Translations under genes and position numbers: made by a program | Shown: one piece after another, positions 1 through 64,000 of the stretch | How positions within the stretch are numbered: position 1 is the first letter of the stretch | Layout of the letters: each line of letters starts with the position of its first letter | The notes under the pieces: model-generated | Told to the model about the DNA's origin: nothing | Databases searched by the model: none | The model's input: only the letters and a program-made list of their open reading frames with translations | NCBI GenBank assembly: GCA_001823545.1 | Contig: MHUV01000006.1 | Span: 27,437-91,436, forward strand | DNA length: 64,000 nt | DNA from: Candidatus Yonathbacteria bacterium RIFCSPLOWO2_01_FULL_43_27 | Lineage (GTDB): Bacteria; Patescibacteriota; Minisyncoccia; Phycocordibacterales; UBA1550 | Reading direction: 5' to 3'

Positions 1-554
1 TCTCTTTTCACCACTTCGTATTTCTTAATTGTTTCGTTATTAATAGCAGCAATAATAACTTCTACCTTGCCGAGTGGTTCTGCGGAAATACTTTTTGGTA
101 ATGAAATAGCAGGAGGCTTGGAATCAGTTTTTCTTTTAGGAAGAACCCACCAATCTAGTGTAACCTCAGTGATAGGTACAGGAATATAACGTCGTGCCTC
201 GAGCGGGATCATTGTCTCGATTTCCTTTTTGCTTACGGCAGGTAATTCAACGACCGAAAGAAGACTCGACTTAAAAGGAATAGTAAACGTAGTATGTTTG
301 GGTGAAATACCCATTTCATTGAAAAGATCTTTCAAAGCTGCGGAAATCTTTTCGGGAGAAAGAACTGTTGCTTGGCCCGAGGAAACGCCCGCACGAGAAC
401 CAAGTGAAATCTCACCATAATTACGAAGCACAACCTTTTCGTTACTTTTCTCAAGCTCAACAACTTTTATTGACGACTCGCCAATATCGATCCCCACGGA
501 ACTTCCTGTGTGTCCCCCGAAAAGAATTTCTTTTATAGGATCAAAAAATGACAT
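1..554 (-). CDS. Type IV pilus assembly protein PilM-like (actin-like ATPase fold). The window contains the N-terminal ~184 aa; the C-terminal part of the gene lies beyond position 1.
   Basis: Reverse-strand ORF starting at ATG 554-552 reads MSFFDPIKEILFGGHTGSSVGIDIGESSIKVVELEK... The VGIDIG-SSIKVVEL motif is typical of the PilM N-terminus. The ORF is absent from the track because it runs off the window edge. Confidence 0.55.
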   Translation of the reverse strand, partial: MSFFDPIKEILFGGHTGSSVGIDIGESSIKVVELEKSNEKVVLRNYGEISLGSRAGVSSGQATVLSPEKISAALKDLFNEMGISPKHTTFTIPFKSSLLSVVELPAVSKKEIETMIPLEARRYIPVPITEVTLDWWVLPKRKTDSKPPAISLPKSISAEPLGKVEVIIAAINNETIKKYEVVKR

Positions 555-719
555 AGTATGGTATCTGGAAAAGATGAGTTATGGTAAAAATAAATCGTAC
601 AAAAAATTCTTTTATATATTATACTACAAAATATAAAATAAAAGCAGTGTAATTGCCTCAGTAATCCACAGTTGAAATTTTCACCGTCCTCAAGCAGTAA
701 AATCAACAAATACATCTAA

Positions 720-1382
720 ATGTATACATTTAAAAAAATTGTTACGTATATACTTGATATACTCTTTCCATATGAATGCGCAGGATGTCGCGCCCACGGC
801 GTACTGTTTTGTAACAGATGTCTTGAATCCTGCCCACGTGCCACATCCACAAAACATTCATTTATTTATGCCGTTTTTGACTACCAAAACCCCATAATAA
901 AGCGTTCATTATGGCGATTTAAATACGAAAATGTACGTGCTTTTGCAGAGATCTTTGCACGACCACTGTATGAAAAAATTCTTGATGAACTCTGTGATGA
1001 TATTGATACGCATCAACAAGAAAAATATCTCCTTATCCCTATCCCCCTTCACTCAAGCAGGCGTCGCGAACGTGGGTACAATCAAAGCGAACACCTTGCA
1101 CAAGGAGTTATGTCACACGATAATAGTAGTATTTTTGAATTCGCACCAGAAGTGCTCATACGTATTCGCAAAACAAAACCGCAAGCACGCGCAGAAAAAC
1201 GCACCTCGCGCATCACCAACCTTCATGAAGCATTTACGTGCCCCGACCCTACCCGCATTCGTGGACGCACGATCATTCTTATTGATGACGTAACAACCAC
1301 CGGCGCAACCCTCCTCTCTGCAAAACACACACTCTCCTCTGCACATCCACGCAAAATTCTTGCTTGTACCGTGGCGCATTAA
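720..1382 (+). CDS. ComF-family protein (phosphoribosyltransferase domain with N-terminal Cys4 zinc finger)
   Basis: CAGC...CNRC Zn-finger, then the PRTase motif TIILIDDVTTTGATL. Confidence 0.8.
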   Translation: MYTFKKIVTYILDILFPYECAGCRAHGVLFCNRCLESCPRATSTKHSFIYAVFDYQNPIIKRSLWRFKYENVRAFAEIFARPLYEKILDELCDDIDTHQQEKYLLIPIPLHSSRRRERGYNQSEHLAQGVMSHDNSSIFEFAPEVLIRIRKTKPQARAEKRTSRITNLHEAFTCPDPTRIRGRTIILIDDVTTTGATLLSAKHTLSSAHPRKILACTVAH

Positions 1383-1411
1383 ACAAGGGGCTCAGCCAAA
1401 CACGCAATTTT

Positions 1412-1437
1412 CGCTTTCAAATCCCTCATTTTTGCGC
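1412..1437 (+). repeat. Partial tRNA 3'-half-like repeat (CGCTTTCAAATCCCTCATT core), copy 1
   Basis: 19-nt exact repeat shared with 1587-1605. It contains a T-loop/acceptor-like TTCAAATCCCTCAT identical to the tRNA-Ser gene sequence but in inverted orientation. Confidence 0.5.
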
Positions 1438-1586
1438 AAAATATAATCGTGAACACGTTGTGTTCAACTTTTTATTTTGCGGAGGATGAGGGATGTTTGA
1501 CCAAGAACATTTTTTGTCGCCGTCGCTTCAAAAAATTTCTCAGTCCTGCTCACGCGACCCATTCTACTGAATGGGTTCCCCGCGTT

Positions 1587-1613
1587 CGCTTTCAAATCCC
1601 TCATTCCTCGCGC
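1587..1613 (+). repeat. Partial tRNA 3'-half-like repeat, copy 2
   Basis: Same 19-nt core as 1412-1430. Its 3' flank CATTCCTCGCGC resembles the acceptor end of the adjacent tRNA-Ser. Confidence 0.5.
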
Positions 1614-1655
1614 AATTATAACCACTCAAACGCTACGCGTTTTCGCGGACAATTG

Positions 1656-1741
1656 CGGAGGATGAGGGATTTGAACCCTCGAGACCCTTTCGAGCCTGCC
1701 GCCTTTCCAAGGCGGTGCACTAGACCACTATGCGAATCCTC
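1656..1741 (-). tRNA. tRNA-Ser (anticodon GGA), class II with long variable arm
   Basis: Manual fold: acceptor GGAGGAT/ATCCTCC, 3-bp D-stem, anticodon stem CCGCC/GGCGG with loop TTGGAAA, long variable arm, T-arm GAGGG-TTCAAAT-CCCTC, discriminator G. No encoded CCA. Confidence 0.7.
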
Positions 1742-1880
1742 CCTAGAACAAATTTGAAAAATTTGTTCGGGCGAGCAATTTGCGTAGCAAATTGCTTTAG
1801 CCGTAATCCCCACCACTGTAACAAAAAAACGCTATTTTTGCACGGAAAAATAAGTCAGACTTTTCTGATATACTACCCAC

Positions 1881-3530
1881 ATGAAGCAATCCGAAGCCCT
1901 CGCTATCCTCAAAATGGGACATAATGCGTTTATAACAGGCGCCGCAGGAAGTGGTAAGACACACCTCTTGAACGAATACATTCGCTATCTCCGCGAACAC
2001 AATGCACAAATCGGCATCACTGCTTCAACGGGTATTGCGGCGACTCACATGGGAGGCACGACCATTCACGCATGGTCGGGACTTGGTATCAGGGACACGC
2101 TGAGCGCATACGACCTCGAAGCGCTTGAGGAAAAACCGTATCTCTGGAAACGTTTCGAAAATGTGCACGTTCTTATCATTGATGAAATTTCCATGCTTCA
2201 TCATTATCGCTTGGACCTCGTGGATAAAATTGCACGTTCATTCAAAAGAACTGACAAACCGTTTGGCGGTATGCAAACGATTCTCTGTGGTGATTTCTTT
2301 CAGCTTCCCCCTGTATCACGCGCATACGAACGGCCCGCTGAGTTCTGCTATCACGCAGAGGTATGGGATAAGCTTGATCTCAAGATATGCTATCTCGAAG
2401 AACAACATCGTCAAGAAGATGGCGCGTACCTCGACATTCTAAACGCAATTCGTGACAATGCTGTTTCGCCAGAAACTACGCGCATCCTCGCCACGCGCAA
2501 GAATCAAAAACCAGAAAGTATTGCGGAGCCAACAAAACTCTACACCCATAACACTGATGTCGACACAGAAAATATGTGTGAACTTGAAAAAATTCCCGGA
2601 GAAACTTTTGAATACACCATGACATCAAAAGGAAGGGAAAATCTCGTTGCTATTCTCAAAAAAAGCTGTCTGGCACCAGAAAAACTTTGTCTCAAGAAAG
2701 GTGCGCGCGTAATGTTCGTAAAAAATAATTTTGAAGAAAAGTATGCGAATGGCACACTCGGTATTATAGAAGAATGTACCTCGCTCGGCATCAAAGTACG
2801 TCTCGCTAATAAGCGTATTATTGATGTAAAACCAACAAGTTGGCGAATTGACGAGGATGGCAAAGTGAAAGCAGAAATCACCCAATACCCCCTTCGTCTC
2901 GCATGGGCTATCACGATTCACAAAAGCCAAGGCATGAGCCTCGACGCCGCCTTGGTCGACCTCTCGCAATCGTTTGAAAAAGGTATGGGGTACGTCGCGC
3001 TTTCGCGCGTGCGCACACTAGGAGGACTTTCCCTGAAAGGAATGAACTCTAACGCCCTTGAGGTTAATCCTGAAGTTACTCTTTTTGATATACAATTTCG
3101 CGAGGCATCACAAAAGCATACCAAGAACCTTCACGCAAACTCTCCAGAAGAAATTGCGCGTAGTCATCAGGAGCATCTTAGAAAAGTAGCACCGCAAAAG
3201 AACGTGAAAGCAAAAAAAGTAGACACTACCGAGGAAACAATACGTCTCGTACGTGAAGGAAAAATGCTAAAAGAAATTGTCGCAATACGAGCACTTAAAC
3301 TAGGCACTATTTTGGACCATTTAGAAAAAATCAAAGAAAATGACCCCACTGTAGATCTCTCCCCACTCGAAAAAAATATGCCAAAAGCACGACTTCAAAA
3401 AATTATTCAAGCACTCAATAAGAGCGGTATGCATGGTGGCGTGTATTTACTCACCCCCACAAAAGCACTCCTCAGTAAAGATATTTCATTCGAAGAAATC
3501 CGCATCGCACGATTGTTATTAAAAAAATAA
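1881..3530 (+). CDS. Pif1/RecD-family ATP-dependent DNA helicase (AAA_30 P-loop) with C-terminal HTH-like extension
   Basis: Motifs GAAGSGKT, ITASTGIAA, LIIDEISM, GDFFQLPPV, TIHKSQG. Confidence 0.85.
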   Translation: MKQSEALAILKMGHNAFITGAAGSGKTHLLNEYIRYLREHNAQIGITASTGIAATHMGGTTIHAWSGLGIRDTLSAYDLEALEEKPYLWKRFENVHVLIIDEISMLHHYRLDLVDKIARSFKRTDKPFGGMQTILCGDFFQLPPVSRAYERPAEFCYHAEVWDKLDLKICYLEEQHRQEDGAYLDILNAIRDNAVSPETTRILATRKNQKPESIAEPTKLYTHNTDVDTENMCELEKIPGETFEYTMTSKGRENLVAILKKSCLAPEKLCLKKGARVMFVKNNFEEKYANGTLGIIEECTSLGIKVRLANKRIIDVKPTSWRIDEDGKVKAEITQYPLRLAWAITIHKSQGMSLDAALVDLSQSFEKGMGYVALSRVRTLGGLSLKGMNSNALEVNPEVTLFDIQFREASQKHTKNLHANSPEEIARSHQEHLRKVAPQKNVKAKKVDTTEETIRLVREGKMLKEIVAIRALKLGTILDHLEKIKENDPTVDLSPLEKNMPKARLQKIIQALNKSGMHGGVYLLTPTKALLSKDISFEEIRIARLLLKK

Positions 3531-3637
3531 TAGCTCGTAGTACTCTATTGGCGTCCAAACCTAATACCTATGATCTTGTAGCTGAGATTAGGTATTTAAT
3601 TAATAACCCACTAAAATAAAATTCTCGCCATCGCTAT

Positions 3638-3671
3638 CGACGTATAATATACTATAGTATATTATACGTCG
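3638..3671. repeat. 34-bp perfect palindrome CGACGTATAATATACTATAGTATATTATACGTCG, copy 1 (candidate operator)
   Basis: Exact self-complementary sequence, identical to 4247-4280. It carries TATAAT on both strands. Confidence 0.9.
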
Positions 3672-3686
3672 GGGGTGTAAAAAAAA

Positions 3687-4232
3687 TTATATTTTAAAAG
3701 TCTTTCTAAGTATGTCATCACCCTCGATACGTTCAGCGAGTATAAGTTTGATGTCCTTCCTCACATTAAAACATCTGCCTACAAAATCAATTTCTTCTTT
3801 GCAAGGAAATGGGGTAATGAAAACAGATTTTTGGTACTGAACACACCCAAGTTTTTTAAGAGCAAAATTTATTGAACGTCGCGCCTGTTTTTTATTTTCT
3901 GAGACATCAAACATAACAATACGCCATTTTCCATCCCATTTATCTTGATGGGTGATCTTCATTACTTCAAGTTTATGACGTAAAGCTTTTTCTTCTCCTT
4001 TTGTGGTTAAAATAAAACCATCCTCTCCCACATTTTTCCTCATAACGAGTCCTTGTTTTTCAAGACGAATAAGGGATTTTTTAATTCTATCTCGCTCAGG
4101 GGTATTTCTCGGTTTAAAATATTTAAAAAGCTGTACCGCATTAGGCATCGTAACCGCCACTGCAACTACCCCCGTAGCTAATATCAACGAAAGTATCATT
4201 TCTGCTATTTCTCCCTTATTGTATTTTTTCAT
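3687..4232 (-). CDS. Membrane-anchored winged-helix protein with C-terminal Cas2/PaaX_C-like domain (putative transcriptional regulator)
   Basis: N-terminal TM helix, wHTH-like LIRLEKQGLV...FILTTKGEE, then WRIVMFDVSE...ARR...LKKLGCVQYQKSVF, which resembles the Cas2/PaaX C-terminal pattern. The family assignment is by motif only. Confidence 0.45.
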   Translation of the reverse strand: MKKYNKGEIAEMILSLILATGVVAVAVTMPNAVQLFKYFKPRNTPERDRIKKSLIRLEKQGLVMRKNVGEDGFILTTKGEEKALRHKLEVMKITHQDKWDGKWRIVMFDVSENKKQARRSINFALKKLGCVQYQKSVFITPFPCKEEIDFVGRCFNVRKDIKLILAERIEGDDILRKTFKI

Positions 4233-4241
4233 ATTAATTTT

Positions 4242-4285
4242 AATATCGACGTATAATATACTATAGTATATTATACGTCGATATT
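4242..4285. repeat. Same 34-bp perfect palindrome (4247-4280), copy 2, extended to 44 bp by ATAT flanks
   Basis: Identical to 3638-3671. It lies 15 bp upstream of the ATG of the 3687-4232 gene and overlaps its likely -10 region. Confidence 0.9.
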
Positions 4286-4346
4286 GTTATTTAATTTTAC
4301 AAAATAGGTAGACGAAATACCACACTGTAATACACCTATTGAAAGA

Positions 4347-5243
4347 TTATTTTTCTGCGCCACGTAATGTAGCTATGCGCTCTTGTATCGGCGGATGCGT
4401 ACTGAAGATCTTTGACATAAAAGAAGCAGTGCCACCATTTTTCAAAGGATTCGCAATATACAAATGTGCCATTGCAGTATTCTTGCGCGCAAGTCCGTGA
4501 GGGTATGCAGAAATTTTCTCTAGCGCGGATGCAAGTCCTTCGGGATAGCGAGTAAGAAGTGCACCCGAAGCGTCGGCAAGAAATTCACGCTTGCGCGAGA
4601 TCGCAAGATGGATAAGTTGTGCAACGATCGGCGCGAGGATTGCAAGAACAATACCCGCGATCATCAGAATTGCGCCCGCACGATTGTCACGATCGCGCCC
4701 TCCACCTAGATGCGATGTTCGTAAGGCCAGATCCGACATAATAGCGATAAAACCAACGAGTACAACCACCACGGTCGCCAGAAGTGTGTCGCGGTTACCG
4801 ATATGCGAAAGCTCGTGTGCAATTACTCCCTCAAGTTCATTTTTATTGAGTGTTGCAAGAAGTCCCGTGGTAACCGCAATTGCCGAATGCTCTTTGTCGC
4901 GCCCTGTCGCAAATGCATTAGGCGAATCATCGTGGATGATGTAAGTCTTTGGCATAGGAAGCCCCGCGGTAATAGAGAGATTTTCAACAGCGTTCCATAA
5001 ATAGAAATACTGTTCGCGTGTTATGGGCTGTGCGCCAGACATTTTGATAACCAACGTATCTGAATACCAATAACTCCAGATATTCATACCAACACTGAAC
5101 AGCACTCCAACATAGAGAATGAGCGGATTTTGATACACATAGCTAAACCCCCATGTGATAGCAATCACTACGACAAAAAACACAGCCATAAGAAGCCATG
5201 TTTTGTGCTTATTTTGATCTTGGTGCGTATAAAGGGTTGCCAT
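4347..5243 (-). CDS. htpX: Zinc metalloprotease HtpX (M48 family)
   Basis: HELSH (HExxH) motif, multiple TM helices, STHPP...ERI C-terminal motif. Confidence 0.85.
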   Translation of the reverse strand: MATLYTHQDQNKHKTWLLMAVFFVVVIAITWGFSYVYQNPLILYVGVLFSVGMNIWSYWYSDTLVIKMSGAQPITREQYFYLWNAVENLSITAGLPMPKTYIIHDDSPNAFATGRDKEHSAIAVTTGLLATLNKNELEGVIAHELSHIGNRDTLLATVVVVLVGFIAIMSDLALRTSHLGGGRDRDNRAGAILMIAGIVLAILAPIVAQLIHLAISRKREFLADASGALLTRYPEGLASALEKISAYPHGLARKNTAMAHLYIANPLKNGGTASFMSKIFSTHPPIQERIATLRGAEK

Positions 5244-5252
5244 TTCTGACGA

Positions 5253-5807
5253 TTAGAAACTAACTTTTACTGGCTCACGAGCAGCATCGTTACCAAGCTC
5301 AAAGAATTCCTGTTTACCAAAATTGAACACACCTGCGATGATATTTCCCGGAAATACTTCAATAGCGGTATTAAGATCGCGTACATTACTGTTGTAAAAA
5401 CGACGTGCTGCCTGAATTTTGTTCTCAGTATCAGAAAGTTCTGCTTGAAGCGCGAGGAAATTCTGATTTGCTTTGAGGTCTGGGTACGCCTCGGTCACTG
5501 CAAAAATTGTCTTGAGTGCTGACGTTACCATATTGTCTGCAACCTCTTTGTCGTGTACTGACTGTGCACCGAGTGCTTGTGCGCGCGCTTTCGTAACATT
5601 CTCAAATGCTGCGCTCTCGTGTGTGGCATATCCTTTTACCGTCTCGACGAGATTAGGAATGAGGTCATAACGACGTTTGAGTTGTACATCAATATCTGCC
5701 CACGCTTCCTTCGTGCGATTCACCAGTCTTATAAAACCATTGTACGAGATGATTGCCCATATAGCGACAACAGCGATGATTCCTAAAATAATATATACGA
5801 TATTCAT
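5253..5807 (-). CDS. lemA: LemA family protein
   Basis: N-terminal TM plus the conserved LemA core (GFIRLVNRTKEAWADIDVQLKRRYDLIPNLVETVKGYATHE). Typical lemA-htpX pairing. Confidence 0.85.
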   Translation of the reverse strand: MNIVYIILGIIAVVAIWAIISYNGFIRLVNRTKEAWADIDVQLKRRYDLIPNLVETVKGYATHESAAFENVTKARAQALGAQSVHDKEVADNMVTSALKTIFAVTEAYPDLKANQNFLALQAELSDTENKIQAARRFYNSNVRDLNTAIEVFPGNIIAGVFNFGKQEFFELGNDAAREPVKVSF

Positions 5808-5890
5808 AATTAAGTTTATTTAATGAGGAGCGTTTTTCACCTCATACTACTAAATGCTTATCCAACTATTATACCACAAAACAAACACTA

Positions 5891-6271
5891 TTACAGAGAG
5901 GCCTGAATCTGTGGGACTGGTACCCCTTTTGGATTTGTTCCGTATATGTTATCACCTGCCTGACTGTCCGTAACCAAGAAAATAAGAAGGATAATACTGC
6001 CAACAATAGGAATGAGACCAAGAAGTATCCACCATGCGCTGTGGTTGGTATCGTGAAGTCTACGCACATACACCGCAAGAGAAGGAACGAGCACCGCAAG
6101 GAGATATACAATACCGAGAACCTGAATAAAAGTTGAATCAAGTGCAAAGGAAAGGAAATTGAAACCAAGCATAATGAGGACATTAACGAGCGTGAACATC
6201 CAATACTCTTTTCTGCCAGCCCTTCCATTAAACAAGGCATATTTTTTCAACACCTCAATATAATTATCCAT
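5891..6271 (-). CDS. DUF805-family inner membrane protein
   Basis: FNGRAGRKEYW motif and multiple TM helices, typical of DUF805/YhaH-like proteins. Confidence 0.7.
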   Translation of the reverse strand: MDNYIEVLKKYALFNGRAGRKEYWMFTLVNVLIMLGFNFLSFALDSTFIQVLGIVYLLAVLVPSLAVYVRRLHDTNHSAWWILLGLIPIVGSIILLIFLVTDSQAGDNIYGTNPKGVPVPQIQASL

Positions 6272-6321
6272 ATATGATATATATTTACTCTTATAATACT
6301 AATATAATTAGTATTTCACAC

Positions 6322-6358
6322 CACACAGAAAACACAAGGTTTGACCTTGTGTTTTCTG
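6322..6358 (-). terminator. 16-bp perfect stem-loop downstream of groEL
   Basis: CACAGAAAACACAAGG-TTTGA-CCTTGTGTTTTCTGTG. No clear U-tract. Confidence 0.45.
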
Positions 6359-6383
6359 TGTTCAAAACAGCCATATTGCAAAA

Positions 6384-8054
<1,671 letters not shown>

Positions 8055-8357
8055 TTATTTGATTATTGCTAAAATATTCGACTCACTGAGAATAAAAAAT
8101 TCTTCTCCATCAATTTTAATTTCATCGGGACCATACTTTGAGAATAAAATTTCATCGCCAACGTTGACCGTAGGTTTAATGACAACCCCTGCGTCTGTCG
8201 TGCGTCCGAGTCCCACCGCTACCACAGTACCTTGTTCGGGACGTTCTTTTCCTGCGGTATCAGGAATAATAATACCACTCTTTGTTTTAGTCGTGGGCAC
8301 AAGGGCGCGTACCAAGACGCGATCACCAAGGGGAGTAATTTTTCGTTTTGTACTCAT
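8055..8357 (-). CDS. groS: Co-chaperonin GroES (10 kDa)
   Basis: PLGDRVLVR...GIIIPD...GTVVAVG, immediately upstream of groEL. Confidence 0.95.
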   Translation of the reverse strand: MSTKRKITPLGDRVLVRALVPTTKTKSGIIIPDTAGKERPEQGTVVAVGLGRTTDAGVVIKPTVNVGDEILFSKYGPDEIKIDGEEFFILSESNILAIIK

Positions 8358-8462
8358 AGATTAATTAATGGTTATTATATTTGAACGTAATAATGTAATA
8401 TGTGCGGGATATCTAGAAAGTATCCGCTTTCCTAGTATATGCGCACGGTAAAAGCTTGCAAC

Positions 8463-8491
8463 TTGACTAAAGAACGTAATGGGTGTATAAT
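8463..8491 (+). promoter_or_regulatory. Consensus-like sigma70 promoter TTGACT-N17-TATAAT
   Basis: TTGACT at 8463-8468, 17-bp spacer, TATAAT at 8486-8491. It points into the small GC-rich ORF. Confidence 0.5.
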
Positions 8492-8567
8492 ACTACATAG
8501 ATACGAAAGGTCCTATTCTATCGGGCACTAGTTCTGGTCAATAATGACCCAACAATTAGGAGGTTTT

Positions 8568-8714
8568 ATGCCGCCGAACGGAAGAATAACCAAAAACGTA
8601 GGTAAAACCTTTGTGACGGCTGACGCCATGGCCAGGACCAACGAGAGCACCAAAGTGAACGACAGATTGCACGGCGCCCACGACATTCCCGGGCACGGCA
8701 AGTTCGGCGCATAA
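8568..8714 (+). CDS. Small ORF, 48 aa (MPPNGRITKNVGKTFVTADAMARTNESTKVNDRLHGAHDIPGHGKFGA), unknown function
   Basis: AGGAGG sits 7 nt upstream of the ATG. The ORF is GC-rich relative to its surroundings and is followed by an intrinsic terminator. It is not in the ORF track (<60 aa). It could instead be part of an ncRNA. Confidence 0.3.
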   Translation: MPPNGRITKNVGKTFVTADAMARTNESTKVNDRLHGAHDIPGHGKFGA

Positions 8715-8756
8715 GACCACGACCGGACCGCCAGTATTTTTTGTTTAGCAACACAT

Positions 8757-8793
8757 AGCCCTCACTCTCCGGAGTGAGGGCTATTAATTTTTT
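8757..8793 (+). terminator. Rho-independent terminator (AGCCCTCACTC-TCCG-GAGTGAGGGCT + ATTAATTTTTT)
   Basis: 11-bp perfect GC-rich stem followed by a T-rich tract on the + strand. Confidence 0.7.
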
Positions 8794-8821
8794 ACGCTCT
8801 CATAAAATAAATGATCTTGAC

Positions 8822-10780
8822 CTACTTCCCCGCCCCAAGTATTTTCTGTGCTTCACTATCTTTCCCATTTGCCGTTAATATCTGTGCGTAAAACATTCTT
8901 GCTTCGTCATACTCTGGTGCAAGTTCGTATGCCTGTTTAAAGATCTGCTCCGCCTGTTCTGTATTTCCATTTTTATAATACGCATTACCTAGTTCAAACA
9001 TAATCGTTTGTTTTGCGGGTGACAATGCGTGTGCTTTTTCCAAATACACAATTGCTTGCCCGAACATCCCCACGCGACTAAAGAAACTTCCGGTAAATAA
9101 CTGATAACGTGCATCCTGTGGAAGTGTTTCTGCTTGTGTGGTGAGTTCACGATCCGCAAGTATAAGAAACTCTTGTTGAGTACGTGTCAATTCTTTACCG
9201 CGTTCAATCCCCGAAAGAGAAATTTGTGCCAACTGTTCACGCACTTCCGAAGTACCAAACGAATCATACGAAAGTGCCTCTTTAAAGAGCGCGAGATTAT
9301 GTGCGGCACCAAGTGTCGCTGAGCGCTCGCTGAGTGCACGGAGTAGTGTCGTATTCTGTTTGTATCCTGCATAGTTCACTACATAAATGAGCACGAGTGC
9401 GAGCACGAGCGCCCCACCCGACACCACATATGACACATCTTCAGAAACACCTTGCAAAACTTCTTCTTTGGTTCCCTTCTTTTTTTCTACTACGGGCAAT
9501 TTATTACTTATACTTTCCACGAACGCAAGAATCGTGAAGAAGTAAATTAAACTCGTAATATTATCGAATACAAAAAGATTTTGAAAAAAATATCCTCCCA
9601 AAAGCCCCGTGAGTACGCTTTTTTCTAAGACAGAAAGTGTACGAGCACGTCGCCAGATACAGTAGAGCGCACATCCAAAAAGTGATAAGTATGCAAGGAG
9701 TGCCGGGAAACCACCCGCGATCAACCAATCAAAAAATACATTGTGCGCGCGGTCGAACCACTGCTCTTGGTCGTACATATTGGGGTTGTAGTATTCATTG
9801 AACACATAGTTGAAATTCTCCATCCCCCATCCACGAATTGGATGTTCTTTGAAACCCTGATATGCCATATTCCACACCATGAAGCGCGACTTGGTAGTTT
9901 TCTCTGTAAGCGAAATGGACGCAAAGCGCGCGAGCACAGGACTTTCACGAACGAACGAAGTATCACGAAGTACAATGAATCCGCCTACAAAAAGAGTGAG
10001 TGCAAGGAGCGTACCGATCGCTATTTTTCTTAACATGAGACGCTCACGCTCAAAGAGTGCGATGAGGATCATTGCAATACCAACCCCCACAATGAGTCCC
10101 AACATCGCGCCACGGGTCGCGGTGTGATAGAGCACAAACGTTTGTAGAATGGCGACTGCGCCATACAATAGCATTCTCATACGCGCACCAGTTTCGGTCA
10201 CACTTGTGTGCACCATCAAAAAGAGTGCGAGGAAAATATTGAAGAGTGCATACGTTCCAAGGTACGCAGCATTTCCAAGTGTGCCGTTTACGCGAATACC
10301 ATCTTGTACTACAGTGAGCATTCCCGCCCATTGCAACACCCCATACATCGCCATCGCAACACCAACCCCAACATGAAAATTAAGGTACGTGCGCCACATT
10401 GCACGTACCGAAAGCACGGTAGATGCCACAATAAAATATGCGAAGAGATGCAGGTACGTAATCACGCCTTCCATACGCTCAAAGTTAGACCAAAAACTTT
10501 TTTCTGGATTTTCACCCAAGAGTCCTGTGAGTGTGATAATAGCGAGGAACGCAACGAGGGCACCAAGAAGATAGCTCTTGCGTGGACGGTACGCGGGGTC
10601 TATTGCCATGAGAACCACCCATGCGGAAAGCATAATTTCCACAATCACCCGAAACGCAAAATTCTTGCCGACGATAAATGGAAAGAATGTACTATTCCCC
10701 AACACAATGAATGGAATAAACGGCACCGCCACAAATCCCATGGCAACCACAATGTTCGCTATTATTTTTTGTGTGTTCAT
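8822..10780 (-). CDS. O-antigen ligase/polymerase-like (Wzy_C) polytopic membrane protein with C-terminal TPR repeats
   Basis: About 12 TM helices plus the conserved Wzy_C-like loop, and a TPR-like C-terminus (AYYKNGNTEQAEQIFKQAYELAP). Confidence 0.6.
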   Translation of the reverse strand: MNTQKIIANIVVAMGFVAVPFIPFIVLGNSTFFPFIVGKNFAFRVIVEIMLSAWVVLMAIDPAYRPRKSYLLGALVAFLAIITLTGLLGENPEKSFWSNFERMEGVITYLHLFAYFIVASTVLSVRAMWRTYLNFHVGVGVAMAMYGVLQWAGMLTVVQDGIRVNGTLGNAAYLGTYALFNIFLALFLMVHTSVTETGARMRMLLYGAVAILQTFVLYHTATRGAMLGLIVGVGIAMILIALFERERLMLRKIAIGTLLALTLFVGGFIVLRDTSFVRESPVLARFASISLTEKTTKSRFMVWNMAYQGFKEHPIRGWGMENFNYVFNEYYNPNMYDQEQWFDRAHNVFFDWLIAGGFPALLAYLSLFGCALYCIWRRARTLSVLEKSVLTGLLGGYFFQNLFVFDNITSLIYFFTILAFVESISNKLPVVEKKKGTKEEVLQGVSEDVSYVVSGGALVLALVLIYVVNYAGYKQNTTLLRALSERSATLGAAHNLALFKEALSYDSFGTSEVREQLAQISLSGIERGKELTRTQQEFLILADRELTTQAETLPQDARYQLFTGSFFSRVGMFGQAIVYLEKAHALSPAKQTIMFELGNAYYKNGNTEQAEQIFKQAYELAPEYDEARMFYAQILTANGKDSEAQKILGAGK

Positions 10781-10828
10781 AATGTACTATCGTACCATAT
10801 TTCCCAAAAGACTGTTCAGGCTACACGA

Positions 10829-12622
10829 TTAGTGACTATGGTGTTTATTATTTACCTTGTAAAAATATGAATCTTTATCTTGCAATAAATCCTGCGGCTT
10901 CCCTTCCTCTTCAATCATTCCTTCTCTTAAAACTAAAAGTTTGTCCACGTTCATAATAGTAGAGAGGCGGTGAGCGATGATAAACACCGTCACCGTTCCA
11001 TGGAGTTCGTTAATAGCCTTTTGAACCAAGAGTTCCGATTCATTATCCAAAGCGCTTGTCGCTTCATCAAGCACCAAGATTTCCGGTCGACGAGCAAGCA
11101 CCCGCGCTAAGGCAATTCGCTGTCGTTGTCCAACAGAAAGCATTACTCCTTTATCTCCAACAATCGTATCAAATCCTTCAGGTAGGCCCACGATAAAATC
11201 ATAGATATGCGCCTGTTTTGCGGCTCTTTCAATATCTTCTTGCGAGAGTGTGTTCTCGTAAAACTGGATATTGTGACGTATTGTTTCATTGACGAGGAAA
11301 ATATCTTGCGAAACGTAGCCAATGCGCGAACGCCATTCTCGAAGATCTATGTCTTGAATATTAACACTGTCGAGGGTAATCTCTCCTGCCGTTGGTTTGA
11401 AAAGGCGGAGGAACAGATCTGCTACTGATGTTTTTCCCGCTCCTGACGGTCCAATAAGTCCAATTGTTTCTCCTTTTCTTAGGGTGAAGGTTACATTTTT
11501 TAGAACAGTGTCAGACCCTTGTCCATAAGAAAAACCTACATTGTTAAACTGAAGCGAGGTATTGAACTTGAAAGGGTCGCGCTCTTTAGGTTCGACTTCT
11601 ATATTTTCAACAAGGTCCTTTTTAAAATTAATAACATTCGCCACATACGGCAGAAGCTCGCTCACCGAATGAAGCGCGCCTTGCCCCGACTGTAAATAAA
11701 TAAATATTTTCTGAATGAGATAGAGTGTTGCAGCAAATACGGCTATATTAAAACCTGGAGTTTTATACGCAAATGAAAAAATGATGATAACAAAAACTAC
11801 ACTGAATGGCTGAATAAAGATTGTGCCAAGTGCGTGTACTACAATATTCCGCACATAAAGAGTACGCAAAGACAAAAGAAGCTCCTTTGCTTTCTCAAAA
11901 ACCCTACCTTCTTCTCCTGATGCTTTTACCACCTTAAGTCCGCCAAGATGCTCAGTTATATGATGAGAAAGTTGTTTATCCACGAGGCTCGCTTGCTCAT
12001 TCACTGATTGAGTTTTCTTTACCAGTGGTCGCAAGATATAAACGAGAGCTACGCCAGCAGCAAGAGTAACAAGCGTAATCCTTGGGGATATACTGAGTGC
12101 GAAGACTAAATAAATAATGAGTCCACTAAACGACTGGATAATCTGTGTAAAAACATCTAAAAGATTTGCACTACGACGCACATCGGACACGACCGTGTTT
12201 TGCACATATCCTATTTTTTGCCTTAAAAGAAATGGCCAACGAGCACTGAACGTTGCCGATAAAATATCCGCCATTTCCGCATTAATGAATTCTGCTCCAA
12301 TGCGTGCGCGCACATAGGTAAATATCCCAAGAATAAACGCTCTCCCGATAAAAAGCGCTGCGACCATTGCCAAAAGATATCTGAAACTGAATGGTATTGA
12401 GAAAAAATCAAAAAAAACTTTTATGGTCTGGGAAATGGCACTGTTCTCCACCTGACTACCGTTTCCCAAGAGAAAAGACAGGGCGGGAATAACCGCACCC
12501 ACCCCAATACCTTCCAATATCCCTCCAAAAAAACCGAGAGCAACGAGAAGGATGACTTGGGCCTTGTATCGACCGAAAACATATTTAAAAATAGTAATTA
12601 ACCTAATCTTGTCTTTTTTCAT
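10829..12622 (-). CDS. ABC transporter permease/ATP-binding fusion (MsbA-like exporter)
   Basis: Six-TM domain, then Walker A GPSGAGKTS, signature LSVGQRQRIALARVL, Walker B LVLDEATSALD. Confidence 0.9.
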   Translation of the reverse strand: MKKDKIRLITIFKYVFGRYKAQVILLVALGFFGGILEGIGVGAVIPALSFLLGNGSQVENSAISQTIKVFFDFFSIPFSFRYLLAMVAALFIGRAFILGIFTYVRARIGAEFINAEMADILSATFSARWPFLLRQKIGYVQNTVVSDVRRSANLLDVFTQIIQSFSGLIIYLVFALSISPRITLVTLAAGVALVYILRPLVKKTQSVNEQASLVDKQLSHHITEHLGGLKVVKASGEEGRVFEKAKELLLSLRTLYVRNIVVHALGTIFIQPFSVVFVIIIFSFAYKTPGFNIAVFAATLYLIQKIFIYLQSGQGALHSVSELLPYVANVINFKKDLVENIEVEPKERDPFKFNTSLQFNNVGFSYGQGSDTVLKNVTFTLRKGETIGLIGPSGAGKTSVADLFLRLFKPTAGEITLDSVNIQDIDLREWRSRIGYVSQDIFLVNETIRHNIQFYENTLSQEDIERAAKQAHIYDFIVGLPEGFDTIVGDKGVMLSVGQRQRIALARVLARRPEILVLDEATSALDNESELLVQKAINELHGTVTVFIIAHRLSTIMNVDKLLVLREGMIEEEGKPQDLLQDKDSYFYKVNNKHHSH

Positions 12623-12687
12623 ATAAATACAGATAGCGTATACCCGAGTATATCATCTTTGGCCACTGAAAAAAACTTTGCCGAGCA

Positions 12688-12723
12688 TAAAAAAATGCCC
12701 CCAGTTTTTAAAGCTGGGGGCAT
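12688..12723 (-). terminator. Rho-independent terminator for the 12742-13752 gene
   Basis: ATGCCCCCAG/CTGGGGGCAT 10-bp stem. On the minus strand it is followed by a run of 7 T (the A-run at 12689-12695 on +). Confidence 0.65.
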
Positions 12724-12741
12724 CATGACTGAAATGAATTG

Positions 12742-13752
12742 CTATAGCTTCGCAACGATATGTTTCGCGAGTTCATGCATCCTGATGCCCGACCCCTCGT
12801 TGTAAAAATACCCGAAGAGATGAATGATGTCACCTACAACCTCGATTTCATCTTCGACGATTACCATCGAGTAGGGAGACCCAATATGGGCTCCAGGCCC
12901 GTTGTCTACAGACACCATTCCGATAAGACCGTCGAGACGACCACTCTTCCCGACTGCCTCTTTGAGCACACCAACCGCTTCTTCTCTTGTCACGGGTTTT
13001 TCAACCCGGAACGCGAAATCAATGATTGACGCACCTGCCCATGGGATAACGGTGTACTTCACTGCAATCTTTCCGTTAAGAAACGGTAACAACTGCGGCG
13101 CCATCCGCTCCAATGTGCAAAACTTACGCTGAAGAGTCTGCGTCTCGCTATAAAGGAGACGATGCTCCTGCACATTATGGATAACGTGCACGGTGCATCC
13201 TACGACGCAGAACATGTCGTTCATTGTTGCCGTAAGCACTACGCCAGGGTTGACTGTACATGAGCCGTACGATACAACCTTGTGTTTCGTGGGGTCAAAA
13301 CTCTCGTGGTTATACCCCATAACAAGCGTTGCATCGGCGTCATAGCAGGTCGCTGACACAATGACCGTCTTGGTCTTACCGACCAGAAACGGCCTACATA
13401 GATCTGCTCCCGATGACCGCCCCCCTGAACACTCGAAGAAAATTCCCGGTTCACCAAGCCATCCCGCCCTTTCTGCAGGGCCACTCGAGATAGAGATGTG
13501 TTCTGTCCTTCCGTCCGGTGCCTGAATCATCAAGACTGTTCCCGTTAACACAATTTTGCATTTCCGGAAACCAGTTACCAGTGAATCACTTTTGATGATT
13601 GAGGAAATCTTCTCCGGTGTTAACTGTTCATCATTGATAAACCCAATCCGGTACGGCGCATGGCGGTCGTTAAACCACCACCATAACAAGTTGAGGGCGA
13701 AGCGCCCAAAACCGTTCATTCCGACCAAAACCCTGTTATCCTCTTTAGGCAT
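12742..13752 (-). CDS. Glyceraldehyde-3-phosphate dehydrogenase-family NAD-dependent dehydrogenase (divergent)
   Basis: N-terminal VLVGMNGFGRFALNLL (Rossmann, GAPDH-like), catalytic-Cys region SYGSCTVNPG (compare SxxSCTTNC), C-terminal FYNEGSG (compare YDNEWGYS). Confidence 0.5.
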   Translation of the reverse strand: MPKEDNRVLVGMNGFGRFALNLLWWWFNDRHAPYRIGFINDEQLTPEKISSIIKSDSLVTGFRKCKIVLTGTVLMIQAPDGRTEHISISSGPAERAGWLGEPGIFFECSGGRSSGADLCRPFLVGKTKTVIVSATCYDADATLVMGYNHESFDPTKHKVVSYGSCTVNPGVVLTATMNDMFCVVGCTVHVIHNVQEHRLLYSETQTLQRKFCTLERMAPQLLPFLNGKIAVKYTVIPWAGASIIDFAFRVEKPVTREEAVGVLKEAVGKSGRLDGLIGMVSVDNGPGAHIGSPYSMVIVEDEIEVVGDIIHLFGYFYNEGSGIRMHELAKHIVAKL

Positions 13753-13820
13753 AATAGCCCTCCTTTTTTATATGGTACTTCTAAATATAGAATAACACAT
13801 ATTTAATCAAAACACAAGGG

Positions 13821-15056
13821 CTACGCAGGGATAGTTTCTATATGAAGCGTGTCACGAATTTTATTTTCAAGGGCAAGTAATTGTTCGTAAGTATCTGTCA
13901 CGCACGTAATAAAGTTGGTACGGGTTGCTGAATGTATGTACGGCTTCACCATATCCCCCTCTTTAACAAGGAGAGTGATGTCGGCAACACCGGGAATTGC
14001 TAGGGCTTCATCAAGTCCTGATATTTTTTTCACAATACCTGGTTCTGGGAAAATAGCAAAGGTGGAAGACCATTTCACCCATCGAGGAATGAGATCGAGA
14101 GGGTCAAGTGGCTGACCAAGCGCAATATCCATGGTCGCCTTCATAAGGTCAATCCCGAACGAAAGTGGTTTGCGAAGTTGTGAATCATGTCCACCCGAGG
14201 TACGCGCAGTTATTTCAATAATCTCCACCTCTCCAGTATCATCCCGTACAATAAGATCCCCTTTAAATGCACCATCAGAAATACCAACTGCCTTCGCAGC
14301 ATCTCTCATTTTTCGATACATCTCATCTTGAGTTGCCGCAGGAAGAAGCGACGGGGTTCGCGACCCCGACTGCACCGCGTATGCTTCCTTTGTTTGAAAA
14401 ACTCTGTCAGAAATACCTGCAGGATAAAGAACTCCATTATATAAAATTGTGTCGACGCTGTATTCAATGCCAGTGATTTCTTTTTCAATCAGAACAGCTT
14501 TTTCTATAAAGCATGCATTGAGAGCATCTTCTATCGCCTTACTCAGCCCTGCCGAAGAGGTGAGTCGCGTCATGCCACGTGATGCTGAATTGTCTATCGG
14601 CTTCACATAACAAGGGTACCCAACACGAGCGACCAGAGTATCGGCATCTGCCAAACTTTCCACAACGACAAACGGAACTTTGCTCACACCATGTTCTGTA
14701 AGAAGGCGGCGTGTACGTACTTTATTATTACAATTAAAAGCGCTCTCGGGGTCAATTCCCGGAAGTCCCGCGGCGTGAGCCGCAAGAGCCACAATATGTT
14801 CAACATCGGCTCCTTGTGTATACACGCCTTGAATCTTTCCCTGAGAAGCCAGATCCTTGGCAAGTGTGGCAATTCCATCAGCGTCCCTCGTGCTAATCAA
14901 ATAAAAATGATCAGCGAGATTGCGGGCGGCACAGTGCTCGGAACCATCAACGAGATATGTTTCTATACCAAGCTCCCGAGCCCGCTTAAGCGCAAATGTC
15001 TGGAGAATACCACCACTTACCACCAGTAATCCTTTTTTTATTTCTGTTCCAGCCAT
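13821..15056 (-). CDS. ATP-grasp domain ligase
   Basis: ATP-grasp architecture (pre-ATP-grasp domain, then NCNNKVRTRRLL...GYPCYVKPIDNSASRGM, and so on). The start is set at the internal Met (MAGTEIKK) to avoid a 97-nt overlap with the upstream gene. Confidence 0.65.
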   Translation of the reverse strand: MAGTEIKKGLLVVSGGILQTFALKRARELGIETYLVDGSEHCAARNLADHFYLISTRDADGIATLAKDLASQGKIQGVYTQGADVEHIVALAAHAAGLPGIDPESAFNCNNKVRTRRLLTEHGVSKVPFVVVESLADADTLVARVGYPCYVKPIDNSASRGMTRLTSSAGLSKAIEDALNACFIEKAVLIEKEITGIEYSVDTILYNGVLYPAGISDRVFQTKEAYAVQSGSRTPSLLPAATQDEMYRKMRDAAKAVGISDGAFKGDLIVRDDTGEVEIIEITARTSGGHDSQLRKPLSFGIDLMKATMDIALGQPLDPLDLIPRWVKWSSTFAIFPEPGIVKKISGLDEALAIPGVADITLLVKEGDMVKPYIHSATRTNFITCVTDTYEQLLALENKIRDTLHIETIPA

Positions 15057-15706
15057 TGATAGAAATGCTGCATCGTTGTAAAGGAGAGTACCTCCAGTGG
15101 CAACGGCACGCTTTGTTCGTTCCCAATATAACACGCAATAGAACCAACAGCAAGCGCGCCTTCGATATCTTTTATAAGATGATCGCCCACATAGAGAAGT
15201 TCGTGAGGAAGGATTCCCTCCTCTTTAATGCACATATTAAAAAAGGCAGGGTCTGGCTTTTGATGTTCATCCCCATAGTAAATAAAATCGCACAATTCAC
15301 TGAAACCTGCGCGCACAATTCTCTGTTCCTGATAACTCTTCAATCCATCAGTAATGATGCCGATACGAAACCCTTTTTGCTTAAGCAGTTTAATAACTTC
15401 TCGCGAATACTCGTTCACATACTCCTTGTCACCCTGTTCCTTACGGAAAGAACTGATCAGTGAATCTTTGTAGTCCTCGGGCAACCCCAACACGCAGAAC
15501 GTGTCGTCTAGATGATTTTTATATTTATACCCTTTTGCTTCAAAAATCGAAAAGAACGTCTTTTGAAGATCGGGGTGCATGTGAGAAAAATTCTCAAGAG
15601 TTTTCTGCCATCGGTGTCGCACCAGAGACTGCTCATCCACAAGCGTTTGGTCAAAATCAAAAGCTACAACTTTTATAGTTGAGAAAAATTCATGTGGTGA
15701 TCGCAT
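15038..15706 (-). CDS. HAD-superfamily hydrolase (phosphatase)
   Basis: Motif I VVAFDFDQTLVDE (DxD), motif IV GDHLIKDIEGA. The start is set at the internal Met, giving a 4-nt ATGA overlap with the downstream gene. Confidence 0.7.
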   Translation of the reverse strand: MRSPHEFFSTIKVVAFDFDQTLVDEQSLVRHRWQKTLENFSHMHPDLQKTFFSIFEAKGYKYKNHLDDTFCVLGLPEDYKDSLISSFRKEQGDKEYVNEYSREVIKLLKQKGFRIGIITDGLKSYQEQRIVRAGFSELCDFIYYGDEHQKPDPAFFNMCIKEEGILPHELLYVGDHLIKDIEGALAVGSIACYIGNEQSVPLPLEVLSFTTMQHFYQWLEQK

Positions 15707-15710
15707 AATA

Positions 15711-16628
15711 TTATTTTTTGCGTGCAATAATAATGAATTCTCTACCAATCCCTTGTGTTCCAAGTGTTCTGTATATCGAATTCAATAGTATGCTGTTCTC
15801 TCGATAAAGATTCATTTCAAACTCTTTTCGCTCACGATGACATTCCCTCCCGAGCGCTGAATCTTTCACATAGTTTTTCCCTGAAAGAAGGAAGAATTCC
15901 ATGGGGAACGTACTGAGACTTTCCTTAACTTCAAATCCAGTTTTAGAAAGTAAGTTTCCCATCGAATTGGCATCAAAATAATTGAGGTGATGTGTTGGCA
16001 CAACCCACCATGGCTTAAATTTAAGCTTCTTCTGCAGTATTTCCTGCAAAGGATTGTAATCATTAGGACAAAAAATCGCAATAATACCATTCGGCTTTAA
16101 CAACTTCTTCATATCCTCGATAAAAGTAGCTGGATTCGGAACGTGTTCAAGGACCATACTTGCATGAATAACATCAAAAGGTCCGTACTGTTTCGCAGAC
16201 TCATAGCTAAAAAAATCATTTACCACTGCGAGCTTGCGACGTTTAGAATATTCCCATGCGTCAACAGAAGGCTCCAACCCGAGAACATCCCATCCTCGCT
16301 TCTTGCCACACACCAAAAAATGTCCAGGGCCAGAGCCAACATCTAAAATTTTTCTTCCTTTAGTGTACGTCTCTAAGAGAGTGTAGTAATTATTGTACGT
16401 TGCCATCCACCACGAAAGATCCTCCTTTGTTTCTTTAAAATAATTCGGTTTTCCCTTTGAGTAGAACTCTTCTTCGTAAAACTTTGCAAGCTCTTCTTCG
16501 GAAGGAATTGGATTAACATGTTTAAAGCCACACGAAATACATTCGATAATCGAAACACCTTCCTTCTTGTCCAGTATTTTTCCTTTATGTATTATTTTTT
16601 TCATTTTGTTTCTAAAAAATCCTCCCAA
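15711..16628 (-). CDS. Class I SAM-dependent methyltransferase
   Basis: Motif I ILDVGSGPGHFL, and a Zn-ribbon-like C..C N-terminus. Confidence 0.8.
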   Translation of the reverse strand: MGGFFRNKMKKIIHKGKILDKKEGVSIIECISCGFKHVNPIPSEEELAKFYEEEFYSKGKPNYFKETKEDLSWWMATYNNYYTLLETYTKGRKILDVGSGPGHFLVCGKKRGWDVLGLEPSVDAWEYSKRRKLAVVNDFFSYESAKQYGPFDVIHASMVLEHVPNPATFIEDMKKLLKPNGIIAIFCPNDYNPLQEILQKKLKFKPWWVVPTHHLNYFDANSMGNLLSKTGFEVKESLSTFPMEFFLLSGKNYVKDSALGRECHRERKEFEMNLYRENSILLNSIYRTLGTQGIGREFIIIARKK

Positions 16629-17743
16629 GTAATCGGCGCGCGAGCCTTAATGGCGCGGAGTACTTTTTTCCCAATGACAAGCCCTGCATCTTTTGGCGCG
16701 ATACCTCCCCATGGACGAAGGGTGATAATCATATCCTCAGTCAGGAGTGACCCTGCGGGAATATCTCGTATAGCATAGAGCGAGCGACGCGCCCACCTAT
16801 CCGCAATCTCGTCCTTGCCTAATGCATGATCCTCACCAGAAACAGGTTGCTTGATGCCCACTCTTGAAAGCGCCTGCTCAGCGTTACGAATTTCCTCAAC
16901 CGTGCGTTTAAAATCATCAATCTCGAGAGAATTAAGATCATCATTACTTCCTCCATCTCGTTCCGTAGTAAAGTGCTTCTCTATGACACACGCACCAAGT
17001 GCCACCGCAGCAATAGGAGCAGCGAGAAATGGGGGCTTGGAATGATCAGAATACCCGACAGGAAGTTTAAACGCCTCCTCAAGTGTTTCTATAGCACGAA
17101 GATTTAGATCAGCAAAACTTTTTGGCGGGTAAATTGAAATGCAGTGGAGCAAAATAATCTCATTGTTCCCCTCTTCTTGGATCACGCGCACTGCGTGTGC
17201 GACTTCTTCTAGATACGCCATGCCAGTCGACAAAATGATTGGTTTTCCCTTTCGCGCAATATATCGCAAGAGAACATCATCAGTCATTTCATACGATGCA
17301 ATCTTAAATGCTGGCACTCCTGCCGTCTCAAGAAAATCAGCGGCATCTTTATCAAACGGAGACGAGAGAAACATAATATTATGTTTCTTTGCATGAGCAA
17401 TGAGTTTATCTGTCCACTCAAATGGGATCTCGGCCGACCGATAAAATTCCGAAAATGCACCCACGGGTTTCCCGTGCCATTCTTCATATACAATAGTATC
17501 CGCAGCAATTTTATCATGCGTCAAATGCTGAAACTTTATCGCATCTGCACCCGCCTCAGCAGCAAGCTCTATTGATCTAAGTGCCTCCTCAATTTTACCT
17601 CGATGATTTGCCCCTACTTCAGCAATAACGAACACCGGTTGACCCTTACCCACCAGCCTGTTGCCGATGGTAACCACCTCTACCGGCTCATAGGTAAGGT
17701 TTTTTGGCAAGCTCTCAAAAAATTGTTTTCTTTCTATTCCCAT
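16601..17743 (-). CDS. Nonulosonic acid synthase, NeuB/PseI family (TIM barrel + C-terminal SAF domain)
   Basis: VFVIAEVGANHRG...GADAIKFQ is diagnostic of NeuB-family sialic/pseudaminic/legionaminic acid synthases. The C-terminal SAF domain is present. Confidence 0.85.
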   Translation of the reverse strand: MGIERKQFFESLPKNLTYEPVEVVTIGNRLVGKGQPVFVIAEVGANHRGKIEEALRSIELAAEAGADAIKFQHLTHDKIAADTIVYEEWHGKPVGAFSEFYRSAEIPFEWTDKLIAHAKKHNIMFLSSPFDKDAADFLETAGVPAFKIASYEMTDDVLLRYIARKGKPIILSTGMAYLEEVAHAVRVIQEEGNNEIILLHCISIYPPKSFADLNLRAIETLEEAFKLPVGYSDHSKPPFLAAPIAAVALGACVIEKHFTTERDGGSNDDLNSLEIDDFKRTVEEIRNAEQALSRVGIKQPVSGEDHALGKDEIADRWARRSLYAIRDIPAGSLLTEDMIITLRPWGGIAPKDAGLVIGKKVLRAIKARAPITWEDFLETK

Positions 17744-17802
17744 ATTATGTTCAATATCTTTACTATACTACAAGAAAGACGATTCTGTGCAAACCCATCA
17801 AT

Positions 17803-19269
17803 TTATACCTCTCTCTCCAATTTATCCTCGCGTGCAGTCCCCTGTTTCCCATATTCGCCATGTATTACCATTGCAGTCCCCCGTTCTTCGTTTTGCACGC
17901 GTTTTAAATATGCAGGACTTTTTTTTACCGTATCAATAATTTCTATAAACTTTTTATCCCGATAGGGTAAAATAGACTCTGCAGCAGTGAACTGCACCTG
18001 CACGCCTCGAAGTTTACATTCGTTTACGATGCGCTTTGTTTCAGCGTCGGGTTGCATCAATGTTTCAAAATGTTCGTACATCGCACGCACACGTGGAATA
18101 TGGTATTCATTTGTAATAAACACGACACACCTCAATCCTCTCTCGTGAACAATTTTCATCGTTTCGCCAATCTGAGAAAGTGTGTCTGTCGACTGCTCTT
18201 CTAGAATGATTCTATTTCGCAGAATTGAAAGTTGTTCCAATTCATTCTGAAAAACAGTCGCCTGTGCTTGCTCAGGGTGATGTGCGCCCGTTGCTATAAT
18301 CATTGCTTTAGGGAAGAATCCTGCCAATTCCGCAACAGCCAGAACACGCGCCTCTCCCCACAGGATACCAAAAGCATCCCCCTCATCAGTTCGCGTAGAA
18401 CGATACTTAGTCACCCCATCCTGCGTCACCTCTTTTACGATACCTCCGGATATCAATACGATTGCATCAGGTTCAAAACCAACCACACGTTCATAGAGAT
18501 CGTGCTTTTGTTGAAACTGTTCATCTTCTTTTAATGATTTATGATATCCTTCATACCCCGTTCCACCAACATTAATCGAGTGTAATTCAGGCTTTTCCGA
18601 CAAAAGGTTGAGCACCTCATCTTTTGAAAAAACCGAGTTTTGAGGATAGAGGTTCTCAAAAATTTTCGTAACAAAAATAAAATCTTCAGGAGTATCCACC
18701 GACCAATGCATTGCAGAAAAATCCTCAACACCACTCTGCCATGCTCGCACACGAAACATCTCCGGATGGTTATACACATACGGTGTTACATGTTCACGTT
18801 CTGACGGCTTCACTGCCTCTTTCCATGCCCGCTCAAGCGTGCTAAATGAAAAGATTTCCATATCAAGCCCTTCGGGATAATTGGATGGTTTTGAGGCATA
18901 ATCAACGTCCGTAGCATTCTTCAAAAAATACTCTATCGTTTCATCGATGACCTTTGGGTCGGAGAGTGGGCAATCCCCTGTTACCCGAACGACAATATCC
19001 GCCTGTGCTTCTCGTGCCGCTTGGTAGTAACGATCGAGAACATCTGATTCACTCCCTCGGAAACATTCTACACCAGCCTCCTGCGCCATGCGTGCAATAA
19101 TGTCATCTTCGTCCTTAATCGTGGTTGCAACAACAACCCTATCAACAAACCGTGATTGCTTCACTCTCTCAATTTGATGCACGAGCATCGGTTTCCCGAG
19201 AATAAGTTTCGAGACTTTTCCCGGTAGTCGTGTTGAACCCATTCTTGCTTGGATGATGCAGACGATCAT
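17803..19269 (-). CDS. Acylneuraminate (CMP-nonulosonate) cytidylyltransferase-family protein fused to a ~250-aa C-terminal domain of uncertain family (DUF218/YdcF-like pattern)
   Basis: N-terminus MIVCIIQARMGSTRLPGKV (CTP_transf_3 / PseF / SpsF-like). The C-terminal half has VLISGG...TDTLSQIGETMKIV. Confidence 0.65.
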   Translation of the reverse strand: MIVCIIQARMGSTRLPGKVSKLILGKPMLVHQIERVKQSRFVDRVVVATTIKDEDDIIARMAQEAGVECFRGSESDVLDRYYQAAREAQADIVVRVTGDCPLSDPKVIDETIEYFLKNATDVDYASKPSNYPEGLDMEIFSFSTLERAWKEAVKPSEREHVTPYVYNHPEMFRVRAWQSGVEDFSAMHWSVDTPEDFIFVTKIFENLYPQNSVFSKDEVLNLLSEKPELHSINVGGTGYEGYHKSLKEDEQFQQKHDLYERVVGFEPDAIVLISGGIVKEVTQDGVTKYRSTRTDEGDAFGILWGEARVLAVAELAGFFPKAMIIATGAHHPEQAQATVFQNELEQLSILRNRIILEEQSTDTLSQIGETMKIVHERGLRCVVFITNEYHIPRVRAMYEHFETLMQPDAETKRIVNECKLRGVQVQFTAAESILPYRDKKFIEIIDTVKKSPAYLKRVQNEERGTAMVIHGEYGKQGTAREDKLEREV

Positions 19270-19285
19270 ATATTTAATACAATGA

Positions 19286-20278
19286 CTAAATTTTTGTAAC
19301 TGCCTTTATCTTATCACTAAGGAGGAGCTTCACGACCCGTTCGCCGGCGTGAATATCGAGAGAATGTTTTACGGACCCGTCTTTTATTAATTGTACAAAA
19401 TGCTTCAACTCTTCGACATATCTCTTGTTTGGCTCAAAAGAATATTTTTGCACCAAGGATTGCTCCCCTGGAAGCTCCACCGTGATTTCATGTGCTATAA
19501 AATCAACCTCTATCGTCCCCTTTTCCCCAACGACGACCATGTAACTCTTTGATATTCTCTGCAAAAAATCTGTTTGGCACATCACCACAATATTGCGATC
19601 CGTCTTCATGAGACAAAAAACGCTATCGTCTACGTCCATTTCCAAATCGCTCAGCCGTGCTCTCCATCCTGAGAGTTCTTCTATCTCGCCAAAGAGCCAC
19701 CCCATAGAATCAAACAAATGACTCATACTGGTAAACAGCGCGCCACCACCGAGTTTCTTCTGCGCCGCATATTCTGTTCGGTAATCCATCGTCGGATGCC
19801 AGTCCGGTAAATACTGACCACTCAACAAGTTCACGTGATAGATCTCTCCTATCACACCATCTTCAAAAAGTTTCTTCACAGACAAATAACCCTCATGGAA
19901 TCTATACGATTGCCCCATCATTACCACGACATTTTTTGACTCAATTGTTCTTATGAGGTCATCTATTCCCTCAAACGCCGTAGCAAGTGGCTTTTCAATA
20001 AAAATATGTATTCCTTTCTCGGCGAGGAATTGTGCATTTTCAATATGAAATTGAGACGGCGTGGCGATTATTGCTGCAGTAATCTCAGGATTGTCTTCAC
20101 ACGCTTTTTTGTAATCCTCATAAAACTTTTCTGAATCTGTTTCCTCGGCAAGTTTTTTGGCGCGCTCAATATCGACATCACACACAATCGTACGCAAACC
20201 CAAAAAGCGCGCATTCTGCGCATGTCGACGGCCAATTGATCCGGCACCAATAATAAGAAATATCCCTTCCATATTCAT
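19286..20278 (-). CDS. Gfo/Idh/MocA-family NAD(P)-dependent oxidoreductase
   Basis: N-terminal Rossmann LIIGAGSIGRRHAQN, and a C-terminal Gfo/Idh/MocA domain. Confidence 0.8.
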   Translation of the reverse strand: MNMEGIFLIIGAGSIGRRHAQNARFLGLRTIVCDVDIERAKKLAEETDSEKFYEDYKKACEDNPEITAAIIATPSQFHIENAQFLAEKGIHIFIEKPLATAFEGIDDLIRTIESKNVVVMMGQSYRFHEGYLSVKKLFEDGVIGEIYHVNLLSGQYLPDWHPTMDYRTEYAAQKKLGGGALFTSMSHLFDSMGWLFGEIEELSGWRARLSDLEMDVDDSVFCLMKTDRNIVVMCQTDFLQRISKSYMVVVGEKGTIEVDFIAHEITVELPGEQSLVQKYSFEPNKRYVEELKHFVQLIKDGSVKHSLDIHAGERVVKLLLSDKIKAVTKI

Positions 20279-20280
20279 AT

Positions 20281-21618
20281 CTAGTTTAACCGAGCGAATC
20301 CAGTGTGGGCTACCGGACCTCTCAGGCGTTTTTCGACCGTATTCGTATCAAGAGCCTCTTTCAAGATTTTGAATACTTCATCGACGGCCTTTTCGTACTT
20401 CTTTAAAATTGCATCCGTGTGTGCATAACTCGCAAAAACCATATTTGAAGCAAGAAACCCTCTCTGGAGCATCTCTTGAATGAACAGAGTTTTAAGTGCT
20501 TGATGTTTATCGCCATGCGCAAAGGTAAAATTACTAAATGGAGGTAGACCACCAGTTGTAATAGATAGACCATTCTTTTTAGCCTTATCGCTCCAGATTT
20601 TTTTGACCTTATTCCCAATAATTTGAAGCTTTTTCGCAACATTCAATCGTTTCATTTTTTTCAATGTTGCAAGCGCCGCCACAGGACCGAGTCTTTCTGT
20701 CCAGTTGGTGCTGGAAATAAATGTTACCTGTGCTGACTGCATTACTTCACGAGTACCGATGATTGCCGCCATCGCAAAACCGTTGCTGATAGCTTTTGCA
20801 AAAACTGCGATGTCAGGGTTAACACCATATAAGAGATGTGATCCTCCAAAATTCATCTTCCAACCGATACTCACTTCATCAAAAATAAGGACTGCGCCCG
20901 TCTTGTCTGCGATAGCGCGAACTTTCTTGAGAAAATCATCCTTAGGCTCCGCATTTTTCATCGGCTCTAAAACAATGACGCCTAACTCTTTGCCATGATT
21001 TGCCACAATATCCTCAAGCTCTTCAATGTGGTTAAAATGGAAAGGAAGTAAGGTACCTTTCAACCCACGTGGCACACCGCGTGGCTCTAGGCCAGGGAGA
21101 AGGTGCCCATCTAGGTTTTTATCATCAGACAAATTTGCCGAAAGATACCAATCAGCCCAGCCATGATACCCACAAAAAGCAACTTTATCTTTGCCTGTAA
21201 AAGCTCTCGCGATACGGATTGCGATAGCCATCGCCTCTCCTCCAGATCGAGCATACCTGACCATTTTTGCCCAAGGGTGAATTTTACAAAGCATTTCAGC
21301 AAGCTCCACTTCCTCAGGTGCGTTCAGGGTTGAGACCACCCCATTGTCAATTGCCTTTTTTACTGCCTTGTTGACATCAGAGTCAGCATAACCAAGGAGA
21401 GAACTCCCCACGCCCATAATAGACATATCAATAAATTTATTCCCATCCAAATCCCACACTTCAGCACCTTTAGCTTTTGTGTAATAGGATGGCCATCCAT
21501 TTGGAAGAAACATTTCAGAACGCTTGGAAAGAAGCTGATTCCCTCCAGGAATTATTTGCTTTGCTTTTTCCCAAAGTGCCTGTCCTTTTTTTGTACTTAC
21601 TATTTTTTGTTTTTTCAT
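20281..21618 (-). CDS. Class III PLP-dependent aminotransferase (GSA-aminomutase-like)
   Basis: ARSGGEAMAIAIRIARAFTG...; PLP-lysine region FDEVSIGW... typical of class III aminotransferases. Confidence 0.8.
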   Translation of the reverse strand: MKKQKIVSTKKGQALWEKAKQIIPGGNQLLSKRSEMFLPNGWPSYYTKAKGAEVWDLDGNKFIDMSIMGVGSSLLGYADSDVNKAVKKAIDNGVVSTLNAPEEVELAEMLCKIHPWAKMVRYARSGGEAMAIAIRIARAFTGKDKVAFCGYHGWADWYLSANLSDDKNLDGHLLPGLEPRGVPRGLKGTLLPFHFNHIEELEDIVANHGKELGVIVLEPMKNAEPKDDFLKKVRAIADKTGAVLIFDEVSIGWKMNFGGSHLLYGVNPDIAVFAKAISNGFAMAAIIGTREVMQSAQVTFISSTNWTERLGPVAALATLKKMKRLNVAKKLQIIGNKVKKIWSDKAKKNGLSITTGGLPPFSNFTFAHGDKHQALKTLFIQEMLQRGFLASNMVFASYAHTDAILKKYEKAVDEVFKILKEALDTNTVEKRLRGPVAHTGFARLN

Positions 21619-21628
21619 ATTTTTTAAA

Positions 21629-22768
21629 TTACAACTGTTTGTTTATTTCTCTGATTACCTTGATTATTTTAGTCTGATCTTTTTGAGAAAGAGCAGGGAA
21701 AATAGGTATGGAAATTTCTGATTCTGAAAATAGTTCAGCATTTGGACAAAGACCTTTTTTATACCCCCGCGCCTCATAGTACGGATGCCGGTAAACCGGG
21801 ATGTAGTGCACTTGAACGCCGATCCCCGCTTTCTGTAACTCATTAAAGCAGAAATCCCGCAGGTGTTTCTTTTCGGGAGCGAGGCGCAATGGAAATAAGT
21901 GCCAACTTGAAGTGCGATCGGAAAACGTTTTTGGTATGACAAAATTCTGAAGATTTTCTAACTCTTTCTGATAGCGATGTGCGATCTCTCCCCTTCTCGA
22001 TACAAAAAAATCCAATTTCTTCATCTGGCTCACCCCTAACGCAGCTTGAATATCAGTGATACGATAATTGTATCCCAGATCATGCATTTCATGGTACCAT
22101 GCGGGATTTTTTTTGTTAATAAGTTTCTTTGTATCCTTAGTGATGCCGTGACTGCGAAACAGCAACAATTTCTCGTAGTACTCCTTATTATTTGTGACAA
22201 TCGCTCCTCCTTCGCCCGTTGTGATTGATTTCAATGGATGAAAACTGAACATTGTCATATCGGCATGTGCGCCGACTTTTTTCTTTCCATACGACGCACC
22301 CAATGCATGCGCCGCGTCTTCAATAAAAACTAGCTTGTGCTTTTTTGCGATCTTCTTGAGTGCAGAAATATCCACCGGCAATCCCGCATAGTCAACTCCG
22401 ACAATCACTTTTGTTCTCTTAGTTATCTTTTTTTCTACGGTGCGTGGATCAAGATTACCCGTTGCAATTTCGATGTCAGCAAAAACAGGGACTGCTCCTA
22501 CAGCAACCAACATGTTTGCAGTAGCCGCAAACGTAAGTGGCGACGTGATCACCTCATCACCCGCATGGAGACCAGCCGCATAATACGCAGCATGGAGCGC
22601 TGCCGTGCCGGAAGAGAACGAAACGGCATATGTTGAGCCACAATACTGTGCAATTGATTCTTCAAATTCTTTGACCTTTGGACCCTGCGTAATAAACGGT
22701 GACTTCAAAACCTTTATAACTTCTTGAATATCATCTTTATCAACCCATTGGCGCGAATATGGAATCAT
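21629..22768 (-). CDS. DegT/DnrJ/EryC1/StrS-family sugar aminotransferase (PseC-like)
   Basis: FSFHPLKSITTGEGGAIVTNN is the family signature around the PLP lysine. Confidence 0.85.
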   Translation of the reverse strand: MIPYSRQWVDKDDIQEVIKVLKSPFITQGPKVKEFEESIAQYCGSTYAVSFSSGTAALHAAYYAAGLHAGDEVITSPLTFAATANMLVAVGAVPVFADIEIATGNLDPRTVEKKITKRTKVIVGVDYAGLPVDISALKKIAKKHKLVFIEDAAHALGASYGKKKVGAHADMTMFSFHPLKSITTGEGGAIVTNNKEYYEKLLLFRSHGITKDTKKLINKKNPAWYHEMHDLGYNYRITDIQAALGVSQMKKLDFFVSRRGEIAHRYQKELENLQNFVIPKTFSDRTSSWHLFPLRLAPEKKHLRDFCFNELQKAGIGVQVHYIPVYRHPYYEARGYKKGLCPNAELFSESEISIPIFPALSQKDQTKIIKVIREINKQL

Positions 22769-23748
22769 ATCTTCAATATCTTTTTGACATCTTTTACAGG
22801 AAGAAGAAAATCTGGGCTATCACTGCTATATACAGCCTCCAACGGGAAGTGTTTTTTATTTGCAAAAGAATTTTTGGTAGCCCAGCTTACAAACTCAGGC
22901 AAAATAGCAAACATCGTTCCGAGGTCTCTCGTGCGATCAGACTCATGTTTAGTAAGGAGTTTTTCATGAAGCTTTTCACCAGGGCGGATACCGACAACCT
23001 TCAATTTACACTCAGGGGCAAGTGTCTTTAAAACATCTACAACTTGCAAACTCTTCATCTTTGGAATAAAAATCTCTCCACCTTCCATGTGATCAAGAAT
23101 ATTGATAACCATCTCCATAACATCCTGTATATGGATCCAGAAACGAGTCATGCGCTCGTCAGTAAGAGTCAAAACTCCGGTGGCACGCTGTTTTTCAACA
23201 AGCTCGATAACACTTCCTCGACTGCCGATGACATTTCCATATCGGACGACCGAAAGCTTTGTATTTCCTTTGCCTCGGTATGAGTTTGAAGCGACAGTTA
23301 ATCGTTCAGCGACAAGTTTTGTTGCACCATAAAGATTGATCGGCTCAACTGCTTTGTCGGATGACACAACGAGCACCTTATCGACTTCACAGTTAACTGC
23401 GGCATCCACCACATTTTGCGTTCCATTAATGTTTGTCTTGACCGCTTCAAGGGGATTATATTCAGTAGCAGGAACCTGTTTCAAGGCGGCAGCATGGATC
23501 ACAATATTAACGCCCGAAAATGCTCGTTCCAATCTTGGTAAATCGCGGACATCACCCAAAAAGAAGTTTAGTCTTTTATCCTTAAAATCACGCGACATTT
23601 CATTCTGCTTAAATTCATCTCTGCTTAGGACGATGACTTTCGCCACGCTTTTGTTTGCAAGAATTCGCGTTACAAAAGCGCGCCCAAACGTGCCCGTTCC
23701 GCCTGTTACCAAGATCGTTTTACCACTTAAATAATCTTTTTTATTCAT
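22765..23748 (-). CDS. pseB: UDP-GlcNAc 4,6-dehydratase (inverting), PseB/FlaA1/CapD-like SDR
   Basis: LSGKTILVTGGTGTFGRAF...VIVLSRDEFKQNEM...FFLGDVRD matches PseB/FlaA1 closely. A 4-nt overlap with the downstream aminotransferase suggests an operon. Confidence 0.8.
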   Translation of the reverse strand: MNKKDYLSGKTILVTGGTGTFGRAFVTRILANKSVAKVIVLSRDEFKQNEMSRDFKDKRLNFFLGDVRDLPRLERAFSGVNIVIHAAALKQVPATEYNPLEAVKTNINGTQNVVDAAVNCEVDKVLVVSSDKAVEPINLYGATKLVAERLTVASNSYRGKGNTKLSVVRYGNVIGSRGSVIELVEKQRATGVLTLTDERMTRFWIHIQDVMEMVINILDHMEGGEIFIPKMKSLQVVDVLKTLAPECKLKVVGIRPGEKLHEKLLTKHESDRTRDLGTMFAILPEFVSWATKNSFANKKHFPLEAVYSSDSPDFLLPVKDVKKILKI

Positions 23749-23779
23749 GTTGGGATTATATAGGAATGGACAATCTTGG

Positions 23780-25696
23780 TCAATCTCTCAATGCCTCGAG
23801 AAAAACGGCCGTACGTTCGGCAGATTTTCCATCAAAAGAGAAGTTCTTTTTAAGGAAATTATTTGCATTATTAACAAGAGTTACTGCTTCGGCAGGGTTC
23901 GAAACAAGCGTACGCATACACTGAACAAGTTCCTCTTTTGTTCTTGCAATTCGTAGAGCGCACGCCTCCTCATACGGTAGAAAATGTGATTCCATCAGCA
24001 CGAGGTCATTCTTATCAAAACCGACGAGGACAACCGGTTTTTCCGCAATCATCGTCTCAAGAACAACGGTTGAAAAACTGGAAGCAACAACGTTAGCAAT
24101 ACTTATCAATTCATGCAGGTTTTCATATTGGGCGATACAACACCTTTCACCAAATGCCTCCTTGAGGGAGCGCTTGAGAAAATATTCTGTAGCGGGTCCC
24201 GGGCGTATTTTTATGATCACTTGCAGTCCTTCGATGCACCTGGTTGCCTCAGCAATATTTTTGAACAGACGAAGCATACTATAGGTGTCATGCGTCTGTC
24301 CCAAAACGATATCCGTGGCGATATACAAAAGAACCGGCCGTTCAGGATCAATATTAAGCTTTTTTCTCAGTTTACTTTTTATCTCCTCACTAATCGTTTT
24401 ATTTCGATACTGATCAAAGCGAGGTGAGCCAATATCAAGAACTTTTAAATTAGTGCCATGTACACCCTCTATTTCTTTTTTGATTAAAGGTCCATACGAA
24501 GCAAGGGTGTCCGCATTTTTATATACGCTCAAAGAAAACTCCCCTGAACATTCCAGCCCATGCTGTAATTCTATGGCAGGAATACTCATTTTGTGTGCAA
24601 CAAGACCAAGTATAGGAAAATGGATCTGCCCACTCTGGCTTGCTCTCAAGATAACCGAACCTATTCCTTGTTTCTTAAAAATTCGCTCAGTCGCTTCTAT
24701 CGCCTCTACGGTATCTTTAGAAAATGAAGTCACCAGATGTTCGTATGCTGGACGGACAACTTCCCAAAAATTTATTCCGTACCACATAAATTGTTGAGAA
24801 AAACGTGAATGTTCATCGAGCGTCTGCCACATTTGTTCATAGAATTGACGCTTCTTTTCCGCACGATGTCGCATAAAGATAGTGGAATAGTCTCGCGGAT
24901 GATTGAAACGGATCTTATACTTCCAAAGATACTCCCTAGCGTTTTGTACCTCTTTGCGTTCCATCATAGTGACCTCAACGTCATTCATTTTTGTAATAAA
25001 TGAATCAATATGCCACCAATAATCACTCACAAAAATTTTCATCGCGGTTCGCTTACGAAAGAGTGCGATAATACTACTAAAGATCTTGATCAATCGAATA
25101 AAAACGCCTCTCGTGAATGATTGTTTGAACCTGCGCAATCCGCCCCGCAATATCACGTCCGGCGTACACGGAATAATATGCAGTGATATTCCTTTCTTCT
25201 GCGCCAAAAACGCCATCATGTCTATACCCACACGAACCTCAAAAATCGCCAATTGACCGACCGTTGAAGGTAGCTTCATTAACGATTCCGGAATGTAGAC
25301 TGTTTCTATATTTTTAAATTGCCCGAGAATAAAATCGAATATGTCCAAGTGGTACAAAACCCTGAGCACGTACTCCCCGAAAGAATAGCCAATTATTTTG
25401 CCGAGGTGTATGCCGTTATGTTCAAAAAAATTAAATTCAGCGTCAGTATACATCTGTCGCATTATTCCTGAGACCAGTAGACCTCGCTCTTTAAGCGAAC
25501 TTCTCGCAGAATAATCCATCATAGAATGGAAAGGTATCCCTCGATCACGCAATGCAAGTTCAATTCCGTAATCAATGGGAACAATGACAGGACCGTGTCC
25601 ACTTTTAATTTTTTCGGCGCCAAAGTGTGCGAGCACAATATCAATGTGTCCTATTTCATAGAGAATAATCAGTGTTTTTCCATTAGTTGTATTCAT
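23780..25696 (-). CDS. Large (638 aa) putative glycosyltransferase. Possibly a nonulosonic acid transferase (GT-B-like C-terminal half). Family unresolved.
   Basis: C-terminal VVASSFSTVVLETMIAEKPVV resembles GT-B/TagF/KpsS-like nucleotide-sugar binding. Immediately adjacent to the nonulosonate cluster. Confidence 0.35.
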   Translation of the reverse strand: MNTTNGKTLIILYEIGHIDIVLAHFGAEKIKSGHGPVIVPIDYGIELALRDRGIPFHSMMDYSARSSLKERGLLVSGIMRQMYTDAEFNFFEHNGIHLGKIIGYSFGEYVLRVLYHLDIFDFILGQFKNIETVYIPESLMKLPSTVGQLAIFEVRVGIDMMAFLAQKKGISLHIIPCTPDVILRGGLRRFKQSFTRGVFIRLIKIFSSIIALFRKRTAMKIFVSDYWWHIDSFITKMNDVEVTMMERKEVQNAREYLWKYKIRFNHPRDYSTIFMRHRAEKKRQFYEQMWQTLDEHSRFSQQFMWYGINFWEVVRPAYEHLVTSFSKDTVEAIEATERIFKKQGIGSVILRASQSGQIHFPILGLVAHKMSIPAIELQHGLECSGEFSLSVYKNADTLASYGPLIKKEIEGVHGTNLKVLDIGSPRFDQYRNKTISEEIKSKLRKKLNIDPERPVLLYIATDIVLGQTHDTYSMLRLFKNIAEATRCIEGLQVIIKIRPGPATEYFLKRSLKEAFGERCCIAQYENLHELISIANVVASSFSTVVLETMIAEKPVVLVGFDKNDLVLMESHFLPYEEACALRIARTKEELVQCMRTLVSNPAEAVTLVNNANNFLKKNFSFDGKSAERTAVFLEALRD

Positions 25697-25704
25697 ATAT
25701 ATTT

Positions 25705-26760
25705 TCAGACGAGCATTTTTCTCACACCCTCATAAATAGACTCTTCAGGTATGTCGATCATGCATTTATAGTATCGTTCTCCTCCTATTTGATACAGACA
25801 GTTTCCACCCTTCTGCCCATCACAGGTGCAGTTTTTACGTTCCGTGAGAATAGTAGCATTTTTATTATAGAAAGGGAGCCAGCAAGGATTTGAAAGATTG
25901 CCGATTACAACACTCCGTTTTTGCAAAACACCAGCAAGGTGAGTTATCCCTGTATCAACACCTACATACCCACGAGAACCATCGATAATATTTGCGAGTT
26001 CCACCATAGAAAGTTTTCCTGCGAGGGTAACAGCTGAATCCGGAGATACACCAGCATTGAATATTGTTTGAATAAACACGTCATCTTGTATGCTTCCCGT
26101 AACGACAATTTTCGTCTCCGGAAAATGGTGCGTAATGTACTGAAAAATATTCACCCACCGCGACGTCGGCAAACTACGAGCAAAACTAGAAGCACAGGGA
26201 TGAATGACAACGTATGAATCACGTGTTAACCCGTAGCGTTCAAAAATATCCGTAATGGCAACGAAACGATACAAAGGTACCGCTGGAGAAATCTCAATGC
26301 CATGCGCACGAACAAGATGTACAAGATTTTCATAAACTGACAGATGATAATCAAAAACGACTACACCCTCTTTCTTTGATTTACCTTGTGGTGCTTTCTG
26401 AAGAAAATGCAGATGAACACTTCCAGGGTGCACAACCAGGAGACGCGCAAGGAGCCACACAAAAAAGGGAATCTTTTTAAATACACCCTGATTTATTACC
26501 AAGTTTTTCTTCCATGCCATACGTGCCAGCAATGTTGAAGCATGCAAAAAATTTCGGCGGTTTACCTCACGTATCTTAATGTGCGGATATGCGGAAAAAA
26601 GTTCTCGCAGGAGTGAGGTGTTGCGAGGGGTAATGATTGTAATATCGCTTTTTTGTAATATGTTACTAACACTATCAGCGCAAAGCCCTGCCATGAGAAA
26701 ATCTCCAATAGCGCCATTGGTAAACAATATTACATTGTCATATGCTCCAGTTACATGCAT
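25705..26760 (-). CDS. Glycosyltransferase family 9 (heptosyltransferase-like)
   Basis: YVGVDTGITHLAGVL corresponds to the GT9 signature (GNDSGPMHLAAAL). Confidence 0.7.
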   Translation of the reverse strand: MHVTGAYDNVILFTNGAIGDFLMAGLCADSVSNILQKSDITIITPRNTSLLRELFSAYPHIKIREVNRRNFLHASTLLARMAWKKNLVINQGVFKKIPFFVWLLARLLVVHPGSVHLHFLQKAPQGKSKKEGVVVFDYHLSVYENLVHLVRAHGIEISPAVPLYRFVAITDIFERYGLTRDSYVVIHPCASSFARSLPTSRWVNIFQYITHHFPETKIVVTGSIQDDVFIQTIFNAGVSPDSAVTLAGKLSMVELANIIDGSRGYVGVDTGITHLAGVLQKRSVVIGNLSNPCWLPFYNKNATILTERKNCTCDGQKGGNCLYQIGGERYYKCMIDIPEESIYEGVRKMLV

Positions 26761-26769
26761 AGCTACAAA

Positions 26770-27684
26770 TTATCCATAGAACCGCCAATTTCTAAACTTA
26801 AGCAACAAAGGATACAGAGGGAGTCTCCTCACCGTGTCTTTGAGAGAACGGATGACCTTGCGCTCGTCTATTTTTGCAGGATAATACCTCTTTCTTCGAG
26901 GAACTATTTGAATATCTTCTGATCGAATTTTCTTCTTATGCCACAACAGCGTATCACAGCCGGACAATACGAGCGTCCCATCATAAAGCTGGAATAACCG
27001 CGTATACGCACTTTTGTCTGTATAGAGACTCTCTGGGGAGTTATTCTTAATCCCAAACATAGGGAATAATTCCTTCTTCACAAAAATTGCGTTCACGCCA
27101 ACAACACAGACAAGCTCATATCCTTTTTGTTTTCCCATCCTGAAGAGTGAAAGGAGTGATGATCCTTGAAAAATATTCATGTCGCGTGGTTGCACAAAAT
27201 CAATATCGTTGGGGATGCTAGGATTAAATTCAATGATTGCCACACGTGGCGAATAGTTAACAAGGGACTCCCAAAGATGATACTCATTTCCATCAATATC
27301 AAGGGATAACAAATCAAACTCCTTTGGGATCTGCGTGTGCGAGAAAATCTTATCCAATGAATGTTCACCTTCAAAACTTACAAACTCGTTGACGCACGCA
27401 ATATTCTTTTTGCCCTCATACAGCGCTTGGAGTTTTTTATAATTCGTAATGTCGGCTTCTATCAAGACTCCAGACCAACCTTTGTTATTAAGTAGGTCCC
27501 ACACATTACTATCGTGAACACCATTTAATGCTCCAAGTTCGACACACCATTTGTTAGTCTCACCGATTATACTGAATATTTTCTCGATGATACCATCCTC
27601 TCCAAACTGAGAAGTTACCTTCTTTCGATAATCAAGAAGCCAGTCATTCTTTATTTGTGAATTAGAATTATTTTTATCAATCAT
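26770..27684 (-). CDS. FkbM-family methyltransferase
   Basis: CVELGALNGV...GVLIEAD and FDLLSLDIDGNEYHLW...PRVAIIEFN match the FkbM domain pattern. Confidence 0.55.
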   Translation of the reverse strand: MIDKNNSNSQIKNDWLLDYRKKVTSQFGEDGIIEKIFSIIGETNKWCVELGALNGVHDSNVWDLLNNKGWSGVLIEADITNYKKLQALYEGKKNIACVNEFVSFEGEHSLDKIFSHTQIPKEFDLLSLDIDGNEYHLWESLVNYSPRVAIIEFNPSIPNDIDFVQPRDMNIFQGSSLLSLFRMGKQKGYELVCVVGVNAIFVKKELFPMFGIKNNSPESLYTDKSAYTRLFQLYDGTLVLSGCDTLLWHKKKIRSEDIQIVPRRKRYYPAKIDERKVIRSLKDTVRRLPLYPLLLKFRNWRFYG

Positions 27685-28832
27685 ATATTTTTCTTTATAA
27701 ACTCTAAAATATCTTTTGCTCTATTTTGCCAAGTAAAATCTTTTGCCTTAATCACCGCGGCGGCAATTTTCTTGTCTATCACCTCGGAATTACTAACAGC
27801 AAGCTCCATTTTTTTGGCTAAATCTTTTGGATTATCAGGCTCATAAAAAACAACCTCTTCATCAGAAACAATATCTTGAATGGCAGGCGTCCTACTAGCT
27901 ACTATCCCCCGCCCCATTGCCAAATACTCAAATACCTTCATTGGTGAAGTGTAATAGTATGATTGCGTATCATGTTTTGTACCTAGAACAAGGAGGGTGT
28001 CCGCAGCAGAAAGCCATACAGGGACCTCCGTATATAATTTCCCTCCGACAAATACCATATTTGAGGGCAACTCTTTCCTTTTAGCAACGGACAAAAATTC
28101 ATTCTTTGTCCCTCCTACAATATACACAAAAATATTCTGCGGAAGCTCCTTCGCAGCGTCAATAAGAACGTCCAACCCTTTCCATCCATAGAATCTCCCG
28201 CAATACATTACAATCTTAATCTCTTTAGGTAATGACAAACTACGTCTCGCGTCATCTTTTGGAATACTATGAAATAGTTCAAGGTCGATGCCGTTCGGCC
28301 ATACGAGCATTCTGTTTTCTGAAAATGACATGACCTTCGCTATCTGTTTTTTAATAATATTATTGATGACAATGACTCCGTTAACATGCTTAAAAAATAT
28401 TTTATTTACAAGCGACGTTGCTTTTCCTCCATGTGTCTCAAGGAAACAAGGCATGCCCAAGAATGCACTTACCGCGAACGAGAATGTATCCATGTCTATC
28501 GTGTAAATAACACCTCGTTTCCCTTGGCATCTTTTTAAGAAAATGTATACGAAATATGAAATTGTAAAACTCACGCCACTTAAAAAGTACCCCCATCTCC
28601 CACGCGCATAGAGGTCAAGGGATGGTAATCTCGTCACGCAAAGCGATGGGCGAAGCTTGTAGTAATCCTTGATATCATCAACCATACCTTTTTGTCGCGG
28701 TATGACAAGTTCCAAGTCCACACCCTCCTCAATAAAAGCCTCGCACATTTTGGCGATTTGAATAGCATATGCTTTTTTGTGAGGCATTCGCGCGTTGGCA
28801 ATATAATACAATTTCATACCTTTATAACTCAA
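27681..28832 (-). CDS. Glycosyltransferase family 4 (GT-B, retaining)
   Basis: C-terminal Glycos_transf_1 motif: SPMKVFEYLAMGRGIVAS. Confidence 0.8.
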   Translation of the reverse strand: MSYKGMKLYYIANARMPHKKAYAIQIAKMCEAFIEEGVDLELVIPRQKGMVDDIKDYYKLRPSLCVTRLPSLDLYARGRWGYFLSGVSFTISYFVYIFLKRCQGKRGVIYTIDMDTFSFAVSAFLGMPCFLETHGGKATSLVNKIFFKHVNGVIVINNIIKKQIAKVMSFSENRMLVWPNGIDLELFHSIPKDDARRSLSLPKEIKIVMYCGRFYGWKGLDVLIDAAKELPQNIFVYIVGGTKNEFLSVAKRKELPSNMVFVGGKLYTEVPVWLSAADTLLVLGTKHDTQSYYYTSPMKVFEYLAMGRGIVASRTPAIQDIVSDEEVVFYEPDNPKDLAKKMELAVSNSEVIDKKIAAAVIKAKDFTWQNRAKDILEFIKKNI

Positions 28833-28893
28833 TTTTTTGAAAGTATACCACGAACGCCCTACCCCCGACAGTCCCCGAATAACCCCACCAAAA

Positions 28894-29967
28894 TCAAAGT
28901 TTAACCCGTTTTAATATCTCTTCAGGTCTACTAAAAATGAGCTCATAAAATTTATCAACCCGCACATACTTCTCAAATATCTCGCGCGCCAGTTTCTGTT
29001 TCCTCAAAAATTCCTCGGGTGACATTTCGTTATAATATTTTCGAATTAACGCATCGGCACGATGCATGTCCCCTAGCGAAATAAATAGACAAAAATCATG
29101 GTAATTAATAATATCTTCAAGCGGAAATATCTCATCAGTATCAATCACAACAGGAATTCTTCCCAGTGAGAGCGCTTCGTAGAACCGCATCGAGGCATTC
29201 CCGTCACCGCGCACGGCGAGCGCAAGGTCGTTTTTCGTAATATTATCCAAAAATTCTTTTCGCACACATTCCACGTCGATACGGATTGTTTTCTTGTGCG
29301 ACGAAAAAAAATTTCTTACGATAAATGCACTTTTTATGTGCGGAGATGCACCAAGTATAGCGAGTATCTTTTTTCTAAAATAAATACCACCTTTACGTGC
29401 CCGAACTATCGGTTTCCCCTGAATGAGTGCAGCGAGTTCCCATAAAAGATTCTTTACAAAAGCCTTCACGACAGACCGCAGAGAGGGATACTGTGCAAAA
29501 CCACAGAAACCTACCGTAGGAGCCCCTGCATGTTTTTCGAGAAAAGAAACGGGCGTTTCAAGAGCTCCATCCGGAGCATAGAGCGGTACAATGATCTCAT
29601 TTTGTCTTTTTCTATGTCGGTACTGAGCATAACGAAAAATGACCGTATTTTTAAGTGCAATGTCCGAATCATCGTCTCCGTAGGCGAATAGCAAGAGGTG
29701 TTTCTTTTTTTGAAGAGAAAAATAGACCGCATCATCAAGATATGTCGGATTTCTTTTTTGTATGATGTTGTAAATATGAGGAATCAAAATAAAGTCCGCA
29801 TCATCCGGAGTGGAAACTATTTCAAAGAATGCGTTACGGTAAAAAGGTAAAATTCTTTTAATATTAAGCTGGTTCTCTATACCCTGATTCTCAATCCCCC
29901 AAATAGGATACAATTCTGGGATACAGGAAACTCCTTCTATTTTCTTGTAGATAAAAATTTTTGTCAT
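28894..29967 (-). CDS. Exostosin-like (GT47-like) glycosyltransferase
   Basis: LAVRGDGNASMRFYEALSLGRIPVVIDTD matches the exostosin C-terminal motif (GD..S.R..E.L..G.IPV). Confidence 0.5.
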   Translation of the reverse strand: MTKIFIYKKIEGVSCIPELYPIWGIENQGIENQLNIKRILPFYRNAFFEIVSTPDDADFILIPHIYNIIQKRNPTYLDDAVYFSLQKKKHLLLFAYGDDDSDIALKNTVIFRYAQYRHRKRQNEIIVPLYAPDGALETPVSFLEKHAGAPTVGFCGFAQYPSLRSVVKAFVKNLLWELAALIQGKPIVRARKGGIYFRKKILAILGASPHIKSAFIVRNFFSSHKKTIRIDVECVRKEFLDNITKNDLALAVRGDGNASMRFYEALSLGRIPVVIDTDEIFPLEDIINYHDFCLFISLGDMHRADALIRKYYNEMSPEEFLRKQKLAREIFEKYVRVDKFYELIFSRPEEILKRVKL

Positions 29968-30016
29968 TACTCGTGATATACAACTGACATACGCATAGTT
30001 ACTATGGATAAGATAC

Positions 30017-30661
30017 TCATGCTGTTTTTACTTTTATAATCAACTGAAATGCGAAAAGATTCGGGCGAAGAATCCCTATCTTGTGCGGAATTTTTGGATG
30101 AATAATATGGTTCTCTTTTTCGATTTTAAATCCTGTTAACGAAAGAAGTTTTTTCAAAGAATCATAGGTAAAAAAATGTATGTGTCCCTCGTCAAGAAAC
30201 CCTGTTTCCGTATATTCGAACTTCCCAAAAAACATCTTTATTCTATTCGTCCACATCAGAAAATTTGGCGTGGTGAGAATAAGCACTGAATCTTTCTTCA
30301 TGCGACTTTTCACATTGAGCAAAAATTTCTTTGATTCAAACAAATGTTCTATTACCTCCGAAACGATAATGGCATCATAATCACTATCAATAACGGAAAG
30401 ATCTCCTCCGTCTACATCAAGAACAAATGCCTTGTCCAAAACGTGAGCGGCTTTTTCAACCGCATTTCTAGAAATGTCCGTGCCAAAAACAATAGCCCCT
30501 TTTTCTTTGAGTGCTTTACCCATGGTGCCGTTTCCACATCCGATATCAAGAATCTTTTTCCCTTTTATATCATTCCCCAATATCTGAACGACGCGACGAA
30601 CCCGTTCCCCGCTTGGGCTATATTGTTCCTTGTTGTTATAGTAACCAGCTATTGAATTCAT
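30017..30661 (-). CDS. Class I SAM-dependent methyltransferase
   Basis: Motif I ILDIGCGNGTMG. Confidence 0.8.
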   Translation of the reverse strand: MNSIAGYYNNKEQYSPSGERVRRVVQILGNDIKGKKILDIGCGNGTMGKALKEKGAIVFGTDISRNAVEKAAHVLDKAFVLDVDGGDLSVIDSDYDAIIVSEVIEHLFESKKFLLNVKSRMKKDSVLILTTPNFLMWTNRIKMFFGKFEYTETGFLDEGHIHFFTYDSLKKLLSLTGFKIEKENHIIHPKIPHKIGILRPNLFAFQLIIKVKTA

Positions 30662-31740
30662 AGAGTTGAAATGAGGTGTTTAACCAGTATAGAGGGGGTA
30701 AGCTTTTTTGTAAACAATTGATATCCATGCAGAGCAATCTTATTCCTAAGCACCATATCCTGTTTTAGTAATAAAATTTTATTTGCAATATCGCGCGGAT
30801 CACCCGGGTTGCACAAAAGCATATTTTGTCCATCGAGAGCAAGCTCGTTAATCGCTTCGCTTTTCATTGTAATAAGCGCCCTTTGAGAAGCAAGTGCTTC
30901 AAAAACCTTGTTTGGGATCACGATCGCCGCTTTGCTCGTTGCTCCAAAAATTCCCAAACAAATATCCGCACGAACTATACTTGTTGCAAGTTCTTCATAC
31001 GACATCCGTGGAAACAGTCGAATATTCTTTCCTCCTCCAACCGCAGATATTTTTTCTTCAATACCTTTTCGTTCTTGCCCATCACCAATAATCTCAAAGA
31101 TAATATCTGGATCGTCCTCAAGAAGTTTTGCGGCATCGATGATATATTCGATACCGTGAAGAGGTATGAATGTTCCATGGAAATGAACAATGAAATGACC
31201 GTGATTGTCTTTTTGTTCGCGCGGATAAAAAACAGTGTCATCCGTTCCGACAAACACTCGACGAAATTTTTGAACAGAAATATTAAACTTTTTCGCAACG
31301 TAACCGATCTGAGCGTTCGTGTCAAAAAAAATAATTGATGCGATCTTCATGCTATACCAATCAAGAAACTGATCCCGCAGACTGTGTAACGAAAAAGCGC
31401 GGTATCGTTTTCTGTCTTCCACGTTTGAATTATAGAGCGAAACAAATGCATCGAAAATAATATGCGAATCAAAAAGGATTCGCGCAAGCCACACGACCGT
31501 ATGTCCAGGAAACGCGACAATAACAACATCAATTTTATTCTTTCGAACGCTCAAATATTCGCGAACAAGGAGAAAAAATTTTAATATCCCTTTGTGTTTT
31601 TTTGGATCTACGCGACAATGAAAGACTTTGTACCCGTTCTCTTCAAAACCACGAACAAGTACTCGGTTGCGAGAGTACGAGGGATCATAGATACCAAAGA
31701 AACATACACTTGGCACGTTATTATTGTCTTGTTGTTTCAT
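30658..31740 (-). CDS. Glycosyltransferase family 4
   Basis: GT-B fold with C-terminal E...G.PVI-type motif. The start is set at an internal Met (MKQQDNN) to minimise overlap. The track ORF extends to 31818. Confidence 0.65.
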   Translation of the reverse strand: MKQQDNNNVPSVCFFGIYDPSYSRNRVLVRGFEENGYKVFHCRVDPKKHKGILKFFLLVREYLSVRKNKIDVVIVAFPGHTVVWLARILFDSHIIFDAFVSLYNSNVEDRKRYRAFSLHSLRDQFLDWYSMKIASIIFFDTNAQIGYVAKKFNISVQKFRRVFVGTDDTVFYPREQKDNHGHFIVHFHGTFIPLHGIEYIIDAAKLLEDDPDIIFEIIGDGQERKGIEEKISAVGGGKNIRLFPRMSYEELATSIVRADICLGIFGATSKAAIVIPNKVFEALASQRALITMKSEAINELALDGQNMLLCNPGDPRDIANKILLLKQDMVLRNKIALHGYQLFTKKLTPSILVKHLISTL

Positions 31741-32644
31741 AGAATGAAAATATGCGCGGAATGAGCGAGGAAAGCCCATGGTGCTCACGAACATAAGATG
31801 GGGAAAGAGGCAAACCAACGAGTGCGGGATCTGTCGTGTCTACCGGACAACCACATGCAGCCGCCTCCAAAACCACCTTATCGAGCGAGCCGGTTTCTGA
31901 GCGATGAATAAATCGAGCAGCGCGACGATATTCATCGCGAAGTTGCACATGACTGAGTGCGCCAAGAAATACAACATTGACTCCGACCCTTCGAGCAAGA
32001 GATTCGAGGTTCTCGCGTTCATCTCCCTCACCAGCAATATGAAGGAGGATTCCTTCACGTGCTGCAATTTCGATCACGAGATCGTGTCGCTTGATTGGAG
32101 AAAGTCTCCCCACAGAAAGAAGGAACGATTCACGCTTGATGTTATCATTAGGAGAGAAAAAATCAGTATCTATTCCATGCCCCACGATATGTACCTTCTT
32201 ACTTTGATGACGAAAACTTTCCTTTGAAGCAGTGAGTATTGTATGTGTCAGCAGTGATGCAGCTCGTAGTTTTAGGTCAACACTTTTGTGGGTATACCAC
32301 AGTGCAACTCGCTTTCCCCATAATCGCCAGCAAATGCCTCCAAAGACGACATACTCCGGATTCATATGCACAAATACGGTATCGTAGTTTTTGCGCTCGC
32401 GCCAAATAAAGCGGTAGAAATTAAAAATGTAGCCGAGGCGAGAAACACCACGTTCTTTACCAAGCGAAAAAACACGTACATTTTTGGGTAATTGATATTC
32501 CCCCACCCCAAGCGCAATGACCGTCACGTATTCAGCGTGTTTAGCAAACTCTTCTGTCCATCGATGAAAAAAACCAAGAACAGGATCTTTGTTATCGACT
32601 TTTTGGGTAATGATAAGAATTTTAATTCTTTTTTCTTTCTGCAT
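31721..32644 (-). CDS. Glycosyltransferase family 4
   Basis: SVGRLSPIKRHDLVIE...GEGDERENL...EAAACGCPV. The start is set at an internal Met. The track ORF extends to 32728. Confidence 0.75.
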   Translation of the reverse strand: MQKEKRIKILIITQKVDNKDPVLGFFHRWTEEFAKHAEYVTVIALGVGEYQLPKNVRVFSLGKERGVSRLGYIFNFYRFIWRERKNYDTVFVHMNPEYVVFGGICWRLWGKRVALWYTHKSVDLKLRAASLLTHTILTASKESFRHQSKKVHIVGHGIDTDFFSPNDNIKRESFLLSVGRLSPIKRHDLVIEIAAREGILLHIAGEGDERENLESLARRVGVNVVFLGALSHVQLRDEYRRAARFIHRSETGSLDKVVLEAAACGCPVDTTDPALVGLPLSPSYVREHHGLSSLIPRIFSFYETTRQ

Positions 32645-32660
32645 ATAATTGAAGGCTTGC

Positions 32661-33548
32661 TTACGTTCTTCGTGCGATGACAACCATATTATCACGTAAG
32701 TTAATAGGGATTGCAAAACTACCCACACGCGGATATTTTTTTAAGAATGTAACTATTTTACGCAAAAAACCAAAATTACGTAACCCCGAAGCAATGAGCA
32801 GCGTGTATTCAAGGGTAAACGTCTTCCCAATTTTTGTAATCTTTTCTATCTGAAAATCATTGTTTTCCAGAAAAATTTTGATACTCTTCTGGGTAAAATA
32901 ATGGAGGTGCTCGGGAGGCAACAAGAGAGGCCATCTTTTGCCCGTACTCCGAGCATACCAACTTCCGCTATCGGGCGTACTAATCGCCAAAATACCATCC
33001 GACATTAACAGCTTCGAACAAAGATGAATTTCTCTATGTGGATCTTGAAAATGCTCCAACACATCCCACAGCGTGATCACACGGAAAGAGCCCTCTTCTA
33101 ACGTATTACCACTACCCAATGTTCCACACACGACATCAAGACCTTTTTTCTGAGCAATCTCAGTAGCATATTCTGAGATTTCAACACCGCATGCTTTCCA
33201 TCCGATCTTTTTTGCAATCTCTACAAAAAAACCCGTAGCTGCCCCAACATCAAGCAATCTTCCCTTTCCCGAACAAAGAGACTCTATTACTTTCATGTAC
33301 CTCACAAACACCGGTCGCATCGGCTCTTTATCCCTGTCATAATCAATATACCCTGACGCCGTTTTTGCCCCAGAAAAATAATCTTCATCGTAGGAAAACG
33401 ATGAATCATGTTTTAAAAAAGGAGAGGGAGATATGTGCCCGCAAGCACCACATCGATACAAATCAAAACCATTTTTCCTTACAAAAAAATAGCCTTGTGC
33501 TTTTTTACACACAACACACGTTGTTATTTTTTCATGATCATTTTCCAT
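32661..33548 (-). CDS. Class I SAM-dependent methyltransferase with N-terminal Zn-ribbon
   Basis: CVVCKK...CGACGH, then LLDVGAATGFF. Confidence 0.8.
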   Translation of the reverse strand: MENDHEKITTCVVCKKAQGYFFVRKNGFDLYRCGACGHISPSPFLKHDSSFSYDEDYFSGAKTASGYIDYDRDKEPMRPVFVRYMKVIESLCSGKGRLLDVGAATGFFVEIAKKIGWKACGVEISEYATEIAQKKGLDVVCGTLGSGNTLEEGSFRVITLWDVLEHFQDPHREIHLCSKLLMSDGILAISTPDSGSWYARSTGKRWPLLLPPEHLHYFTQKSIKIFLENNDFQIEKITKIGKTFTLEYTLLIASGLRNFGFLRKIVTFLKKYPRVGSFAIPINLRDNMVVIARRT

Positions 33549-34258
33549 GGCGCCAAAATTCCTTCTTTAATAATATGGTTTGAAATCTTTGATTCTCCCC
33601 CTGTTCGATTTTTAAAAATAATCGGAACCTCTACAAATCGAGCCCCCTCATTAAAGAGGAGATACTTCAATTCAAAAATAAAAGCATACCCCGAAGCATC
33701 GAAACTTGAGGGATCTATTTTGCGAAGAATATCTGTACGAATAAGATTGAAACCGCCTGTACAGTCGTTAATCGATATTCTTGTGATTATTCTACAATAC
33801 AGATTACCCCCAAAACTCAATACACGTCGCCATAATTCCCACCCTTCAACAGTACCCTGAGGAACATATCGTGAACCAACAACAACATCGTAATCATCTT
33901 TTTTACTCAAGATCTCTTTCAGATATCTAGGGTGGTGTGAGAAATCAGCATCCATCATTATAAGAGAATCAACTTCCTTATCTTCCAACACTTTTCCGAA
34001 CGCATCAAGGTATGCCTTCCCGAGCCCTTCTTTTCCTCTTCGGTGAAGGAGTGAAAGTCGAGGAAACATCTTCTTTAGGGATTCGACAATATCACCGGTC
34101 CCGTCAGGGGAATTATCATCCACCACCATCACGTACACCGACGTAGGGACTGTATCGAAAATTTCCGTTACCAACTGCGAGATATTCTCTCTCTCGTTGT
34201 ACGTTGGAATAATGATCACGCTTTTCATAATAAGTGTATAGTATATCAATAGTATCAA
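33524..34258 (-). CDS. GT2 polyprenol-phosphate glycosyltransferase (dolichol-phosphate mannosyltransferase / GtrB-like)
   Basis: VIIIPTYNEREN...VVDDNSPDGT...MDADFSHHP. Confidence 0.85.
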   Translation of the reverse strand: MILLIYYTLIMKSVIIIPTYNERENISQLVTEIFDTVPTSVYVMVVDDNSPDGTGDIVESLKKMFPRLSLLHRRGKEGLGKAYLDAFGKVLEDKEVDSLIMMDADFSHHPRYLKEILSKKDDYDVVVGSRYVPQGTVEGWELWRRVLSFGGNLYCRIITRISINDCTGGFNLIRTDILRKIDPSSFDASGYAFIFELKYLLFNEGARFVEVPIIFKNRTGGESKISNHIIKEGILAPWKMIMKK

Positions 34259-34274
34259 CTATTACCAAAACCCA

Positions 34275-35735
34275 TTACTGAGCCTTCTCAAGTATTGTAT
34301 ATCGGTCAACAACTTCCTTTTCCTCATATTTTTTAAAGAGCATATTCTTTGGGTCATATTCTTCACTATTAATGACAATTTGATCGGGAACTCCTTCTTC
34401 GATACTCTTTAACTGATCTTCCCCTATCAAGATAGTACTCGTCACTTTCATATATTGAAAATATTTCGACACAGGCAAAAATAGAGCAATCTCCGGAGCT
34501 TGGTAGATGAAAAATGTCTGCTCAGGGGATTGTTCCTTGAAATATGTCTGCACCTCGTGTGTGCGCGTGCCCTGGTAATACGATGCCACCCATGAATGAA
34601 ACCCTGTCTGATAAAACTGAAAGAATATAAGAAATGTAATAATAGGGTATACCGCACGTTTTATGATTCTCCAATTCAATAAAACGGAAAGTGTTAAAGG
34701 AAAATACATCAGTGCCATTACTTGCCCGAGAAAGAAATATCGATAGTAACCGATGGTTCTTACATATGCAAGAATAACGAGCGCTGTAAACAAAAAAGTG
34801 ATTGTCTCGACATATGAAATGTGGGACTTTTTTTGTAAACGTATAACAAATGAGGTTAACCAAGCTACAAACAATACCATGAAGTATATCGGCTGTGATT
34901 CCGTTACAAAACGTTTAAGGTTGCCGAATACCGAATTCAAAGAAAGTGTACTATGAGGGTCCATATAAATAGAGAGTATGTTTGCGAAGGAGTCACCTGA
35001 AAATTGTATCCAGAGCCACGCAAGTACGGGTACAAAAAATGAAGCAACAGCAAGCACCCAAAGTTTTGGACTATTTAACAATATTTGTCGGTAAAAATAG
35101 AGTGGTACAACGAGTGCAGGAATCACCAATATAAAAATTGGCTTTGTCACCACACACAACCCAAAAAACAACCCCGTGAGAACAAAAAGTGTAATTGTAC
35201 GAACCCCGCGTTCAATCATCCCTACCCCCAAAAGCCCAGCAAACAAAAAAACTAATCCGGGAATCTCTCCGAGTACATTTTTCCCATTTCCATAAATAGG
35301 GGCAAAGCTTGCCAGCAGTAACAACGAGAGTATTGCGAGAGTTTTTTGCATTTGCTGCTTACTTAAGAAATATGCAACTAAGAAAAAAGCAAACAAGAAT
35401 AGCACCATTACTGCGCGTGCCTGAAGGAGTCCTACCCCAAAGAAATTAAAGAATAAAGCAATGGGATACGTGACCACGTAACTCGTAGTTACAAAACCTG
35501 CAGAGACAAACTCTCCAGGAGCGACCTGAATGCCATTTACTCCTTGTGTTGCTACGTTCTCTGCAACTTGGGTAATAATTCCTTCATCCATCCAAATAGG
35601 AGGACTCTCAGATATTTTATACGTAGAAAGAAACAGCACAACGACTGCCGTGAACAATAATAAGCCACAAAAAATATATTTCTGCGCAAGAATACTTCTT
35701 CTACGAATTTCTTGTATGATCACGGATACATTCAT
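34275..35735 (-). CDS. GT-C fold polytopic membrane glycosyltransferase (ArnT/PMT-like, GT39/83-like)
   Basis: About 12 TM helices, and a first-loop WMDEG acidic motif. Confidence 0.55.
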   Translation of the reverse strand: MNVSVIIQEIRRRSILAQKYIFCGLLLFTAVVVLFLSTYKISESPPIWMDEGIITQVAENVATQGVNGIQVAPGEFVSAGFVTTSYVVTYPIALFFNFFGVGLLQARAVMVLFLFAFFLVAYFLSKQQMQKTLAILSLLLLASFAPIYGNGKNVLGEIPGLVFLFAGLLGVGMIERGVRTITLFVLTGLFFGLCVVTKPIFILVIPALVVPLYFYRQILLNSPKLWVLAVASFFVPVLAWLWIQFSGDSFANILSIYMDPHSTLSLNSVFGNLKRFVTESQPIYFMVLFVAWLTSFVIRLQKKSHISYVETITFLFTALVILAYVRTIGYYRYFFLGQVMALMYFPLTLSVLLNWRIIKRAVYPIITFLIFFQFYQTGFHSWVASYYQGTRTHEVQTYFKEQSPEQTFFIYQAPEIALFLPVSKYFQYMKVTSTILIGEDQLKSIEEGVPDQIVINSEEYDPKNMLFKKYEEKEVVDRYTILEKAQ

Positions 35736-36133
35736 ATAGTGATTTCTTGTCGCGCAAAGATAACGTATTTATACAAAACAAAACTGAGACAAGCAATCAT
35801 CCCGCCAACCAATATTTGTGCGACTAAATAATGAATGTGAATTTTTTCCACGGAAACATACACCAAATACGTATTTAAAAAGAAATTTCCCAATGAAACG
35901 GCAAAATAAAATATTGATTGTTGATGAATATTTTGTATTGAATGATCTCTGAATGTCCAAAATTTTTGAAGAGTAAAACTTGCGATAAATGCAGTAATGA
36001 AAGCAAGAGCCACCGACGTCAGATAATGAAAACCCACATAAGCAGTTAATATATACAACACCCCTAAATCAATAATCGCCGCAATTCCCCCTGCAATAAT
36101 AAACTTAAAAACTATGCTGTGCGCAGAAAACAT
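35732..36133 (-). CDS. GtrA-family flippase-like small membrane protein
   Basis: Four TM helices; FIIAGGIAAIIDLGVLYIL is GtrA-like. The start is set at the internal Met. Confidence 0.7.
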   Translation of the reverse strand: MFSAHSIVFKFIIAGGIAAIIDLGVLYILTAYVGFHYLTSVALAFITAFIASFTLQKFWTFRDHSIQNIHQQSIFYFAVSLGNFFLNTYLVYVSVEKIHIHYLVAQILVGGMIACLSFVLYKYVIFARQEITI

Positions 36134-36149
36134 TTTTTCCAGCCATTCT

Positions 36150-37865
36150 TTATACAAAAAGATCTGTATTTTCCTCTGAGTAACCATCTTCATGTAGATA
36201 TTTTACCATATACGTCCCTTCAAGAGAATATCCGCGTTTTTTGTAATACTCGCGCACGCCGATACCGGAAATAATAGCAACTTTTCTGAAGCCTGCCTCG
36301 CGCGCAATACGCTCTGCCTCAAGAAGAAGCTGTTTTCCAAAACTCAAATGCTGACTTTGCGAACCTTTTTCACCAATAACTGCCATATGCCCGTAGGTAT
36401 GGAGCTCACGCACGAGCGCTGCGCCACAGAGTACGGCAAGCGGACCGTCGGCAAATTCCTCTCCTTTGTTGTCAGGTAAACGAAGACGCAAAAATGAAGC
36501 AAGCTTCCCTTCATTTTGTTCCTCAAACGAAAGAAATACTTCCTTCCCTGTCATCGTGCGGTATTCAGTGTGGGTGAGGGGGAAGTTTTCCGGCACAACA
36601 ATAGCATCGCGCACCTCACGACAACGAATACATTTACAACGCCATCCATTTTTTTCCATATCAAGGAGGAGCCACTGTCGAAGATTAGACACCTTGCTCC
36701 CCGCTTCAATATGCGTTGCGGGAATATCGCGGATCACGCGAATAATACGTACATATTTGGGGATCTGTTTTTTTGCTTCGACCAGAACGTGCATTATTTC
36801 CTCGTTCGTATATGGCGTGAATTTCCCTTCTTGCCACTCAGAAAAAAGCTCGCTCCCAGGGAGCACCATACAAGGGTAAATCTTCAACATATCAGGATGA
36901 AATTTTTCTCCCGAAAAAAGCTCGCCAAACATTTCAATATCGCGCAAAGGGGTTGAACCAGAAAGGTTAGGCATCATATGGTACACGACCTTGAATCCTG
37001 CATTACGCAAGCGCTCGGTTGCTGTCACCACTGTTGCGATCTTCATATCGCGTTTGGTACGTTTCAAAACATCGTCATCAAGGTGCTGAACACCGAGTTC
37101 CACTTTTGTAACACCAAGCATACGCAAACGCTCAAGCTCTACCGTCGTAATATAGTCGGGGCGCGTCTCTATCGAGAGCCCGATGATGCGCGATCCCGCA
37201 GTCTCATTGTCTGTCTGTAACTCGCTGAGAGATTTTATTCCTTTTGGCGTCTGCCTGTCTTCTGCTACGCCAAAATTATTGCACGCGCGAAATGCTTCCG
37301 CGAGAAATTCTTCTTGATATTTTGGATGATAAAAACTCCACGTACCACCAATAACAATCATCTCCACTTTTTCCGTAAGGTGTCCATTCATCTGGAGCGC
37401 CTTGAGGCGATTAATTACTTGATCATACGGGTCAAAGTTATTGGCAAGCGCACGTGCCGCCGCAGGCTCTTCTGAAAGATAGCTTTTCGGCATTCGTTCC
37501 TCTGTGGGGCAATAAGTACAGCGCCCCGGACACGGAAATGACTTAGTAAGGAGCGACACGACCGCCACACCAGAATTACTGCGCGTCTTGAGTTTTTTCA
37601 TAATACGCTCTGCCTCAAGATTTTGCACCTCCTCACCGGTTGCAATAAGGGCACGATAAAAAGCCAACATTTCTGCATTAGTTGGCATTTTATCCCTCAG
37701 GTCACCCACTCGAGGCCCAAAACGGCTCTCGGGAATTATCTTGCTCGCGGGGTCGTGATTTGCTCTACAAACCTCTAAAAAACGCTCATAGAGCACGGGG
37801 TCCACCAGCACCATTCGCTTGAGTTCGCGAAGGTCTTTTTCAGTTTTTACGTTATTGAAAAGCAT
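36150..37865 (-). CDS. Elp3-family radical SAM / GNAT acetyltransferase (tRNA U34 modification-type enzyme)
   Basis: Radical-SAM cluster motif FPCPGRCTYCP, then a C-terminal GNAT (AIISGIGVREYYKKRGY). Length 571 aa matches Elp3. Confidence 0.75.
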   Translation of the reverse strand: MLFNNVKTEKDLRELKRMVLVDPVLYERFLEVCRANHDPASKIIPESRFGPRVGDLRDKMPTNAEMLAFYRALIATGEEVQNLEAERIMKKLKTRSNSGVAVVSLLTKSFPCPGRCTYCPTEERMPKSYLSEEPAAARALANNFDPYDQVINRLKALQMNGHLTEKVEMIVIGGTWSFYHPKYQEEFLAEAFRACNNFGVAEDRQTPKGIKSLSELQTDNETAGSRIIGLSIETRPDYITTVELERLRMLGVTKVELGVQHLDDDVLKRTKRDMKIATVVTATERLRNAGFKVVYHMMPNLSGSTPLRDIEMFGELFSGEKFHPDMLKIYPCMVLPGSELFSEWQEGKFTPYTNEEIMHVLVEAKKQIPKYVRIIRVIRDIPATHIEAGSKVSNLRQWLLLDMEKNGWRCKCIRCREVRDAIVVPENFPLTHTEYRTMTGKEVFLSFEEQNEGKLASFLRLRLPDNKGEEFADGPLAVLCGAALVRELHTYGHMAVIGEKGSQSQHLSFGKQLLLEAERIAREAGFRKVAIISGIGVREYYKKRGYSLEGTYMVKYLHEDGYSEENTDLFV

Positions 37866-37873
37866 TAGATATT

Positions 37874-39004
37874 CTAATTATCTAACGCATCCTGCCACGA
37901 TTTCAGGTAACGTGCAAGATATTCATCTTTTGTAAGGAGACTTGGCAATCGCGCCTCGAGGTGTACCCCGCTAGATATGTAATGACTTACTATACGCACC
38001 AACGCACCATGGTTCCCTACGGGTGCAATAAGTCCATTTTCATTGTGGCGCACAATTTCACCCGCACACCCCACATCGGTCATCACGACAGGACATCCTG
38101 CCGAAAGTGCTTCAGCAACTGCCATACCGTACCCCTCATAGTTCGACGTGAGGAAGAAAAGATCTGCTGTTTTGTAATACGAAAAAAGATCTCTCTGCCA
38201 ATCTTCAAACATAATATGATCCTGTAAATTATAGTTTCTTGTTTTTGACATCAACGACTCTTTCTCACTTCCCTCACCCACGATAATAAGCCCTGTCTTT
38301 GGATATTTAATAACGATCTCCGCCATCACTTCTATAGCCAGATTGATATTTTTTTCAGGCGATAAGCGTGACGCCATCAAAATATGTTTTTCAAATTGTG
38401 GATATTTTTTCTTGAGATCGTGCGCGGAAGAAACCTCGGCAGTTATATCGGTAGGCACAAAAATAGGAAGCACTTCAATTGACGGCATATGACGCGCGCG
38501 TTGAATACTCGACAATGAATTTTTAATTCTCAGAGAGACCACACGGATAGCGTCGGCGCGTGGAAGCAGAAATTTAGCAAGCATTACACGCGCATAGTTT
38601 GCAAATGATTCCTTTGCAAAATACGGACTCATAAAATCTGTGTGAATTTGGAGATGTAGTTTTGCGCCCAGTATCCACGCAATGAGGTATGCCGTGAGTC
38701 CGAGTTCAAAAGGATCCTGTGCAGTAACCACATCTATGCGCACACCACGCTTCTTGAGCGCACGCGCTTTCATTATTGCACGCGGAATATACCCAAGCCG
38801 TGTTTTAGTATTGGTTGGATAGAGAAAAATATTTGGATGAATGACTTCGTCCTCAAACCCAGATGACTCTTTTGTAAAAACGATGACGTGCAACCGTTTT
38901 ACCAGTTGCCCATACTCAAGCAGGCGCGCCCGCACGGCGCTCCCTGGTTCAAACATTTTCCGATCTGAGGAAATTGAAAGGATGTTCATATAGAGAACTG
39001 CCAT
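37874..39004 (-). CDS. Glycosyltransferase family 4
   Basis: ASRLSPEKNINLAIE...GEGSEKESL...GYGMAVAEALSAGCPVV. Confidence 0.85.
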   Translation of the reverse strand: MAVLYMNILSISSDRKMFEPGSAVRARLLEYGQLVKRLHVIVFTKESSGFEDEVIHPNIFLYPTNTKTRLGYIPRAIMKARALKKRGVRIDVVTAQDPFELGLTAYLIAWILGAKLHLQIHTDFMSPYFAKESFANYARVMLAKFLLPRADAIRVVSLRIKNSLSSIQRARHMPSIEVLPIFVPTDITAEVSSAHDLKKKYPQFEKHILMASRLSPEKNINLAIEVMAEIVIKYPKTGLIIVGEGSEKESLMSKTRNYNLQDHIMFEDWQRDLFSYYKTADLFFLTSNYEGYGMAVAEALSAGCPVVMTDVGCAGEIVRHNENGLIAPVGNHGALVRIVSHYISSGVHLEARLPSLLTKDEYLARYLKSWQDALDN

Positions 39005-39012
39005 ACAATATA

Positions 39013-39768
39013 CTAGAGAGAAGCCCCATCTCCTAACCCCATCTGTAATTTATATTGTTCGATCACCTCGGGATGTTTCCCTTCTTTACATTCTGCGACG
39101 AACGCATCAGCACGTGAGCCATCAGGAAATGTCATATACGCGAGCGCCCCTTCACAAATCGCATTAATATTGAGCTTCCCTTGCACGTCCGTACCCTGAA
39201 CGGGAACAAAGTGAACCGACTCAACGAGTGGTGAAAAATCTTTTCTAAGTTGAGACTCAGCATCAATAAACATTCCACTCATCAGATATACATAGTCCCC
39301 GTTCACGACAACAACATTATCTGAAGCATACAATCCATCTGCCATATATCTGATTGCCGGAGCACCGCCAACCACCACTTCGACAACATTACCTATCTTC
39401 AGGTTAATATTACTAAACTGAATATGCTTTTCAGCCCACGCGAGTGGAGTTTGTTTTTCTGTATTTTTAAATACCTGCAGGGCAATAGTTGCAGGGCCTT
39501 CACCTCCAACAGGTATATTTCTATTTACATCCTCACTTCTTATAAGAACAATAGTGCGCACTAACCCAGAAACAGTATTCACAACATTTGATTCTTCTAC
39601 GACATATCCTGAGGGGCCAACGAAATAATTGAACTCAAGGCCAATTTCTGGGTTCGAGTACGTTGCGATATTTCTTTGAGCCTGATTTTGAACATTATTA
39701 CTAATACCAAACACGTAAAAAAACAAACCAAGAATAACAGCGACCGCTAATACAATTAATTGCTTCAT
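39013..39768 (-). CDS. Hypothetical secreted/membrane-anchored protein
   Basis: N-terminal signal/TM segment. I recognise no conserved motifs. Confidence 0.3.
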   Translation of the reverse strand: MKQLIVLAVAVILGLFFYVFGISNNVQNQAQRNIATYSNPEIGLEFNYFVGPSGYVVEESNVVNTVSGLVRTIVLIRSEDVNRNIPVGGEGPATIALQVFKNTEKQTPLAWAEKHIQFSNINLKIGNVVEVVVGGAPAIRYMADGLYASDNVVVVNGDYVYLMSGMFIDAESQLRKDFSPLVESVHFVPVQGTDVQGKLNINAICEGALAYMTFPDGSRADAFVAECKEGKHPEVIEQYKLQMGLGDGASL

Positions 39769-39831
39769 AAAATATATAATTATTTTATTACCTAGTAAGT
39801 TACTATACTAAATAGCTTATCATATCGTCGG

Positions 39832-40467
39832 CTAATCTTGTACAAAAGGCACAAACACAAAGCCATAAAATTCACTTTTAGTAAACGTCCCGTCAGGATT
39901 TTTAATTTCTTTATAAATGCTTCCTTCGTGCGGGTACATCATTACACCACCCACCACAAGACTATCCCTCCACGATGACGGTACTCTTTTAACATCTGCC
40001 GCAACAATTATCCTGTCGAGTGGGCCGATGCCACAATCGGTTAATTCAGTGTCAGCACTTTTACAGAAAAATGATATTCTTTTCGCTAGTGCCGGATATT
40101 TTTCTATATTATTTTTTCCAAACCGGCAAAGCGCTTCAATTATTTCAAAGGCATAGACATGTCCGTGCACACCGACTATATAAGATAGGAGTGCTGTTTG
40201 CCAACCAGAACCATATCCCACATCCATCACCCGTTGACCTTCTTTAACTTCAAGTAATTCCAACATAAAAACAACGGTGTAAGGTTGCGATATGGTCTGC
40301 CCGTGACCAATAGACAATGATTCATCCTCATACGCAAGTGAAGAGAGTTTTTTTGGGACAAAATCTATTCTATCTACGGCACGCAAAGATTGCTCTATTG
40401 ATTTAGATTTTAAAACTCCTTTTAATATTAGTTCACTAATTAAACGCTCTATTTCTAATTGATTCAT
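39832..40467 (-). CDS. pcm: Protein-L-isoaspartate O-methyltransferase
   Basis: GQTISQPYTV...VMDVGYGSGWQTALLSYIVG. Confidence 0.75.
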   Translation of the reverse strand: MNQLEIERLISELILKGVLKSKSIEQSLRAVDRIDFVPKKLSSLAYEDESLSIGHGQTISQPYTVVFMLELLEVKEGQRVMDVGYGSGWQTALLSYIVGVHGHVYAFEIIEALCRFGKNNIEKYPALAKRISFFCKSADTELTDCGIGPLDRIIVAADVKRVPSSWRDSLVVGGVMMYPHEGSIYKEIKNPDGTFTKSEFYGFVFVPFVQD

Positions 40468-40516
40468 GATCTAATTGGAAACTTTTTTAACAAAAAAAAC
40501 AGAGAGTAAACATTAA

Positions 40517-40951
40517 TTATTCTGTAACTATTATTGTGCCTTTCATGAAAGGGTGTGGTGTGCAATGATATTTGAATGTACCTACCGTATTGAAGACGCG
40601 GTTGTAATTTTCATTGGTAGAAAGACTCAGACTACCAAACTCCCCCGTATCACTTGTAGCAGTATGAGCAACAGAATCTTTATTGATCCACACAATACTG
40701 TCCCCTTTTTTTATGGTTATTAAGGTTGGCGAGAAAGCAAAATTCTGTATTGAGATAGCATGAGTGGTCTTAGGAACGTCAGGTGAAGTTGGCACAGAAA
40801 CTGAATTCTGATTCTGTGGGATAACAGGAGTAGAATTATTATTAAATTCGACGGGAATCTGTGGAGCTGAATTCCTGTTTATGGAAAAATAAAATCCTCC
40901 AATAGCAAGCAATGCAATGACTGCCAGTATGACAATATATTTTGTATTCAT
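40517..40951 (-). CDS. Membrane-anchored cupredoxin (plastocyanin/azurin-like blue copper protein)
   Basis: N-terminal TM, then the type-1 Cu ligand pattern ...H...YHCTPHPFMKG. The start is set at internal Met 40951 to avoid overlap with the upstream gene. Confidence 0.7.
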   Translation of the reverse strand: MNTKYIVILAVIALLAIGGFYFSINRNSAPQIPVEFNNNSTPVIPQNQNSVSVPTSPDVPKTTHAISIQNFAFSPTLITIKKGDSIVWINKDSVAHTATSDTGEFGSLSLSTNENYNRVFNTVGTFKYHCTPHPFMKGTIIVTE

Positions 40952-41051
40952 AGCATTATAATGAGTTAGGTACACTAATAACATCATTATAACACTTTCT
41001 GCGACACAAATAAGTATGTCTGGATATTGAGCAAAGAGACGTAAAAGAGAA

Positions 41052-41453
41052 TTAGAGCGGAGTCTTAATGGTTTTATAGTATTCCCGAAGTGACGAAAAC
41101 TTCCCTTCTCTTGTACCAAAAATAGCAACCTCAGACATTTCTATCCGAAGGTTACGTTTTGTGTCAATAAATTCAGCATCCCACTCAGCAATTACATTCT
41201 TGCCATCAATCCAAATATTTCGCAGATGAAAATGAATGTCATCTTGCTCACCGATAACCTTAGAGATCCAATACTTGTGTATCGCATCTCTTCCATTATT
41301 AACTGGCTCTTTCGGGTCGTCGTACGTCGCATCTTCGGTAAAAATAGTAATGATAAGTTCTGGATCTTTTGTCTCCCATGCTTTTCCATAAATTTCAATA
41401 AGTTTTGTTGCTTCTTCCTTTGTCATAATCTTATTTTCTATTTTTAACATCAA
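41052..41453 (-). CDS. NTF2-like / SnoaL-like domain protein
   Basis: LIEIYGKAWETKDPELIITIFTEDATYDDP pattern of SnoaL/DUF4440-like proteins. Confidence 0.5.
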   Translation of the reverse strand: MMLKIENKIMTKEEATKLIEIYGKAWETKDPELIITIFTEDATYDDPKEPVNNGRDAIHKYWISKVIGEQDDIHFHLRNIWIDGKNVIAEWDAEFIDTKRNLRIEMSEVAIFGTREGKFSSLREYYKTIKTPL

Positions 41454-41466
41454 TCCTATCGAAGTG

Positions 41467-41537
41467 CTGCGGGGCTTGGATTCGAACCAAGGTGACAGCT
41501 TTCAGAGAGCTGCATCCTACCACTAGATGATCCCGCA
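41467..41537 (-). tRNA. tRNA-Gln (anticodon CTG)
   Basis: Manual fold: U1-A72 (typical of bacterial tRNA-Gln), D-stem CATC/GATG, anticodon stem CAGCT/AGCTG with loop CTCTGAA, T-arm CTTGG-TTCGAAT-CCAAG, discriminator G. Confidence 0.7.
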
Positions 41538-41541
41538 ATAT

Positions 41542-42243
41542 CTATTTATAATCTCTAAAACTTAAAACTTCCATCGCCCGATAAACCTCGTCTTTTTTGG
41601 AAATCTGAATTTGATCCTTGCTTTTATGAGGACTGAACCCTAACCTTTTCATTAACTCAAACACGTTATTAAGCATCGAGATATTTCTATTCGCAAAAAG
41701 GAACTTATGGGTATATGTTTGTTCATGGACACAGAAACTTCCCTCCGCTTCATATAAACCACGGAGATACCTTATCATATATTCTCTTTTTTTTAAAATC
41801 CATTCTGGAACAGTGATTATTAGGTCTTTCCGCGCCCCAACAGCAATTCCAATCCTTTTGCTAATTAATTTTTCATAGACACCGATTTTCGTTGAATTAG
41901 TTTGATTGCTTGAGATAATATACGGCTTCTTCTTAAACACCTTCTCTATAATATCCGCGTATCTTTCAATAAAACCAGAATTATTTGAATTTGATATTAA
42001 GCGTAATTCCTCACAACGAGGATACTTGCAAATGTGGCCATCTCCAAGAATAACACCAATAAGTTCTGCAAGATCCCCATTTTTCTTTAGTGGTAAGTAA
42101 TCAGATTTGACCTTCCCAAGAGCTTTCATTTTCTCCCTCCACACTTTAAAGTTATCAATCTTCCTCAACCTCATCGTATCGGAAATTTTCTTTACTGAAA
42201 GATTTGTATCCTTCGTCTTCCCTTTATTCCAATTACGTGGCAT
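41542..42243 (-). CDS. Free-standing double-motif LAGLIDADG homing endonuclease-like protein
   Basis: Two LAGLIDADG-type motifs: ELIGVILGDGHI and YLRGLYEAEGSF. Confidence 0.6.
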   Translation of the reverse strand: MPRNWNKGKTKDTNLSVKKISDTMRLRKIDNFKVWREKMKALGKVKSDYLPLKKNGDLAELIGVILGDGHICKYPRCEELRLISNSNNSGFIERYADIIEKVFKKKPYIISSNQTNSTKIGVYEKLISKRIGIAVGARKDLIITVPEWILKKREYMIRYLRGLYEAEGSFCVHEQTYTHKFLFANRNISMLNNVFELMKRLGFSPHKSKDQIQISKKDEVYRAMEVLSFRDYK

Positions 42244-42322
42244 ATAAATATTATACCATATTATCTATTGACCATTAGATGATACTCGCGACACCAAGAA
42301 ATATCTTTAAATTCTCTCTCCC

Positions 42323-43969
42323 CTATTCTTGAGTTTTTTTCTGTGCACCAACTACCTTTATAAACGCGCTAAAAATTGGATGTGGGTTCAAAGGATTTGC
42401 TTTGAATTCTGGGTGGAATTGAGTACCGAGGAAAAAAGGATGGTCTTTTTTGGAGAGTTCAGCAATTTCCATCAAGGCACCGTCGGGGGATGTGCCAGAA
42501 AATACCAGTCCTGCTTTTTCAATACGCTCGATGTATGCGGGGTTTACTTCAAAGCGATGACGATGACGCTCGTCGATGTTATCCACGCCATACGCCGTAC
42601 GCGCGATTGTTCCCTTTTTCAAAACAGCAGGGCACGTACCGAGACGCATACTGCCACCATACTTCCCATTCTTAAGCACTTCTTTCTGCGATTCCATAAT
42701 ATCAATAACGAGGTTTGAAGATTTTGGATCAATCTCGCGCGATGTTGCGTCTTTCAAACCGAGCACATTTCGTGCATATTCAACAACCGCAAGTTGCATA
42801 CCATAACAAATACCAAAATACGGAATCTTGTGTTCACGTGCATAACGAATGACATTCAAGATACCTTCGATACCACGCGTCCCAAAACCTCCCGGCACGA
42901 GAATGCCATCAAACGTAGCGAGTTCAGAAAGGGGCGGTTTTACACCCTCGAACTGCGCTGCAGAGAGCCACACCAGCTCCGCGCGTTTTCCTTGCGCATA
43001 CGCGGAATATTTAATCGCCTCGATAACAGAAATGTACGAATCCGCAAACATAAAATCGCCCGTATCAAAATATTTTCCCACCACGGCGATGCGGACGGTA
43101 TCTTTTGCGCGATGTACCTTACGCACAAACCCCTCCCATTCATTCCACGACTTGTCCTTACCACGACTTTTAAGTTTAAGACGCTTCAATATTTTTTCTC
43201 CCAATTTATCTTTTTCAAAATTACCCGGCACGTCATACACGCTATCAACATCCGGCGCCGAGATCACATTTTCAGGAAGGATATTACAAAAGAGTGCGAG
43301 TTTTTCTTTTCGTTTTTCATCGAGCGCAATATTGCTACGTGCGATGATAAAGTCTGGCTGGATGCCCGTACTATTGAGCGCGCGAACTGCATGTTGTGTT
43401 GGCTTGGTCTTCATCTCACCCACCGTTGATGGTGTGGGGAGATAGGAAACGATAGCAAACAGCACATCATCAGGGTTTCTAATCTTCAACATACGCGCTG
43501 TTTCCAAGAAAAGAATATTTTCATACTCGCCAACCGTACCACCCACTTCAATCACCACGATATCCGCTTTGGCATGATCGGCCGCGCGGTTAATACGGTC
43601 TATTACTTCGTACGGGATATGAGGGACCACCTGTACGCATTTGCCTTTGTACGCAAGCGCGCGCTCCTTTTCGATGACCGACAAATATACGCGCCCTGTC
43701 GTCATATAGTTATCGCGCGTGAGCGGTATTCCCAAAAAACGCTCATAGTTCCCCATATCCTGATCCGTCTCATCGCCATCGTTCAACACAAACACTTCGC
43801 CATGTTCGGTAGGATTCATCGTACCCGCATCGATATTCACATACGGATCAATCTTCATCGCGGTCACCCGATAGCCGTGCGATTGCAATATTTTTCCTAT
43901 AGAAGAGGTGGTAATCCCCTTGCCGACACCAGAAATAACGCCACCTACTACGAAAATATATTTGCGCAT
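42323..43969 (-). CDS. pyrG: CTP synthase
   Basis: Full-length PyrG: N-terminal synthetase GGVISGVGKG, C-terminal GATase with GICYGMQ. Confidence 0.95.
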   Translation of the reverse strand: MRKYIFVVGGVISGVGKGITTSSIGKILQSHGYRVTAMKIDPYVNIDAGTMNPTEHGEVFVLNDGDETDQDMGNYERFLGIPLTRDNYMTTGRVYLSVIEKERALAYKGKCVQVVPHIPYEVIDRINRAADHAKADIVVIEVGGTVGEYENILFLETARMLKIRNPDDVLFAIVSYLPTPSTVGEMKTKPTQHAVRALNSTGIQPDFIIARSNIALDEKRKEKLALFCNILPENVISAPDVDSVYDVPGNFEKDKLGEKILKRLKLKSRGKDKSWNEWEGFVRKVHRAKDTVRIAVVGKYFDTGDFMFADSYISVIEAIKYSAYAQGKRAELVWLSAAQFEGVKPPLSELATFDGILVPGGFGTRGIEGILNVIRYAREHKIPYFGICYGMQLAVVEYARNVLGLKDATSREIDPKSSNLVIDIMESQKEVLKNGKYGGSMRLGTCPAVLKKGTIARTAYGVDNIDERHRHRFEVNPAYIERIEKAGLVFSGTSPDGALMEIAELSKKDHPFFLGTQFHPEFKANPLNPHPIFSAFIKVVGAQKKTQE

Positions 43970-43983
43970 GTTTAAAATTTATC

Positions 43984-44910
43984 TTAATTGTTTAAATACT
44001 TTCTCACGGCGAGATAACTCGATACCGCACCGAGAACCACACCCGAGAGAATGATGATAGAAAAAATCTGTATGAAATTTGCCACAAAGTAGTGCAAGAG
44101 ATCAATGCCTCCATAAAATCCTTTCGTAGTATTTTTCAGCCAATAGGTGACTGGATAAAAGAGAATGATAGTAATAACCCCTGCAACAAGTCCATAAATA
44201 ATTCCCTCAACAACAAACGGGCCACGAATATACCCGTGCTCACCTCCCACAAGACGCATCACGCCGATTTCTTCACGTGCGATAAAGATAGCGAGACGAA
44301 TCGTATTAAACGTAATGAGCACTGAAATGCCAATCATAACGGCAGTAATGAAACTTCCCAATTTTTTCACGCCCGCAATAAGGCGCGCAAGACGGTCGAT
44401 AGCAACCTTATTATCGTTGTAATTTACCTTATCAACAATAGAAATTAAATCTGTAGAAAAAGAGCTTTTCTTTTCCAAAAATGTCGCTATCCCTTCATAG
44501 TGAGATGGTTCTTTTGCATTGATATTGAGTACTGCCGTCAAAGGGTTCTCCCCTACCTCTTCGAGTGCCTGAAGGATGCGCTGATCATTTTCGTGACGAA
44601 CACGGAATTGTTCGAGTGCCTGTTCGCGAGAGATATACGTAACTGCTTTCACTTCAGGAAGCGCCTCGAGCCTCTTTTTAAGGTCCATAATCGATGATTC
44701 TGGTGCCGTGCGAGTCAGATAAATATTAACATCAATTTTACCCTGAAGTTCTTTGAGTGCGGTGCCGAGAAATGCCGTCAAAAGGAGTGTTGCAGCGACG
44801 AGTGAAAGCGCGATAATCATCACAAATACCGCCGAGAGAGAAACGCTTCCATTACGCCAAAAATTAATAAACCCTGCTTTAAAAATTCGCTTGGTGTTTG
44901 TCCAAAACAT
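43984..44910 (-). CDS. FtsX-like permease
   Basis: FtsX N-terminal pattern and four TM helices with a large periplasmic loop. Confidence 0.7.
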   Translation of the reverse strand: MFWTNTKRIFKAGFINFWRNGSVSLSAVFVMIIALSLVAATLLLTAFLGTALKELQGKIDVNIYLTRTAPESSIMDLKKRLEALPEVKAVTYISREQALEQFRVRHENDQRILQALEEVGENPLTAVLNINAKEPSHYEGIATFLEKKSSFSTDLISIVDKVNYNDNKVAIDRLARLIAGVKKLGSFITAVMIGISVLITFNTIRLAIFIAREEIGVMRLVGGEHGYIRGPFVVEGIIYGLVAGVITIILFYPVTYWLKNTTKGFYGGIDLLHYFVANFIQIFSIIILSGVVLGAVSSYLAVRKYLNN

Positions 44911-45082
44911 ACTGCCATCTTACCATCTTTTTTATCCCGCGCAAAACAATATGCAAGAGATAGTGATAAATCGTTATAGTTGACCATTTTTACACAAAAA
45001 CAAGCGATTGTTTCTATCTTTTACGATTGAATATGTGGTAATTCTACAAAAACATCTTTATGTAAGACATTTTGTTGTGTAA

Positions 45083-45877
45083 TTAATTCCCGAATGTCAT
45101 TAGATTCGAACTCTCATATTTTTTTACTCCTGCAGTAAATAACTTAAGAGATAGCAAGAACCAGACAATAGCGACGACTGATACAATAACGAGTTTTTCA
45201 AGAGATACGTCCCTTACAATTTCCACCGGTAAAGCACCAGCAATCAAAGAAGGGATAAAGAACGTAAAAATAAATCGAGTCGCTCCTTGAAATGACCCTC
45301 CGTGAAAAAGTGTAGGGGTTAAGAACAATTCAAAAAGGCTACTCGTCACCGCGTGTGCGTCAGTAAACAAAAAACTTGCCGACATGACCGCAATCAACGC
45401 CGCGAGGAATACCATAGTCGAGACAACCACCAAGAAAACCATCAGGATAATTTGCACGATACTAATATGAATCAAAAAACTATAGACTCCTAAACATACG
45501 AGACCGAAGACTATATCCCCGATCGCTGAAGCGCTGAAACGAGAAGTCGCTATCCTTATCAATAAATTCTTTGGAGAAACCATAAACCTATCAAAGCTTC
45601 CGCTCGAGACATATTCCGCAGTCAATCCAATACCTGAGGCAATAGAGTGGACAACGCCATACGACAACGAACTAAACCCTAACAGGCCGATGATATCAGC
45701 CGCAGTCCAACCATGTATCACACCAACCGATTTTACAAAGAAAACCCAAATAATAATGAATGCGGTATTATTGATTGTCATACCGACAATATTCATCAAA
45801 AAACTCGTGCGGAGTTCCGCACTGCTTTGAATATTCTTCTTGATCGCATAGAGCGCAAAACTTAGTTCTTTTATCAT
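45083..45877 (-). CDS. ABC-2 type transporter permease
   Basis: Six TM helices. The start is set at internal Met (MIKELSFALY). The track ORF extends to 45994. Confidence 0.6.
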   Translation of the reverse strand: MIKELSFALYAIKKNIQSSAELRTSFLMNIVGMTINNTAFIIIWVFFVKSVGVIHGWTAADIIGLLGFSSLSYGVVHSIASGIGLTAEYVSSGSFDRFMVSPKNLLIRIATSRFSASAIGDIVFGLVCLGVYSFLIHISIVQIILMVFLVVVSTMVFLAALIAVMSASFLFTDAHAVTSSLFELFLTPTLFHGGSFQGATRFIFTFFIPSLIAGALPVEIVRDVSLEKLVIVSVVAIVWFLLSLKLFTAGVKKYESSNLMTFGN

Positions 45878-45885
45878 AAATATAA

Positions 45886-46686
45886 TTATCCCCCATTTAC
45901 AGAAACCTTCTTTCTCGCTTTCGCAAAAAGCAAAAGAGTAATCACCAAGAATGCAACGACCCAGAAAACTTGTATCCCTACCTTCATCATCCATTCAACA
46001 CCCCATGTCTCATAAACAGTGTGGGTCACAAACTGTGATGCGCCAAAAGGACTCCATACCGCAAACTTATACATAAGGTCCGGGAATAAGGCAACGGGCA
46101 GATATGACCCACCAAGGATCATCACCGTCTTGTCGACGACCCAAAAGACTGGATCAATATCTTCGATCCAAAAAGCCAATAGCCCAACTGCAGTATATAA
46201 AAATAAAGAAAGGAGCACCCCAAGAAGTACCACGATAACAAGGGTGGGGATAAAAATACGTGCCGACATTGTTTCGGGAATCCCTACAATGAAGGCAAGT
46301 GCAATTACTCCAACAAGAGAGATAACTAGAAATGAGTAGAGCCCTGTACCTACTTGCCACCACATCCGATATGAGAGATATGAGATCGGTTTACACAATA
46401 GTATTTCAACAGTCCCCGAACGAATGTCCCGCATAATTTCTTTCGAAATACCTCTCAAGCGAAGCACTGAGAACGCAAAGTAGAGAAACATGCTCCACGC
46501 AGCGATCAAAAATGTCGTACCATTAACCATGCCGTTATTCAAGCGGAATACATACCAGTACAAGAGAAGAAGTACGCCACAACGAGCGACCATACCAAAC
46601 GTATCGACCATGAGTTTGCCGGGATAATAAATACGATCCCTAACGAGCGTTTGAATTATTTTACTACCGAGCCGGATTACTTTCAT
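45886..46686 (-). CDS. ABC-2 type transporter permease
   Basis: Six TM helices. The start is set at internal Met ([11 protein letters not shown]). The track ORF extends to 46800. Confidence 0.6.
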
Positions 46687-47659
46687 AAATATTTCTAATG
46701 ATTGTTTCAAGATCGGTATCATAAACATTAATATCATCAACCATAAACACGTCGAGGAGTTTACGGAGTGCCTCTTGAACACCAATTTTACTAATATCAA
46801 TAATCACAGTTATCTTATCCTTACTCTTTACGGCATACTTCAAACCTTCCGGCAACTCAGGAAATACGCTGAATGTAGTATTCGGGGTAATATCGATGTT
46901 CTTTTCCTTTACAAAGGTACGTGCTAATTCTTGTGTTGGTAAATCTTTGACCAGCGTGCCGTGGTTGATGACGATTGTTCTTTCACACAAAGACTCAATA
47001 TCACCCACGTCATGTGATGTTAAGAAAATTGTTGTATTCTCTTCTTTATTTATCTTGAGGAGCAGGTCGCGAAATGATTTCTTTGCCACTACATCAAGCC
47101 CGATAGTCGGTTCGTCAAGAAAAATAATCTTCGGTTTGTGTATCAAAGACACAACAACTTCCGCTCTCATACGTTGACCGAGAGAGAGTTTTCGAACTGG
47201 CTGATCAATGAACGAACCAAGATCGAAAAGCTCCGAAAGCTCCTTGATACGGTGACGAATTTCCCGATCGCTCAGATCATACATAACACCAAAGAATTCA
47301 AGTGAGTCAGTGAGGGGCAGGTTTGGAAGTAACTGGGAGCGTTGCCCGAAAACAGTTCCAATCTTGTACGCAAGTTTTTTTCGATCATTAGATGGATCAA
47401 GACCAAGTACACGTATTTCTCCTGAAGTTGGGAACAATATACCCGTAAGCATCTTAATGGTTGTTGATTTTCCAGCACCGTTCGGACCAATGAACGCCAC
47501 GCGCTCACCACTCTTTACCGAGAAAGAAATATCGTCAACCGCTGTGATCTCTTTAATCTCCGGGTTGAAAAGATTTTTAATCCACCCTACGGATGGATTT
47601 TTTATTGGAAATGAAAAACTCTTTGAGAGACTCGAAACAACAATAGAATCTTGGTCCAT
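46664..47659 (-). CDS. ABC transporter ATP-binding protein (ABC-2 subfamily) with C-terminal extension
   Basis: Walker [10 protein letters not shown], signature LSLGQRMR, Walker [13 protein letters not shown]. Confidence 0.9.
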
Positions 47660-47741
47660 AAATGCAGTATATCCTAATCCCCGACACTTTCATATATGGA
47701 TATTATACGTAAACATATTCACATCCAAAACACCCCCACCC

Positions 47742-47905
47742 CTACTCTTGTGGCAATTCTACAAAAAACGTCGTTCCCTTCCCTGTGGCCGTATCAAACC
47801 ATACTTTACCGCCGTGCGCGTCAACGATTTTTTTGACGCTGAAAAGTCCGTAGCCGGTGGAATGGACGTTTACTTTCGTTCTTCGTAATTCTTTAAATAT
47901 TCCCT
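47742..47905 (-). pseudogene. Truncated duplicate of the 3' end (HATPase_c tail) of the histidine kinase gene at 51128-52669
   Basis: Reverse-strand frame encodes GIFKELRRTKVNVHSTGYGLFSVKKIVDAHGGKVWFDTATGKGTTFFVELPQE*, nearly identical to the kinase C-terminus. It has no start codon; an in-frame TGA lies at 47925-47927. It overlaps the 3' end of the NUDIX gene in another frame. Confidence 0.8.
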
Positions 47906-48415
47906 TAAAAACTCCGAGTCTCTCACAATATTGAAAGCAGTGTTGTAAAAAATTATTTCTCCAGCGCTAACTTTTTTATCTTGTATCTCAAAGATATTTT
48001 TTAACTTTTTTTTACTTACCCACACGACATTTAGACCGTTCTCAATTTCACTTTTTGTTCTAGTATCTTTTTTTACTTTTTTTATCGCACGAGCAACAAA
48101 ACAAGTAGTTATATATTTTTTAGCATCTCTATCTCTAAGTTCCTTGATTGTGCCGATTATACCGAGAATTTCAACTTCCTGATTTATTTCTTCAAGACAC
48201 TCTCTAGTAATCTCTGATTCTAAATTATTATTTTCTGCGCCACCACCAGGAAATGAATAGAGATTGTGTATAGGGTTTGTAACTAAAGCTACTTCCCCTT
48301 TTTCATTAAAAACAATAGCCTTAACAGTTTGTCGTTCTGCGTACTCTATTGGTTTTTCTATTTTACTGCTAGAAAAAATATCAGAATCTTTCAAGATTTT
48401 TAGATATTGCGTCAT
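47870..48415 (-). CDS. NUDIX hydrolase
   Basis: NUDIX box GGGAENNNLESEITRECLEEINQEV. Confidence 0.8.
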   Translation of the reverse strand: MTQYLKILKDSDIFSSSKIEKPIEYAERQTVKAIVFNEKGEVALVTNPIHNLYSFPGGGAENNNLESEITRECLEEINQEVEILGIIGTIKELRDRDAKKYITTCFVARAIKKVKKDTRTKSEIENGLNVVWVSKKKLKNIFEIQDKKVSAGEIIFYNTAFNIVRDSEFLREYLKNYEERK

Positions 48416-48420
48416 AAATT

Positions 48421-50472
48421 TTATTTGTTTAGACCGAGTTCTTTTGCAAAAAACGAAAGTTTGTATGCTGAACTTTCAACAATTTTTTCTGTTGATTTAC
48501 CGGCCCCATGCCCTGCATCAACCTCAGTTCTTAAAAAGACTTTGTTAATTTTGTTTACCCACTGAGCTAACGCTGTCATCTTGCGCGAATGTAGTGGGTT
48601 GACGCGCGTATCATTTTCTCCCGTAGTAAAAAAATATGCTGGGTATTCTTTCCCTTCTTTCATATTATGATATGGACTCCAAGACAAAATTGCCTTTAGG
48701 CCCGTCTCATCCCGAGGATCGCCGAGTTCCCCCGTCCATCGCACCGCCAACCCAAAAAGATGGAATCGAACAATATCCAAAATACCAACTTCCGCACATA
48801 CTGCCTTAAACAAATCTGGACGCTGGACAGAAACCGCAGTAACCAATGTCCCACCCATACTTCCACCAGAGATACCAAGGTGTTGTGGATTTGTATATTT
48901 CTGAGAAACAAGATATTCCGCAACAGCAATGAAATCATCGAATGAATTTTGCTTAGTCAACCCAGACCCCTCTTCTTGCCATTTTTTACCAAACTCACCA
49001 CCTCCTCGGATATTTGCAATCGCCAAAACACCTCCACGAACTAGCCATGGGGAAAAATTTTTCAAAAAAGATGGGCGAAGCGAACTACCATGTGCGCCAT
49101 ACCCACTTAAGATAAGGGGATTTTTTGAGTTTTTCTCTATATCTTTTTTACGGATCACAAACAGAGGAATTTTTGTGCCGTCTTTTGAAACACACCATTC
49201 CTGAGCAACAATATAATCTTCTGAACGAAGAGAACTTTCAGTAGACCTGTATTCATCATTTCTTTTTGTGTCTGGGTTATATCTGAATACTGTAAATGGA
49301 ACAATAAATGATTTTACGCCATAAAAATACTCTTCATCGTAATATCGCGCATTAATGCTATGTATGGCCGAAGAACTTGGCAATGGAAGTACATTTTCCA
49401 TAACTCCTTCATGGTCATACACACGAACCTCAGAACATACATTTACCAAGTAGTGAGCAAGTATTTTACTCTTTGAGATTGAGATAGAGTCAAGCACGTA
49501 TTCATTCTCAGGAATAAGCTCAATCCACTTTTCAATAGGCGTACTGTCCCACAACTCGAGAGCTACTGACAACACACGCTTTTTATCTGCCTTATAATTA
49601 GTTAGGAGATACACTTTTTCTTGAGAAAACGATATAGAGAATTTAGCCTTCATCTCGCCAAGAAATAAAGATACTGTTTTTTTGGCTGTATGATAAATGT
49701 AAATTCCATTTTCTGTCCACCCACGAGATACTGATATCACGAGATGCTCTCCGTTTGGGGATATCTTCAACGAAATCATATCGTCTAATGGTCTCCCGTG
49801 CCCAAAAACAAGAACGTCGCTCTCCTGTCCTGTCCCCAATGCATGAAAATATACTTTTAAATGCAAGTGTTCCTCATTAGAAGGAACCTCCCCTTGGTAT
49901 GGATGTCTTGTGTAATAAAAACCAGTTTCATCAGGCAACCACGCAATACTAGAATATCTACACCTTTCAAGTCGTTCGGGAAGAACCTCCCCTGTGTTAA
50001 TATTTTTTATATACACGGTCCCCATTTCTGAGCCTTTTGTAGAAAGCTCATAGGCAACAAATGACGACGAAACTGATTTCGTCCATTGAGAAAGCGTCAC
50101 TGTCCCATCTTGACTCAATTCATTTGGATTTACAACACAAACAGATTCCCCGTTTACGCCTTCTTTCATATAAAGAGCAAACTGTTGCTCACTTTGTTTT
50201 TTTTCTTGATAAAAATGTTTCCCTTGTCCAGGGACAGGTACAGAAAAAACTGTTTCTAAAAAAGATGATGATAATTCTTTTTGAAAAAAACCAAAAAAAT
50301 CACCACGAAGTCCTTTCTCTACGTATTCATTCTGTAGATTAATCCATTTTTTTACTTCTGGATTTTCTCCGTCTTCCAGCCATCGATATGGGTCAGTGAT
50401 AGGTGTGTTCAAAACCACCTCGTTAATTTCATCGCGTTTTGTATCAAAATTTTTCATAAGTATTATTACCAA
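48421..50472 (-). CDS. Prolyl oligopeptidase-family serine peptidase (S9)
   Basis: N-terminal beta-propeller region, then a C-terminal alpha/beta-hydrolase domain with nucleophile elbow GISGGSMGG. Confidence 0.85.
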   Translation of the reverse strand: MVIILMKNFDTKRDEINEVVLNTPITDPYRWLEDGENPEVKKWINLQNEYVEKGLRGDFFGFFQKELSSSFLETVFSVPVPGQGKHFYQEKKQSEQQFALYMKEGVNGESVCVVNPNELSQDGTVTLSQWTKSVSSSFVAYELSTKGSEMGTVYIKNINTGEVLPERLERCRYSSIAWLPDETGFYYTRHPYQGEVPSNEEHLHLKVYFHALGTGQESDVLVFGHGRPLDDMISLKISPNGEHLVISVSRGWTENGIYIYHTAKKTVSLFLGEMKAKFSISFSQEKVYLLTNYKADKKRVLSVALELWDSTPIEKWIELIPENEYVLDSISISKSKILAHYLVNVCSEVRVYDHEGVMENVLPLPSSSAIHSINARYYDEEYFYGVKSFIVPFTVFRYNPDTKRNDEYRSTESSLRSEDYIVAQEWCVSKDGTKIPLFVIRKKDIEKNSKNPLILSGYGAHGSSLRPSFLKNFSPWLVRGGVLAIANIRGGGEFGKKWQEEGSGLTKQNSFDDFIAVAEYLVSQKYTNPQHLGISGGSMGGTLVTAVSVQRPDLFKAVCAEVGILDIVRFHLFGLAVRWTGELGDPRDETGLKAILSWSPYHNMKEGKEYPAYFFTTGENDTRVNPLHSRKMTALAQWVNKINKVFLRTEVDAGHGAGKSTEKIVESSAYKLSFFAKELGLNK

Positions 50473-50547
50473 TACATCATCTTTTTTATTCTATTATATA
50501 TTACCAAATACAAGATATTCTGCACTTATTGAAGGATTAGCCCCTCA

Positions 50548-50591
50548 TTTTAAATTTAAACCCCTCTTGTTGCGTTACGCAACAAGAGGGG
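50548..50591 (-). terminator. Intrinsic terminator of the small-peptide operon
   Basis: CCCCTCTTGTTGCG-TTA-CGCAACAAGAGGGG 14-bp stem. On the minus strand it is followed by a U/A-rich tract (UUUAAAUUUAAAAU). Confidence 0.6.
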
Positions 50592-50636
50592 TTACTCTCC
50601 ATATTCACCATCTTGTGGAGGGGAAAAGAGAGGCCT

Positions 50637-50702
50637 TTACTTGCACGGAGGGTCATTGCTACCGGCGCCATGATTCCCGCCACAGTTTCCGCAGTCTGAC
50701 AT
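50637..50702 (-). CDS. Cys-rich micro-protein, 21 aa (MSDCGNCGGNHGAGSNDPPCK)
   Basis: Perfect SD AAAGGAGGTG 7 nt upstream of the ATG. Paralogous N-terminus with the upstream 22-aa peptide. Below the ORF-track length cut-off. Confidence 0.5.
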   Translation of the reverse strand: MSDCGNCGGNHGAGSNDPPCK

Positions 50703-50750
50703 ACCAATCACCTCCTTTCTGTGTGTAGTTTTTACTACTGAGAAAGAGTT

Positions 50751-50819
50751 CTACCCGTTGCAATCGCCGTCGCAAGGAGCACCTCCCGCCTCACAGTTAC
50801 CACCGCAGTTGTCACTCAT
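50751..50819 (-). CDS. Cys-rich micro-protein, 22 aa (MSDNCGGNCEAGGAPCDGDCNG)
   Basis: SD AAAGGAGGTGA 6 nt upstream of the ATG. C-x3-C-x6-C-x3-C spacing. Confidence 0.5.
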   Translation of the reverse strand: MSDNCGGNCEAGGAPCDGDCNG

Positions 50820-50857
50820 GGCACTCACCTCCTTTGTTTGAGACGTATGGAAAGCTT

Positions 50858-50962
50858 CTACTTCCAAGGTTCTATAAAAGACGGGTTTTCTCCTCGAGGA
50901 ACGCTGAGTGTGGGACCAGTGATACTAAAACTGCACAAAAACTCTTCACTTTTGTCGATCAT
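50858..50962 (-). CDS. Small ORF, 34 aa (MIDKSEEFLCSFSITGPTLSVPRGENPSFIEPWK), first cistron of the micro-operon
   Basis: SD AAAGGAGGAGG upstream. Located about 95 nt downstream of a consensus promoter. Confidence 0.4.
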   Translation of the reverse strand: MIDKSEEFLCSFSITGPTLSVPRGENPSFIEPWK

Positions 50963-51064
50963 CTGATCCTCCTCCTTTTACCGAGGCACGATTATTATAT
51001 AACTCCTTTATATAAAAAACAGGGAAGGTGTCCTCTTGTGAAGCTAAATTAACTATCTAGGTGT

Positions 51065-51093
51065 ATCATACCCCCCCGCCACCTTTTTGTCAA
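51065..51093 (-). promoter_or_regulatory. Sigma70-type promoter TTGACA-N17-TATGAT driving the small-peptide operon
   Basis: On the minus strand, TTGACA (51093-51088), a 17-nt spacer, and TATGAT (51070-51065). It lies immediately downstream of the histidine-kinase stop. Confidence 0.55.
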
Positions 51094-51127
51094 GAGCAGT
51101 AATTTTCAATTGAACCTGATTCTCCCC

Positions 51128-52669
51128 CTACCCCCTCGGCATCTCCACCCAAAACGTCGTTCCCTTCCCTGTTGCGGTATCAAACCATACCTTGCCACCG
51201 TGTGCGTCGACGATCTTTTTGACACTAAAAAGGCCGTAGCCGGTAGAGTGGACATTTACTTTGAGTGAATCTTTGCCGTGACCGCCCTCCTTAAAAAGGT
51301 TTGGTTTATCTTCATCACTGATACCAATGCCAGTGTCTTTAACAGAAAAGAGAATAGCGTTCCCTTTTTTCGACAATCCTACCGTAACCCCGCCTGCGAG
51401 GGTGTAGTTAACAGCATTCTCAACGAGATTTTTTAGAACGTGGGTAACGAGCTGGACGCGGTCACCGACAAATGTATAATCTCCCTCTTCAGAAATATTC
51501 GTCGTAAGTGAAAGCCCTTTTGTTTTTGCTTCCGACTCGACATCGTGCACCACCTCAAGCACCGCTTCTTTAAAATCAAATGGTTCTGGCTTTAACACAA
51601 GATCTTGACCAGATTCAAGGATCACAATAACCGAGCGAATAAGTTTCTTGGTATCGTCGTGGGCTTGCTCGAGGAATGGGCGCGCCTGATCTGAGACTGC
51701 GCCAAAACTACCGTCGAGAAGCATGCCGAACATATCTTTATCTTTCCCAAGCACATTTTTAATATCGTGACTCATAATACGATTGACACTCTTGAGCCTC
51801 CCTGCCAACTGCTCGATCTCCTCACGCAACGCAACTTCCTTTTTGACGCTTTTAATGAGGAAAAGGCCTATGAAAATTACAAAAACAAACGTCACCGCAC
51901 CAAGAATTTTCCCATTGAGCGTTTCCGCCATCACCGCCTGCGCAATAACCGCTGTCCAAATCGCAAAGGTCATCAATTCTGCAATAATAACTTTAATATT
52001 GAAAAGATGATGCTTAATAATAGCAAACGCAATAGACAATACTAGAATTAAAGTAAAAACAGGGCCTAACCAAGTATATTGAAATATGCCTATGTAAGGA
52101 AGTACGAGATCAGTAATAGTTGCAAAAAAAGAAGAGAGTAAGGAACCTAAAAAAATATATTTTAATTGTGTTTTTTGTAAAACATCTTTTGTTTTTCTGT
52201 ATTGTAAAAAAAGTGCCAAGTATCCTAATACAAATAAAAATGTTATGTATTCACCATAAAAAATATATCCTTGCTTTATTTCATATGCTTGTAAAAAAGT
52301 ATCACCAATTATTAACTTTGTAGAAAAAAGAAAATAAACAATAACAAGAAATGTAATCATTGGTAGGGCTAGTACATACTTCTTCTTTATTAATACTGAA
52401 GGAAAATTTAACGAAAAATATAGAAAAAATAGAGCAATAAAAGCTGCCGCTGTATGTGTCAAAGTTAGCCAGATCTCTGGGGAGAGGAATTTAAAGCCTG
52501 AAGAGAAAAAACCCAAAATTGCGATACTCCACAAAACCACACCAAAAGATATTGAGCCAAAAAAAATGTTGATTTTATCCTTTGGATCTTGCAATAAAAC
52601 GACTAAACTTAGAATTAAGTTGATTAGAATGACAACCGAAAAAATATATGGAAGAAAATTAAGCATCAC
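51128..52669 (-). CDS. Multi-TM (7TM-receptor-like) sensor histidine kinase; no cognate response regulator nearby
   Basis: About 8-9 N-terminal TM helices with no large extracellular domain, H-box MSHDIKNVLG, C-terminal HATPase_c (GIGISDE...GGHG...STGYGLFSVKKIVDAHGGKVW). 1-nt overlap with the upstream gene. Confidence 0.8.
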   Translation of the reverse strand: MMLNFLPYIFSVVILINLILSLVVLLQDPKDKINIFFGSISFGVVLWSIAILGFFSSGFKFLSPEIWLTLTHTAAAFIALFFLYFSLNFPSVLIKKKYVLALPMITFLVIVYFLFSTKLIIGDTFLQAYEIKQGYIFYGEYITFLFVLGYLALFLQYRKTKDVLQKTQLKYIFLGSLLSSFFATITDLVLPYIGIFQYTWLGPVFTLILVLSIAFAIIKHHLFNIKVIIAELMTFAIWTAVIAQAVMAETLNGKILGAVTFVFVIFIGLFLIKSVKKEVALREEIEQLAGRLKSVNRIMSHDIKNVLGKDKDMFGMLLDGSFGAVSDQARPFLEQAHDDTKKLIRSVIVILESGQDLVLKPEPFDFKEAVLEVVHDVESEAKTKGLSLTTNISEEGDYTFVGDRVQLVTHVLKNLVENAVNYTLAGGVTVGLSKKGNAILFSVKDTGIGISDEDKPNLFKEGGHGKDSLKVNVHSTGYGLFSVKKIVDAHGGKVWFDTATGKGTTFWVEMPRG

Positions 52670-53418
52670 TAAATTATTCCTAACATTTTAAGAAATCCAT
52701 TATATAAATTACTCCTCAAAACATACTTCGTGTCTTCTGCTTTTTGAAACATGCGAGAATTATGAAGCACATCATCAATATATTTTCCAATTTCATCAGT
52801 AATAAAATATATAGGAATAACCTTATCGCCTTCTTGGTTAAAATAATTATACAACACTCCTTCTTGTTGATAAATCTGTCTATAATTATCTATTGTATGA
52901 ACAGGTATCTTTAATTTTTTTAATTTACTATCTAGTTTTTCTTTAATAAATGCATACCCTCCACTAATTCCACTATTTAAACCAAAATCAGCTAGACATT
53001 TTATCATGAAAAGCATGACAATATTTCTGGGCAAATATTTATTGTTATCATTTCGGGCAACTATTAAGCGTCCTATTTCAGCTCTATTTTCTCTCGAGAT
53101 ACTCTTAATGTCCGATGGCTCTTCAAAAGAAAAACATTCTTTCTCTGTAGGAAGGAATTGATCTTTTATTAATCTGACAGTCCCAATAATTTGTTCGTCA
53201 ACTTTTGCAATGAAATAATCACACTTGCCACTCAGATCATAGTCATCTATATCTTGTTGTGATGGAAACAATTTTGGATCTATATAGCCCCTCGATGTAT
53301 ATATATTGTATCTTAAGCGATACATTTCTTGCAATTCTTTTTCACAGTTTGGTACTCCAAAATAAATAGTTTTATTTTGCTTATTATCCTCGACACTCAA
53401 TTCGTACATTATTTTCAT
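52669..53418 (-). CDS. GNAT-fold N-acyltransferase of the autoinducer-synthase superfamily (LuxI/FeeM-like N-acyl amino acid synthase family)
   Basis: MYRLRYNIYTSRGYID...DDYD...IIGTVRLI...AEIGRLIV matches the R.RY.VF...GW / E.SRL pattern of N-acyl amino acid synthases (Acetyltransf_5). Confidence 0.5.
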   Translation of the reverse strand: MKIMYELSVEDNKQNKTIYFGVPNCEKELQEMYRLRYNIYTSRGYIDPKLFPSQQDIDDYDLSGKCDYFIAKVDEQIIGTVRLIKDQFLPTEKECFSFEEPSDIKSISRENRAEIGRLIVARNDNNKYLPRNIVMLFMIKCLADFGLNSGISGGYAFIKEKLDSKLKKLKIPVHTIDNYRQIYQQEGVLYNYFNQEGDKVIPIYFITDEIGKYIDDVLHNSRMFQKAEDTKYVLRSNLYNGFLKMLGII

Positions 53419-53422
53419 TTTT

Positions 53423-54127
53423 CTATATTTTTTGAGCGGTATTTAAAATCCCCTGCCCTGCATACACGACGTGATCATCAGAAATGTCTTTAAACCCCAC
53501 TTGTGACAATAATGCCTTCTGCTCTCCCTGTTTAAAGAAGTCGTAACTACCTGACTTATTTTCCTTCTTGATTAATGAATTATAGTAAAAAATCTTGATT
53601 GTAGGAATAAGGAATTTAAATATTTTGAAAATTGACACAATTCCATTATTTTTAAAATCTTGAGTAACTTGTTCAAAATAAATTTTTAAAGGCGAAAACC
53701 CTTCTACAATATTTGAAACAACAATAACACCCCCTGGCTTTAAAACTCTGTGCAACTCTTTTGCAACCGCTACCCGAGACGTTCTCGGTAACGTGTAGAG
53801 TACATTATTTGAGCAAATCTTATCAAAGTAATTATCCTTAAAAGGAAGTGGTTTTAAAATATCCCCAACCTCAACAATAGCATCTTTCTGTTTTTGTTTA
53901 TAAAGATCAAGTCCTTCTTTAGAACTATCAAAGGCGACTACCTGTGCACCAATATTTGAAAGAATTATCGCCAAGTTTCCCGTACCCGCGCCAGCATCGA
54001 GGACTAAGTCCCCTTTTTTGATTTTCAGATTGTCTTTGACCGAACCGAGAAGGTTCTGATACGGCCTAAGCTCGTTCAGAACATCGTATACTGCAAAATA
54101 TTTTCTCCAAAAATCATCCTTGGTCAT
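53423..54127 (-). CDS. Class I SAM-dependent methyltransferase (Methyltransf_11/25-like)
   Basis: Motif I LVLDAGAGTGNLA, post-I VVAFDSS, motif II LKPGGVIVV. Confidence 0.85.
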   Translation of the reverse strand: MTKDDFWRKYFAVYDVLNELRPYQNLLGSVKDNLKIKKGDLVLDAGAGTGNLAIILSNIGAQVVAFDSSKEGLDLYKQKQKDAIVEVGDILKPLPFKDNYFDKICSNNVLYTLPRTSRVAVAKELHRVLKPGGVIVVSNIVEGFSPLKIYFEQVTQDFKNNGIVSIFKIFKFLIPTIKIFYYNSLIKKENKSGSYDFFKQGEQKALLSQVGFKDISDDHVVYAGQGILNTAQKI

Positions 54128-54357
54128 TTTGTATGAGTTATGAGGGCTAGAGTGGGCTGTTTATGTTTATGTATATGGTTACGTATTTTTCTCCCCTATT
54201 CCCCTATTATCCCCCCATAAAAACATAGGGGGTAATATATTTGTTTGGAGAAAGTCGTTTTAGGGGGTATTATTGATACATCAAGGTTTTTACGCCTAAG
54301 CTTCTAAACTAATATATAAATAATCAAAAAGGAGGCAATCCGAAAAATATTAAAAAT

Positions 54358-55206
54358 ATGAAATATGAATCTATTAGCTTTAGAACACCTGAGACACCAG
54401 AAGCAAGCGAGCAAGAATTTACAATTGATTCAATTGATCTAAAACCAGAAAAAGAAAAAACTCCAATCCCCGTACTGTTTGCCCCTGGGTGGGGATTTAC
54501 GCCAGAAACACTCAATCAATCTTTTGAAGTTCTTGTAGAAAATGGTCGTCGCGTCATCTCCCTTGCCCACATAAGAGAATCTTCTCAAGTAAAATCAGAT
54601 AAGCATGTTTCTCCAGAACTACAGAAAGCATACGCACTATTAGCACTCCTAGATAAAAAACATATAGAAAAAGTGGATGCTGTTGCACACTCCGAAGGAA
54701 GTATTAATTTAGCAATTGCGGCACTTGAGCATCCAGAAAAATTTCGTAATATCGTCTTCATTAATCCTGCTGGAATGATTGGTGAAAATACTTTTCCAAA
54801 ACATATTTTTAAATTTTATACTGAAGTATTCCAAGATTTTAAAGCTTCTTTGAGAGGAAAGGGGGTATTTAAATCTGTTTTAATAGAATATAAAGAGATT
54901 GCGAAATATTTTCTTAGTAATCCAGCCTTGTCTTTAAGAGAGGCGGTGGCAATATCCCAAGCGGACATTTTACAGATGATTAGCGAACTGAAACAACACA
55001 ATATCGGAGTATCTGTAATTTCAGGGGTAGACGATAAAATCATTCCTATGGATAAGTTGCAAGAGAAAGTATCTTCAAACTCTATTAACGGTTTTTACTC
55101 CGTCAAAGGTGGACACAATGAGATACTCTTTCAACCAATTAAATATATGGGAGCAGTTGATACTGCACTAGATGCTTTAGAAAAAAGAGGTGTCGTTGAC
55201 AAATAA
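54358..55206 (+). CDS. Alpha/beta hydrolase (esterase/lipase-like)
   Basis: Nucleophile elbow AVAHSEGS (GxSxG-like), and alpha/beta-hydrolase fold length and pattern. Confidence 0.7.
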   Translation: MKYESISFRTPETPEASEQEFTIDSIDLKPEKEKTPIPVLFAPGWGFTPETLNQSFEVLVENGRRVISLAHIRESSQVKSDKHVSPELQKAYALLALLDKKHIEKVDAVAHSEGSINLAIAALEHPEKFRNIVFINPAGMIGENTFPKHIFKFYTEVFQDFKASLRGKGVFKSVLIEYKEIAKYFLSNPALSLREAVAISQADILQMISELKQHNIGVSVISGVDDKIIPMDKLQEKVSSNSINGFYSVKGGHNEILFQPIKYMGAVDTALDALEKRGVVDK

Positions 55207-55218
55207 TATAACTGAGAC

Positions 55219-55318
55219 GAGAACAGCCACCATTGCTCTTACCCTCCATAAAAACATAAGGGGTGTGAAAATGGGTAAGAATTTTATGGAAAAGTAGGGT
55301 GTTTCGGTAAAATTTTTT
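55219..55318 (+). repeat. Dispersed intergenic repeat element, copy 1 (modules A' + C + E)
   Basis: Shares CCATAAAAACATA(A/G)GGGGT...AATTTTAT(A/G)G...GG(T)TTTCGGT..AATTTTTT with 57905-57990, and partly with 63120-63200 and 54213-54236. It also contains a CCATAAAA / TTTTATGG inverted repeat. Confidence 0.6.
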
Positions 55319-56072
55319 AACTATTTTTCTTGTATTTATCAATTTTCCCAAACCAATCTTTAGAGATTTTAAATATTTTTTCACGCATATCTTCTGTATC
55401 GTTAAAATAATGAGTGGCATTTTTAATGACAGTAAGATCTTTGGGTTTATTAGCTGTCTTAAAATAACGTTTCGCCCCCTTCACGAGGACACCCTTTCCG
55501 GCTACAATAATTTTCAAAGGTACATGAAAATTATTGGTGAGGTCATTCCAATTTATTATATCGGCCTCTTCAACTATTGGCTTTCCAACAATAAGATTTA
55601 TTCCCCAATTCATCAGATACCCTTTTGCCTCCTTGATGTATTTTATAGGAGGAAGACCATGTTCTGTTTTTGTGAAGGACATTTTATACGAAGGATCCCA
55701 AAGAACTGCCCCATCAAAATTTTGCTCACTCGAGAGCAGTATGCCTGTACCACCATAACTATGTCCTGCTATAAATATCTTTTGAAATTTATTCCTACGA
55801 AAATATCTCACCATTGCATCAATATCAGACGCATTTATTTTGAGTGTTGTATCTATCATCTGACGAGCATTTTTCTCTCCTCCGTATAGATTAAAACGAA
55901 AAGTTGCATATCCTTGTTTTGCAAAATAGCGTGTAGCGTTTAAGTAAAAATCTCCATCCATGGTCTCCAAAAAACCATGAACAATAATAAAAAGAGGCTG
56001 ACGAGATGTCCCACTCAATCGTCCATATATGTAATTTTTTTCTGATACTTTTATTTTTAATTTCTTTTCCAT
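55317..56072 (-). CDS. Alpha/beta hydrolase (dienelactone hydrolase / esterase-like)
   Basis: GxSxG elbow IAGHSYGG. The start is set at internal Met 56072 (MEKKLKIK). The track ORF 55317-56177 overprints the downstream terminator and the DUF397 gene. Confidence 0.7.
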   Translation of the reverse strand: MEKKLKIKVSEKNYIYGRLSGTSRQPLFIIVHGFLETMDGDFYLNATRYFAKQGYATFRFNLYGGEKNARQMIDTTLKINASDIDAMVRYFRRNKFQKIFIAGHSYGGTGILLSSEQNFDGAVLWDPSYKMSFTKTEHGLPPIKYIKEAKGYLMNWGINLIVGKPIVEEADIINWNDLTNNFHVPLKIIVAGKGVLVKGAKRYFKTANKPKDLTVIKNATHYFNDTEDMREKIFKISKDWFGKIDKYKKNS

Positions 56073-56087
56073 TTTTTTATTAAAACA

Positions 56088-56118
56088 AAAACAGAGGGGG
56101 TTCGTATGCAACCCCCTC
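56088..56118 (-). terminator. Rho-independent terminator of the DUF397 gene
   Basis: AGAGGGGGTT-GCATACG-AACCCCCTCT stem. On the minus strand it is followed by GTTTTTGTTTT. Confidence 0.65.
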
Positions 56119-56128
56119 TGCGACATTC

Positions 56129-56350
56129 TCAAACGTCGAATTCGTTGTTCTTCACCCCCTTCAAGAAAGCGCTCCACTCTTTCTTATTGTAAGAGATGGT
56201 GGGGCCGTTCGGGTTTTTGGTGTCACGGATATCCACCATATTCCCCCTTATGCGCACAGCAACACAGCAGCATTTGTGCGTATAAGAAGAGAGTTTAAAC
56301 CCTTCTTCCGCAAAAGGATTATGGCTTGGTGCTGACTTCTTCTTATTCAT
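56129..56350 (-). CDS. DUF397 domain protein
   Basis: FKLSSYTHKCCCVAVRIRGNMVDIRDTKNPNGPTISYNKKEWSAFLKGVKNNEFD matches the DUF397 pattern (KSSYS..G.CVEV....VRDSK.P.GP.L.F....W.AF...VK.GEFD). Confidence 0.55.
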   Translation of the reverse strand: MNKKKSAPSHNPFAEEGFKLSSYTHKCCCVAVRIRGNMVDIRDTKNPNGPTISYNKKEWSAFLKGVKNNEFDV

Positions 56351-56425
56351 AACGAAACTCCTTTCTTTATAATGTTCAATACGTCACCCCGAGACCATCT
56401 CGGAACATACGCTTACTCCTATTAT

Positions 56426-56454
56426 ATAGTACCTACTTCAATAAGTTTTGTCAA
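56426..56454 (-). promoter_or_regulatory. Putative promoter TTGACA-N17-TACTAT upstream of the DUF397 gene
   Basis: Minus-strand TTGACA (56454-56449) and TACTAT (56431-56426). A good SD (AAGGAG) sits at the gene start. Confidence 0.4.
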
Positions 56455-56475
56455 ATGCCTCGAGAGGTAAATTCT

Positions 56476-56975
56476 CTACCTAAATGCAATTGCTTTACTT
56501 CTTGATAATCGAGGAACTTTTTCAATGATAGCACAGCCTATCGACACTTCGTATGCACTGCGATAGCCTAGTGATTTTCGGTACTTGTGATTCATCGTAT
56601 GAAGCATAGATTGGAATGTTGCATCGGGTACTTTTGCAAGGTCTGTACCTTTGGGAAGAAACCAGCGGCGTATGAGCCCAATACTACTCTCTACATGCGG
56701 TTTCTGCCAAGGACTGCCTGGAGTGCAGAAGTAAGTTGGGATACCAAATTGTTCGTGCTGTTGATTCTCAATACCATTGTCCATAGTCCATGTGGTAACT
56801 GCAACTTTTTTCTGTATAGATTTCATAGAGGTGACCATGACGCTTGGTTTCTTGTTCGCAATGAGTTTCCCTGTGAGTAAATGCGTCGCTGGAACTACGG
56901 TCAGATGTCCCACTATCTTGGAATGGAGAAAGAGGGTCAGGTACCCTTTCCATCTTACTTCTGATATACTAACCG
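56476..56975 (-). mobile_element. IS30-family transposase, C-terminal (DDE/rve) fragment only: a remnant truncated by insertion of the adjacent element
   Basis: FCTPGSPWQKPHVESSIGLIRRWFLPKGTDL matches the IS30 transposase C-terminal motif (SPWQRG.NENTNGLLRQYFPKGTD). The N-terminal ~200 aa, including the HTH, is missing. The ORF's first ~15 codons are the reverse complement of the RAYT start region. Confidence 0.6.
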
Positions 56976-56976
56976 A

Positions 56977-57651
56977 ATGCCACGCATTACCCGTACCGAC
57001 ATCGGTAATCATTGCTACCATGTCATCAATCGCGCCAACGCTCGACTCCCCATTTTCTTTGCAGAACAGGACTACCTTTTATTTGAGGAAGTTTTGGAAG
57101 AAGCACAAAAGAAGTTTTCTATGAGGATCCTTGCGTATTGTCTTATGCCAAATCATTTCCACCTAGTACTCTATCCCATAAATGACGGCGATATGGGGAA
57201 GTTTATGCAATGGCTCACACTCACTCATACCCAGCGCTGGCACCAAGCGAACAATACAAAAGGAAGCGGACACCTCTATCAAGGGAGATACAAATCTTTT
57301 TTAATACAAGACGACAAACACCTTCTTTCCGTCATCCGCTATGTAGAGCGAAATTCGTTGCGTGCAAAATTAGTTAAAAAAGCAGAGAATTGGGGTTTCT
57401 GCAGTTTGGCGCGACGTCTTTCAGAGCACCCAGCAAAAAAGAAACTTTTGTCAGCGTGGCCGATACTTGAGCCCGAAGACTATCTTTCATTTGTTAATAT
57501 ACCTCAAACAAGAGAAGAAGAAGAACTCATCAGGGGGTCTGTTGTAAAAGGGAAGCCATTTGGCGCAGATGCATGGGCTATGAAAATGATCAAGAAGTTT
57601 GGGCTGGAAACTACTGTCCGACCCACAGGGAGACCCAAAAAGGGTACCTGA
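56977..57651 (+). mobile_element. IS200/IS605-family Y1 (HUH) transposase, RAYT-like
   Basis: HUH motif PNHFHLVL and the catalytic-Tyr motif RYVERNSLRAKLV (compare Y.ERNPVRAGLV of REP-associated tyrosine transposases). Confidence 0.7.
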
Positions 57652-57659
57652 CCCCCTTT

Positions 57660-57812
57660 ACTCCCCGTACCCGCGCCTGCATCAAGGACTAAGTCCCCTT
57701 TTTTGATTTTCAGATTGTCTTTGACCGAACCGAGAAGGTCCTGATACGGCCTAAGCTCGTTCAGAACATCGTATACTGCAAAATATTTTCTCCAAAAATC
57801 ATCCTTGGTCAT
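57660..57812 (-). pseudogene. Duplicated 5' fragment (first 51 codons + upstream promoter region) of the methyltransferase gene at 53423-54127
   Basis: Encodes MTKDDFWRKYFAVYDVLNELRPYQDLLGSVKDNLKIKKGDLVLDAGAGTG, then diverges. Including the upstream region, this is a ~250-bp near-identical direct repeat of 53988-54240 at 57663-57930. Confidence 0.8.
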
Positions 57813-57889
57813 TTTGTATGAGTTATGAGGGCTAGAGTGGGCTGTTTATGTTTATGTATATGGTTACGTATTTTTCTCCCCTATTCCCC

Positions 57890-57990
57890 TATTATCCCCC
57901 ATTCTACCAAATCCCCCCATAAAAACATAGAGGGTATGGAATGGGGTGGGAATTTATAGAAAAATATGGTATTTCGAAAGGATCTTTTAG
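57890..57990 (+). repeat. Dispersed intergenic repeat element, copy 2 (modules D + B + C + E)
   Basis: TTTTCTCCCCTATTCCCCTATTATCCCCC + ATTCTACCAAA + CCCCCCATAAAAACATAGAGGGT...GGTATTTCG. Confidence 0.6.
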
Positions 57991-58045
57991 GTATCGAAAG
58001 TGTTTGATGCAATAGTAGCTATTTCCGTTAACCCAACAAAAAACA

Positions 58046-58078
58046 CGGCTATTGATTTTAAAAATCAATAGCCGTGCT
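58046..58078 (-). terminator. Rho-independent terminator of argS
   Basis: CACGGCTATTGATT-TTTAAAA-AATCAATAGCCGTG perfect 14-bp stem. On the minus strand it is followed by TTTTTTGTT. Confidence 0.7.
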
Positions 58079-58090
58079 AAGAAACAAAGA

Positions 58091-59959
58091 CTACATCTTT
58101 TCCGGAACCTTGATGCTCATCATCGACAATCCTTTTTTGATTACCATGGACACGCCTTTGATTAAAGCGATTCTTGATTCACGGAGTTTTACATCTTCGG
58201 TTCGGAGGATAGAGGTCTCGTTGTAAAAGCTGTTGAAGAGCGACGCTAATTCTTCTAAATATCCACAGATATAATTAGGAGAATCGGTCTCTTGAGCTTT
58301 TGCGATAACATCAGGGAACGCCATAAGCTTCTTTGCAAGCTCAAATTCGCTCTTGTTCACGAAGGATATATCGTTCATCTCGAGCTTTCCGAGATCAATC
58401 TCACCAAAAGCTTCTTTCAGCTTTTCCATGATGGAATTGATTCGAACATACGAGTATTGCAGGTAGACCGCGCTCCCTCCTTCCAAGTCCAACATCTTGT
58501 CCCAATCAAAAGAGATGTTCTTGGTTCTTGACTGGCGCAAATCATTGTAGATAATTGCTCCAACACCGACGATTTCAGCAACTTTGTCCAGTTCCTGGGG
58601 GTCAGTATTCGGGCTCTTCGCAAGCAAAATCTCTTTTGACTTGCTTACAGACTGAGAAATGAGATCTTCCAGTTCGATCAATGTCCCCTTCCTCGTGGAC
58701 ATCTTCTTCCCATCGCGTAAGATCATTCCGAAGCCTATGTGCTTTGCCTCTACACCTTCGGGTAAGTAGTCAGCGCGCCTGCCTAATTCAAACAATTGTT
58801 TGAAGTTCAGCTCTTGCTCACTACCTACCACATAAAGAATGGAATCTGAGTCGAACGTGTTGACCCTGAACTGAAGTGTTGCCAGATCTCTCGATAAGTA
58901 GAGACTTGAACCATCTTGCTTTCTAAGCAAGAAGGACGGGAGATCCCCCATTTGATCCACAATGACTGCTTCTGATGACTCGTCTTTTCTGCAGAGCCCT
59001 TTTCCCGTGCACTCATCGACTAGCTTGTCTGCCTGCTCGGTGAAATAACTCTCGCCGATACTGAGATCAAATTCAATTCCGAGCTTTTTATAAACACGCT
59101 CAAAATCTTCGAGACTCAAGTCTCTGAATCGCTTCCAAAGAGCGACCAATTCGGGATCTTTTTTCTCGAGACGCGCAAACAGCTCACGAGCGTTGTCTTT
59201 AACCTCAGGATGTTCTTCTGAAAATTGGTGGAACTTAACATAGAGATCTTTGAGTTCTACGAGAGGGTTTTCCGCGATTCTCTTCTCATCTCCCCACTCC
59301 TTGTAAGCATAAATGAGAGAGCCGAACTGCGTTCCCCAATCGCCCAGATGATTGTCTCTGATAACACTATAGCCAGTCTCGCGATAAATGTTTGCGAGAG
59401 CCTGTCCTATAATCGTTGATCTCAAATGGCCGACACCGATCGGCTTTGCGATGTTTGGAGCAGAGTAGTCAATGATGGCAACTTTGCCGGCATTAATGTT
59501 ACTCTCTCCATACCGCTCTCCAAGTTCAAGGATTTTTGAAAGAATTTCCTGATAGAGCTTTTCTTTATGTGTTTCCACATTCACAAAAGCTCCTACAAGA
59601 GAGGCATCCTTAATCAAATCCATTCGATGCTCGTTTATGCCATCAACGATTTTTTTTGCAAGTATATTCGGCTTTTCATCAAGTTTTTTTGCAAGACGAA
59701 AAACCTCAATTGCAAAATCTCCAGATATATGAGATGGGGGTACTGACAATTCTATTTCCTCAACATCTTGAGTGCCTAGAGACTCCCTTACCACCTCCTC
59801 TACCTCTTTTTGCAATTTTACTGACAGATAGCTACCAAAATCAACGTAATCACGATGCTCCTTTTCTTTTCTAATCCTTTCCTGGACAGTGTTTACAGAC
59901 TCAATTACCTCAAGTTTGTATTTTTCAAATTCGCTCTGTTTTTGCTGATTGATTTCCAT
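58091..59959 (-). CDS. argS: Arginine--tRNA ligase
   Basis: SAPNIAKPIGVGHLRSTIIG (HIGH-like region), DHLGDWGTQFG, KMSTRKG (KMSKS). Confidence 0.9.
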   Translation of the reverse strand: MEINQQKQSEFEKYKLEVIESVNTVQERIRKEKEHRDYVDFGSYLSVKLQKEVEEVVRESLGTQDVEEIELSVPPSHISGDFAIEVFRLAKKLDEKPNILAKKIVDGINEHRMDLIKDASLVGAFVNVETHKEKLYQEILSKILELGERYGESNINAGKVAIIDYSAPNIAKPIGVGHLRSTIIGQALANIYRETGYSVIRDNHLGDWGTQFGSLIYAYKEWGDEKRIAENPLVELKDLYVKFHQFSEEHPEVKDNARELFARLEKKDPELVALWKRFRDLSLEDFERVYKKLGIEFDLSIGESYFTEQADKLVDECTGKGLCRKDESSEAVIVDQMGDLPSFLLRKQDGSSLYLSRDLATLQFRVNTFDSDSILYVVGSEQELNFKQLFELGRRADYLPEGVEAKHIGFGMILRDGKKMSTRKGTLIELEDLISQSVSKSKEILLAKSPNTDPQELDKVAEIVGVGAIIYNDLRQSRTKNISFDWDKMLDLEGGSAVYLQYSYVRINSIMEKLKEAFGEIDLGKLEMNDISFVNKSEFELAKKLMAFPDVIAKAQETDSPNYICGYLEELASLFNSFYNETSILRTEDVKLRESRIALIKGVSMVIKKGLSMMSIKVPEKM

Positions 59960-59983
59960 GTTGTCTCCTTAATTTTAGTAAAC

Positions 59984-60050
59984 GAGGACAGCCACCATTG
60001 TTTTGTCTTTTGTGTATTCTAAGATATTATTATTCCCCCATTCTACCAAA
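59984..60050 (+). repeat. Intergenic repeat modules A + B upstream of argS (copy 1)
   Basis: GAGGACAGCCACCATTGTTTTGTCTTTTGTGTATTCTAAGATATT ... CCCCCATTCTACCAAA; about 90% identical to 61964-62056. Confidence 0.7.
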
Positions 60051-60052
60051 AA
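60036..60052 (-). promoter_or_regulatory. Extended -10-like promoter element TTTTGGTAGAAT (module B) upstream of argS
   Basis: The minus strand reads TTTTTTGGTAGAATGGGGG. The same TTTTKGTAGAAT motif recurs upstream of other minus-strand genes, at 45036-45060, 47741-47765, 57896-57912 and 62044-62058. Confidence 0.4.
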
Positions 60053-60214
60053 ACTACACAAAATATACTATTGACAGAACGCAAAATCTTGTTATTATTC
60101 ATAATAGAAAGAAAGTATGTTCTAATAAATAATCAAGGTCTAAAACCTTGTTCATATATATAGCGGAATTGAACGATTGTCGCCGACAATAAAAAATAAA
60201 AAAGGGAGGAGAAG

Positions 60215-60676
60215 ATGCCCACGGAGGATATTTCTTTGTATCGACACCATATCGGCTGTGACATAAACACTCTTGTGGCAGAAGTATACGATCTGGTAAA
60301 GGATGTAACAAAATGCCCACAGGTTTCTTCTCGAGTCAAAGATTTGGAAACACTGAGAAAGAAGATGGTACTCAAAAATACTCATGACATCTTCTCTATC
60401 GACGACGTATATGGGATACGCATCATAGTTACTTCTATAGATGAAGTATACGCCGTCCTTGAGAGAATCTCTCGAGTATTCGAAGGATTCCTCGACCACG
60501 ATTACTTCAAGAACGCAAAGGCGTGCCCGAGCGTCGACGGAAAGTTCTTACGACTGGTGCAATTCGTTGCATACAAAAACAAAGTTCCGTTTGAGGTGCA
60601 GGTCACAACAGCATCTTGTCACGAAACCAACGAATCACTCCATGCGAGATATCATCGGAGAAAATATGGTTCGTAA
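60215..60676 (+). CDS. Small alarmone synthetase (RelA/SpoT-synthetase-domain nucleotidyltransferase; possible toxSAS-type enzyme)
   Basis: Substrate-binding motif SRVKDLETLRKK (RxKxxxS/TxxxK), G-loop DDVYGIRIIV (DxxGxRII), and catalytic strand FEVQVTT (compare EIQIRT). Confidence 0.75.
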   Translation: MPTEDISLYRHHIGCDINTLVAEVYDLVKDVTKCPQVSSRVKDLETLRKKMVLKNTHDIFSIDDVYGIRIIVTSIDEVYAVLERISRVFEGFLDHDYFKNAKACPSVDGKFLRLVQFVAYKNKVPFEVQVTTASCHETNESLHARYHRRKYGS

Positions 60677-60699
60677 ACCCATGATGACTGGCTCATGCC

Positions 60700-61287
60700 T
60701 CATTGTGGGTTTTCTTTTTTACATAACTCTGATATTTCAAAATAGTCTTTCACTATTTGATGCTCCCCAAGTGCAGATTTTAAAATATTGCCGATTTCTG
60801 CATAGTACCACCGATAATCATCGGGTGTACCACGGAAATGAGATATCACATTCTCATTTTTTTCTCTCAACGCGCTGAAGTATGCCTGCAAATTAGACAT
60901 CTTATCGATTGCGACAATGATGAGTGCGTCTGGTGATGCTGTTTTTATTTTTTCTAAATACGCCATCTTTTTTTCTTTCCATGTTGCATATTCTTCTTCC
61001 TCGACGAGACTCACCTCGTCTACAAGTTGTGCTATATGTTGACCAAATTCTTCTTGCAGATGAGCAAGAGAAACATCGGAACAATCTTCGAGCACGTCAT
61101 GAAGAAGTGCTGCGGTAATTATTCTTTCATCGTCTGTGTACTCGGAAAGACTGAGTGCTACCAATACAGGATGCACTATGTATGGTACTCGACCGCCTTT
61201 GCGGTACTGCCCATCATGTTTTTGAGCTGCGAAATATAGAGCTCGTTTGATAGAGGAATGTTCTTTTTTCATAGAGATCACGGGCAC
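60700..61287 (-). CDS. Small alarmone hydrolase (HD domain, SpoT/Mesh1-like (p)ppGpp/(p)ppApp pyrophosphohydrolase)
   Basis: RKGGRVPYIVHPVLVA and AALLHDVLED (HD motif) match the SpoT hydrolase domain. 10-nt overlap with the upstream PP-loop gene. Confidence 0.8.
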   Translation of the reverse strand: MPVISMKKEHSSIKRALYFAAQKHDGQYRKGGRVPYIVHPVLVALSLSEYTDDERIITAALLHDVLEDCSDVSLAHLQEEFGQHIAQLVDEVSLVEEEEYATWKEKKMAYLEKIKTASPDALIIVAIDKMSNLQAYFSALREKNENVISHFRGTPDDYRWYYAEIGNILKSALGEHQIVKDYFEISELCKKENPQ

Positions 61288-61946
61288 AGTAATCGCATAC
61301 GGGAAATGTATTCCCGGCAGAGAGGAAGTGATTCTTCCCAGAAGCCCAGCGCCTTTTCTGGATCAAAAGGAACCGCACTGAATACAGACTTTCCTTCCAG
61401 TGAATTTGAGCTGACTCCGCATTGTTCCAATATGTCCATTACTTCTTCTTTTGTTTTCTTCACGATCGGTGTGTGGTACGTAATACCATATTCCTTCAAA
61501 AAATCTCTTGTGAGTTCACAAAAACGGTCTTGTTGTTCAATGTATCTGTCTTCTTTTGCTTGATACCCAGAATATCCAGTAGCGATATCGTGAATACCTT
61601 TCTCAAGACAATACAAAACTGCGTCTGTATGAATTGCAAGGGCGAGCGCTATGGGATACACCACGTGTGTTTCATTCGTTTTTTCGATTGCAAGTTTTCT
61701 GACCAGATAAGGATTCACCTTCGTCACCTGAAAGGAGTCAATACGATCTGGAGAAAAATTTATTAGCTCTTTATGGCGTATACTTGAAGGAGAATCTCCG
61801 TTGGGTCCTGTTATGCCAGGATATTCTGAGTACGTGAATAATTGTACATCGTAACTGGCACGTACCATTTCTATGGCTGTAGCTGAGGAATCCTTTCCGC
61901 CGGAAAACAGAACAAGTACTTTCTTGCGAATATCTTTGTTCTTCAT
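61278..61946 (-). CDS. PP-loop ATPase of the adenine-nucleotide alpha-hydrolase superfamily, QueC-like
   Basis: PP-loop VLVLFSGGKDSSAT. QueC-like IATGYSGYQAKEDRY (compare ITGV..DFSGYPDCR). It lacks the C-terminal CxxC zinc cluster of canonical QueC. Confidence 0.55.
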   Translation of the reverse strand: MKNKDIRKKVLVLFSGGKDSSATAIEMVRASYDVQLFTYSEYPGITGPNGDSPSSIRHKELINFSPDRIDSFQVTKVNPYLVRKLAIEKTNETHVVYPIALALAIHTDAVLYCLEKGIHDIATGYSGYQAKEDRYIEQQDRFCELTRDFLKEYGITYHTPIVKKTKEEVMDILEQCGVSSNSLEGKSVFSAVPFDPEKALGFWEESLPLCREYISRMRLLCP

Positions 61947-61963
61947 CAGGTTAATGGGTTAAT

Positions 61964-62056
61964 GAGGACAACCATCATTGTTTTGTCTTTTGTGTATTCT
62001 AATATATTAAAATTCCACATTTCTCTTCCCCTTATAATCCCCCCCATTCTACCAAA
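61964..62056 (+). repeat. Intergenic repeat modules A + B (copy 2), upstream of the PP-loop gene
   Basis: GAGGACAACCATCATTGTTTTGTCTTTTGTGTATTCTAATATATT ... CCCCCATTCTACCAAA. Confidence 0.7.
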
Positions 62057-62158
62057 TCCCCCACCAAAACGCACCCTTGCATAAAAATTAATTTTCTGGT
62101 ATAATTGTTATTGGAATAAAATCTGTTCAAAATCTACACCACCCAAAAGGAGGCTTAG

Positions 62159-63004
62159 ATGCAGATGAAAAAGCAAGGGTTTGGAGGCTTAACAATCTTA
62201 CTCTTCATGATAGTAGCTCTTATGAGTGGGTGCGCAAGCACCACGGAGCTCGGCAAGGGCGGAAGCATGGCAACAGGGGCCGCGGGTAATAACGGCACTC
62301 AGGGTGAGTCGAAACAGCTCGTCAAATGCGACAAGATAATTGCGACCGTCGAAATCGACGAACCCACATCCGGCGCAGATGCCGTATCATGGGTAATGCT
62401 CGCACAGCAACTCGGGGTACCCTCAGACACGCGACCGCTCATCAATCTCATGGTAGCCCAGTCAGGGTGTTTCAGAGTTGTCGACCGCGCAGCGGGACTC
62501 AGAGCGGCAAAGCGCGAACATGAACTCGCCGAAGCCGGACTGACGCGAAAGAACAGCAGTATAAAGAAGGGCAACATCGTCGAGGCCCAGTATACCCTTG
62601 TACCGAAAGTAGCCATCTCTCAGCAGAACTCTTCAGGAAGAGGGCTTGCCGGCCTTGCGGGATTCATCCCCATCCCGGGAGCGAGTATGATCGGCGCATT
62701 GGCCGGAGGTGTCTCGTCCAAAACGAGCGAGGCACAGGTGGTAGTGACCATCATCAACAACGAGACCCTCGTTCAGGAAGGTGTCGCCGAGGGTAGCGCA
62801 ACCGCAAAAGACTATAGCTTCGGCGGAGGGCTTCTCGGCGTAGGCGGTAATGGTATCGGCGGTGCCGGCATAGGGGCGTGGAACAAAACACCCCAAGGAA
62901 AGGTCGTCATTGCGGCCTTCATGGATTCATGGAACAAACTCGTTCCGATGGTCAAAGACCTGCAGGTTCCACAACAGGCCTCAACGACCACGGGGAAGCA
63001 CTGA
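62159..63004 (+). CDS. CsgG-like lipoprotein (curli-secretion-channel family pattern); GC-rich relative to its surroundings
   Basis: Signal peptide + lipobox LMSGC. GLAGLAGF...AQVVVTIINNETLVQEG resembles the CsgG core (GG.G.....Q..V.LR.VN..TGE.L). SD AAGGAGG upstream. Confidence 0.45.
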   Translation: MQMKKQGFGGLTILLFMIVALMSGCASTTELGKGGSMATGAAGNNGTQGESKQLVKCDKIIATVEIDEPTSGADAVSWVMLAQQLGVPSDTRPLINLMVAQSGCFRVVDRAAGLRAAKREHELAEAGLTRKNSSIKKGNIVEAQYTLVPKVAISQQNSSGRGLAGLAGFIPIPGASMIGALAGGVSSKTSEAQVVVTIINNETLVQEGVAEGSATAKDYSFGGGLLGVGGNGIGGAGIGAWNKTPQGKVVIAAFMDSWNKLVPMVKDLQVPQQASTTTGKH

Positions 63005-63035
63005 TTTCAAGGGGATATAGAGCCCCGATACCCAT

Positions 63036-63068
63036 CTTTTCATAGGTGGGTATTTTTTTGTTTACGAT
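63036..63068 (+). terminator. Rho-independent terminator of the lipoprotein gene
   Basis: ATACCCAT-CTTTTCATAGGT-GGGTAT imperfect stem, followed by TTTTTTT. Confidence 0.5.
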
Positions 63069-63249
63069 GCCTGTATTTACCTAGCTACCTAGGACCGCCC
63101 TAGATAAACTTCTATTGATACCCCTCTGCCTGGATGGTGAAGGCGTGGTGGTGTGAATTTTATAGGGAATTTAGGTATTTCGGTTGAATTTTTTGAAATT
63201 CCAAAGGAACTAATTAACTCTAATTAATTTTTCAAAAAGACTGTAGTCA

Positions 63250-63777
63250 CTATTTCACATTCGCGTATAAATAGTCATCGAGAAACTTTTTATTCTTATA
63301 TGCGTGCTTTTTCAATATACCCTCAAACACATATCCATTTTTGAGAAGAGTTTTCTGTGATGCGATGTTGGATGGGTAAGTAAACGCATACATTCGTTTA
63401 AGGCGAAGCTCTTTAAAGCCGAACACTGTTATCAATTTCACAGCTTCGGCCATGATCCCCTTTCCCCAATATGACTCAGAGAGCCAATAACCAATCTCCG
63501 CCATATGATGCTCTGTGATGTTGCGTACACCAATACTGCCAACAACCTCACCATCGACATCAATGACAAAATTGAACATTGACGGTTTTTCTTTCTTATA
63601 CTCTTTTAGATTTTTATCTACCCATTCTTTAGCATCCTTTAGTGTATATGGCGACGGGATAAGTAGAAGATTCTTTATAATCTTCTTATTGTTCAGATTT
63701 TTGGCAAGTGAACTCTCGTCTCCTTTTTTAAAAGGTCTTAAAATAAATTGGGATGCCCGTATCGTTTGTACCTTCAT
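63250..63777 (-). CDS. GNAT-family N-acetyltransferase (RimJ/RimL-like)
   Basis: WGKGIMAEAVKLITVFGF...NIASQKTLLKNGYVFEG (GNAT motifs A/B). The start is set at internal Met. The track ORF extends to 63801. Confidence 0.75.
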   Translation of the reverse strand: MKVQTIRASQFILRPFKKGDESSLAKNLNNKKIIKNLLLIPSPYTLKDAKEWVDKNLKEYKKEKPSMFNFVIDVDGEVVGSIGVRNITEHHMAEIGYWLSESYWGKGIMAEAVKLITVFGFKELRLKRMYAFTYPSNIASQKTLLKNGYVFEGILKKHAYKNKKFLDDYLYANVK

Positions 63778-63931
63778 CTTTTTAGTATACCATCCTCTCA
63801 AAAAAAACTACTTCCCTACCATCAACTCACGAAAAAGGTTAGGTATTTTATAAGGACCCTATGGTATGCCGACACTCCACCAGTCAATGAGTACTGAGGA
63901 CAATAAGGAAGAATTTTGTTATACCCCAAGG

Positions 63932-63960
63932 TTGACTTTTGAACAAGTGGCGCCTATACT
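63932..63960 (+). promoter_or_regulatory. Putative sigma70 promoter TTGACT-N17-TATACT pointing out of the window
   Basis: TTGACT at 63932-63937, TATACT at 63955-63960. Confidence 0.3.
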
Positions 63961-64000
63961 AAAAATAGATTCCTTAACAACTGCAATATCCATGACATGG

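Follow-up and report, generated by a model that had tools for sequence, protein, structure and literature searches.

The closest described relatives of the protein encoded by the gene studied here, called X in the following, are the PaaX-type proteins (E. coli, Pseudomonas; PDB 8A39, 3L09; Rv0674, 3KFW), in which a winged helix is followed by a PaaX_M domain and which provide the best full-length structural match of X. The E. coli PaaX operator has been reported as TGATTC-N27-GAATCA, spanning 39 bp, and PaaX represses its own synthesis by excluding RNA polymerase at its Px promoter (PMC9493321); no structure of a PaaX-operator complex had been reported as of that 2022 review (PMC9493321). The spacing of this long dyad matches that of the informative positions 13-19 of the X sites. 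PaaX, however, comprises about 300-316 aa and carries a phenylacetyl-CoA effector domain (PaaX_C), whereas X has 181 aa and no PaaX_C. No paa genes are found near X, either in the window (the whole 64-kb stretch of DNA analysed) or among 73 loci of the family, and X differs further in its strongly hydrophobic N-terminus, in the presence of several paralogues per genome, and in its confinement to Patescibacteria. The proposed X site is symmetric over its full 40 bp, has a conserved CTATAG centre, and occurs both upstream and downstream of the gene.

With Cas2 and VapD, X shares the ferredoxin-like Cas2 fold of its C-terminal domain, which in X is fused to a predicted DNA-binding domain and comes without an array or cas1. 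A further likeness exists to the REP/RAYT systems, in which a gene is flanked by a palindromic repeat that co-evolves with it, repeat classes are paralogue-specific, and additional copies are intergenic, often at the 3' ends of genes (PMC2817692). RAYTs are HUH/Y1 transposases, whereas Pfam and NCBIfam yield only PaaX_M and Cas2 matches for X; REPs are usually imperfect hairpins of 20-40 nt in more than 100 copies per genome, with the RAYT gene flanked by its REPs (PMC2817692). The X palindrome, in contrast, occurs twice in about 82 kb.

In the lac (O1/O2), deo (O1/O2) and gal (OE/OI) systems, the repressor has two cognate operators separated by a few hundred bp, one of which is located at the promoter, and the centre-to-centre distance of the X sites, about 610 bp, falls within the deo range. 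To our knowledge, these operators are 14-20 bp long, non-identical, and do not systematically bracket the gene of their own repressor.

Gene X and the fold of its product

Gene X is flanked by a convergent gene for a Pif1-type helicase and, on its upstream side, by a gene for an M48/HtpX protease, with LemA and GroEL genes nearby. The features of the locus are given in Table 1.

Table 1. Features of gene X and its bracketing palindromes; positions refer to the window.
Feature	Position	Strand	Description
Gene X, PaaX-like protein, 181 aa	3687..4232	-	Hydrophobic N-terminus, winged helix-turn-helix, linker helix, Cas2-like PaaX_M domain
Hydrophobic segment, residues 9-29 (IAEMILSLILATGVVAVAVTM)	4146..4208	-	Possible membrane anchor or buried helix 1 of the winged-helix domain
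Predicted winged helix-turn-helix, residues 31-76	4005..4142	-	Helices 35-39 and 44-59; wing strands 63-65 and 72-75
Cas2-like PaaX_M domain, residues 97-171	3720..3944	-	Beta-alpha-beta-beta-alpha-beta
Upstream palindrome	4242..4285	.	44-bp perfect dyad, centre 4263/4264, core 34-mer 4247-4280; proposed primary operator, overlapping the candidate promoter of X
Candidate sigma-70-type promoter of X	4253..4281	-	Inside the upstream palindrome; -35-like TCGACG 4281-4276, 17-nt spacer, -10-like TATTAT 4258-4253
Downstream palindrome	3635..3671	.	Perfect dyad 3638-3671, between the stop codons of X and the convergent Pif1 gene; proposed second (auxiliary/boundary) operator

Domain assignment was based on profile and structure searches. 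Pfam PaaX_M (PF20803, 'central Cas2-like domain') matched residues 97-171 of X with an E-value of 6.9e-18 (65 bits, cut-off 24), and PF20803 is present in every X homologue listed. The full-length profile TIGR02277 (PaaX) matched residues 49-149 with 32.6 bits at a cut-off of 264.55; for the Pfam PaaX N-terminal domain no match was obtained at E<=1, and for the effector domain PaaX_C no Pfam match was obtained, the chain ending at residue 181 directly after the Cas2-like domain. A sequence alignment pairs residues 50-109 of X with 57-116 of E. coli PaaX. Since PaaX was matched at no better than E ~0.1 when the PDB was searched by sequence, a fold search was needed. The AlphaFold model of X has a helix-helix-wing topology and was aligned by Foldseek with E. 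coli PaaX (8A39) over 179 columns, nearly its whole length; the best PDB matches were E. coli PaaX and Rv0674, followed by many Cas2 chains, several of them with a Foldseek probability of 0.96-0.98. The preliminary description, made from the sequence alone, had likened the C-terminal segment to a Cas2/PaaX_C fold; Pfam and Foldseek agree on a PaaX/Cas2-like fold, while identifying the domain as PaaX_M and not PaaX_C.

Cas2 profiles matched X weakly, at residues 103-140, which are the first ~37 residues of the PaaX_M domain. TIGR01573 scored marginally above its cut-off (25.5 versus 24.5 bits) and Pfam Cas2 (PF09827) below it (21.1 versus 23.8 bits), both over profile positions 2-39 only. Because TIGR01573 is passed marginally, some records name X homologues 'Cas2'; the database label 'CRISPR-associated endonuclease Cas2' is almost certainly a misannotation. 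No tandem or CRISPR array was detected in the 64-kb window, and no cas genes, cas1 included, were present among the genes called within 10 kb or in the annotated homologous loci, as had been stated for array and cas genes at the outset. A CRISPR link was rejected on these grounds and on the partial, marginal nature of the Cas2 profile match. A role in defence was likewise rejected, PADLOC returning only weak similarity to the Cas2 N-terminus, as was a phage origin, with no relative of X in viral contigs and nothing significant in PHROGs. Base composition did not make a case for horizontal transfer, the GC content of gene X being on the low side (8th percentile) and not decisive. The window contains no paralogue of X; an unrelated Y1_Tnp gene is located at 56977-57651.

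Across the X family, Asp109 (motif MFD) and residues Q134, K135, S136 and F138 of the YQKSVF stretch are invariant, and Y133 and V137 nearly so. The Asp ending strand 1 (MFD) and the QKSVF stretch are what we take to be Cas2 hallmarks. Asp109 occupies the position of the catalytic Asp of Cas2/VapD, where PaaX has Glu; its invariance hints at a catalytic function outside the operator model discussed below.

The N-terminus of X is markedly hydrophobic. The Kyte-Doolittle hydropathy of residues 9-27 (19 residues) is 2.39, with a family median of 2.4 and a minimum of 1.97, and there are no charged residues between E11 and K37. In the AlphaFold model, residues 6-20 are packed as helix 1 of the winged helix and followed by a loop, and do not form one long helix. 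A transmembrane anchor is plausible in view of the conserved transmembrane-grade hydropathy, yet AlphaFold draws no transmembrane helix; were residues 9-29 a true transmembrane helix, the winged helix would begin right at the membrane, an unfavourable arrangement for binding DNA. As two of the homologous loci (L013, L100) sit in pilus clusters, a type IV prepilin-like N-terminus (MKKYNKG/EIAE...) was also considered. Pilin signal peptides have a hydrophobic residue after the Gly and a Glu at +5; in X the residue after the Gly is Glu, the second Glu is at +4 and not +5, and there is no N_methyl match, so this reading was rejected.

The palindromes in the window and across the family

Within the window, the 34-mer CGACGTATAATATACTATAGTATATTATACGTCG is present in exactly two copies (3638-3671 and 4247-4280), also when up to three mismatches are allowed, with an expectation of 0.00 from shuffled sequences. 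The unit common to both copies extends to 37 nt at 100% identity (3635-3671 = 4244-4280). Searches with the 12-mer core, the 8-mer ACTATAGT and the 15-nt arm gave no further good match within the window, no other CTATAG-centred palindrome was found in the 10 kb past either window end, and the pair is unique in the ~82 kb of window and flanks. The stop codon of X is separated from the downstream palindrome by 15 nt, and the ATG from the upstream palindrome by 14 nt; each copy carries TATAAT on both strands. A comparison with Rfam yielded no match even at E<=1, and neither copy is followed by a proper U-tract or T-run in the local transcription direction; a terminator scan at the palindromes gave as its sole match the + strand of 4242-4285, antisense to both flanking genes. 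The preliminary description of two identical 34-bp perfect palindromes, the second extended to 44 bp, was thus reproduced in its coordinates, as were their uniqueness in 64 kb, the TATAAT motifs, the missing U-tract, and the location of the downstream copy between the X gene and the convergent Pif1 helicase gene; the close bracketing also stands, the spacings of 16 bp and 15 bp first given each being off by one.

The candidate promoter was located by a consensus scan only, with 9/12 matches, and transcription of X would be expected to start near the gene-side edge of the palindrome. A TATAAT-type block is present in 12/50 upstream sites, compared to 2/47 downstream sites, and in asymmetric upstream sites of relatives it lies on the gene-proximal arm in five cases and on the distal arm in one. 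That such -10-like boxes occur in only about a quarter of the upstream sites, and mainly in the clade closest to the window, where the upstream copy has both -10-like and -35-like hexamers, counts against the operator reading presented below.

About 200 close homologues of X were retrieved, and all those with an organism name are from Patescibacteria; at E<=1e-30 the family amounts to 287 clusters (50% identity). The layout was surveyed in 70 unique homologous loci (28-100% identity, all Patescibacteria), with a dyad counted when its score was >=12. An upstream dyad was found in 56 of the 70 loci (~80%) and a downstream dyad in 54 (~77%), with a median arm of 22 nt and a dyad length of roughly 40 bp. 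The centre is CTATAG in 46/56 upstream and 40/54 downstream dyads, and the median distance from the upstream dyad centre to the ATG is 40 nt. With a co-directional next gene the downstream dyad is present in 26/37 loci and with a convergent one in 17/21; since it is equally frequent in the convergent case, an operator serving the promoter of the next gene was rejected as a general explanation.

In a neighbour census of 73 loci, no neighbour family occurred in more than 8 loci, and the neighbours were housekeeping genes only. Given that no neighbouring gene is conserved (<=8/73 loci), the X module stands alone, and the idea that X locally regulates a conserved operon next to it was rejected. 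Several X paralogues per genome are scattered among housekeeping genes, with at least three paralogues, each with private sites, in one Yonathbacteria population.

The arms of the palindromes are locus-specific: they are common to both copies of one locus and differ between paralogues, including paralogues on one contig (L043/L076; two copies in L100), and variants flanking the core follow the protein subclades. The upstream palindrome, compared to the orthologous loci L009 and L011, forms an island of conservation in diverged intergenic DNA; the downstream one is such an island as well. The perfect identity of the two copies in the window is the extreme of the family-wide pattern and probably stems from recent conversion between the copies.

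Site anatomy was analyzed for 97 unique sites. Complementarity between the arms holds at positions 1-20 from the dyad axis in 81-100% of sites, and positions 4-22 include every one of the four Watson-Crick pair types. Agreement between the copies of one locus is 0.67-0.92 at positions 4-6 and 10-20, compared to 0.28-0.74 between loci, and is lost beyond position 21. The informative positions of the dyad are 4-6 and 13-19; set against the E. coli PaaX operator, their geometry matches, a comparison of sequence geometry only. Positions 7-9 behave differently, as they differ between the copies of a locus while being symmetric within each (e.g. AATATA versus CTGATA in L011). This is not explained by protein contacts alone and suggests selection for a hairpin or cruciform, or templated correction of quasi-palindromes. 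A fully symmetric site of 40 bp also exceeds the needs of a dimer.

A proposed autoregulated module and its alternatives

The palindromes are probably the binding sites of X itself: the pair co-occurs with the gene, co-varies with subclade and paralogue, and has the geometry of a PaaX operator. On this sequence evidence, we consider it somewhat better than an even chance that palindrome, X and palindrome together constitute a self-contained autoregulated module, with the palindromes as cognate operators. X would then be a minimal PaaX-type DNA-binding protein, composed of a winged helix and a Cas2-like dimerisation domain, lacking the ligand-binding C-terminal domain and having a hydrophobic, possibly membrane-inserted N-terminus. 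It would bind the ~40-bp dyad, probably as a dimer or higher oligomer, with the CTA/TAG centre invariant, specificity residing in positions 4-6 and 13-19, and positions 7-9 free. In the upstream copy, the free positions may form the -10-like box (TATAAT/TATATT) and the distal outer arm the -35-like hexamer, so that bound X would repress its own gene by keeping RNA polymerase away, in the manner of PaaX at the Px promoter. We infer that the downstream copy serves as a second cognate site, most likely as an auxiliary operator in a ~600-bp repression loop and/or as a roadblock formed by bound protein, with a boundary at the gene's 3' end. The arrangement had been called a textbook autoregulatory operator in the preliminary description; the family-wide co-variation supports cognate operators, but operators on both sides of a gene are unusual, and the downstream copy is independent of the orientation of the next gene.

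Palindromes also occur away from X in related genomes. The slot between the Pif1 and HtpX genes holds palindrome, X and palindrome in the window, L009 and L011 (Pif1 100%, 93% and 66% identical), a single palindrome, located where the window has its downstream copy, in L095 and L096, and no CTATAG palindrome in L097-L099. The solitary palindrome of L095/L096 is identical over 42 nt, though the Pif1 proteins are only 69% identical, and equals the downstream site of the paralogue P0106 at another locus. Copies beside unrelated genes, which had been named at the outset as a mark of a REP-like element rather than an operator, are absent from the window and present at six loci of related genomes (L001, L017, L032, L090, L095, L096), with extra copies at the 3' ends of such genes. 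In L017, L090, L095 and L096 the solitary copies lie between convergent genes, where other relatives have ordinary palindromic terminators with A-tract and T-tract. Cognate-type palindromes at such places, where no promoter requires an operator, count against the operator reading.

Because of the solitary copies and the polymorphic slot in relatives, cassette-like or REP/RAYT-like, chromosome-organising and nuclease roles were weighed further. In the first of these, the locus would be a cassette able to move or to be excised, or else the 'master copy' within a REP-like family of low copy number, with the palindromes as substrates of recombination or hairpin formation and X cutting them or helping host enzymes to spread, excise or homogenise them; solitary copies would be empty sites or dispersed offspring. 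We regard this as unlikely. The small mobile cassette raised in the preliminary description finds indirect support in the polymorphic slot, and the palindrome identity of L095/L096, the copies at the 3' ends of unrelated genes, the scattered paralogues lacking a conserved neighbour, the invariant Cas2-type Asp, the lowish GC content of gene X and the precedent of RAYT genes flanked by their own REPs (PMC2817692) point the same way. The copy number is tiny, however, with two in ~82 kb and about eight solitary sites in ~400 kb of flanks of relatives, X matches no HUH/Y1, DDE, serine or tyrosine recombinase domain in Pfam or NCBIfam, and no relatives were found in viral contigs. Moreover, X has diverged from its L011 counterpart (71% identity) about as much as the adjacent genes have (Pif1 66%, HtpX 80%), in keeping with vertical descent and losses, and loss by ordinary homologous recombination between the two repeats would give the same polymorphism without dedicated mobility.

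Alternatively, the palindromes might act mainly as nucleic-acid structures independent of X, either as RNA hairpins that terminate or stabilise transcripts or as insulating DNA cruciforms, with gene conversion keeping the copies similar; this we judge quite unlikely. Consistent with it, the two palindromes of the window are predicted to form strong RNA hairpins (-21.7 and -25.7 kcal/mol; z -6.4 and -8.0), positions at which the copies of a locus differ are still symmetric, the downstream arms of L013 are kept despite a 73-nt insert between them, and solitary copies occupy terminator-like places between convergent genes. A T-run, however, follows only 8/47 downstream sites, and the arm mismatches on the sense strand (34 GT, 27 AC) have no G.U bias; both observations disfavour a purely RNA-hairpin role. 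Selection for an RNA hairpin was accordingly rejected on the mismatch counts, and a canonical intrinsic terminator on the scarcity of T-runs at downstream sites and their absence at the copies in the window. Generic hairpins would not be expected to have an invariant CTATAG, clade-specific flanks, and a strict tie to one protein family with paralogue-specific arms. There is no Rfam match, and if transcription began at the edge of the palindrome, the RNA would not contain the whole hairpin of the upstream copy.

Least probable, and in our view very unlikely, is that X is a membrane-anchored factor that organises or tethers the chromosome by pinning the X locus, together with a few further sites, to the membrane, or else a single-chain toxin-antitoxin-like module with a Cas2/VapD-like RNase or DNase under tight autoregulation: the conserved hydrophobic N-terminus, the sites on both sides of the gene, as in par2 of plasmid pB171, where centromere-like sites lie on both sides of parAB, the solitary sites at non-promoter positions, the multiple paralogues with private sites, the patchy, toxin-antitoxin-like distribution and the invariant Asp109 would suit it, but no partner ATPase or antitoxin gene adjoins X, the AlphaFold model has no transmembrane helix, PaaX_M is known as a dimerisation domain and not a nuclease, and PADLOC gives only weak Cas2 N-terminal matches.

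Implications for Patescibacteria

Patescibacteria (CPR) have tiny genomes with few recognisable regulators, and almost nothing is known of their gene control. What appears to be new, judged from sequence, is a bracketed layout found throughout the family, in which about a hundred related genes are each accompanied by a palindrome version of their own; the literature searched contained no earlier description of it, nor of PaaX with Cas2 or of CPR bacteria with such palindromes. Members of the family are named inconsistently in the sources, as 'Cas2', 'PaaX' or 'hypothetical protein', and the Cas2 annotation is corrected here.

A broader reading, which we hold to be improbable, is that the family represents a Patescibacteria-wide class of self-bracketed modules, in which X, with its Cas2-type Asp and membrane anchor, recognises private ~40-bp CTATAG palindromes for purposes beyond self-repression, either maintaining, spreading or excising them, as a non-HUH analogue of REP/RAYT or of gene cassettes, or tethering chromosomal sites to the membrane. 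Should a cassette, REP-like or membrane-tether reading be true, the modules would constitute a novel type of Cas2-fold-based element, and the specific association of a Cas2-fold protein with palindromic repeats outside CRISPR would be relevant to the question of how Cas2 and CRISPR repeats were joined.

With the palindromes as cognate operators, the probable DNA target of each member of the X family could be read from the flanks of its own gene. This would provide about a hundred natural candidate protein-operator pairs with clear specificity positions, useful for binding assays, for decoding PaaX-type recognition, and for regulon prediction in uncultivated bacteria.

The palindrome pair and its surroundings in the window

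X, the gene of a PaaX-like protein, had been described as bracketed by two identical 34-bp palindromes, each with TATAAT on both strands, and both points were borne out: the 34-mer CGACGTATAATATACTATAGTATATTATACGTCG occurs in the window at these two places only, with up to three mismatches allowed (0.00 expected from shuffles), and TATAAT is present in both copies on both strands. The identical stretch common to the copies measures 37 nt, and the upstream copy, which lies 14 nt before the ATG of X, is perfectly palindromic over 44 nt; the downstream copy lies 15 nt past the stop codon. Searches with 12-mer and 8-mer cores and a 15-nt arm gave no further good match in the window, and no other CTATAG-centred palindrome was found in the 10 kb past either window end.

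In the window, which is from a Candidatus Yonathbacteria (Patescibacteria) genome, genes around X are arranged as ComF-like gene, tRNA-Ser, Pif1-type helicase (+), X (-), HtpX/M48 protease (-), LemA (-), DUF805 and GroEL/ES; the Pif1 protein is 100% identical to locus tag A3B07_02475. A type IV pilus/competence block (PilM, PilB-like T2SSE, response regulator, second T2SSE, PilC-like T2SSF) lies about 3 kb from the X module and is followed by the ComF-like phosphoribosyltransferase, tRNA-Ser and the Pif1-type helicase, which carries a C-terminal HTH_40 domain; two other X homologues (loci L013 and L100/L046) are also found within pilus clusters. As the census of 73 loci had no conserved neighbour, this proximity may be chance. 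No neighbour gene family around X exceeds 8 of the 73 loci, and the module is free-standing amid housekeeping genes.

Elsewhere in the window, an IS200/RAYT-type HUH transposase ORF (Y1_Tnp, Pfam) is followed, about 400 bp downstream, by the 33-bp palindrome CACGGCTATTGATTTTAAAAATCAATAGCCGTG, unrelated to the CTATAG palindromes. Other long hairpin palindromes, perfect or nearly so, stand where genes end, e.g. after groEL, and are probably terminators; 40-50 bp A-tract/T-tract palindromes are used at convergent junctions in relatives.

Features of the window and of collected loci of relatives (L-handles)
Feature	Sequence	Position	Strand	Remark
Downstream copy	window	3638-3671		34-mer
X ORF	window	3687-4232	-	181 aa, between the two palindromes
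Upstream copy	window	4247-4280		34-mer; 44-nt palindrome at 4242-4285
Pilus/competence surroundings	window	720-3530		
Pilus/competence surroundings	L102 (window flank)	1-9835		10 kb before window position 1
ComF-like phosphoribosyltransferase	window	720-1382		
Gene-end hairpin	window	6323-6361		
Gene-end hairpin	window	8755-8784		
Gene-end hairpin	window	50559-50593		
Y1_Tnp ORF	window	56977-57651	+	224 aa; gene table of locus L103
33-bp palindrome	window	58044-58076		
A-tract/T-tract palindrome	L097	5645-5688		convergent junction
Split downstream palindrome	L013	6549-6677		
Solitary palindrome	L001	2560-2614		between folA and glyA
Solitary palindrome	L032	2571-2621		between dCMP-deaminase-like gene and dut (dut-tmk)
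Solitary palindrome	L017	2888-2940		between convergent genes
Solitary palindromes	L090			one between convergent genes, one after alaS
Pif1 slot	window, L009, L011			palindrome-X-palindrome (Pif1 93% identical in L009, 66% in L011)
Pif1 slot	L094			contig break at palindrome
Pif1 slot	L095	2179-2224		one 46-bp CTATAG palindrome, no gene
Pif1 slot	L096	5651-5698		palindrome of L095 and response-regulator gene
Pif1 slot	L097-L099			other small genes, no CTATAG palindrome

Domains, fold and annotation of X

Pfam finds PaaX_M (E 6.9e-18), described as the 'central Cas2-like domain' of PaaX, at residues 97-171 of X; Cas2 profile matches are confined to residues 103-140 (TIGR01573, 25.5 bits at a cut-off of 24.5; PF09827, 21.1 at a cut-off of 23.8). 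An AlphaFold model computed with 59 homologues as input (pLDDT 85) places a helix at residues 6-20 ahead of a helix-turn-helix and its beta-wing (35-75), from which a linker helix leads on to a beta-alpha-beta-beta-alpha-beta domain. Its top PDB matches, both whole-length, are E. coli PaaX (8A39) and Rv0674, and many Cas2 chains and VapD are among the next matches of the C-terminal half, confirming together with Pfam the Cas2-like fold proposed for this part. Asp109 (of MFD) and Q134, K135, S136 and F138 (of YQKSVF) are invariant across the X family, Y133 and V137 nearly so; an Asp ending strand 1 and a QKSVF-like stretch are hallmarks of Cas2, and E. coli PaaX has Glu in place of Asp109. The preliminary description also assigned X a transmembrane anchor, which is plausible: hydropathy of residues 9-27 is of transmembrane grade (Kyte-Doolittle 2.39; family median 2.4), but in the AlphaFold model the hydrophobic N-terminal helix belongs to the winged-helix fold, packing there as its first helix. 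The N-terminus is thus a likely candidate for a membrane anchor, of ambiguous topology.

As already stated from the sequence, there is no CRISPR array in the window and no cas gene among the genes called within 10 kb, and X was for this reason rejected as a CRISPR Cas2. Its homologues bear the names 'Cas2', 'PaaX' or 'hypothetical', depending on source, several being 'CRISPR-associated endonuclease Cas2' in NCBI records; since the TIGR01573 score is barely above the cut-off, the Cas2 name seems to be given in error, and systematically so, to members of the family in genomes of Patescibacteria. X shares with PaaX the PaaX_M domain and a PaaX-type operator geometry and, by analogy, may act in a PaaX-like manner. 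It falls short of the PaaX equivalog cut-off, however, and has neither the effector domain nor paa genes in its vicinity; X is therefore classed as a new PaaX-related family, not as PaaX.

The family dyad and its reading as an operator

Loci were gathered from genomes (8) and metagenomes (80), with several fetched by exact protein, and the best dyad was sought up to 200 bp upstream and up to 250 bp downstream of each X homologue. A dyad score of at least 12 was obtained upstream in 56 and downstream in 54 of 70 unique loci. The arms have a median length of 22 nt; upstream centres lie a median of 40 nt from the ATG, and downstream centres a median of 53 nt past the stop codon. CTATAG forms the centre of 46/56 upstream and 40/54 downstream dyads, with CACGGCCGTG taking its place in the most distant relatives (~28-39% identity, including a Saccharibacteria locus). 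Counted from the dyad axis, positions 1-20 are complementary in 81-100% of 97 unique sites, and all four Watson-Crick pair types are seen at positions 4-22. The two copies of a locus agree at positions 4-6 and 10-20 by 0.67-0.92 (0.28-0.74 between loci), less at positions 7-9 and not at all past 21. These patterns define a 40-bp dyad in which the centre is universal, the 'signature' positions are particular to each locus and positions 7-9 make up a free block. X paralogues on the same contig carry different signatures (L043/L076; the two genes of L100), the core-flanking bases follow X protein subclades, and the window palindromes form conservation islands within diverged spacers when compared with the orthologous loci L009 and L011. 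Positions 7-9 are unlike in the paired copies of a locus yet symmetric inside each copy (e.g. L011, L029), which points to hairpin/cruciform selection or templated quasi-palindrome correction. In L013, whose X homologue is 69% identical, the downstream palindrome holds a 73-nt insert exactly at its centre with both 28-nt arms intact; something may have inserted there, or this may be a variant of the dyad with a larger loop.

The best supported of the readings weighed, and one we hold somewhat more probable than even, is that the palindromes are two operators cognate to a minimal protein of the PaaX type: the upstream copy would autoregulate, the downstream copy would serve as an auxiliary operator, as the anchor of a loop or as a roadblock, and some genomes would have a few more sites in other places. 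According to a review of the pathway, E. coli PaaX shuts down its own promoter through RNA polymerase exclusion, and its site is TGATTC-N27-GAATCA (PMC9493321). This site is a 39-bp dyad with half-sites 14-19 bp off axis, and because this geometry fits the signature positions of the X family, the palindromes are read as operators. In the clade nearest the window, the free block is a TATAAT-type box in 12/50 upstream versus 2/47 downstream sites, and asymmetric upstream sites retain the box in the gene-proximal arm (five) or the distal arm (one). A candidate X promoter on the minus strand (TCGACG-17-TATTAT) has its -35-like hexamer in the outer part of the distal arm. Free-block box and hexamer together would place the entire promoter inside the upstream dyad, where bound X would switch it off, a plausible mechanism of autoregulation.

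Several observations sit badly with X as a plain autoregulator: the downstream copies, the lack of any conserved neighbour, the symmetry at positions 7-9, and, in relatives, the solitary palindromes, the 42-nt identity of two of them and the polymorphic slot between Pif1 and HtpX. Downstream sites accompany 26 of 37 co-directional and 17 of 21 convergent next genes; as they are found whichever way the next gene faces, the downstream copy was rejected as merely that gene's operator. The copy in the window is the sole downstream site of the set with a TATAAT block in both arms, which suggests a recent conversion from the upstream copy.

Solitary sites, alternative readings and extent of the family

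Relatives also have solitary family palindromes remote from any X gene. Those of L001, L017 and L032 lie 1.1-1.4 kb upstream of X with a TATAAT-type block in both arms; the L001 and L032 sites, beside thymidylate/folate genes, could be X-controlled promoters. In L001, glyA is bracketed by two perfect sites, and the downstream site of X itself is degenerate. The solitary palindromes of L095 and L096, at the 3' end of Pif1, share an identical 42-nt core, CTGACTATGTATACGATACTATAGTATCGTATACATAGTCAG, despite only 69% identity between their Pif1 proteins; for such a core to be shared in intergenic DNA, it must be strongly constrained, evolve in concert or have been transferred. The same core is the downstream site of the X paralogue P0106 (L046/L100), which lies at another locus within a type IV pilus cluster. 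One Yonathbacteria MAG contains both P0106 and a second paralogue, P0081, and we infer that an L096-type solitary site and its cognate protein P0106 occur within one genome.

Both the solitary palindromes and the polymorphic slot between Pif1 and HtpX, as well as the conserved Cas2-type Asp, would be accounted for if the X unit were a cassette or REP/RAYT-like element. We consider this unlikely, the likeness to REP/RAYT being one of layout only: the palindrome copy number is very low, REPs usually exceeding 100 per genome (PMC2817692), X has no recombinase or HUH domain, and it is about as diverged as its neighbours. Slightly less probable are hairpins acting by structure only; arm mismatches have no sense-strand G.U bias (GT 34, AC 27), a T-run follows just 8/47 downstream sites, and an Rfam search of the palindromes gave no match, although the window copies would be stable as RNA (-21.7 and -25.7 kcal/mol). 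A membrane-tether/centromere-like or toxin-antitoxin-like role of X appears the most doubtful.

About 200 close X homologues of ~181 aa were found, all those with an organism name being Patescibacteria, and searching 1.84 billion cluster representatives with a profile yielded 287 clusters at E<=1e-30, a number that rises to 2440 at E<=1e-10; viral contigs gave no relative. In the literature searched, PaaX and Cas2 are nowhere mentioned together, nor are such palindromes in CPR bacteria. The pair in the window is one case of a conserved, undescribed architecture of Patescibacteria.

Follow-up and report, generated by a model that had tools for sequence, protein, structure and literature searches.

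A pseudaminic acid (Pse)-type gene set that is interspersed with six additional enzymes raises the question of whether all of these genes form one functional unit and, if so, what it would produce. We addressed this question in a 64-kb window, that is, the whole stretch of DNA analyzed (64,000 nt). The host is a groundwater Candidatus Yonathbacteria (Parcubacteria, CPR). Gene families were assigned from Pfam and NCBIfam profile matches, with the curated equivalog cutoffs of NCBIfam.

Organization and Recurrence of the Ten-Gene Block

The original prediction of a ten-gene nonulosonate block was borne out by ORF coordinates, profile matches, and synteny. All ten ORFs were confirmed at 12742–23748, co-directional on the minus strand and separated by gaps of at most 68 bp or joined by short overlaps (table 1); for four of them, gene callers favored shorter starts (ATP-grasp, 15056; HAD, 15706; methyltransferase, 16604; cytidylyltransferase, 19242). 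At least 23 independent metagenome contigs carried the identical ten-gene order, and an unrelated bacterium (L019) had nine of the ten families, all but the methyltransferase, grouped in another order. This recurrence indicated that the arrangement is not due to chance. Upstream of pseB, a sigma-70-like element (TTGACC, 17-nt spacer, TATAAT) was present at 23783–23755 as a consensus match only.

Table 1. Genes of the Ten-Gene Block and Its Flanks, with Window Coordinates and Profile Scores
Product	Coordinates	Strand	Profile evidence
TagF/TarL-like GT-B protein, 638 aa (flanking)	23780..25696	-	PF04464, 43 bits
PseB, inverting UDP-GlcNAc 4,6-dehydratase (first gene of the block)	22765..23748	-	TIGR03589, 416.3 bits (cutoff 407.75)
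PseC, UDP-4-amino-4,6-dideoxy-N-acetyl-beta-L-altrosamine transaminase	21629..22768	-	TIGR03588, 500.8 bits (cutoff 423.5)
Class III (PLP) aminotransferase, glutamate-1-semialdehyde-aminomutase-like (HemL)	20281..21618	-	PF00202
Gfo/Idh/MocA NAD(P) oxidoreductase (partner of the aminotransferase)	19286..20278	-	PF01408, PF22725
Cytidylyltransferase (CMP-nonulosonate type, SpsF-like) fused to DUF218	17803..19269	-	PF02348, 134.7 bits; PF02698, 50.5 bits
NeuB-family nonulosonate synthase with SAF domain, PseI/SpsE-like	16601..17743	-	PF03102, 265.8 bits; SAF
SAM-dependent methyltransferase, N-terminal Cys-rich (Zn-ribbon-like) segment	15711..16628	-	PF13489 (Methyltransf_23), 91 bits
HAD-IA phosphatase, DxD motif FDFDQT (triad member 1)	15038..15763	-	PF13419, 82.9 bits; TIGR02253, 100 bits
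ATP-grasp carboxylate-amine ligase, L-amino-acid-ligase type (triad member 2)	13821..15134	-	PF13535, PF18603 (LAL_C2)
GAPDH-superfamily dehydrogenase (triad member 3)	12742..13752	-	TIGR01534, 95.8 bits (cutoff 367)
ABC exporter, fused TMD and NBD (flanking, downstream of the triad)	10829..12622	-	PF00664, PF00005
Wzy_C (O-antigen-ligase-like) membrane protein, C-terminal TPR repeats (flanking)	8822..10780	-	PF04932, 74.9 bits; TPR

The flanking genes also recurred. Homologs of the GT-B protein followed the triad in L079, L081, and L083, in L076 and L078 an ABC gene came after the GAPDH-like one, and an ortholog of the Wzy_C protein (487 bits) closed the related cluster L008. The GT-B protein scored 35.9 bits, under the cutoff, on NF046086 (BFO_1060 family), the transferase family for Pse/Leg derivatives in Tannerella forsythia (PMC5420450), and is thus a candidate CMP-nonulosonate transferase.

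A Pse-Type Core without PseH and PseG

The core proved to be of the predicted Pse type. PseB and PseC, whose genes overlap by 4 bp, are equivalogs, and PseB also matched Pfam Polysacc_synt_2 (313 bits). The synthase fell under both family cutoffs (PseI, 315.1 bits against 340.25; NeuB, 293.2 against 399.65), and its PDB matches were SpsE (223 bits), pseudaminic acid synthase (218 bits), and Neisseria meningitidis NeuB (144 bits). DAHP synthase models gave at most 36 bits; a KDO8P/DAHP synthase, the outcome that would have counted against the original prediction, was therefore rejected, and the protein was placed on the PseI/SpsE side, clearly apart from those enzymes. The cytidylyltransferase, named SpsF in the JGI annotation, scored just 42.8 bits on PseF (TIGR03584) and 141 bits against the cytidylyltransferase 6oew in the PDB. 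Its CTP_transf_3 match covers residues 3–226, and the additional DUF218 domain spans about residues 271–488 (match, 304–405); DUF218 stands as a gene of its own in the related clusters L008, L019, L073, and L077.

Profile searches of the 64-kb window found neither PseH nor PseG, an absence that the original prediction, although correct on the core genes, had overlooked. The DUF218 domain is a candidate for UDP removal without PseG.

A Conserved HAD/ATP-Grasp/GAPDH-Like Triad

In a survey made from the GAPDH side, the order HAD, ATP-grasp, GAPDH-like was observed in L008, L023, L028, L065, L067, and L071; in L034/L059 and L039 it involved fusions. These loci mostly adjoined NeuB/DegT/CMP-transferase genes, and the triad lay beside NeuB in CPR bacteria, DPANN archaea, SAR86, Pelagibacter, and Prochlorococcus. 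The ATP-grasp protein, whose top PDB match was the L-amino acid ligase BL00235 (84 bits), had 160 orthologs at E ≤ 1e-30, five of which were fused to a GAPDH-like domain. Across 62 nonredundant loci, the gene after ATP-grasp was GAPDH-like in 27 and of the PdxA family in 26 (contig ends or truncated ORFs in 9), and a HAD gene was located upstream in 39, fused in 2. Fusions joined ATP-grasp to the GAPDH-like domain (L039, P0205, P0206, P0212, P0217, and P0222), HAD to ATP-grasp (P0224 and P0234), and GNAT to both HAD and ATP-grasp (L034/L059). Cross-phylum synteny and gene fusions thus indicated that the unusual enzymes and the Pse core are one functional set, and the counter-case of scattered housekeeping genes failed.

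The dehydrogenase itself is not a glycolytic, glyceraldehyde-3-phosphate (G3P)-type GAPDH, an identity that we rejected from its equivalog score and its active site. Equivalents of the catalytic Cys149 and His176 were conserved in all 58 GAPDH-like relatives, and the Arg231 and Thr179 equivalents and the Pi loop were missing in all 58: the Arg231 position is V, I, C, or A, the Thr179 position is never T or S, the Pi-loop segment is shortened by about 10 residues, and there is an additional invariant Cys212. Family members scored 248–771 bits against the window protein, whereas no PDB GAPDH exceeded 130 bits with a profile built from 20 sequences of the family (A1). From the retained Cys and His and the lost phosphate-binding elements, we infer that the chemistry is non-phosphorylating.

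In other genomes, GAPDH-like proteins with the same invariant residues were encoded next to ACP, an AMP-binding ligase, an inositol-monophosphatase-family phosphatase, an Antibiotic_NAT N-acyltransferase, methyltransferases, and DUF4910/DUF2172 proteins. We take the DUF4910/DUF2172 architecture to be that of the Cj1295 family, an aminopeptidase-like protein of the same kind. Cj1295 is required for 5-N-(2,3-di-O-methylglyceroyl)-Pse in Campylobacter jejuni (PMC3068675). The same dehydrogenase is therefore accompanied by a second carboxylate-activating system and a second phosphatase, each unrelated to its counterpart in the window, from which we infer that the product of the GAPDH-like family is an acid.

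Aminotransferase, Oxidoreductase, and Methyltransferase

The original prediction listed the aminotransferase and the oxidoreductase and gave them no role, although they form a second conserved sub-module. The aminotransferase scored below the cutoffs for PRK06209 (268.9 bits) and GntE (225 bits) and matched HemL and aminoglycoside C-6' aminotransferases in the PDB. It gave 545–561 bits against archaeal CTP_transf_3 and Aminotran_3 fusion proteins, and fusion of the class III aminotransferase with the cytidylyltransferase is frequent. Of 23 aminotransferase-bearing loci, 19 also had a Gfo or AKR gene; in the close relative L075, an aldo-keto reductase match was found where the Gfo match was missing. 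Among long metagenome loci, the aminotransferase occurred in 13 of 17 of the GAPDH type and in 1 of 9 of the PdxA type (Fisher p = 0.003). This tie to the GAPDH-like variant, like the fusion to the cytidylyltransferase, is not predicted by a simple acid-supply scheme. Homologous methyltransferases occupied the same position in L073, L075, L077, and L080–L083.

Proposed Pathway

Our preferred reading, held tentatively and with somewhat less than even confidence, is that the block is an operon for a CMP-activated Pse-type nonulosonic acid carrying a non-acetyl, amide-linked decoration. By equivalog-level homology, PseB and PseC would convert UDP-GlcNAc to UDP-4-amino-4,6-dideoxy-L-AltNAc; by family-level homology, the NeuB/PseI-like synthase would build the nine-carbon acid and the SpsF-like cytidylyltransferase would activate it. 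The decoration steps were derived from gene anatomy and comparative genomics. The GAPDH-like enzyme would act through a Cys thioester on a phosphorylated C3/C4 aldehyde, either glyceraldehyde-3-P or, perhaps more likely, erythrose-4-P, and because it lacks an inorganic-phosphate site, a phospho-acid (3-phosphoglycerate or 4-phospho-tetronate) would be released. The ATP-grasp ligase would join this acid to a sugar amine as an amide, the HAD phosphatase would strip the phosphate before or after ligation, and the methyltransferase would then cap the product. Since no PseH acetyltransferase is present, the acceptor here is probably the PseC-made amine, with ATP-grasp probably in the role of PseH. 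In many related loci, a PseH-like GNAT adjoins or is fused with HAD and ATP-grasp, so the ligase need not replace PseH and the acceptor amine may differ; L008, like the window, has no GNAT. The Gfo oxidoreductase and the aminotransferase may act as a pair, from hydroxyl through carbonyl to amine. Their substrate would be either the acyl unit, which PdxB/SerC-like steps would turn into a 4-hydroxythreonine-like residue, or the nonulosonate. The use of phosphate as a transient handle is biochemically precedented in C. jejuni, in which Cj1438C is an ATP-dependent amidoligase and the HAD phosphatase Cj1435 acts on the amide product (PMC11800397).

Which acid is made is suggested by the loci, about half of those related, in which a dehydrogenase of the D-threonate-4-phosphate dehydrogenase (PdxA2) family fills the GAPDH-like slot (270 bits against PdxA2, 169 against Escherichia coli PdxA). 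In Defluviicoccus and Myxococcota, a PdxA2-like gene adjoins the GAPDH-like gene. This replacement and the aminotransferase association point to a phosphorylated C3/C4 acid, possibly of the tetronate type, over plain glycerate, and the PdxA2-type replacement would fit a C4 phospho-tetronate better. The predicted glycerate acyl group therefore survived in part. An acid from the dehydrogenase and phosphatase, ligated to an amine, remained the best-fitting scheme and agreed with relatives beside AMP-ligase, ACP, N-acyltransferase, and the presumed Cj1295 family; the G3P-type GAPDH did not stand, and the PdxA2 exchange favors C4. Several points count against acid supply. Without Arg231 and Thr179, there is no site to hold the G3P phosphate, and 3-phosphoglycerate is abundant in cells, which makes a dedicated dehydrogenase needless for a glycerate route. 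PdxA2 chemistry, as known, is an oxidative decarboxylation that destroys the acid; thus, PdxA2-type loci fit only if the enzyme works in the biosynthetic direction or on another substrate.

Alternative Readings

The amide could be formed in the opposite sense, on the model of the C. jejuni capsule. The genes would then first yield a small amine phosphate, for example 3-amino-2-oxopropyl phosphate or aminopropanediol phosphate, which ATP-grasp would join to a sugar or glycan carboxylate before HAD dephosphorylates it. The same enzyme classes provide a direct biochemical precedent (the aminotransferase Cj1437, from DHAP to serinol-P; Cj1438C; Cj1435), PdxA-family turnover of 4-phosphohydroxythreonine, of which PdxA2 enzymes are capable, yields such an amine phosphate, and the aminotransferase, rare in PdxA-type and usual in GAPDH-type loci, would fit an amine that either comes with the substrate or is introduced by transamination. 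However, the GAPDH-like dehydrogenase is left without a role, the explanation fails for GAPDH-type loci without an extra aminotransferase (L008, L067, L079, L082, and L086), the cluster has no uronic-acid pathway, and amidation of the nonulosonate C1 clashes with CMP activation unless it follows transfer. The AMP-ligase/ACP contexts, moreover, demand a carboxylate as the product of the GAPDH-like family, and we consider this reading unlikely.

Carboxylate reduction, on the logic of Ask/Asd, ArgB/ArgC, and GluTR, appears quite unlikely. ATP-grasp would activate a carboxylate, as acyl-phosphate or directly to Cys, for reduction to an aldehyde by the GAPDH-like enzyme; the HemL-like aminotransferase would then give an amine or amino-ketone, and Gfo/AKR would tune the oxidation state. 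Strict adjacency and ATP-grasp/GAPDH-like fusions suit channeling of a labile intermediate, direct acyl transfer would be consistent with the missing inorganic-phosphate site, AMP-ligase, ACP, and GAPDH-like contexts recall carboxylic-acid reductases, and the aminotransferase, found together with the GAPDH-like variant, is a member of the glutamate-1-semialdehyde aminomutase subfamily, whose enzymes use amino-aldehydes. Nevertheless, this scheme leaves unexplained both the phosphatase that accompanies the module in either context type and the orthologous ATP-grasp (about 50% identity) retained beside a decarboxylating PdxA2-type dehydrogenase; the ligase falls in the amide-forming L-amino-acid-ligase/Ddl group, and an aminotransferase is lacking from 4 of the 17 long GAPDH-type loci in metagenomes and from several loci in genomes. 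Very improbable is an ordinary Pse5Ac7Ac (or legionaminic or sialic acid) cluster with unrelated metabolic neighbors such as a housekeeping GAPDH. Automatic annotation, which names the two families "glyceraldehyde 3-phosphate dehydrogenase" and (for ATP-grasp) "biotin carboxylase", would suggest it, but the conserved, sometimes fused triad next to NeuB in the lineages named above, the low GAPDH equivalog score, and the lost phosphate-binding residues argue against it, and without PseH and PseG plain Pse5Ac7Ac is impossible from these genes alone.

Relation to Known Systems

Compared with the PseB-PseC-PseH-PseG-PseI-PseF pathway of C. jejuni and Helicobacter pylori, the block shares PseB/PseC equivalogs, a PseI/SpsE-like synthase, and a CTP_transf_3 CMP-transferase; it differs in the two missing enzymes, the six extra ones, and a synthase and a DUF218-fused, SpsF-like cytidylyltransferase below the PseI and PseF cutoffs. 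The synthase is nearest in the PDB to SpsE of the Bacillus subtilis sps (SpsC-G, SpsM) legionaminic acid pathway, whereas the dehydratase and the DegT-type step are of the inverting PseB/PseC type, not Leg type; we know of no tailoring module among the sps genes. The C. jejuni HS:2 capsule glucuronamide system (Cj1437/Cj1438C/Cj1435), likened here by enzyme class, also brings together, within a glycan cluster, an aminotransferase, an ATP-dependent ligase that forms an amide, and a HAD phosphatase that takes off a phosphate handle once ligation is done, but its carboxylate comes from the sugar, its amine from a small molecule, and it has no dehydrogenase. In the DXP-dependent vitamin B6 route and tetronate catabolism (Epd, PdxB, SerC, PdxA/PdxA2), a non-phosphorylating GAPDH-family dehydrogenase leads to 4-phospho-tetronate, on which PdxA2-type enzymes act, and an oxidoreductase and an aminotransferase follow. 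The same classes lie in one operon here; however, the GAPDH-like protein scored 52.7 bits on the Epd model (cutoff 530) and lacks Ps-site residues, the oxidoreductase and aminotransferase are not of the PdxB/SerC families, and the context is glycan rather than cofactor synthesis.

Hydroxy-acid N-acyl groups occur on Pse5Am7Gra of T. forsythia and on the Cj1295-dependent Pse of C. jejuni 11168, where they are also O-methylated. Similarity to these systems lies in the DUF4910/DUF2172, Antibiotic_NAT, ACP, and methyltransferase neighbors of GAPDH-like relatives and in the weak T. forsythia transferase match upstream of pseB; the window differs in having ATP-grasp instead of DUF4910/DUF2172, ACP, and AMP-ligase, and its acid may be C4. 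According to the T. forsythia work, the genes responsible for the Gra group had yet to be established. Taken together, gene order and fusions suggest that the HAD/ATP-grasp/GAPDH-like triad is a conserved, sometimes fused, and functionally uncharacterized tailoring module of bacteria and archaea.

A Nonulosonate Biosynthesis Block within a Glycan-Synthesis Region

The block consisted of ten minus-strand ORFs that were separated by gaps of no more than 68 bp or overlapped by a few bases, and profile searches upheld all of the gene assignments of the original prediction, which had described a pseudaminic acid (Pse)-type pathway extended by a tailoring set. The cytidylyltransferase was recognized at the family level, scoring 42.8 on the PseF equivalog model against a cut-off of 205.7. 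A KDO8P or DAHP synthase identity for the NeuB-family protein was set aside: PseI was its best model, DAHP synthase models reached at most 36 bits, and its best PDB matches were B. subtilis SpsE (223 bits) and pseudaminic acid synthase (218 bits), followed by N. meningitidis NeuB (144 bits). The identical ten-gene order was found on at least 23 independent metagenome contigs. By exact protein matches, the window belongs to Candidatus Yonathbacteria (Parcubacteria, CPR) from Rifle groundwater. We regard the block as a novel variant of nonulosonate biosynthesis, the chemistry of which we infer.

Features of the block and of the rest of the window
Position (strand)	Feature	Profile evidence or context
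3687-4232 (-)	Small protein with PaaX central Cas2-like domain	PF20803, 65 bits; downstream of LemA and M48 peptidase
8755-8784	Hairpin with perfect 13-bp stem (ATAGCCCTCACTC...GAGTGAGGGCTAT) and T-run	Between the Wzy_C/TPR gene and groES
	ABC exporter; Wzy_C/TPR membrane protein	Downstream of block
12742-23748 (-)	Ten-gene block	
(-)	PseB, inverting UDP-GlcNAc 4,6-dehydratase	TIGR03589, 416.3 (cut-off 407.75, passed)
(-)	PseC aminotransferase	TIGR03588, 500.8 (cut-off 423.5, passed)
(-)	Class III aminotransferase	HemL/glutamate-1-semialdehyde-aminomutase subfamily
(-)	Gfo/Idh/MocA oxidoreductase	Profile search
(-)	Cytidylyltransferase with C-terminal DUF218 domain	CTP_transf_3, 134.7 bits
(-)	NeuB+SAF synthase	PseI (TIGR03586), 315.1 (below cut-off 340.25); then NeuB, 293.2
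(-)	Methyltransferase	Class I
(-)	HAD-IA phosphatase	PF13419, 82.9 bits
(-)	ATP-grasp ligase	PF13535, 43 bits; LAL C-terminal domain PF18603, 61 bits
12742-13752 (-)	GAPDH-like dehydrogenase	OHA82474.1; "hypothetical protein" in the source annotation
	638-aa TagF-like GT-B protein; GT9-like, GT4, and GT2 transferases; methyltransferases; GtrA; PMT_2 protein	Upstream of block
36150-37865 (-)	Full-length Elp3-type radical SAM/GNAT protein	TIGR01211, 519 bits (above cut-off 350); among glycosyltransferase genes
41542-42243 (-)	Lone LAGLIDADG-like ORF	Weak, 27.7 bits; adjoins CTP synthase
52001-56000	Low-GC segment (0.31-0.36 vs ~0.42)	Histidine-kinase-like ATPase; FeeM/exosortase-associated-type acyltransferase (TIGR03694, 50 bits, below cut-off); methyltransferase
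63250-63801	RimL-like GNAT	PseH, 29 bits (cut-off 93)

The block was enclosed by a glycan-synthesis region of ~30 kb. Because the C-terminus of the 638-aa protein encoded upstream matched, weakly (35.9 bits, below the cut-off), the BFO_1060 family, which includes transferases for Pse/Leg derivatives of Tannerella forsythia (PMC5420450), this protein is a candidate nonulosonate transferase. The 31-bp gap upstream of pseB contained a strong sigma-70-like match; since the region was not enriched in such matches relative to shuffled sequence, it was taken as a mere hint of the start of a transcription unit. The hairpin next to groES may be the terminus of the glycan transcription unit, and the low-GC segment may be a foreign island.

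No PseG (TIGR03590, Glyco_tran_28_C) was detected in the block and ten flanking ORFs with NCBIfam models, or in the block and 40 further ORFs of the window with Pfam models, and over the same ORFs no PseH or other GNAT was found in or beside the block. The sole PseH-like signal in the window was the RimL-like GNAT, 40 kb away. As a guess, the DUF218 domain might take the PseG role. It was present in groundwater-type relatives (the window and the related loci L008, L019, L073-type, L075, and L077) but not in the marine or archaeal loci examined, and was therefore rejected as a general PseG substitute; the archaeal loci carried a type I phosphodiesterase instead, and neither domain was within view in the marine loci. 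A 288-aa gene following pseC in the marine loci, considered as another PseG candidate, encoded an aldo-keto reductase.

The HAD, ATP-Grasp, and GAPDH-Like Genes Form a Conserved Module

The GAPDH-like family comprised hundreds of members with 40-80% identity, and 61 loci were retrieved when each species was represented by a single genome, with the best match 46% identical. One context type repeatedly showed HAD, ATP-grasp, and GAPDH-like genes in this order, usually by genes for NeuB, a DegT aminotransferase, and a CMP-transferase, in a second CPR lineage (L008), Peribacteria, Patescibacteria, Woesearchaeota, SAR86, Pelagibacteraceae, and Prochlorococcus. L019, from an unrelated bacterium, encoded PseB, PseC, the aminotransferase, Gfo, the cytidylyltransferase, DUF218, NeuB, HAD, ATP-grasp, and the GAPDH-like protein in a different order. 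This most complete non-CPR counterpart (12997-16329 in L019) also encoded a second, PylC-like ATP-grasp protein, an APH-family kinase, and a second HAD, hinting that the L019 variant includes an additional phosphorylation and ligation step.

A survey from the ATP-grasp side collected 83 metagenome loci; collapsing them at 90% identity left 62. The gene 3' of ATP-grasp was GAPDH-like in 27 of these (fused in one) and of the PdxA family in 26, the other nine being contig ends or truncated ORFs; the gene 5' encoded a HAD protein in 39 of the 62 loci (fused in two). Fusions of ATP-grasp with the GAPDH-like protein (L039 and five protein clusters), of HAD with ATP-grasp (two protein clusters), and of GNAT, HAD, and ATP-grasp (Woesearchaeota) were also observed, so that pairwise fusions linked all three proteins of the triad, with domain order equal to gene order. 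Because the gene order recurred across lineages and from the ATP-grasp side, and because of these fusions, the tailoring genes are not unlinked metabolic genes. They were not scattered as such in relatives; synteny and fusions thus bore out the proposal that they belong together, and the comparative context excluded stray housekeeping genes near an ordinary Pse cluster. The decoration module is widespread and functionally uncharacterized: in the literature outside subscription-only papers, no description of it was found among reports on ATP-grasp, GAPDH, HAD, or DUF218 proteins in connection with nonulosonic acids, pseudaminic acid, or flagellin glycosylation.

The ATP-grasp protein was best matched to the L-amino acid ligase BL00235 (84 bits), and its context suggests that a sugar amine is one of its substrates. 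Since a GNAT was absent from both the block and L008, the ligase would be the sole amide-forming enzyme there for the PseC amine; in many related loci a PseH-like GNAT (39 bits on PseH) adjoined or was fused to HAD and ATP-grasp, and therefore the acceptor is not necessarily always this amine. The HAD protein carried its DxD motif (FDFDQT) in translation. It was rejected as a nonulosonate-9-phosphate phosphatase on account of its weak similarity to N-acylneuraminate-9-phosphatase (35-37 bits) and because a 9-deoxy sugar bears no 9-phosphate.

Predicted Loss of Phosphate Sites in the GAPDH-Like Family

The family profile was aligned to B. stearothermophilus GAPDH, and residues were tallied over 58 members. 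The equivalents of Cys149 and His176 (C165 and H192) and Ser148 were kept in all 58 members, and Thr150 in 57. The Arg195 equivalent, kept in 53 of 58, was the sole retained Ps-site-type residue: the Thr179 equivalent was P, Q, A, V, or L and never Thr or Ser (58/58), and that of Arg231 was V, I, C, or A throughout (58/58). The ten-residue Thr208-Gly209 Pi loop (IIPTSTGAAKA) fell in a gap of the HMM alignment, the corresponding segment measuring 23-26 aa in every member, and an extra Cys212 was invariant. By these patterns, thioester chemistry is retained, and the inorganic-phosphate site is lost along with most of the pocket that binds the C3 phosphate of G3P. Because the catalytic Cys and His were kept and the phosphate sites were not, we infer a non-phosphorylating reaction, probably on a substrate other than canonically bound G3P.

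With a score of 95.8 against the cut-off of 367.2 for the GAPDH-I equivalog (TIGR01534), its phosphate residues lost, and its place by NeuB, the protein was rejected as a housekeeping or glycolytic GAPDH. It did not reach the cut-off of the Epd equivalog either (TIGR01532, 52.7 vs 530.55); it may still have an Epd-like activity. Automatic pipelines labeled family members (P0008, P0015, P0027, and others) as "glyceraldehyde 3-phosphate dehydrogenase," and such mislabeled genes could inflate the counts of glycolytic GAPDH in reduced CPR and DPANN genomes.

Members outside glycan clusters were observed by a ~600-aa membrane protein in cyanobacteria (L013, L016, L018, L026, L030, and L056), and also in L009, L011, L012, and L050. 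In another context type, from beta- and gammaproteobacteria (L037, L044-L046, L048, L051, L053, and L066), the GAPDH-like gene was preceded by a small CTP_transf_like (TagD-like) cytidylyltransferase, with a ~360-aa protein of no assigned family and a large autotransporter-like protein nearby.

A Proposed Acid-Supply Chain and the Nature of the Acid

In a second context type, GAPDH-like proteins with the same invariant residues were accompanied by an ACP, an AMP-binding ligase, an inositol-monophosphatase-family phosphatase, an aminoglycoside-N3-acetyltransferase-like protein, Zn-ribbon methyltransferases or carbamoyltransferases, and a DUF4910/DUF2172/HTH_47 protein; in Magnetofaba, this set adjoined flagellin. 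We take the DUF4910/DUF2172 architecture to be that of the Cj1295 family. Cj1295 has been described as an aminopeptidase-like polysaccharide-biosynthesis protein, the loss of which abolishes 5-N-(2,3-di-O-methylglyceroyl)-Pse on the C. jejuni flagellin (PMC3068675). In contrast to that system, no DUF4910/DUF2172 domain was present in the window ORFs scanned; it occurred in other GAPDH-like loci.

One dehydrogenase was thus accompanied by two unrelated carboxylate activators (ATP-grasp, or AMP-ligase with ACP) and by two unrelated phosphatases (HAD or IMPase). The simplest reading is a four-step supply of an acid: the dehydrogenase would convert a phospho-aldehyde to a phospho-acid, the phosphate would be taken off, and the acid would be activated and joined to an amine. 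This is the logic of the original prediction, and we ranked it first; the glycerate-type acyl group proposed with it leaves both the replacement by PdxA2-type enzymes and the link to the aminotransferase unexplained. Moreover, 3-phosphoglycerate is abundant in cells, so a dedicated dehydrogenase seems needless for glycerate.

A PdxA-type enzyme filled the dehydrogenase slot in about half of the loci (26/62) and was closest to D-threonate-4-phosphate dehydrogenase (PdxA2; 270 bits, vs 169 for E. coli PdxA). PdxA2-type genes followed ATP-grasp in L072, L074, L087, L090, L092, L100-L110, and L124-L154; a low-identity subgroup (41-44%) was without HAD and had genes of ~710 aa and ~120 aa upstream instead. 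In Defluviicoccus and Myxococcota, a PdxA2-like gene (276 bits) adjoined the GAPDH-like gene in convergent orientation. PdxA2 enzymes act on 4-phospho-tetronates, the PdxA reaction being also possible, and an Epd-like GAPDH homologue would convert erythrose-4-phosphate to a 4-phospho-tetronate; thus, C4 phospho-acid sugars are the chemistry common to the two alternative dehydrogenases. One PdxA-type locus encoded an AP_endonuc_2 protein, of a family that presumably includes tetronate isomerases.

Among 26 long loci, the class III aminotransferase was present in 13 of 17 of the GAPDH type versus 1 of 9 of the PdxA type (Fisher p = 0.003). It was often fused to the cytidylyltransferase, and 19 of the 23 loci that carried it also encoded an oxidoreductase; these ties indicate that it is not independent of the module. 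In some loci the partner was Gfo; other loci, among them one closely related to the window, had an aldo-keto reductase. Fusions of CTP_transf_3 with Aminotran_3 (675-721 aa) and of DegT with aldo-keto reductase (709 aa) recurred in L034, L059, L096, and L098 (Woesearchaeota-type) and in L112, L113, and L118-L120 (marine), and the window aminotransferase matched the archaeal CTP_transf_3+Aminotran_3 fusion with 545-561 bits. Sequence comparison suggests that the cluster may have moved laterally between CPR bacteria and DPANN archaea.

Two other schemes draw on the same genes. Amidation of an amine phosphate would be analogous to the glucuronamides of C. jejuni, which involve the aminotransferase Cj1437, the ATP-dependent amidoligase Cj1438C, and the HAD protein Cj1435 acting on a phosphorylated amide (PMC11800397). 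It would account well for the PdxA-type loci, but it leaves no role for the GAPDH-like enzyme and breaks down at loci without an extra aminotransferase. If instead a carboxylate were reduced, with ATP-grasp activating the acid, the GAPDH-like enzyme reducing it, and the HemL-like enzyme taking the aldehyde, the fusions and the aminotransferase association would be accounted for; the phosphatase, and the retention of the ligase in PdxA-type loci, would then be unexplained.

Within the acid-supply chain, the GAPDH-like enzyme, oxidoreductase, and aminotransferase of the window parallel Epd, PdxB, and SerC. Such a trio would yield a 4-phosphohydroxythreonine-like amino acid, which suits the ligase because it belongs to the L-amino-acid-ligase family. 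Alternatively, the oxidoreductase and aminotransferase might aminate the nonulosonate itself, as suggested by the fusion of the aminotransferase to the cytidylyltransferase. In a joint reading that we consider improbable, the GAPDH-like family would be an unrecognized non-phosphorylating dehydrogenase that takes erythrose-4-phosphate or some related phospho-aldehyde as substrate, and the triad would install a new class of decoration, tetronoyl (trihydroxybutanoyl) or, with the oxidoreductase and class III aminotransferase, 4-hydroxythreonyl-type, on the nonulosonic acids of CPR bacteria, DPANN archaea, and abundant marine bacteria. Relative to the free acid Pse5Ac7Ac (334.138 Da), exchange of one acetyl for a glyceroyl, tetronoyl, or 4-hydroxythreonyl group would by calculation add 46.005, 76.016, or 75.032 Da, respectively, and each methyl 14.016 Da. 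Outside glycan clusters, the family could by the same reading supply the Epd activity missing from the DXP-dependent vitamin B6 pathway; members occur in cyanobacteria and by PdxA2-like genes in Defluviicoccus and Myxococcota. The Epd step has been reported as absent in cyanobacteria and many other clades, and cyanobacteria are reportedly also without PdxB (PMC9997740). If the C4 reading is true, the GAPDH-like family bears on this old gap in vitamin B6 biosynthesis.

Implications for Nonulosonate Diversity

Nonulosonic acids are key surface determinants in flagellar assembly, phage and immune recognition, and cell-surface charge, and to our knowledge few of the enzymes that vary their N-acyl groups have been identified. 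For the glyceroyl group of Tannerella Pse5Am7Gra, the underlying genes were stated to be unknown in 2017. The window provides a compact, testable candidate for this chemistry, and its ligase, phosphatase, and dehydrogenase could serve as tools for modified CMP-nonulosonates. The module is carried both by very small genomes (CPR and DPANN) and by abundant marine lineages (SAR86, Pelagibacter, and Prochlorococcus).

Follow-up and report, generated by a model that had tools for sequence, protein, structure and literature searches.

Precedents for parts of the locus analysed here come from quorum sensing and from peptide modification. The methyltransferase PhcB and the kinase PhcS work as a pair in quorum sensing (PMC8578825). 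AHLs have analogues in N-acyl alanine methyl esters, for which no synthase gene is known (PMC11580390), and selidamides are RiPPs that are fatty-acylated by GNATs (PMC8784127).

The window, by which we mean the whole stretch of 64,000 nucleotides analysed, comes from a groundwater genome of Candidatus Yonathbacteria (Patescibacteria, CPR). In our main reading, to which we give a probability of about one half, it holds two adjacent, separable units and not one: unit A (54127-51128), a rare operon found mainly in Patescibacteria that would encode a signal synthase and its receptor, and unit B (51093-50559), a separate micro-gene unit that would be transcribed independently.

The methyltransferase, acyltransferase and kinase genes

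53423..54127, minus strand: class I SAM-dependent methyltransferase (MT), 234 aa, first gene of the cassette
52669..53418, minus strand: LuxI/FeeM-type N-acyltransferase (GNAT), 249 aa
51128..52669, minus strand: membrane histidine kinase (HK), 513 aa, with an N-terminal multi-helix bundle, an H-box (SHDIKN) and HATPase_c
43984-47659: ABC transporter, near the cassette

A gap of 4 nt separates MT from GNAT, and a single nucleotide is shared by GNAT and HK. The initial annotation had placed all three genes correctly, in coordinates and on the minus strand, and its identification of them as a methyltransferase, a LuxI/FeeM-like GNAT and a histidine kinase was upheld by Pfam profile search. MT matches Methyltransf_11 (1.6e-19), and its closest solved relatives are the RiPP methyltransferases CypM (9e-11) and LahSB. 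GNAT matches FeeM (PF21926, 7e-12; 45.9 bits, cutoff 27) and also Autoind_synth (27.1 bits, cutoff 24). The best Foldseek PDB matches of its AF2 model (pLDDT 91.7) are BjaI, LasI, RpaI, MesI, TofI, EsaI and FeeM, and LuxI signature residues align with the invariant family columns R36, Y40, Y45, D58, D61, R82 and E114 and with the nearly invariant column R117. Model and alignment place GNAT with LuxI-type AHL synthases and FeeM in both fold and signature residues.

HK carries HATPase_c (2.7e-24) and falls below the thresholds of the HisKA_7TM and HisKA Pfam models; relatives at 52-66% identity bear HisKA_7TM (PF16927). In both the hydropathy profile and the AF2 model (residues 1-279: pLDDT 92, nine helices, short loops), its N-terminus is a bundle of helices in which all loops are short, and a PDB fold search with the N-terminal model returned no significant match. 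As modelled, the sensor packs into a compact bundle of membrane helices and has no extracytoplasmic domain. HK has neither a receiver domain nor an adjacent response regulator, and the absence of a response regulator reported for its vicinity extends to the whole window. An exporter, also said to be absent, is present in the form of the ABC transporter.

That the three enzyme genes form a tightly coupled module is borne out across related loci. MT and GNAT occur together in eight of eight related genome loci, with overlaps or gaps of 2-11 nt, and the full MT-GNAT-HK order is kept in six; the GNAT-HK pair is also found at L019 and L022, and stand-alone HisKA_7TM proteins adjoin the cassette at L013 and L014. 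The two enzymes are also fused, both as GNAT-MT (P0288, P0308) and in the opposite order (P0360).

Proposed product of the cassette

The best reading of MT-GNAT-HK is that of a lipid-like signal synthase with its membrane receptor. The grounds are that synteny is conserved, that MT and GNAT are fused in some genomes, that GNAT is LuxI-like in fold and residues, and that the sensor has no extracytoplasmic part. With acyl-CoA or acyl-ACP as donor, GNAT would acylate a small amine, which may be an amino acid or a SAM-derived homoserine moiety, and the co-evolving MT would methylate the product; an N-acyl amino-acid methyl ester, which would resemble an AHL, is one candidate. HK, which is translationally coupled, would sense this hydrophobic product within its membrane helical bundle, leading to autophosphorylation and, presumably, to an output. 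That the acceptor is a small molecule or a lipid and not a peptide is favoured by a GNAT-aminotransferase fusion (P0328), by an AMP-binding (acyl-AMP) ligase that lies with a hydrolase upstream of one cassette (L011), and by PlsC-type acyltransferases directly upstream of MT at two others (L016, L018). A peptide acceptor keeps some probability, because the best solved relatives of MT are peptide methyltransferases and RiPP maturases recur beside cassettes. Fatty-acid synthesis is usually missing in CPR bacteria, which counts against a signal synthase on the side of the acyl donor. On the receptor side, the lack of a response regulator in the window and the sub-threshold HisKA_7TM and HisKA scores of HK count against the reading.

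The product may instead be a membrane aminolipid, an explanation that we consider unlikely, in which GNAT would be OlsB/GlsB-like, MT an OlsG-like head-group methylase, and HK a monitor of membrane or lipid state. GNAT does pass Acetyltransf_5 (PF13444), the OlsB-type family (32.3 bits, cutoff 22.4), but reaches only 13.7 bits with the NCBIfam OlsB model (cutoff 320). The PlsC-type O-acyltransferases are OlsA-like, and the ligase and hydrolase at L011 would also fit; however, PlsC partners occur in 2 of ~12 loci, and none in the window. CPR bacteria must make their membranes out of scavenged fatty acids, which speaks for the aminolipid, whereas the rarity of the GNAT family (126 clusters in 1.84 billion proteins) would be odd for a core membrane function, and we know of no precedent for translational coupling between a kinase and a lipid synthase. 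PlsC-type neighbours in themselves suit aminolipid and signal synthesis equally well.

The micro-gene unit and the prolyl oligopeptidase

51065..51093, minus strand: sigma-70-like promoter of the micro-ORF unit, TTGACA-17-TATGAT, 11 of 12 positions matching
50858..50962, minus strand: ORF1, putative, 34 aa, with a strong SD
50751..50819, minus strand: ORF2, 22 aa, MSDNCGGNCEAGGAPCDGDCNG, four Cys
50637..50702, minus strand: ORF3, 21 aa, MSDCGNCGGNHGAGSNDPPCK, a C-x2-C-x3-H-x8-C micro-protein gene
50559..50593, minus strand: terminator-like hairpin, 16-bp stem, T/A-rich tail
48421..50457, minus strand: S9 prolyl oligopeptidase (POP), 678 aa, Peptidase_S9_N and Peptidase_S9, downstream of ORF3

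The consensus promoter, three SD-led tiny ORFs and hairpin previously described after the HK stop are all present. The promoter outscores every other site of the 4-kb region, where the total of promoter-like sites is not above that of shuffles (15 vs 13.0 +/- 3.9); at L035 and L038, TTGACA is followed 16-18 nt downstream by a -10-like hexamer (TATATT, TATTAT) upstream of ORF3. AAGGAGG precedes the ATG of all three micro-ORFs, so that three of its 16 occurrences in the window (both strands) fall within 260 nt. The 101-nt hairpin region folds at -43.4 kcal/mol (z = -5.8), and the hairpin is kept in five species with four pairs changed on both sides, i.e. compensatory; a simple terminator scan missed it owing to an interruption in the T-run.

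The micro-ORFs differ in their conservation in related genomes. ORF3 has orthologues in four other species (L035, L037, L038, L039), with synonymous to non-synonymous codon differences of 13:0, 6:0 and 8:1; the 13:0 between the window and L035 has a chance probability of ~2e-9. Conservation over the five species follows period 3, and the C-x2-C-x3-H-x8-C pattern and the whole 19-residue core are invariant. By these comparisons ORF3 is a real gene under strong purifying selection. ORF1 and ORF2 were seen in the window's species only: ORF1 is missing from L035 and L038 and has no relatives in the fetched loci, and no ORF2 orthologue was found there. ORF2 is probably a species-specific paralogue of ORF3, a lineage-specific duplicate. 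Their paralogy, noted earlier, is plausible from the MSD start, NCGGN and SD context that they have in common, but the similarity is not statistically significant.

Although no protease had been reported nearby, POP begins ~100 nt beyond the hairpin. ORF3 lies directly upstream of POP in five of the six closest POP loci; at L036, POP is 70% identical and ORF3 is missing. The upstream neighbour of ORF3 varies (no kinase at L039, kinase remnants only at L035 and L038), and POP stays downstream wherever ORF3 occurs. Judged by gene order in related genomes, the conserved partner of ORF3 is POP and not the MT-GNAT-HK cassette, and the two genes would be inherited together. Such a linkage might be plain synteny in a narrow clade. 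The predicted peptide is acidic and Gly-rich, with Cys4, Cys7, His11 and Cys20 as invariant potential metal ligands. Its most likely role is that of a small micro-protein that works in trans and binds metal or thiols, metal binding being suggested by the residue pattern, with a possible connection to POP.

An improbable alternative is that ORF3 is a cis-acting leader peptide whose translation, for example by Asp-Pro-Pro stalling, controls read-through of the hairpin into POP. DPP is a strong EF-P-dependent stalling motif, ORF3 is followed by a conserved terminator hairpin and POP, and POP, unlike the micro-ORFs, has no SD. However, the entire core is invariant and not a few codons, RNAalifold supports the terminator only, with no conserved antiterminator pairing, the stop-to-hairpin spacer at L039 differs and is shorter, and an Rfam search of the region found no known leader.

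The proposed peptide-enzyme link and recombination at the locus

The initial annotation joined the micro-peptides to the enzymes and kinase. In its fullest form, which we regard as quite improbable, the ORF2 and ORF3 peptides would be substrates of GNAT and MT, and the acylated, methylated lipopeptide the ligand of the 7TM kinase. The micro-ORF unit does adjoin the cassette in the window, MT resembles RiPP methyltransferases, and GNATs are known to acylate RiPPs. A residual hint of peptide modification is that RiPP maturases (rSAM-SPASM or YcaO) with small precursor genes recur beside related cassettes (L012, L015, L021, L022, L035, L038; about four independent loci), at L015 with the maturase inserted between MT and GNAT. 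For ORF3 the link finds little support, since ORF3 tracks POP, including at L039 where the cassette is absent, and the rSAM islands bring their own, unrelated precursors. The link is further weakened because six cassette loci, those that lack RiPP maturases, show no small ORF with an SD close by. Moreover, the micro-ORF unit is bounded by a promoter and a terminator of its own, the peptides lack a leader, ORF2 contains no Lys, and the aminotransferase fusion and acyl-lipid neighbours point to small-molecule acceptors. It is highly improbable that the micro-ORFs are open merely by chance within non-coding spacer DNA, for although gene callers left them uncalled in every public contig and ORF1 and ORF2 lack orthologues, the synonymous-only divergence and period-3 conservation of ORF3 and the clustering of three full SD motifs refute this for ORF3.

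47739..47876, minus strand: copy of the HK 3' end (last ~43 codons) after a NUDIX gene; source 51125-51262; 83% DNA and 93% aa identity
57664..57900, minus strand: copy of the MT 5' end and upstream region, 99% to 53979-54215
56977-57651, plus strand: IS200-like Y1 transposase (Y1_Tnp 2.9e-16), abutting the MT 5'-end copy

Both partial duplicates of the operon ends that had been proposed were found, and these scars, one of them abutting a transposase, agree with the earlier description of the locus as recombinationally active. The same HK 3'-end copy also follows NUDIX at L035. The juxtaposition of units A and B may be recent, and would go with the repeated HK 3'-end copies, which mark recombination or insertion there. 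Taken apart from unit B, the putative signal synthase-receptor operon would be likened to the synthase-receptor pairs LuxM/LuxN, CqsA/CqsS and PhcB/PhcS.

The methyltransferase–acyltransferase–kinase cassette

The locus comprises three enzyme genes, three micro-ORFs and a peptidase gene, all on the same strand:

53423-54127 (-), methyltransferase (MT)
52669-53418 (-), LuxI/FeeM-like acyltransferase (GNAT)
51128-52669 (-), membrane histidine kinase (HK)
50962-50858 (-), micro-ORF, ORF1
50819-50751 (-), micro-ORF, ORF2
50702-50637 (-), micro-ORF, ORF3
48421-50457 (-), S9 prolyl oligopeptidase (POP), downstream of ORF3

The tight minus-strand coupling of MT, GNAT and HK described in the initial annotation, with a 4-nt gap followed by a 1-nt overlap, was confirmed, as were the enzyme identities, the Pfam profiles matched being Methyltransf_11 for MT, FeeM, Autoind_synth and Acetyltransf_5 for GNAT, and HATPase_c for HK. 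The cassette locus is also found in many groundwater assemblies, and GNAT is 100% identical to a protein assigned by NCBI to a Candidatus Yonathbacteria bacterium (RIFCSPLOWO2; Patescibacteria/CPR). Scanning one genome per species with the GNAT family alignment returned eight loci, all with MT; MT lies directly upstream of GNAT, overlapping or nearly abutting it, in seven of these, and the kinase directly 3' of GNAT in six, the overlap or gap being 4-11 nt. Patescibacteria labels are carried by six of the eight loci, and the other two carry gammaproteobacterial MAG labels that are likely the result of mis-binning, because both contigs are short with 25-33% GC. GNAT–HK pairs also occur in loci L019 (kinase 87% identical) and L022. 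Ten public contigs with an identical GNAT (L001-L010) have a spacer 100% identical to that of the window and are therefore uninformative on evolution. Searching 1.84 billion cluster representatives with the profile recovered 126 clusters at E<=1e-30, which makes the GNAT family a rare one; it includes natural fusions, namely GNAT-MT (cluster representatives P0288 and P0308), MT-GNAT (P0360) and GNAT-aminotransferase (P0328). Because fusions of MT and GNAT occur in both orders, they are strong evidence that the two enzymes would work in one pathway. GC contents of 29.6% for GNAT and 35.9% for MT versus a window mean of 41.4%, and of 56-59% for ORF2 and ORF3, are compatible with accessory origin and with codon-composition effects alike.

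The best Pfam match of GNAT is FeeM (PF21926, N-acyl amino-acid synthases; 45.9 bits, cutoff 27), and Autoind_synth (PF00765) is also passed, at a lower score (27.1 bits, gathering cutoff 24). Foldseek searches with its AF2 model (pLDDT 91.7) gave BjaI, LasI, RpaI, MesI and TofI as best matches (E 1e-8 to 2e-6, target-normalised TM <=0.73), with EsaI and FeeM (2g0b, E ~4e-6) also among the fold matches; the best solved structures, BjaI, RpaI and MesI, are CoA-dependent AHL synthases, and RpaI and LasI come first when the PDB is searched by sequence with the family profile. Alignment to LasI and RpaI indicated conservation of the LuxI signature (R, F/Y, W/Y, D, D, R, E, R), and since these residues sit on family columns that are invariant (R36, Y40, Y45, D58, D61, R82, E114) or nearly so (R117), sequence and predicted fold place GNAT in the LuxI/FeeM branch of GNATs, with SAM or an amino acid as candidate acyl acceptor. 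Database records for some family members already say AHL synthase. The best NCBIfam match, TIGR03694, scored 50.5 bits, under its cutoff of 111.95, and the called genes of the window include no Autoind_bind/GerE protein, the LuxR-type receptor.

MT is a generic enzyme of class I; among solved structures, its closest relatives are two RiPP methyltransferases, CypM and LahSB. HK combines a HATPase_c match (2.7e-24) with an H-box, SHDIKN, at about residue 300, whose H column is nearly invariant. Residues 1-279 were modelled at pLDDT 92 as nine helices, and because these are joined by short loops only, the kinase is predicted to lack an extracytoplasmic sensor domain. The window kinase had no match to HisKA_7TM (PF16927) at E<=1; kinase relatives at 52-66% identity do match it, and a stand-alone 7TM protein in L013 aligns with the window kinase N-terminus (1.5e-7). 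Fold searches with the sensor domain gave weak, generic GPCR-like seven-helix matches only (E >= 7e-3, TM ~0.5) and were uninformative. The whole window lacks a response regulator, in line with the initial statement that none lies nearby, and the Response_reg domain is equally absent from the cassette loci examined.

Neighbouring genes vary among loci. The L011 operon comprises a hydrolase, an AMP-binding (acyl-activating) enzyme, MT, GNAT and HK; the alpha/beta hydrolases of the window were considered as kin of that hydrolase and are not homologous to it at E<=1e-3. Stand-alone HisKA_7TM proteins lie upstream of MT in L013 and L014, and a class IV aminotransferase downstream in L013.

We favour a reading in which MT, GNAT and HK would constitute a synthase–receptor pair for a hydrophobic N-acylated, methylated small molecule, with precedents in LuxM/LuxN, CqsA/CqsS and PhcB/PhcS. 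One attractive product would be an N-acyl amino-acid methyl ester; such esters are analogues of AHLs, for which no biosynthetic gene has yet been assigned (PMC11580390). The main rival is aminolipid synthesis, for which the cassette shares with the OlsB/OlsA/OlsG and GlsB/GlsA systems an Acetyltransf_5-type N-acyltransferase, a methyltransferase and, in L016 and L018, a PlsC-type acyltransferase partner, encoded upstream of MT. Those systems, which make ornithine and glycine aminolipids, differ from the cassette in that the latter couples a kinase to the synthase, has no PlsC partner in the window (a PF01553 gene occurs in L016 and L018 only) and encodes a GNAT that falls far under the cutoff of the OlsB NCBIfam model (13.7 bits versus 320).

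The micro-ORFs and the prolyl oligopeptidase gene

The promoter reported 3' of the kinase stop (TTGACA-17-TATGAT, 11 of 12 positions) is the best sigma-70-like site in the region, and the three ATG-led micro-ORFs, each preceded by AAGGAGG, a heptamer with only 16 occurrences in the window on both strands, and the 16-bp hairpin after them are present as described. Two statements about the surroundings did not hold: a dedicated protease was said to be missing nearby, whereas POP starts ~100 nt past the hairpin, and an exporter likewise, whereas an ABC transporter lies ~3 kb further along. The micro-ORFs, initially taken together as one operon, fared differently in relatives. ORF3 is found directly upstream of POP in L035, L037, L038 and L039, all among the loci with the closest POP relatives, whereas L035 and L038 lack ORF1 and ORF2, their promoter leading straight into ORF3, and no fetched locus has relatives of these two.

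ORF3 and its neighbours in the window and in loci with the closest POP relatives
Locus; POP identity to window; ORF3 peptide; upstream of ORF3
Window; -; MSDCGNCGGNHGAGSNDPPCK; full kinase
L035; 81%; MSDCGNCGGNHGAGSNDPPCK; kinase remnant of 34 codons, separated by an rSAM island from another kinase end
L037; 85%; N6H change; -
L038; 78%; MSDCGNCGGNHGAGSNDPPCK; 168-codon kinase fragment directly adjoining an rSAM gene
L039; 68%; 26-aa form, MKKLTMGDCGNCGGNHGQGSNDPPCK; unrelated divergent gene

Between the window and L035, 13 codons of ORF3 differ, all at the third position and all synonymously (random-placement chance ~2e-9), and the alignment has clean period-3 conservation. The ligand-type residues C-x2-C-x3-H-x8-C are unchanged in five orthologues, giving, as a pattern, the four conserved residues of a zinc knuckle including CxxCG, and the hairpin 3' of the stop is kept, although in L039 both partners of four base pairs are replaced. 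On account of the synonymous-only changes, the period-3 conservation, the invariant ligand residues and the retained hairpin, the comparison identifies ORF3 as a genuine gene that is under strong selection and has a terminator of its own. Gene callers miss it despite this textbook signature of purifying selection. ORF2 is probably a young, diverged duplicate, and ORF1 is unproven as a gene.

None of the three peptides matched Pfam or NCBIfam. A metagenome scan for SD-ATG-x-D-(0-2 aa)-NCGGN returned 10 matches, all by chance (transposase-like ORFs, zinc-ribbon protein N-termini and a 10-aa ORF in a phage-like contig); it missed even the source population and therefore says little on absence. 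The ORF3 core had 0 matches in viral contigs. Rfam at the gathering threshold reported two tRNAs only over the window, and at E<=1 only noise over the spacer.

The favoured reading of this promoter-to-hairpin unit is a trans-acting metal- or thiol-binding micro-protein that would be functionally tied to POP. Alternatively, ORF3 could be a cis-regulatory leader peptide acting as a POP attenuator, its terminator being conserved with covariation; however, the entire peptide is invariant, the consensus fold of the five-species alignment contains no alternative helix, and the ORF3–hairpin spacer differs in L039, so that whole-peptide invariance together with the missing conserved antiterminator weakens this explanation. 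POP attenuator pairings spotted by eye were likewise unsupported by the five-species alignment. With three Cys in 21 residues (14%) in ORF3 and four in 22 in ORF2, the peptides have too little Cys for a metallothionein, where ~30% is usual, in Cys-X-Cys or Cys-Cys clusters, and that reading was rejected.

Kinase 3' ends, peptide-chemistry islands and other window features

The downstream neighbour of ORF3 is always POP, while its upstream neighbour is variable, and kinase 3'-end copies flank an ORF3–POP–NUDIX block in the window and in L035. For these reasons ORF3–POP appears to be the older linkage, and the position of ORF3 next to the cassette reads as a feature of one sub-clade that is tied to rearrangements of the kinase 3' end. 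ORF3 is absent from L036, whose POP is 70% identical. The last 34-44 kinase codons are copied at 47739-47876 in the window and at 2-103, 3259-3360 and 6243-6374 in L035; the window copy, with 83% DNA and 93% protein identity, probably derives from a diverged functional allele and not from in-situ decay. Both partial duplicates reported earlier for the two ends of the cassette do exist. The second is a 237-nt repeat (99%; 53979-54215 and 57664-57900) of the MT 5' end and its upstream region, whose copies bracket a 3.4-kb segment with two alpha/beta hydrolases, a DUF397-like ORF, an integrase fragment and an IS200-like Y1 transposase (56977-57651, +), and whose distal copy makes a chimeric 102-aa ORF (57504-57812, -). 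The short intergenic motif GGACAGCCACCATTGTTTT is present three times in the window (55221-55239, 59986-60004, 61966-61984; expected 0.02) and in L035 at ~3240-3262, at the junction that precedes the kinase remnant. It could be a REP-like element connected with the Y1 transposase.

Loci L012, L015, L021, L035 and L038 have peptide maturases of the rSAM-SPASM type next to the cassette or to its kinase, with an SD-led small precursor gene in each visible case and HExxH proteins in several, and the GNAT–HK pair of L022 is adjoined by a SagD-type YcaO and a C39-like peptidase. A leader-bearing precursor and a dedicated maturase occur together in L015, L021 and L035. The L015 genes (3558-5849), all on the same strand, place a 50-aa Cys-rich precursor, a FibroRumin-like rSAM-SPASM maturase and an HExxH protein between MT and GNAT. 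The RiPP-like island of the sister species (L035 1044-2307 (-), 139-999 and 2470-3210 (+); L038 3-1100 (-)) encodes an anSME/DynA-like rSAM-SPASM maturase, two HExxH proteins that lack a Pfam match, and a 46-aa precursor (MESSAQ...GRDSCGGGKPGPWDQGHWANRK) whose SD is identical to that of the micro-ORFs. The blocks flanked by kinase-end copies in two species are the rSAM island and ORF3–POP–NUDIX, and recombination or integration seems to have favoured the kinase 3' end as a hotspot; the recurring maturase islands and flanking copies together suggest that these kinase genes may mark a hotspot for accessory peptide-chemistry genes in CPR genomes.

Cassette loci that have no maturase hold no SD-led small ORF, so the cassette core can do without a peptide gene, yet it is repeatedly placed where peptide-chemistry islands occur. 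Near the window micro-ORFs, no rSAM-SPASM, YcaO or Lan enzyme was found, and the peptides are leaderless at 21-22 aa. As one of two options, the initial annotation had the micro-peptides modified by GNAT and MT and sensed by HK, a model suggested by their adjacency, which the comparative evidence disfavours. We consider quite improbable a ribosomal lipopeptide pheromone system built around the cassette in Patescibacteria, in which small ribosomal peptides (rSAM- or YcaO-modified precursors in some species, leaderless Cys-rich micro-peptides here) would be acylated by GNAT and methylated by the CypM-like MT, the 7TM kinase would sense the mature lipopeptide and POP would trim at Pro-Pro.

Elsewhere in the window, a ~30 kb same-strand run (8800-40500) holds glycosylation and nonulosonic-acid genes, including NeuB, CTP_transf_3, many GT1/GT2/GT4/GT9 enzymes, Wzy_C, methyltransferases and a 571-aa Radical_SAM/Radical_SAM_C protein. 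A 48-aa ORF with a strong SD (8568-8714, +; TTAGGAGG), called in public data and lacking a Pfam match, sits in the spacer between GroES/GroEL and a Wzy_C/TPR (O-antigen ligase-like) gene (8822-10780). At 60215-61287, next to ArgRS, this CPR genome has a compact (p)ppGpp module made up of genes for a small alarmone synthetase (RelA_SpoT) and an HD_4 hydrolase.

Significance and comparison with known systems

CPR/Patescibacteria are ultra-small, host-dependent bacteria, and to our knowledge essentially nothing is known about cell–cell signalling in them. As a conserved operon in which a LuxI/FeeM-type synthase and a co-evolving methyltransferase are paired with a dedicated membrane kinase, the cassette gives this radiation a concrete candidate autoinducer system of a lipid-like kind that can be put to the test. 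ORF3 would add a member of 21 residues to the small set of validated bacterial micro-proteins, with a testable link to POP. Literature searches on CPR/Patescibacteria LuxI-/FeeM-type synthases, HisKA_7TM and RiPP–kinase links found no description of either.

In amatoxin-producing fungi, MSDIN precursor peptides are cut by the prolyl oligopeptidase POPB. ORF3 resembles them as a short MSD- peptide gene beside a POP-family gene with Pro in the peptide, but has a single Pro-Pro site near the C-terminus, and the window POP is the widespread orthologue of housekeeping type, for which 1078 relatives were counted at E<=1e-100; the likeness is probably coincidental. Among small Cys-rich metal-binding peptides, haloarchaeal zinc-finger micro-proteins carry C(P)XCG knuckles and fungal Cu-metallothioneins have 25 residues. 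The 21-aa ORF3 shares with these a CGNCG knuckle followed by His and Cys and a Gly/Asn/Ser/Asp-rich composition, and differs in having one knuckle instead of two and a linkage to the POP gene, its metal binding being putative.

Fatty acylation of ribosomal peptides by GNATs is established for the selidamides (PMC8784127). RiPP tailoring systems (CypM, LahSB, selidamide GNATs) resemble the cassette in that they include the nearest solved relatives of MT and that maturases adjoin some cassettes; the selidamide GNATs, however, form a separate clade of PF00583-type enzymes, and the window has no leader-bearing precursor or maturase. In the exosortase-associated pair, a PEP-CTERM-associated acyltransferase (TIGR03694) adjoins a multi-TM kinase (PrsK). 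The cassette recalls this arrangement, and differs in that there is no exosortase/PEP-CTERM context in the window, as the initial annotation had noted. With LuxI-type synthases (BjaI, RpaI, MesI, LasI, TofI, EsaI), GNAT shares fold, profile and signature residues; it differs in its 12-18% identity, ~50 extra C-terminal residues, Y for F and W, no LuxR partner and a higher score with the FeeM model.

The closest parallels to the favoured synthase–receptor reading are pairs of an autoinducer synthase and a multi-pass membrane kinase, as in LuxM/LuxN, AinS/AinR and CqsA/CqsS of Vibrio. A further autoinducer synthase/kinase pair is PhcB/PhcS of Ralstonia, where PhcB is a SAM methyltransferase making a methyl ester signal (PMC8578825). 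As proposed for the cassette, the synthase gene in these four pairs adjoins that of a kinase with a membrane helical-bundle sensor and no periplasmic domain, and their signals are hydrophobic acyl compounds. Unlike these pairs, the cassette, a candidate signalling system, has a LuxI/FeeM-type GNAT with a Methyltransf_11 MT in a CPR host, and its kinase, with a sensor probably of the HisKA_7TM lineage, has neither a receiver domain nor a nearby response regulator. The components are of known kinds (LuxI/FeeM GNAT, class I MT, putative HisKA_7TM kinase and Cys-rich micro-protein), varied here in a new combination and in a CPR setting.
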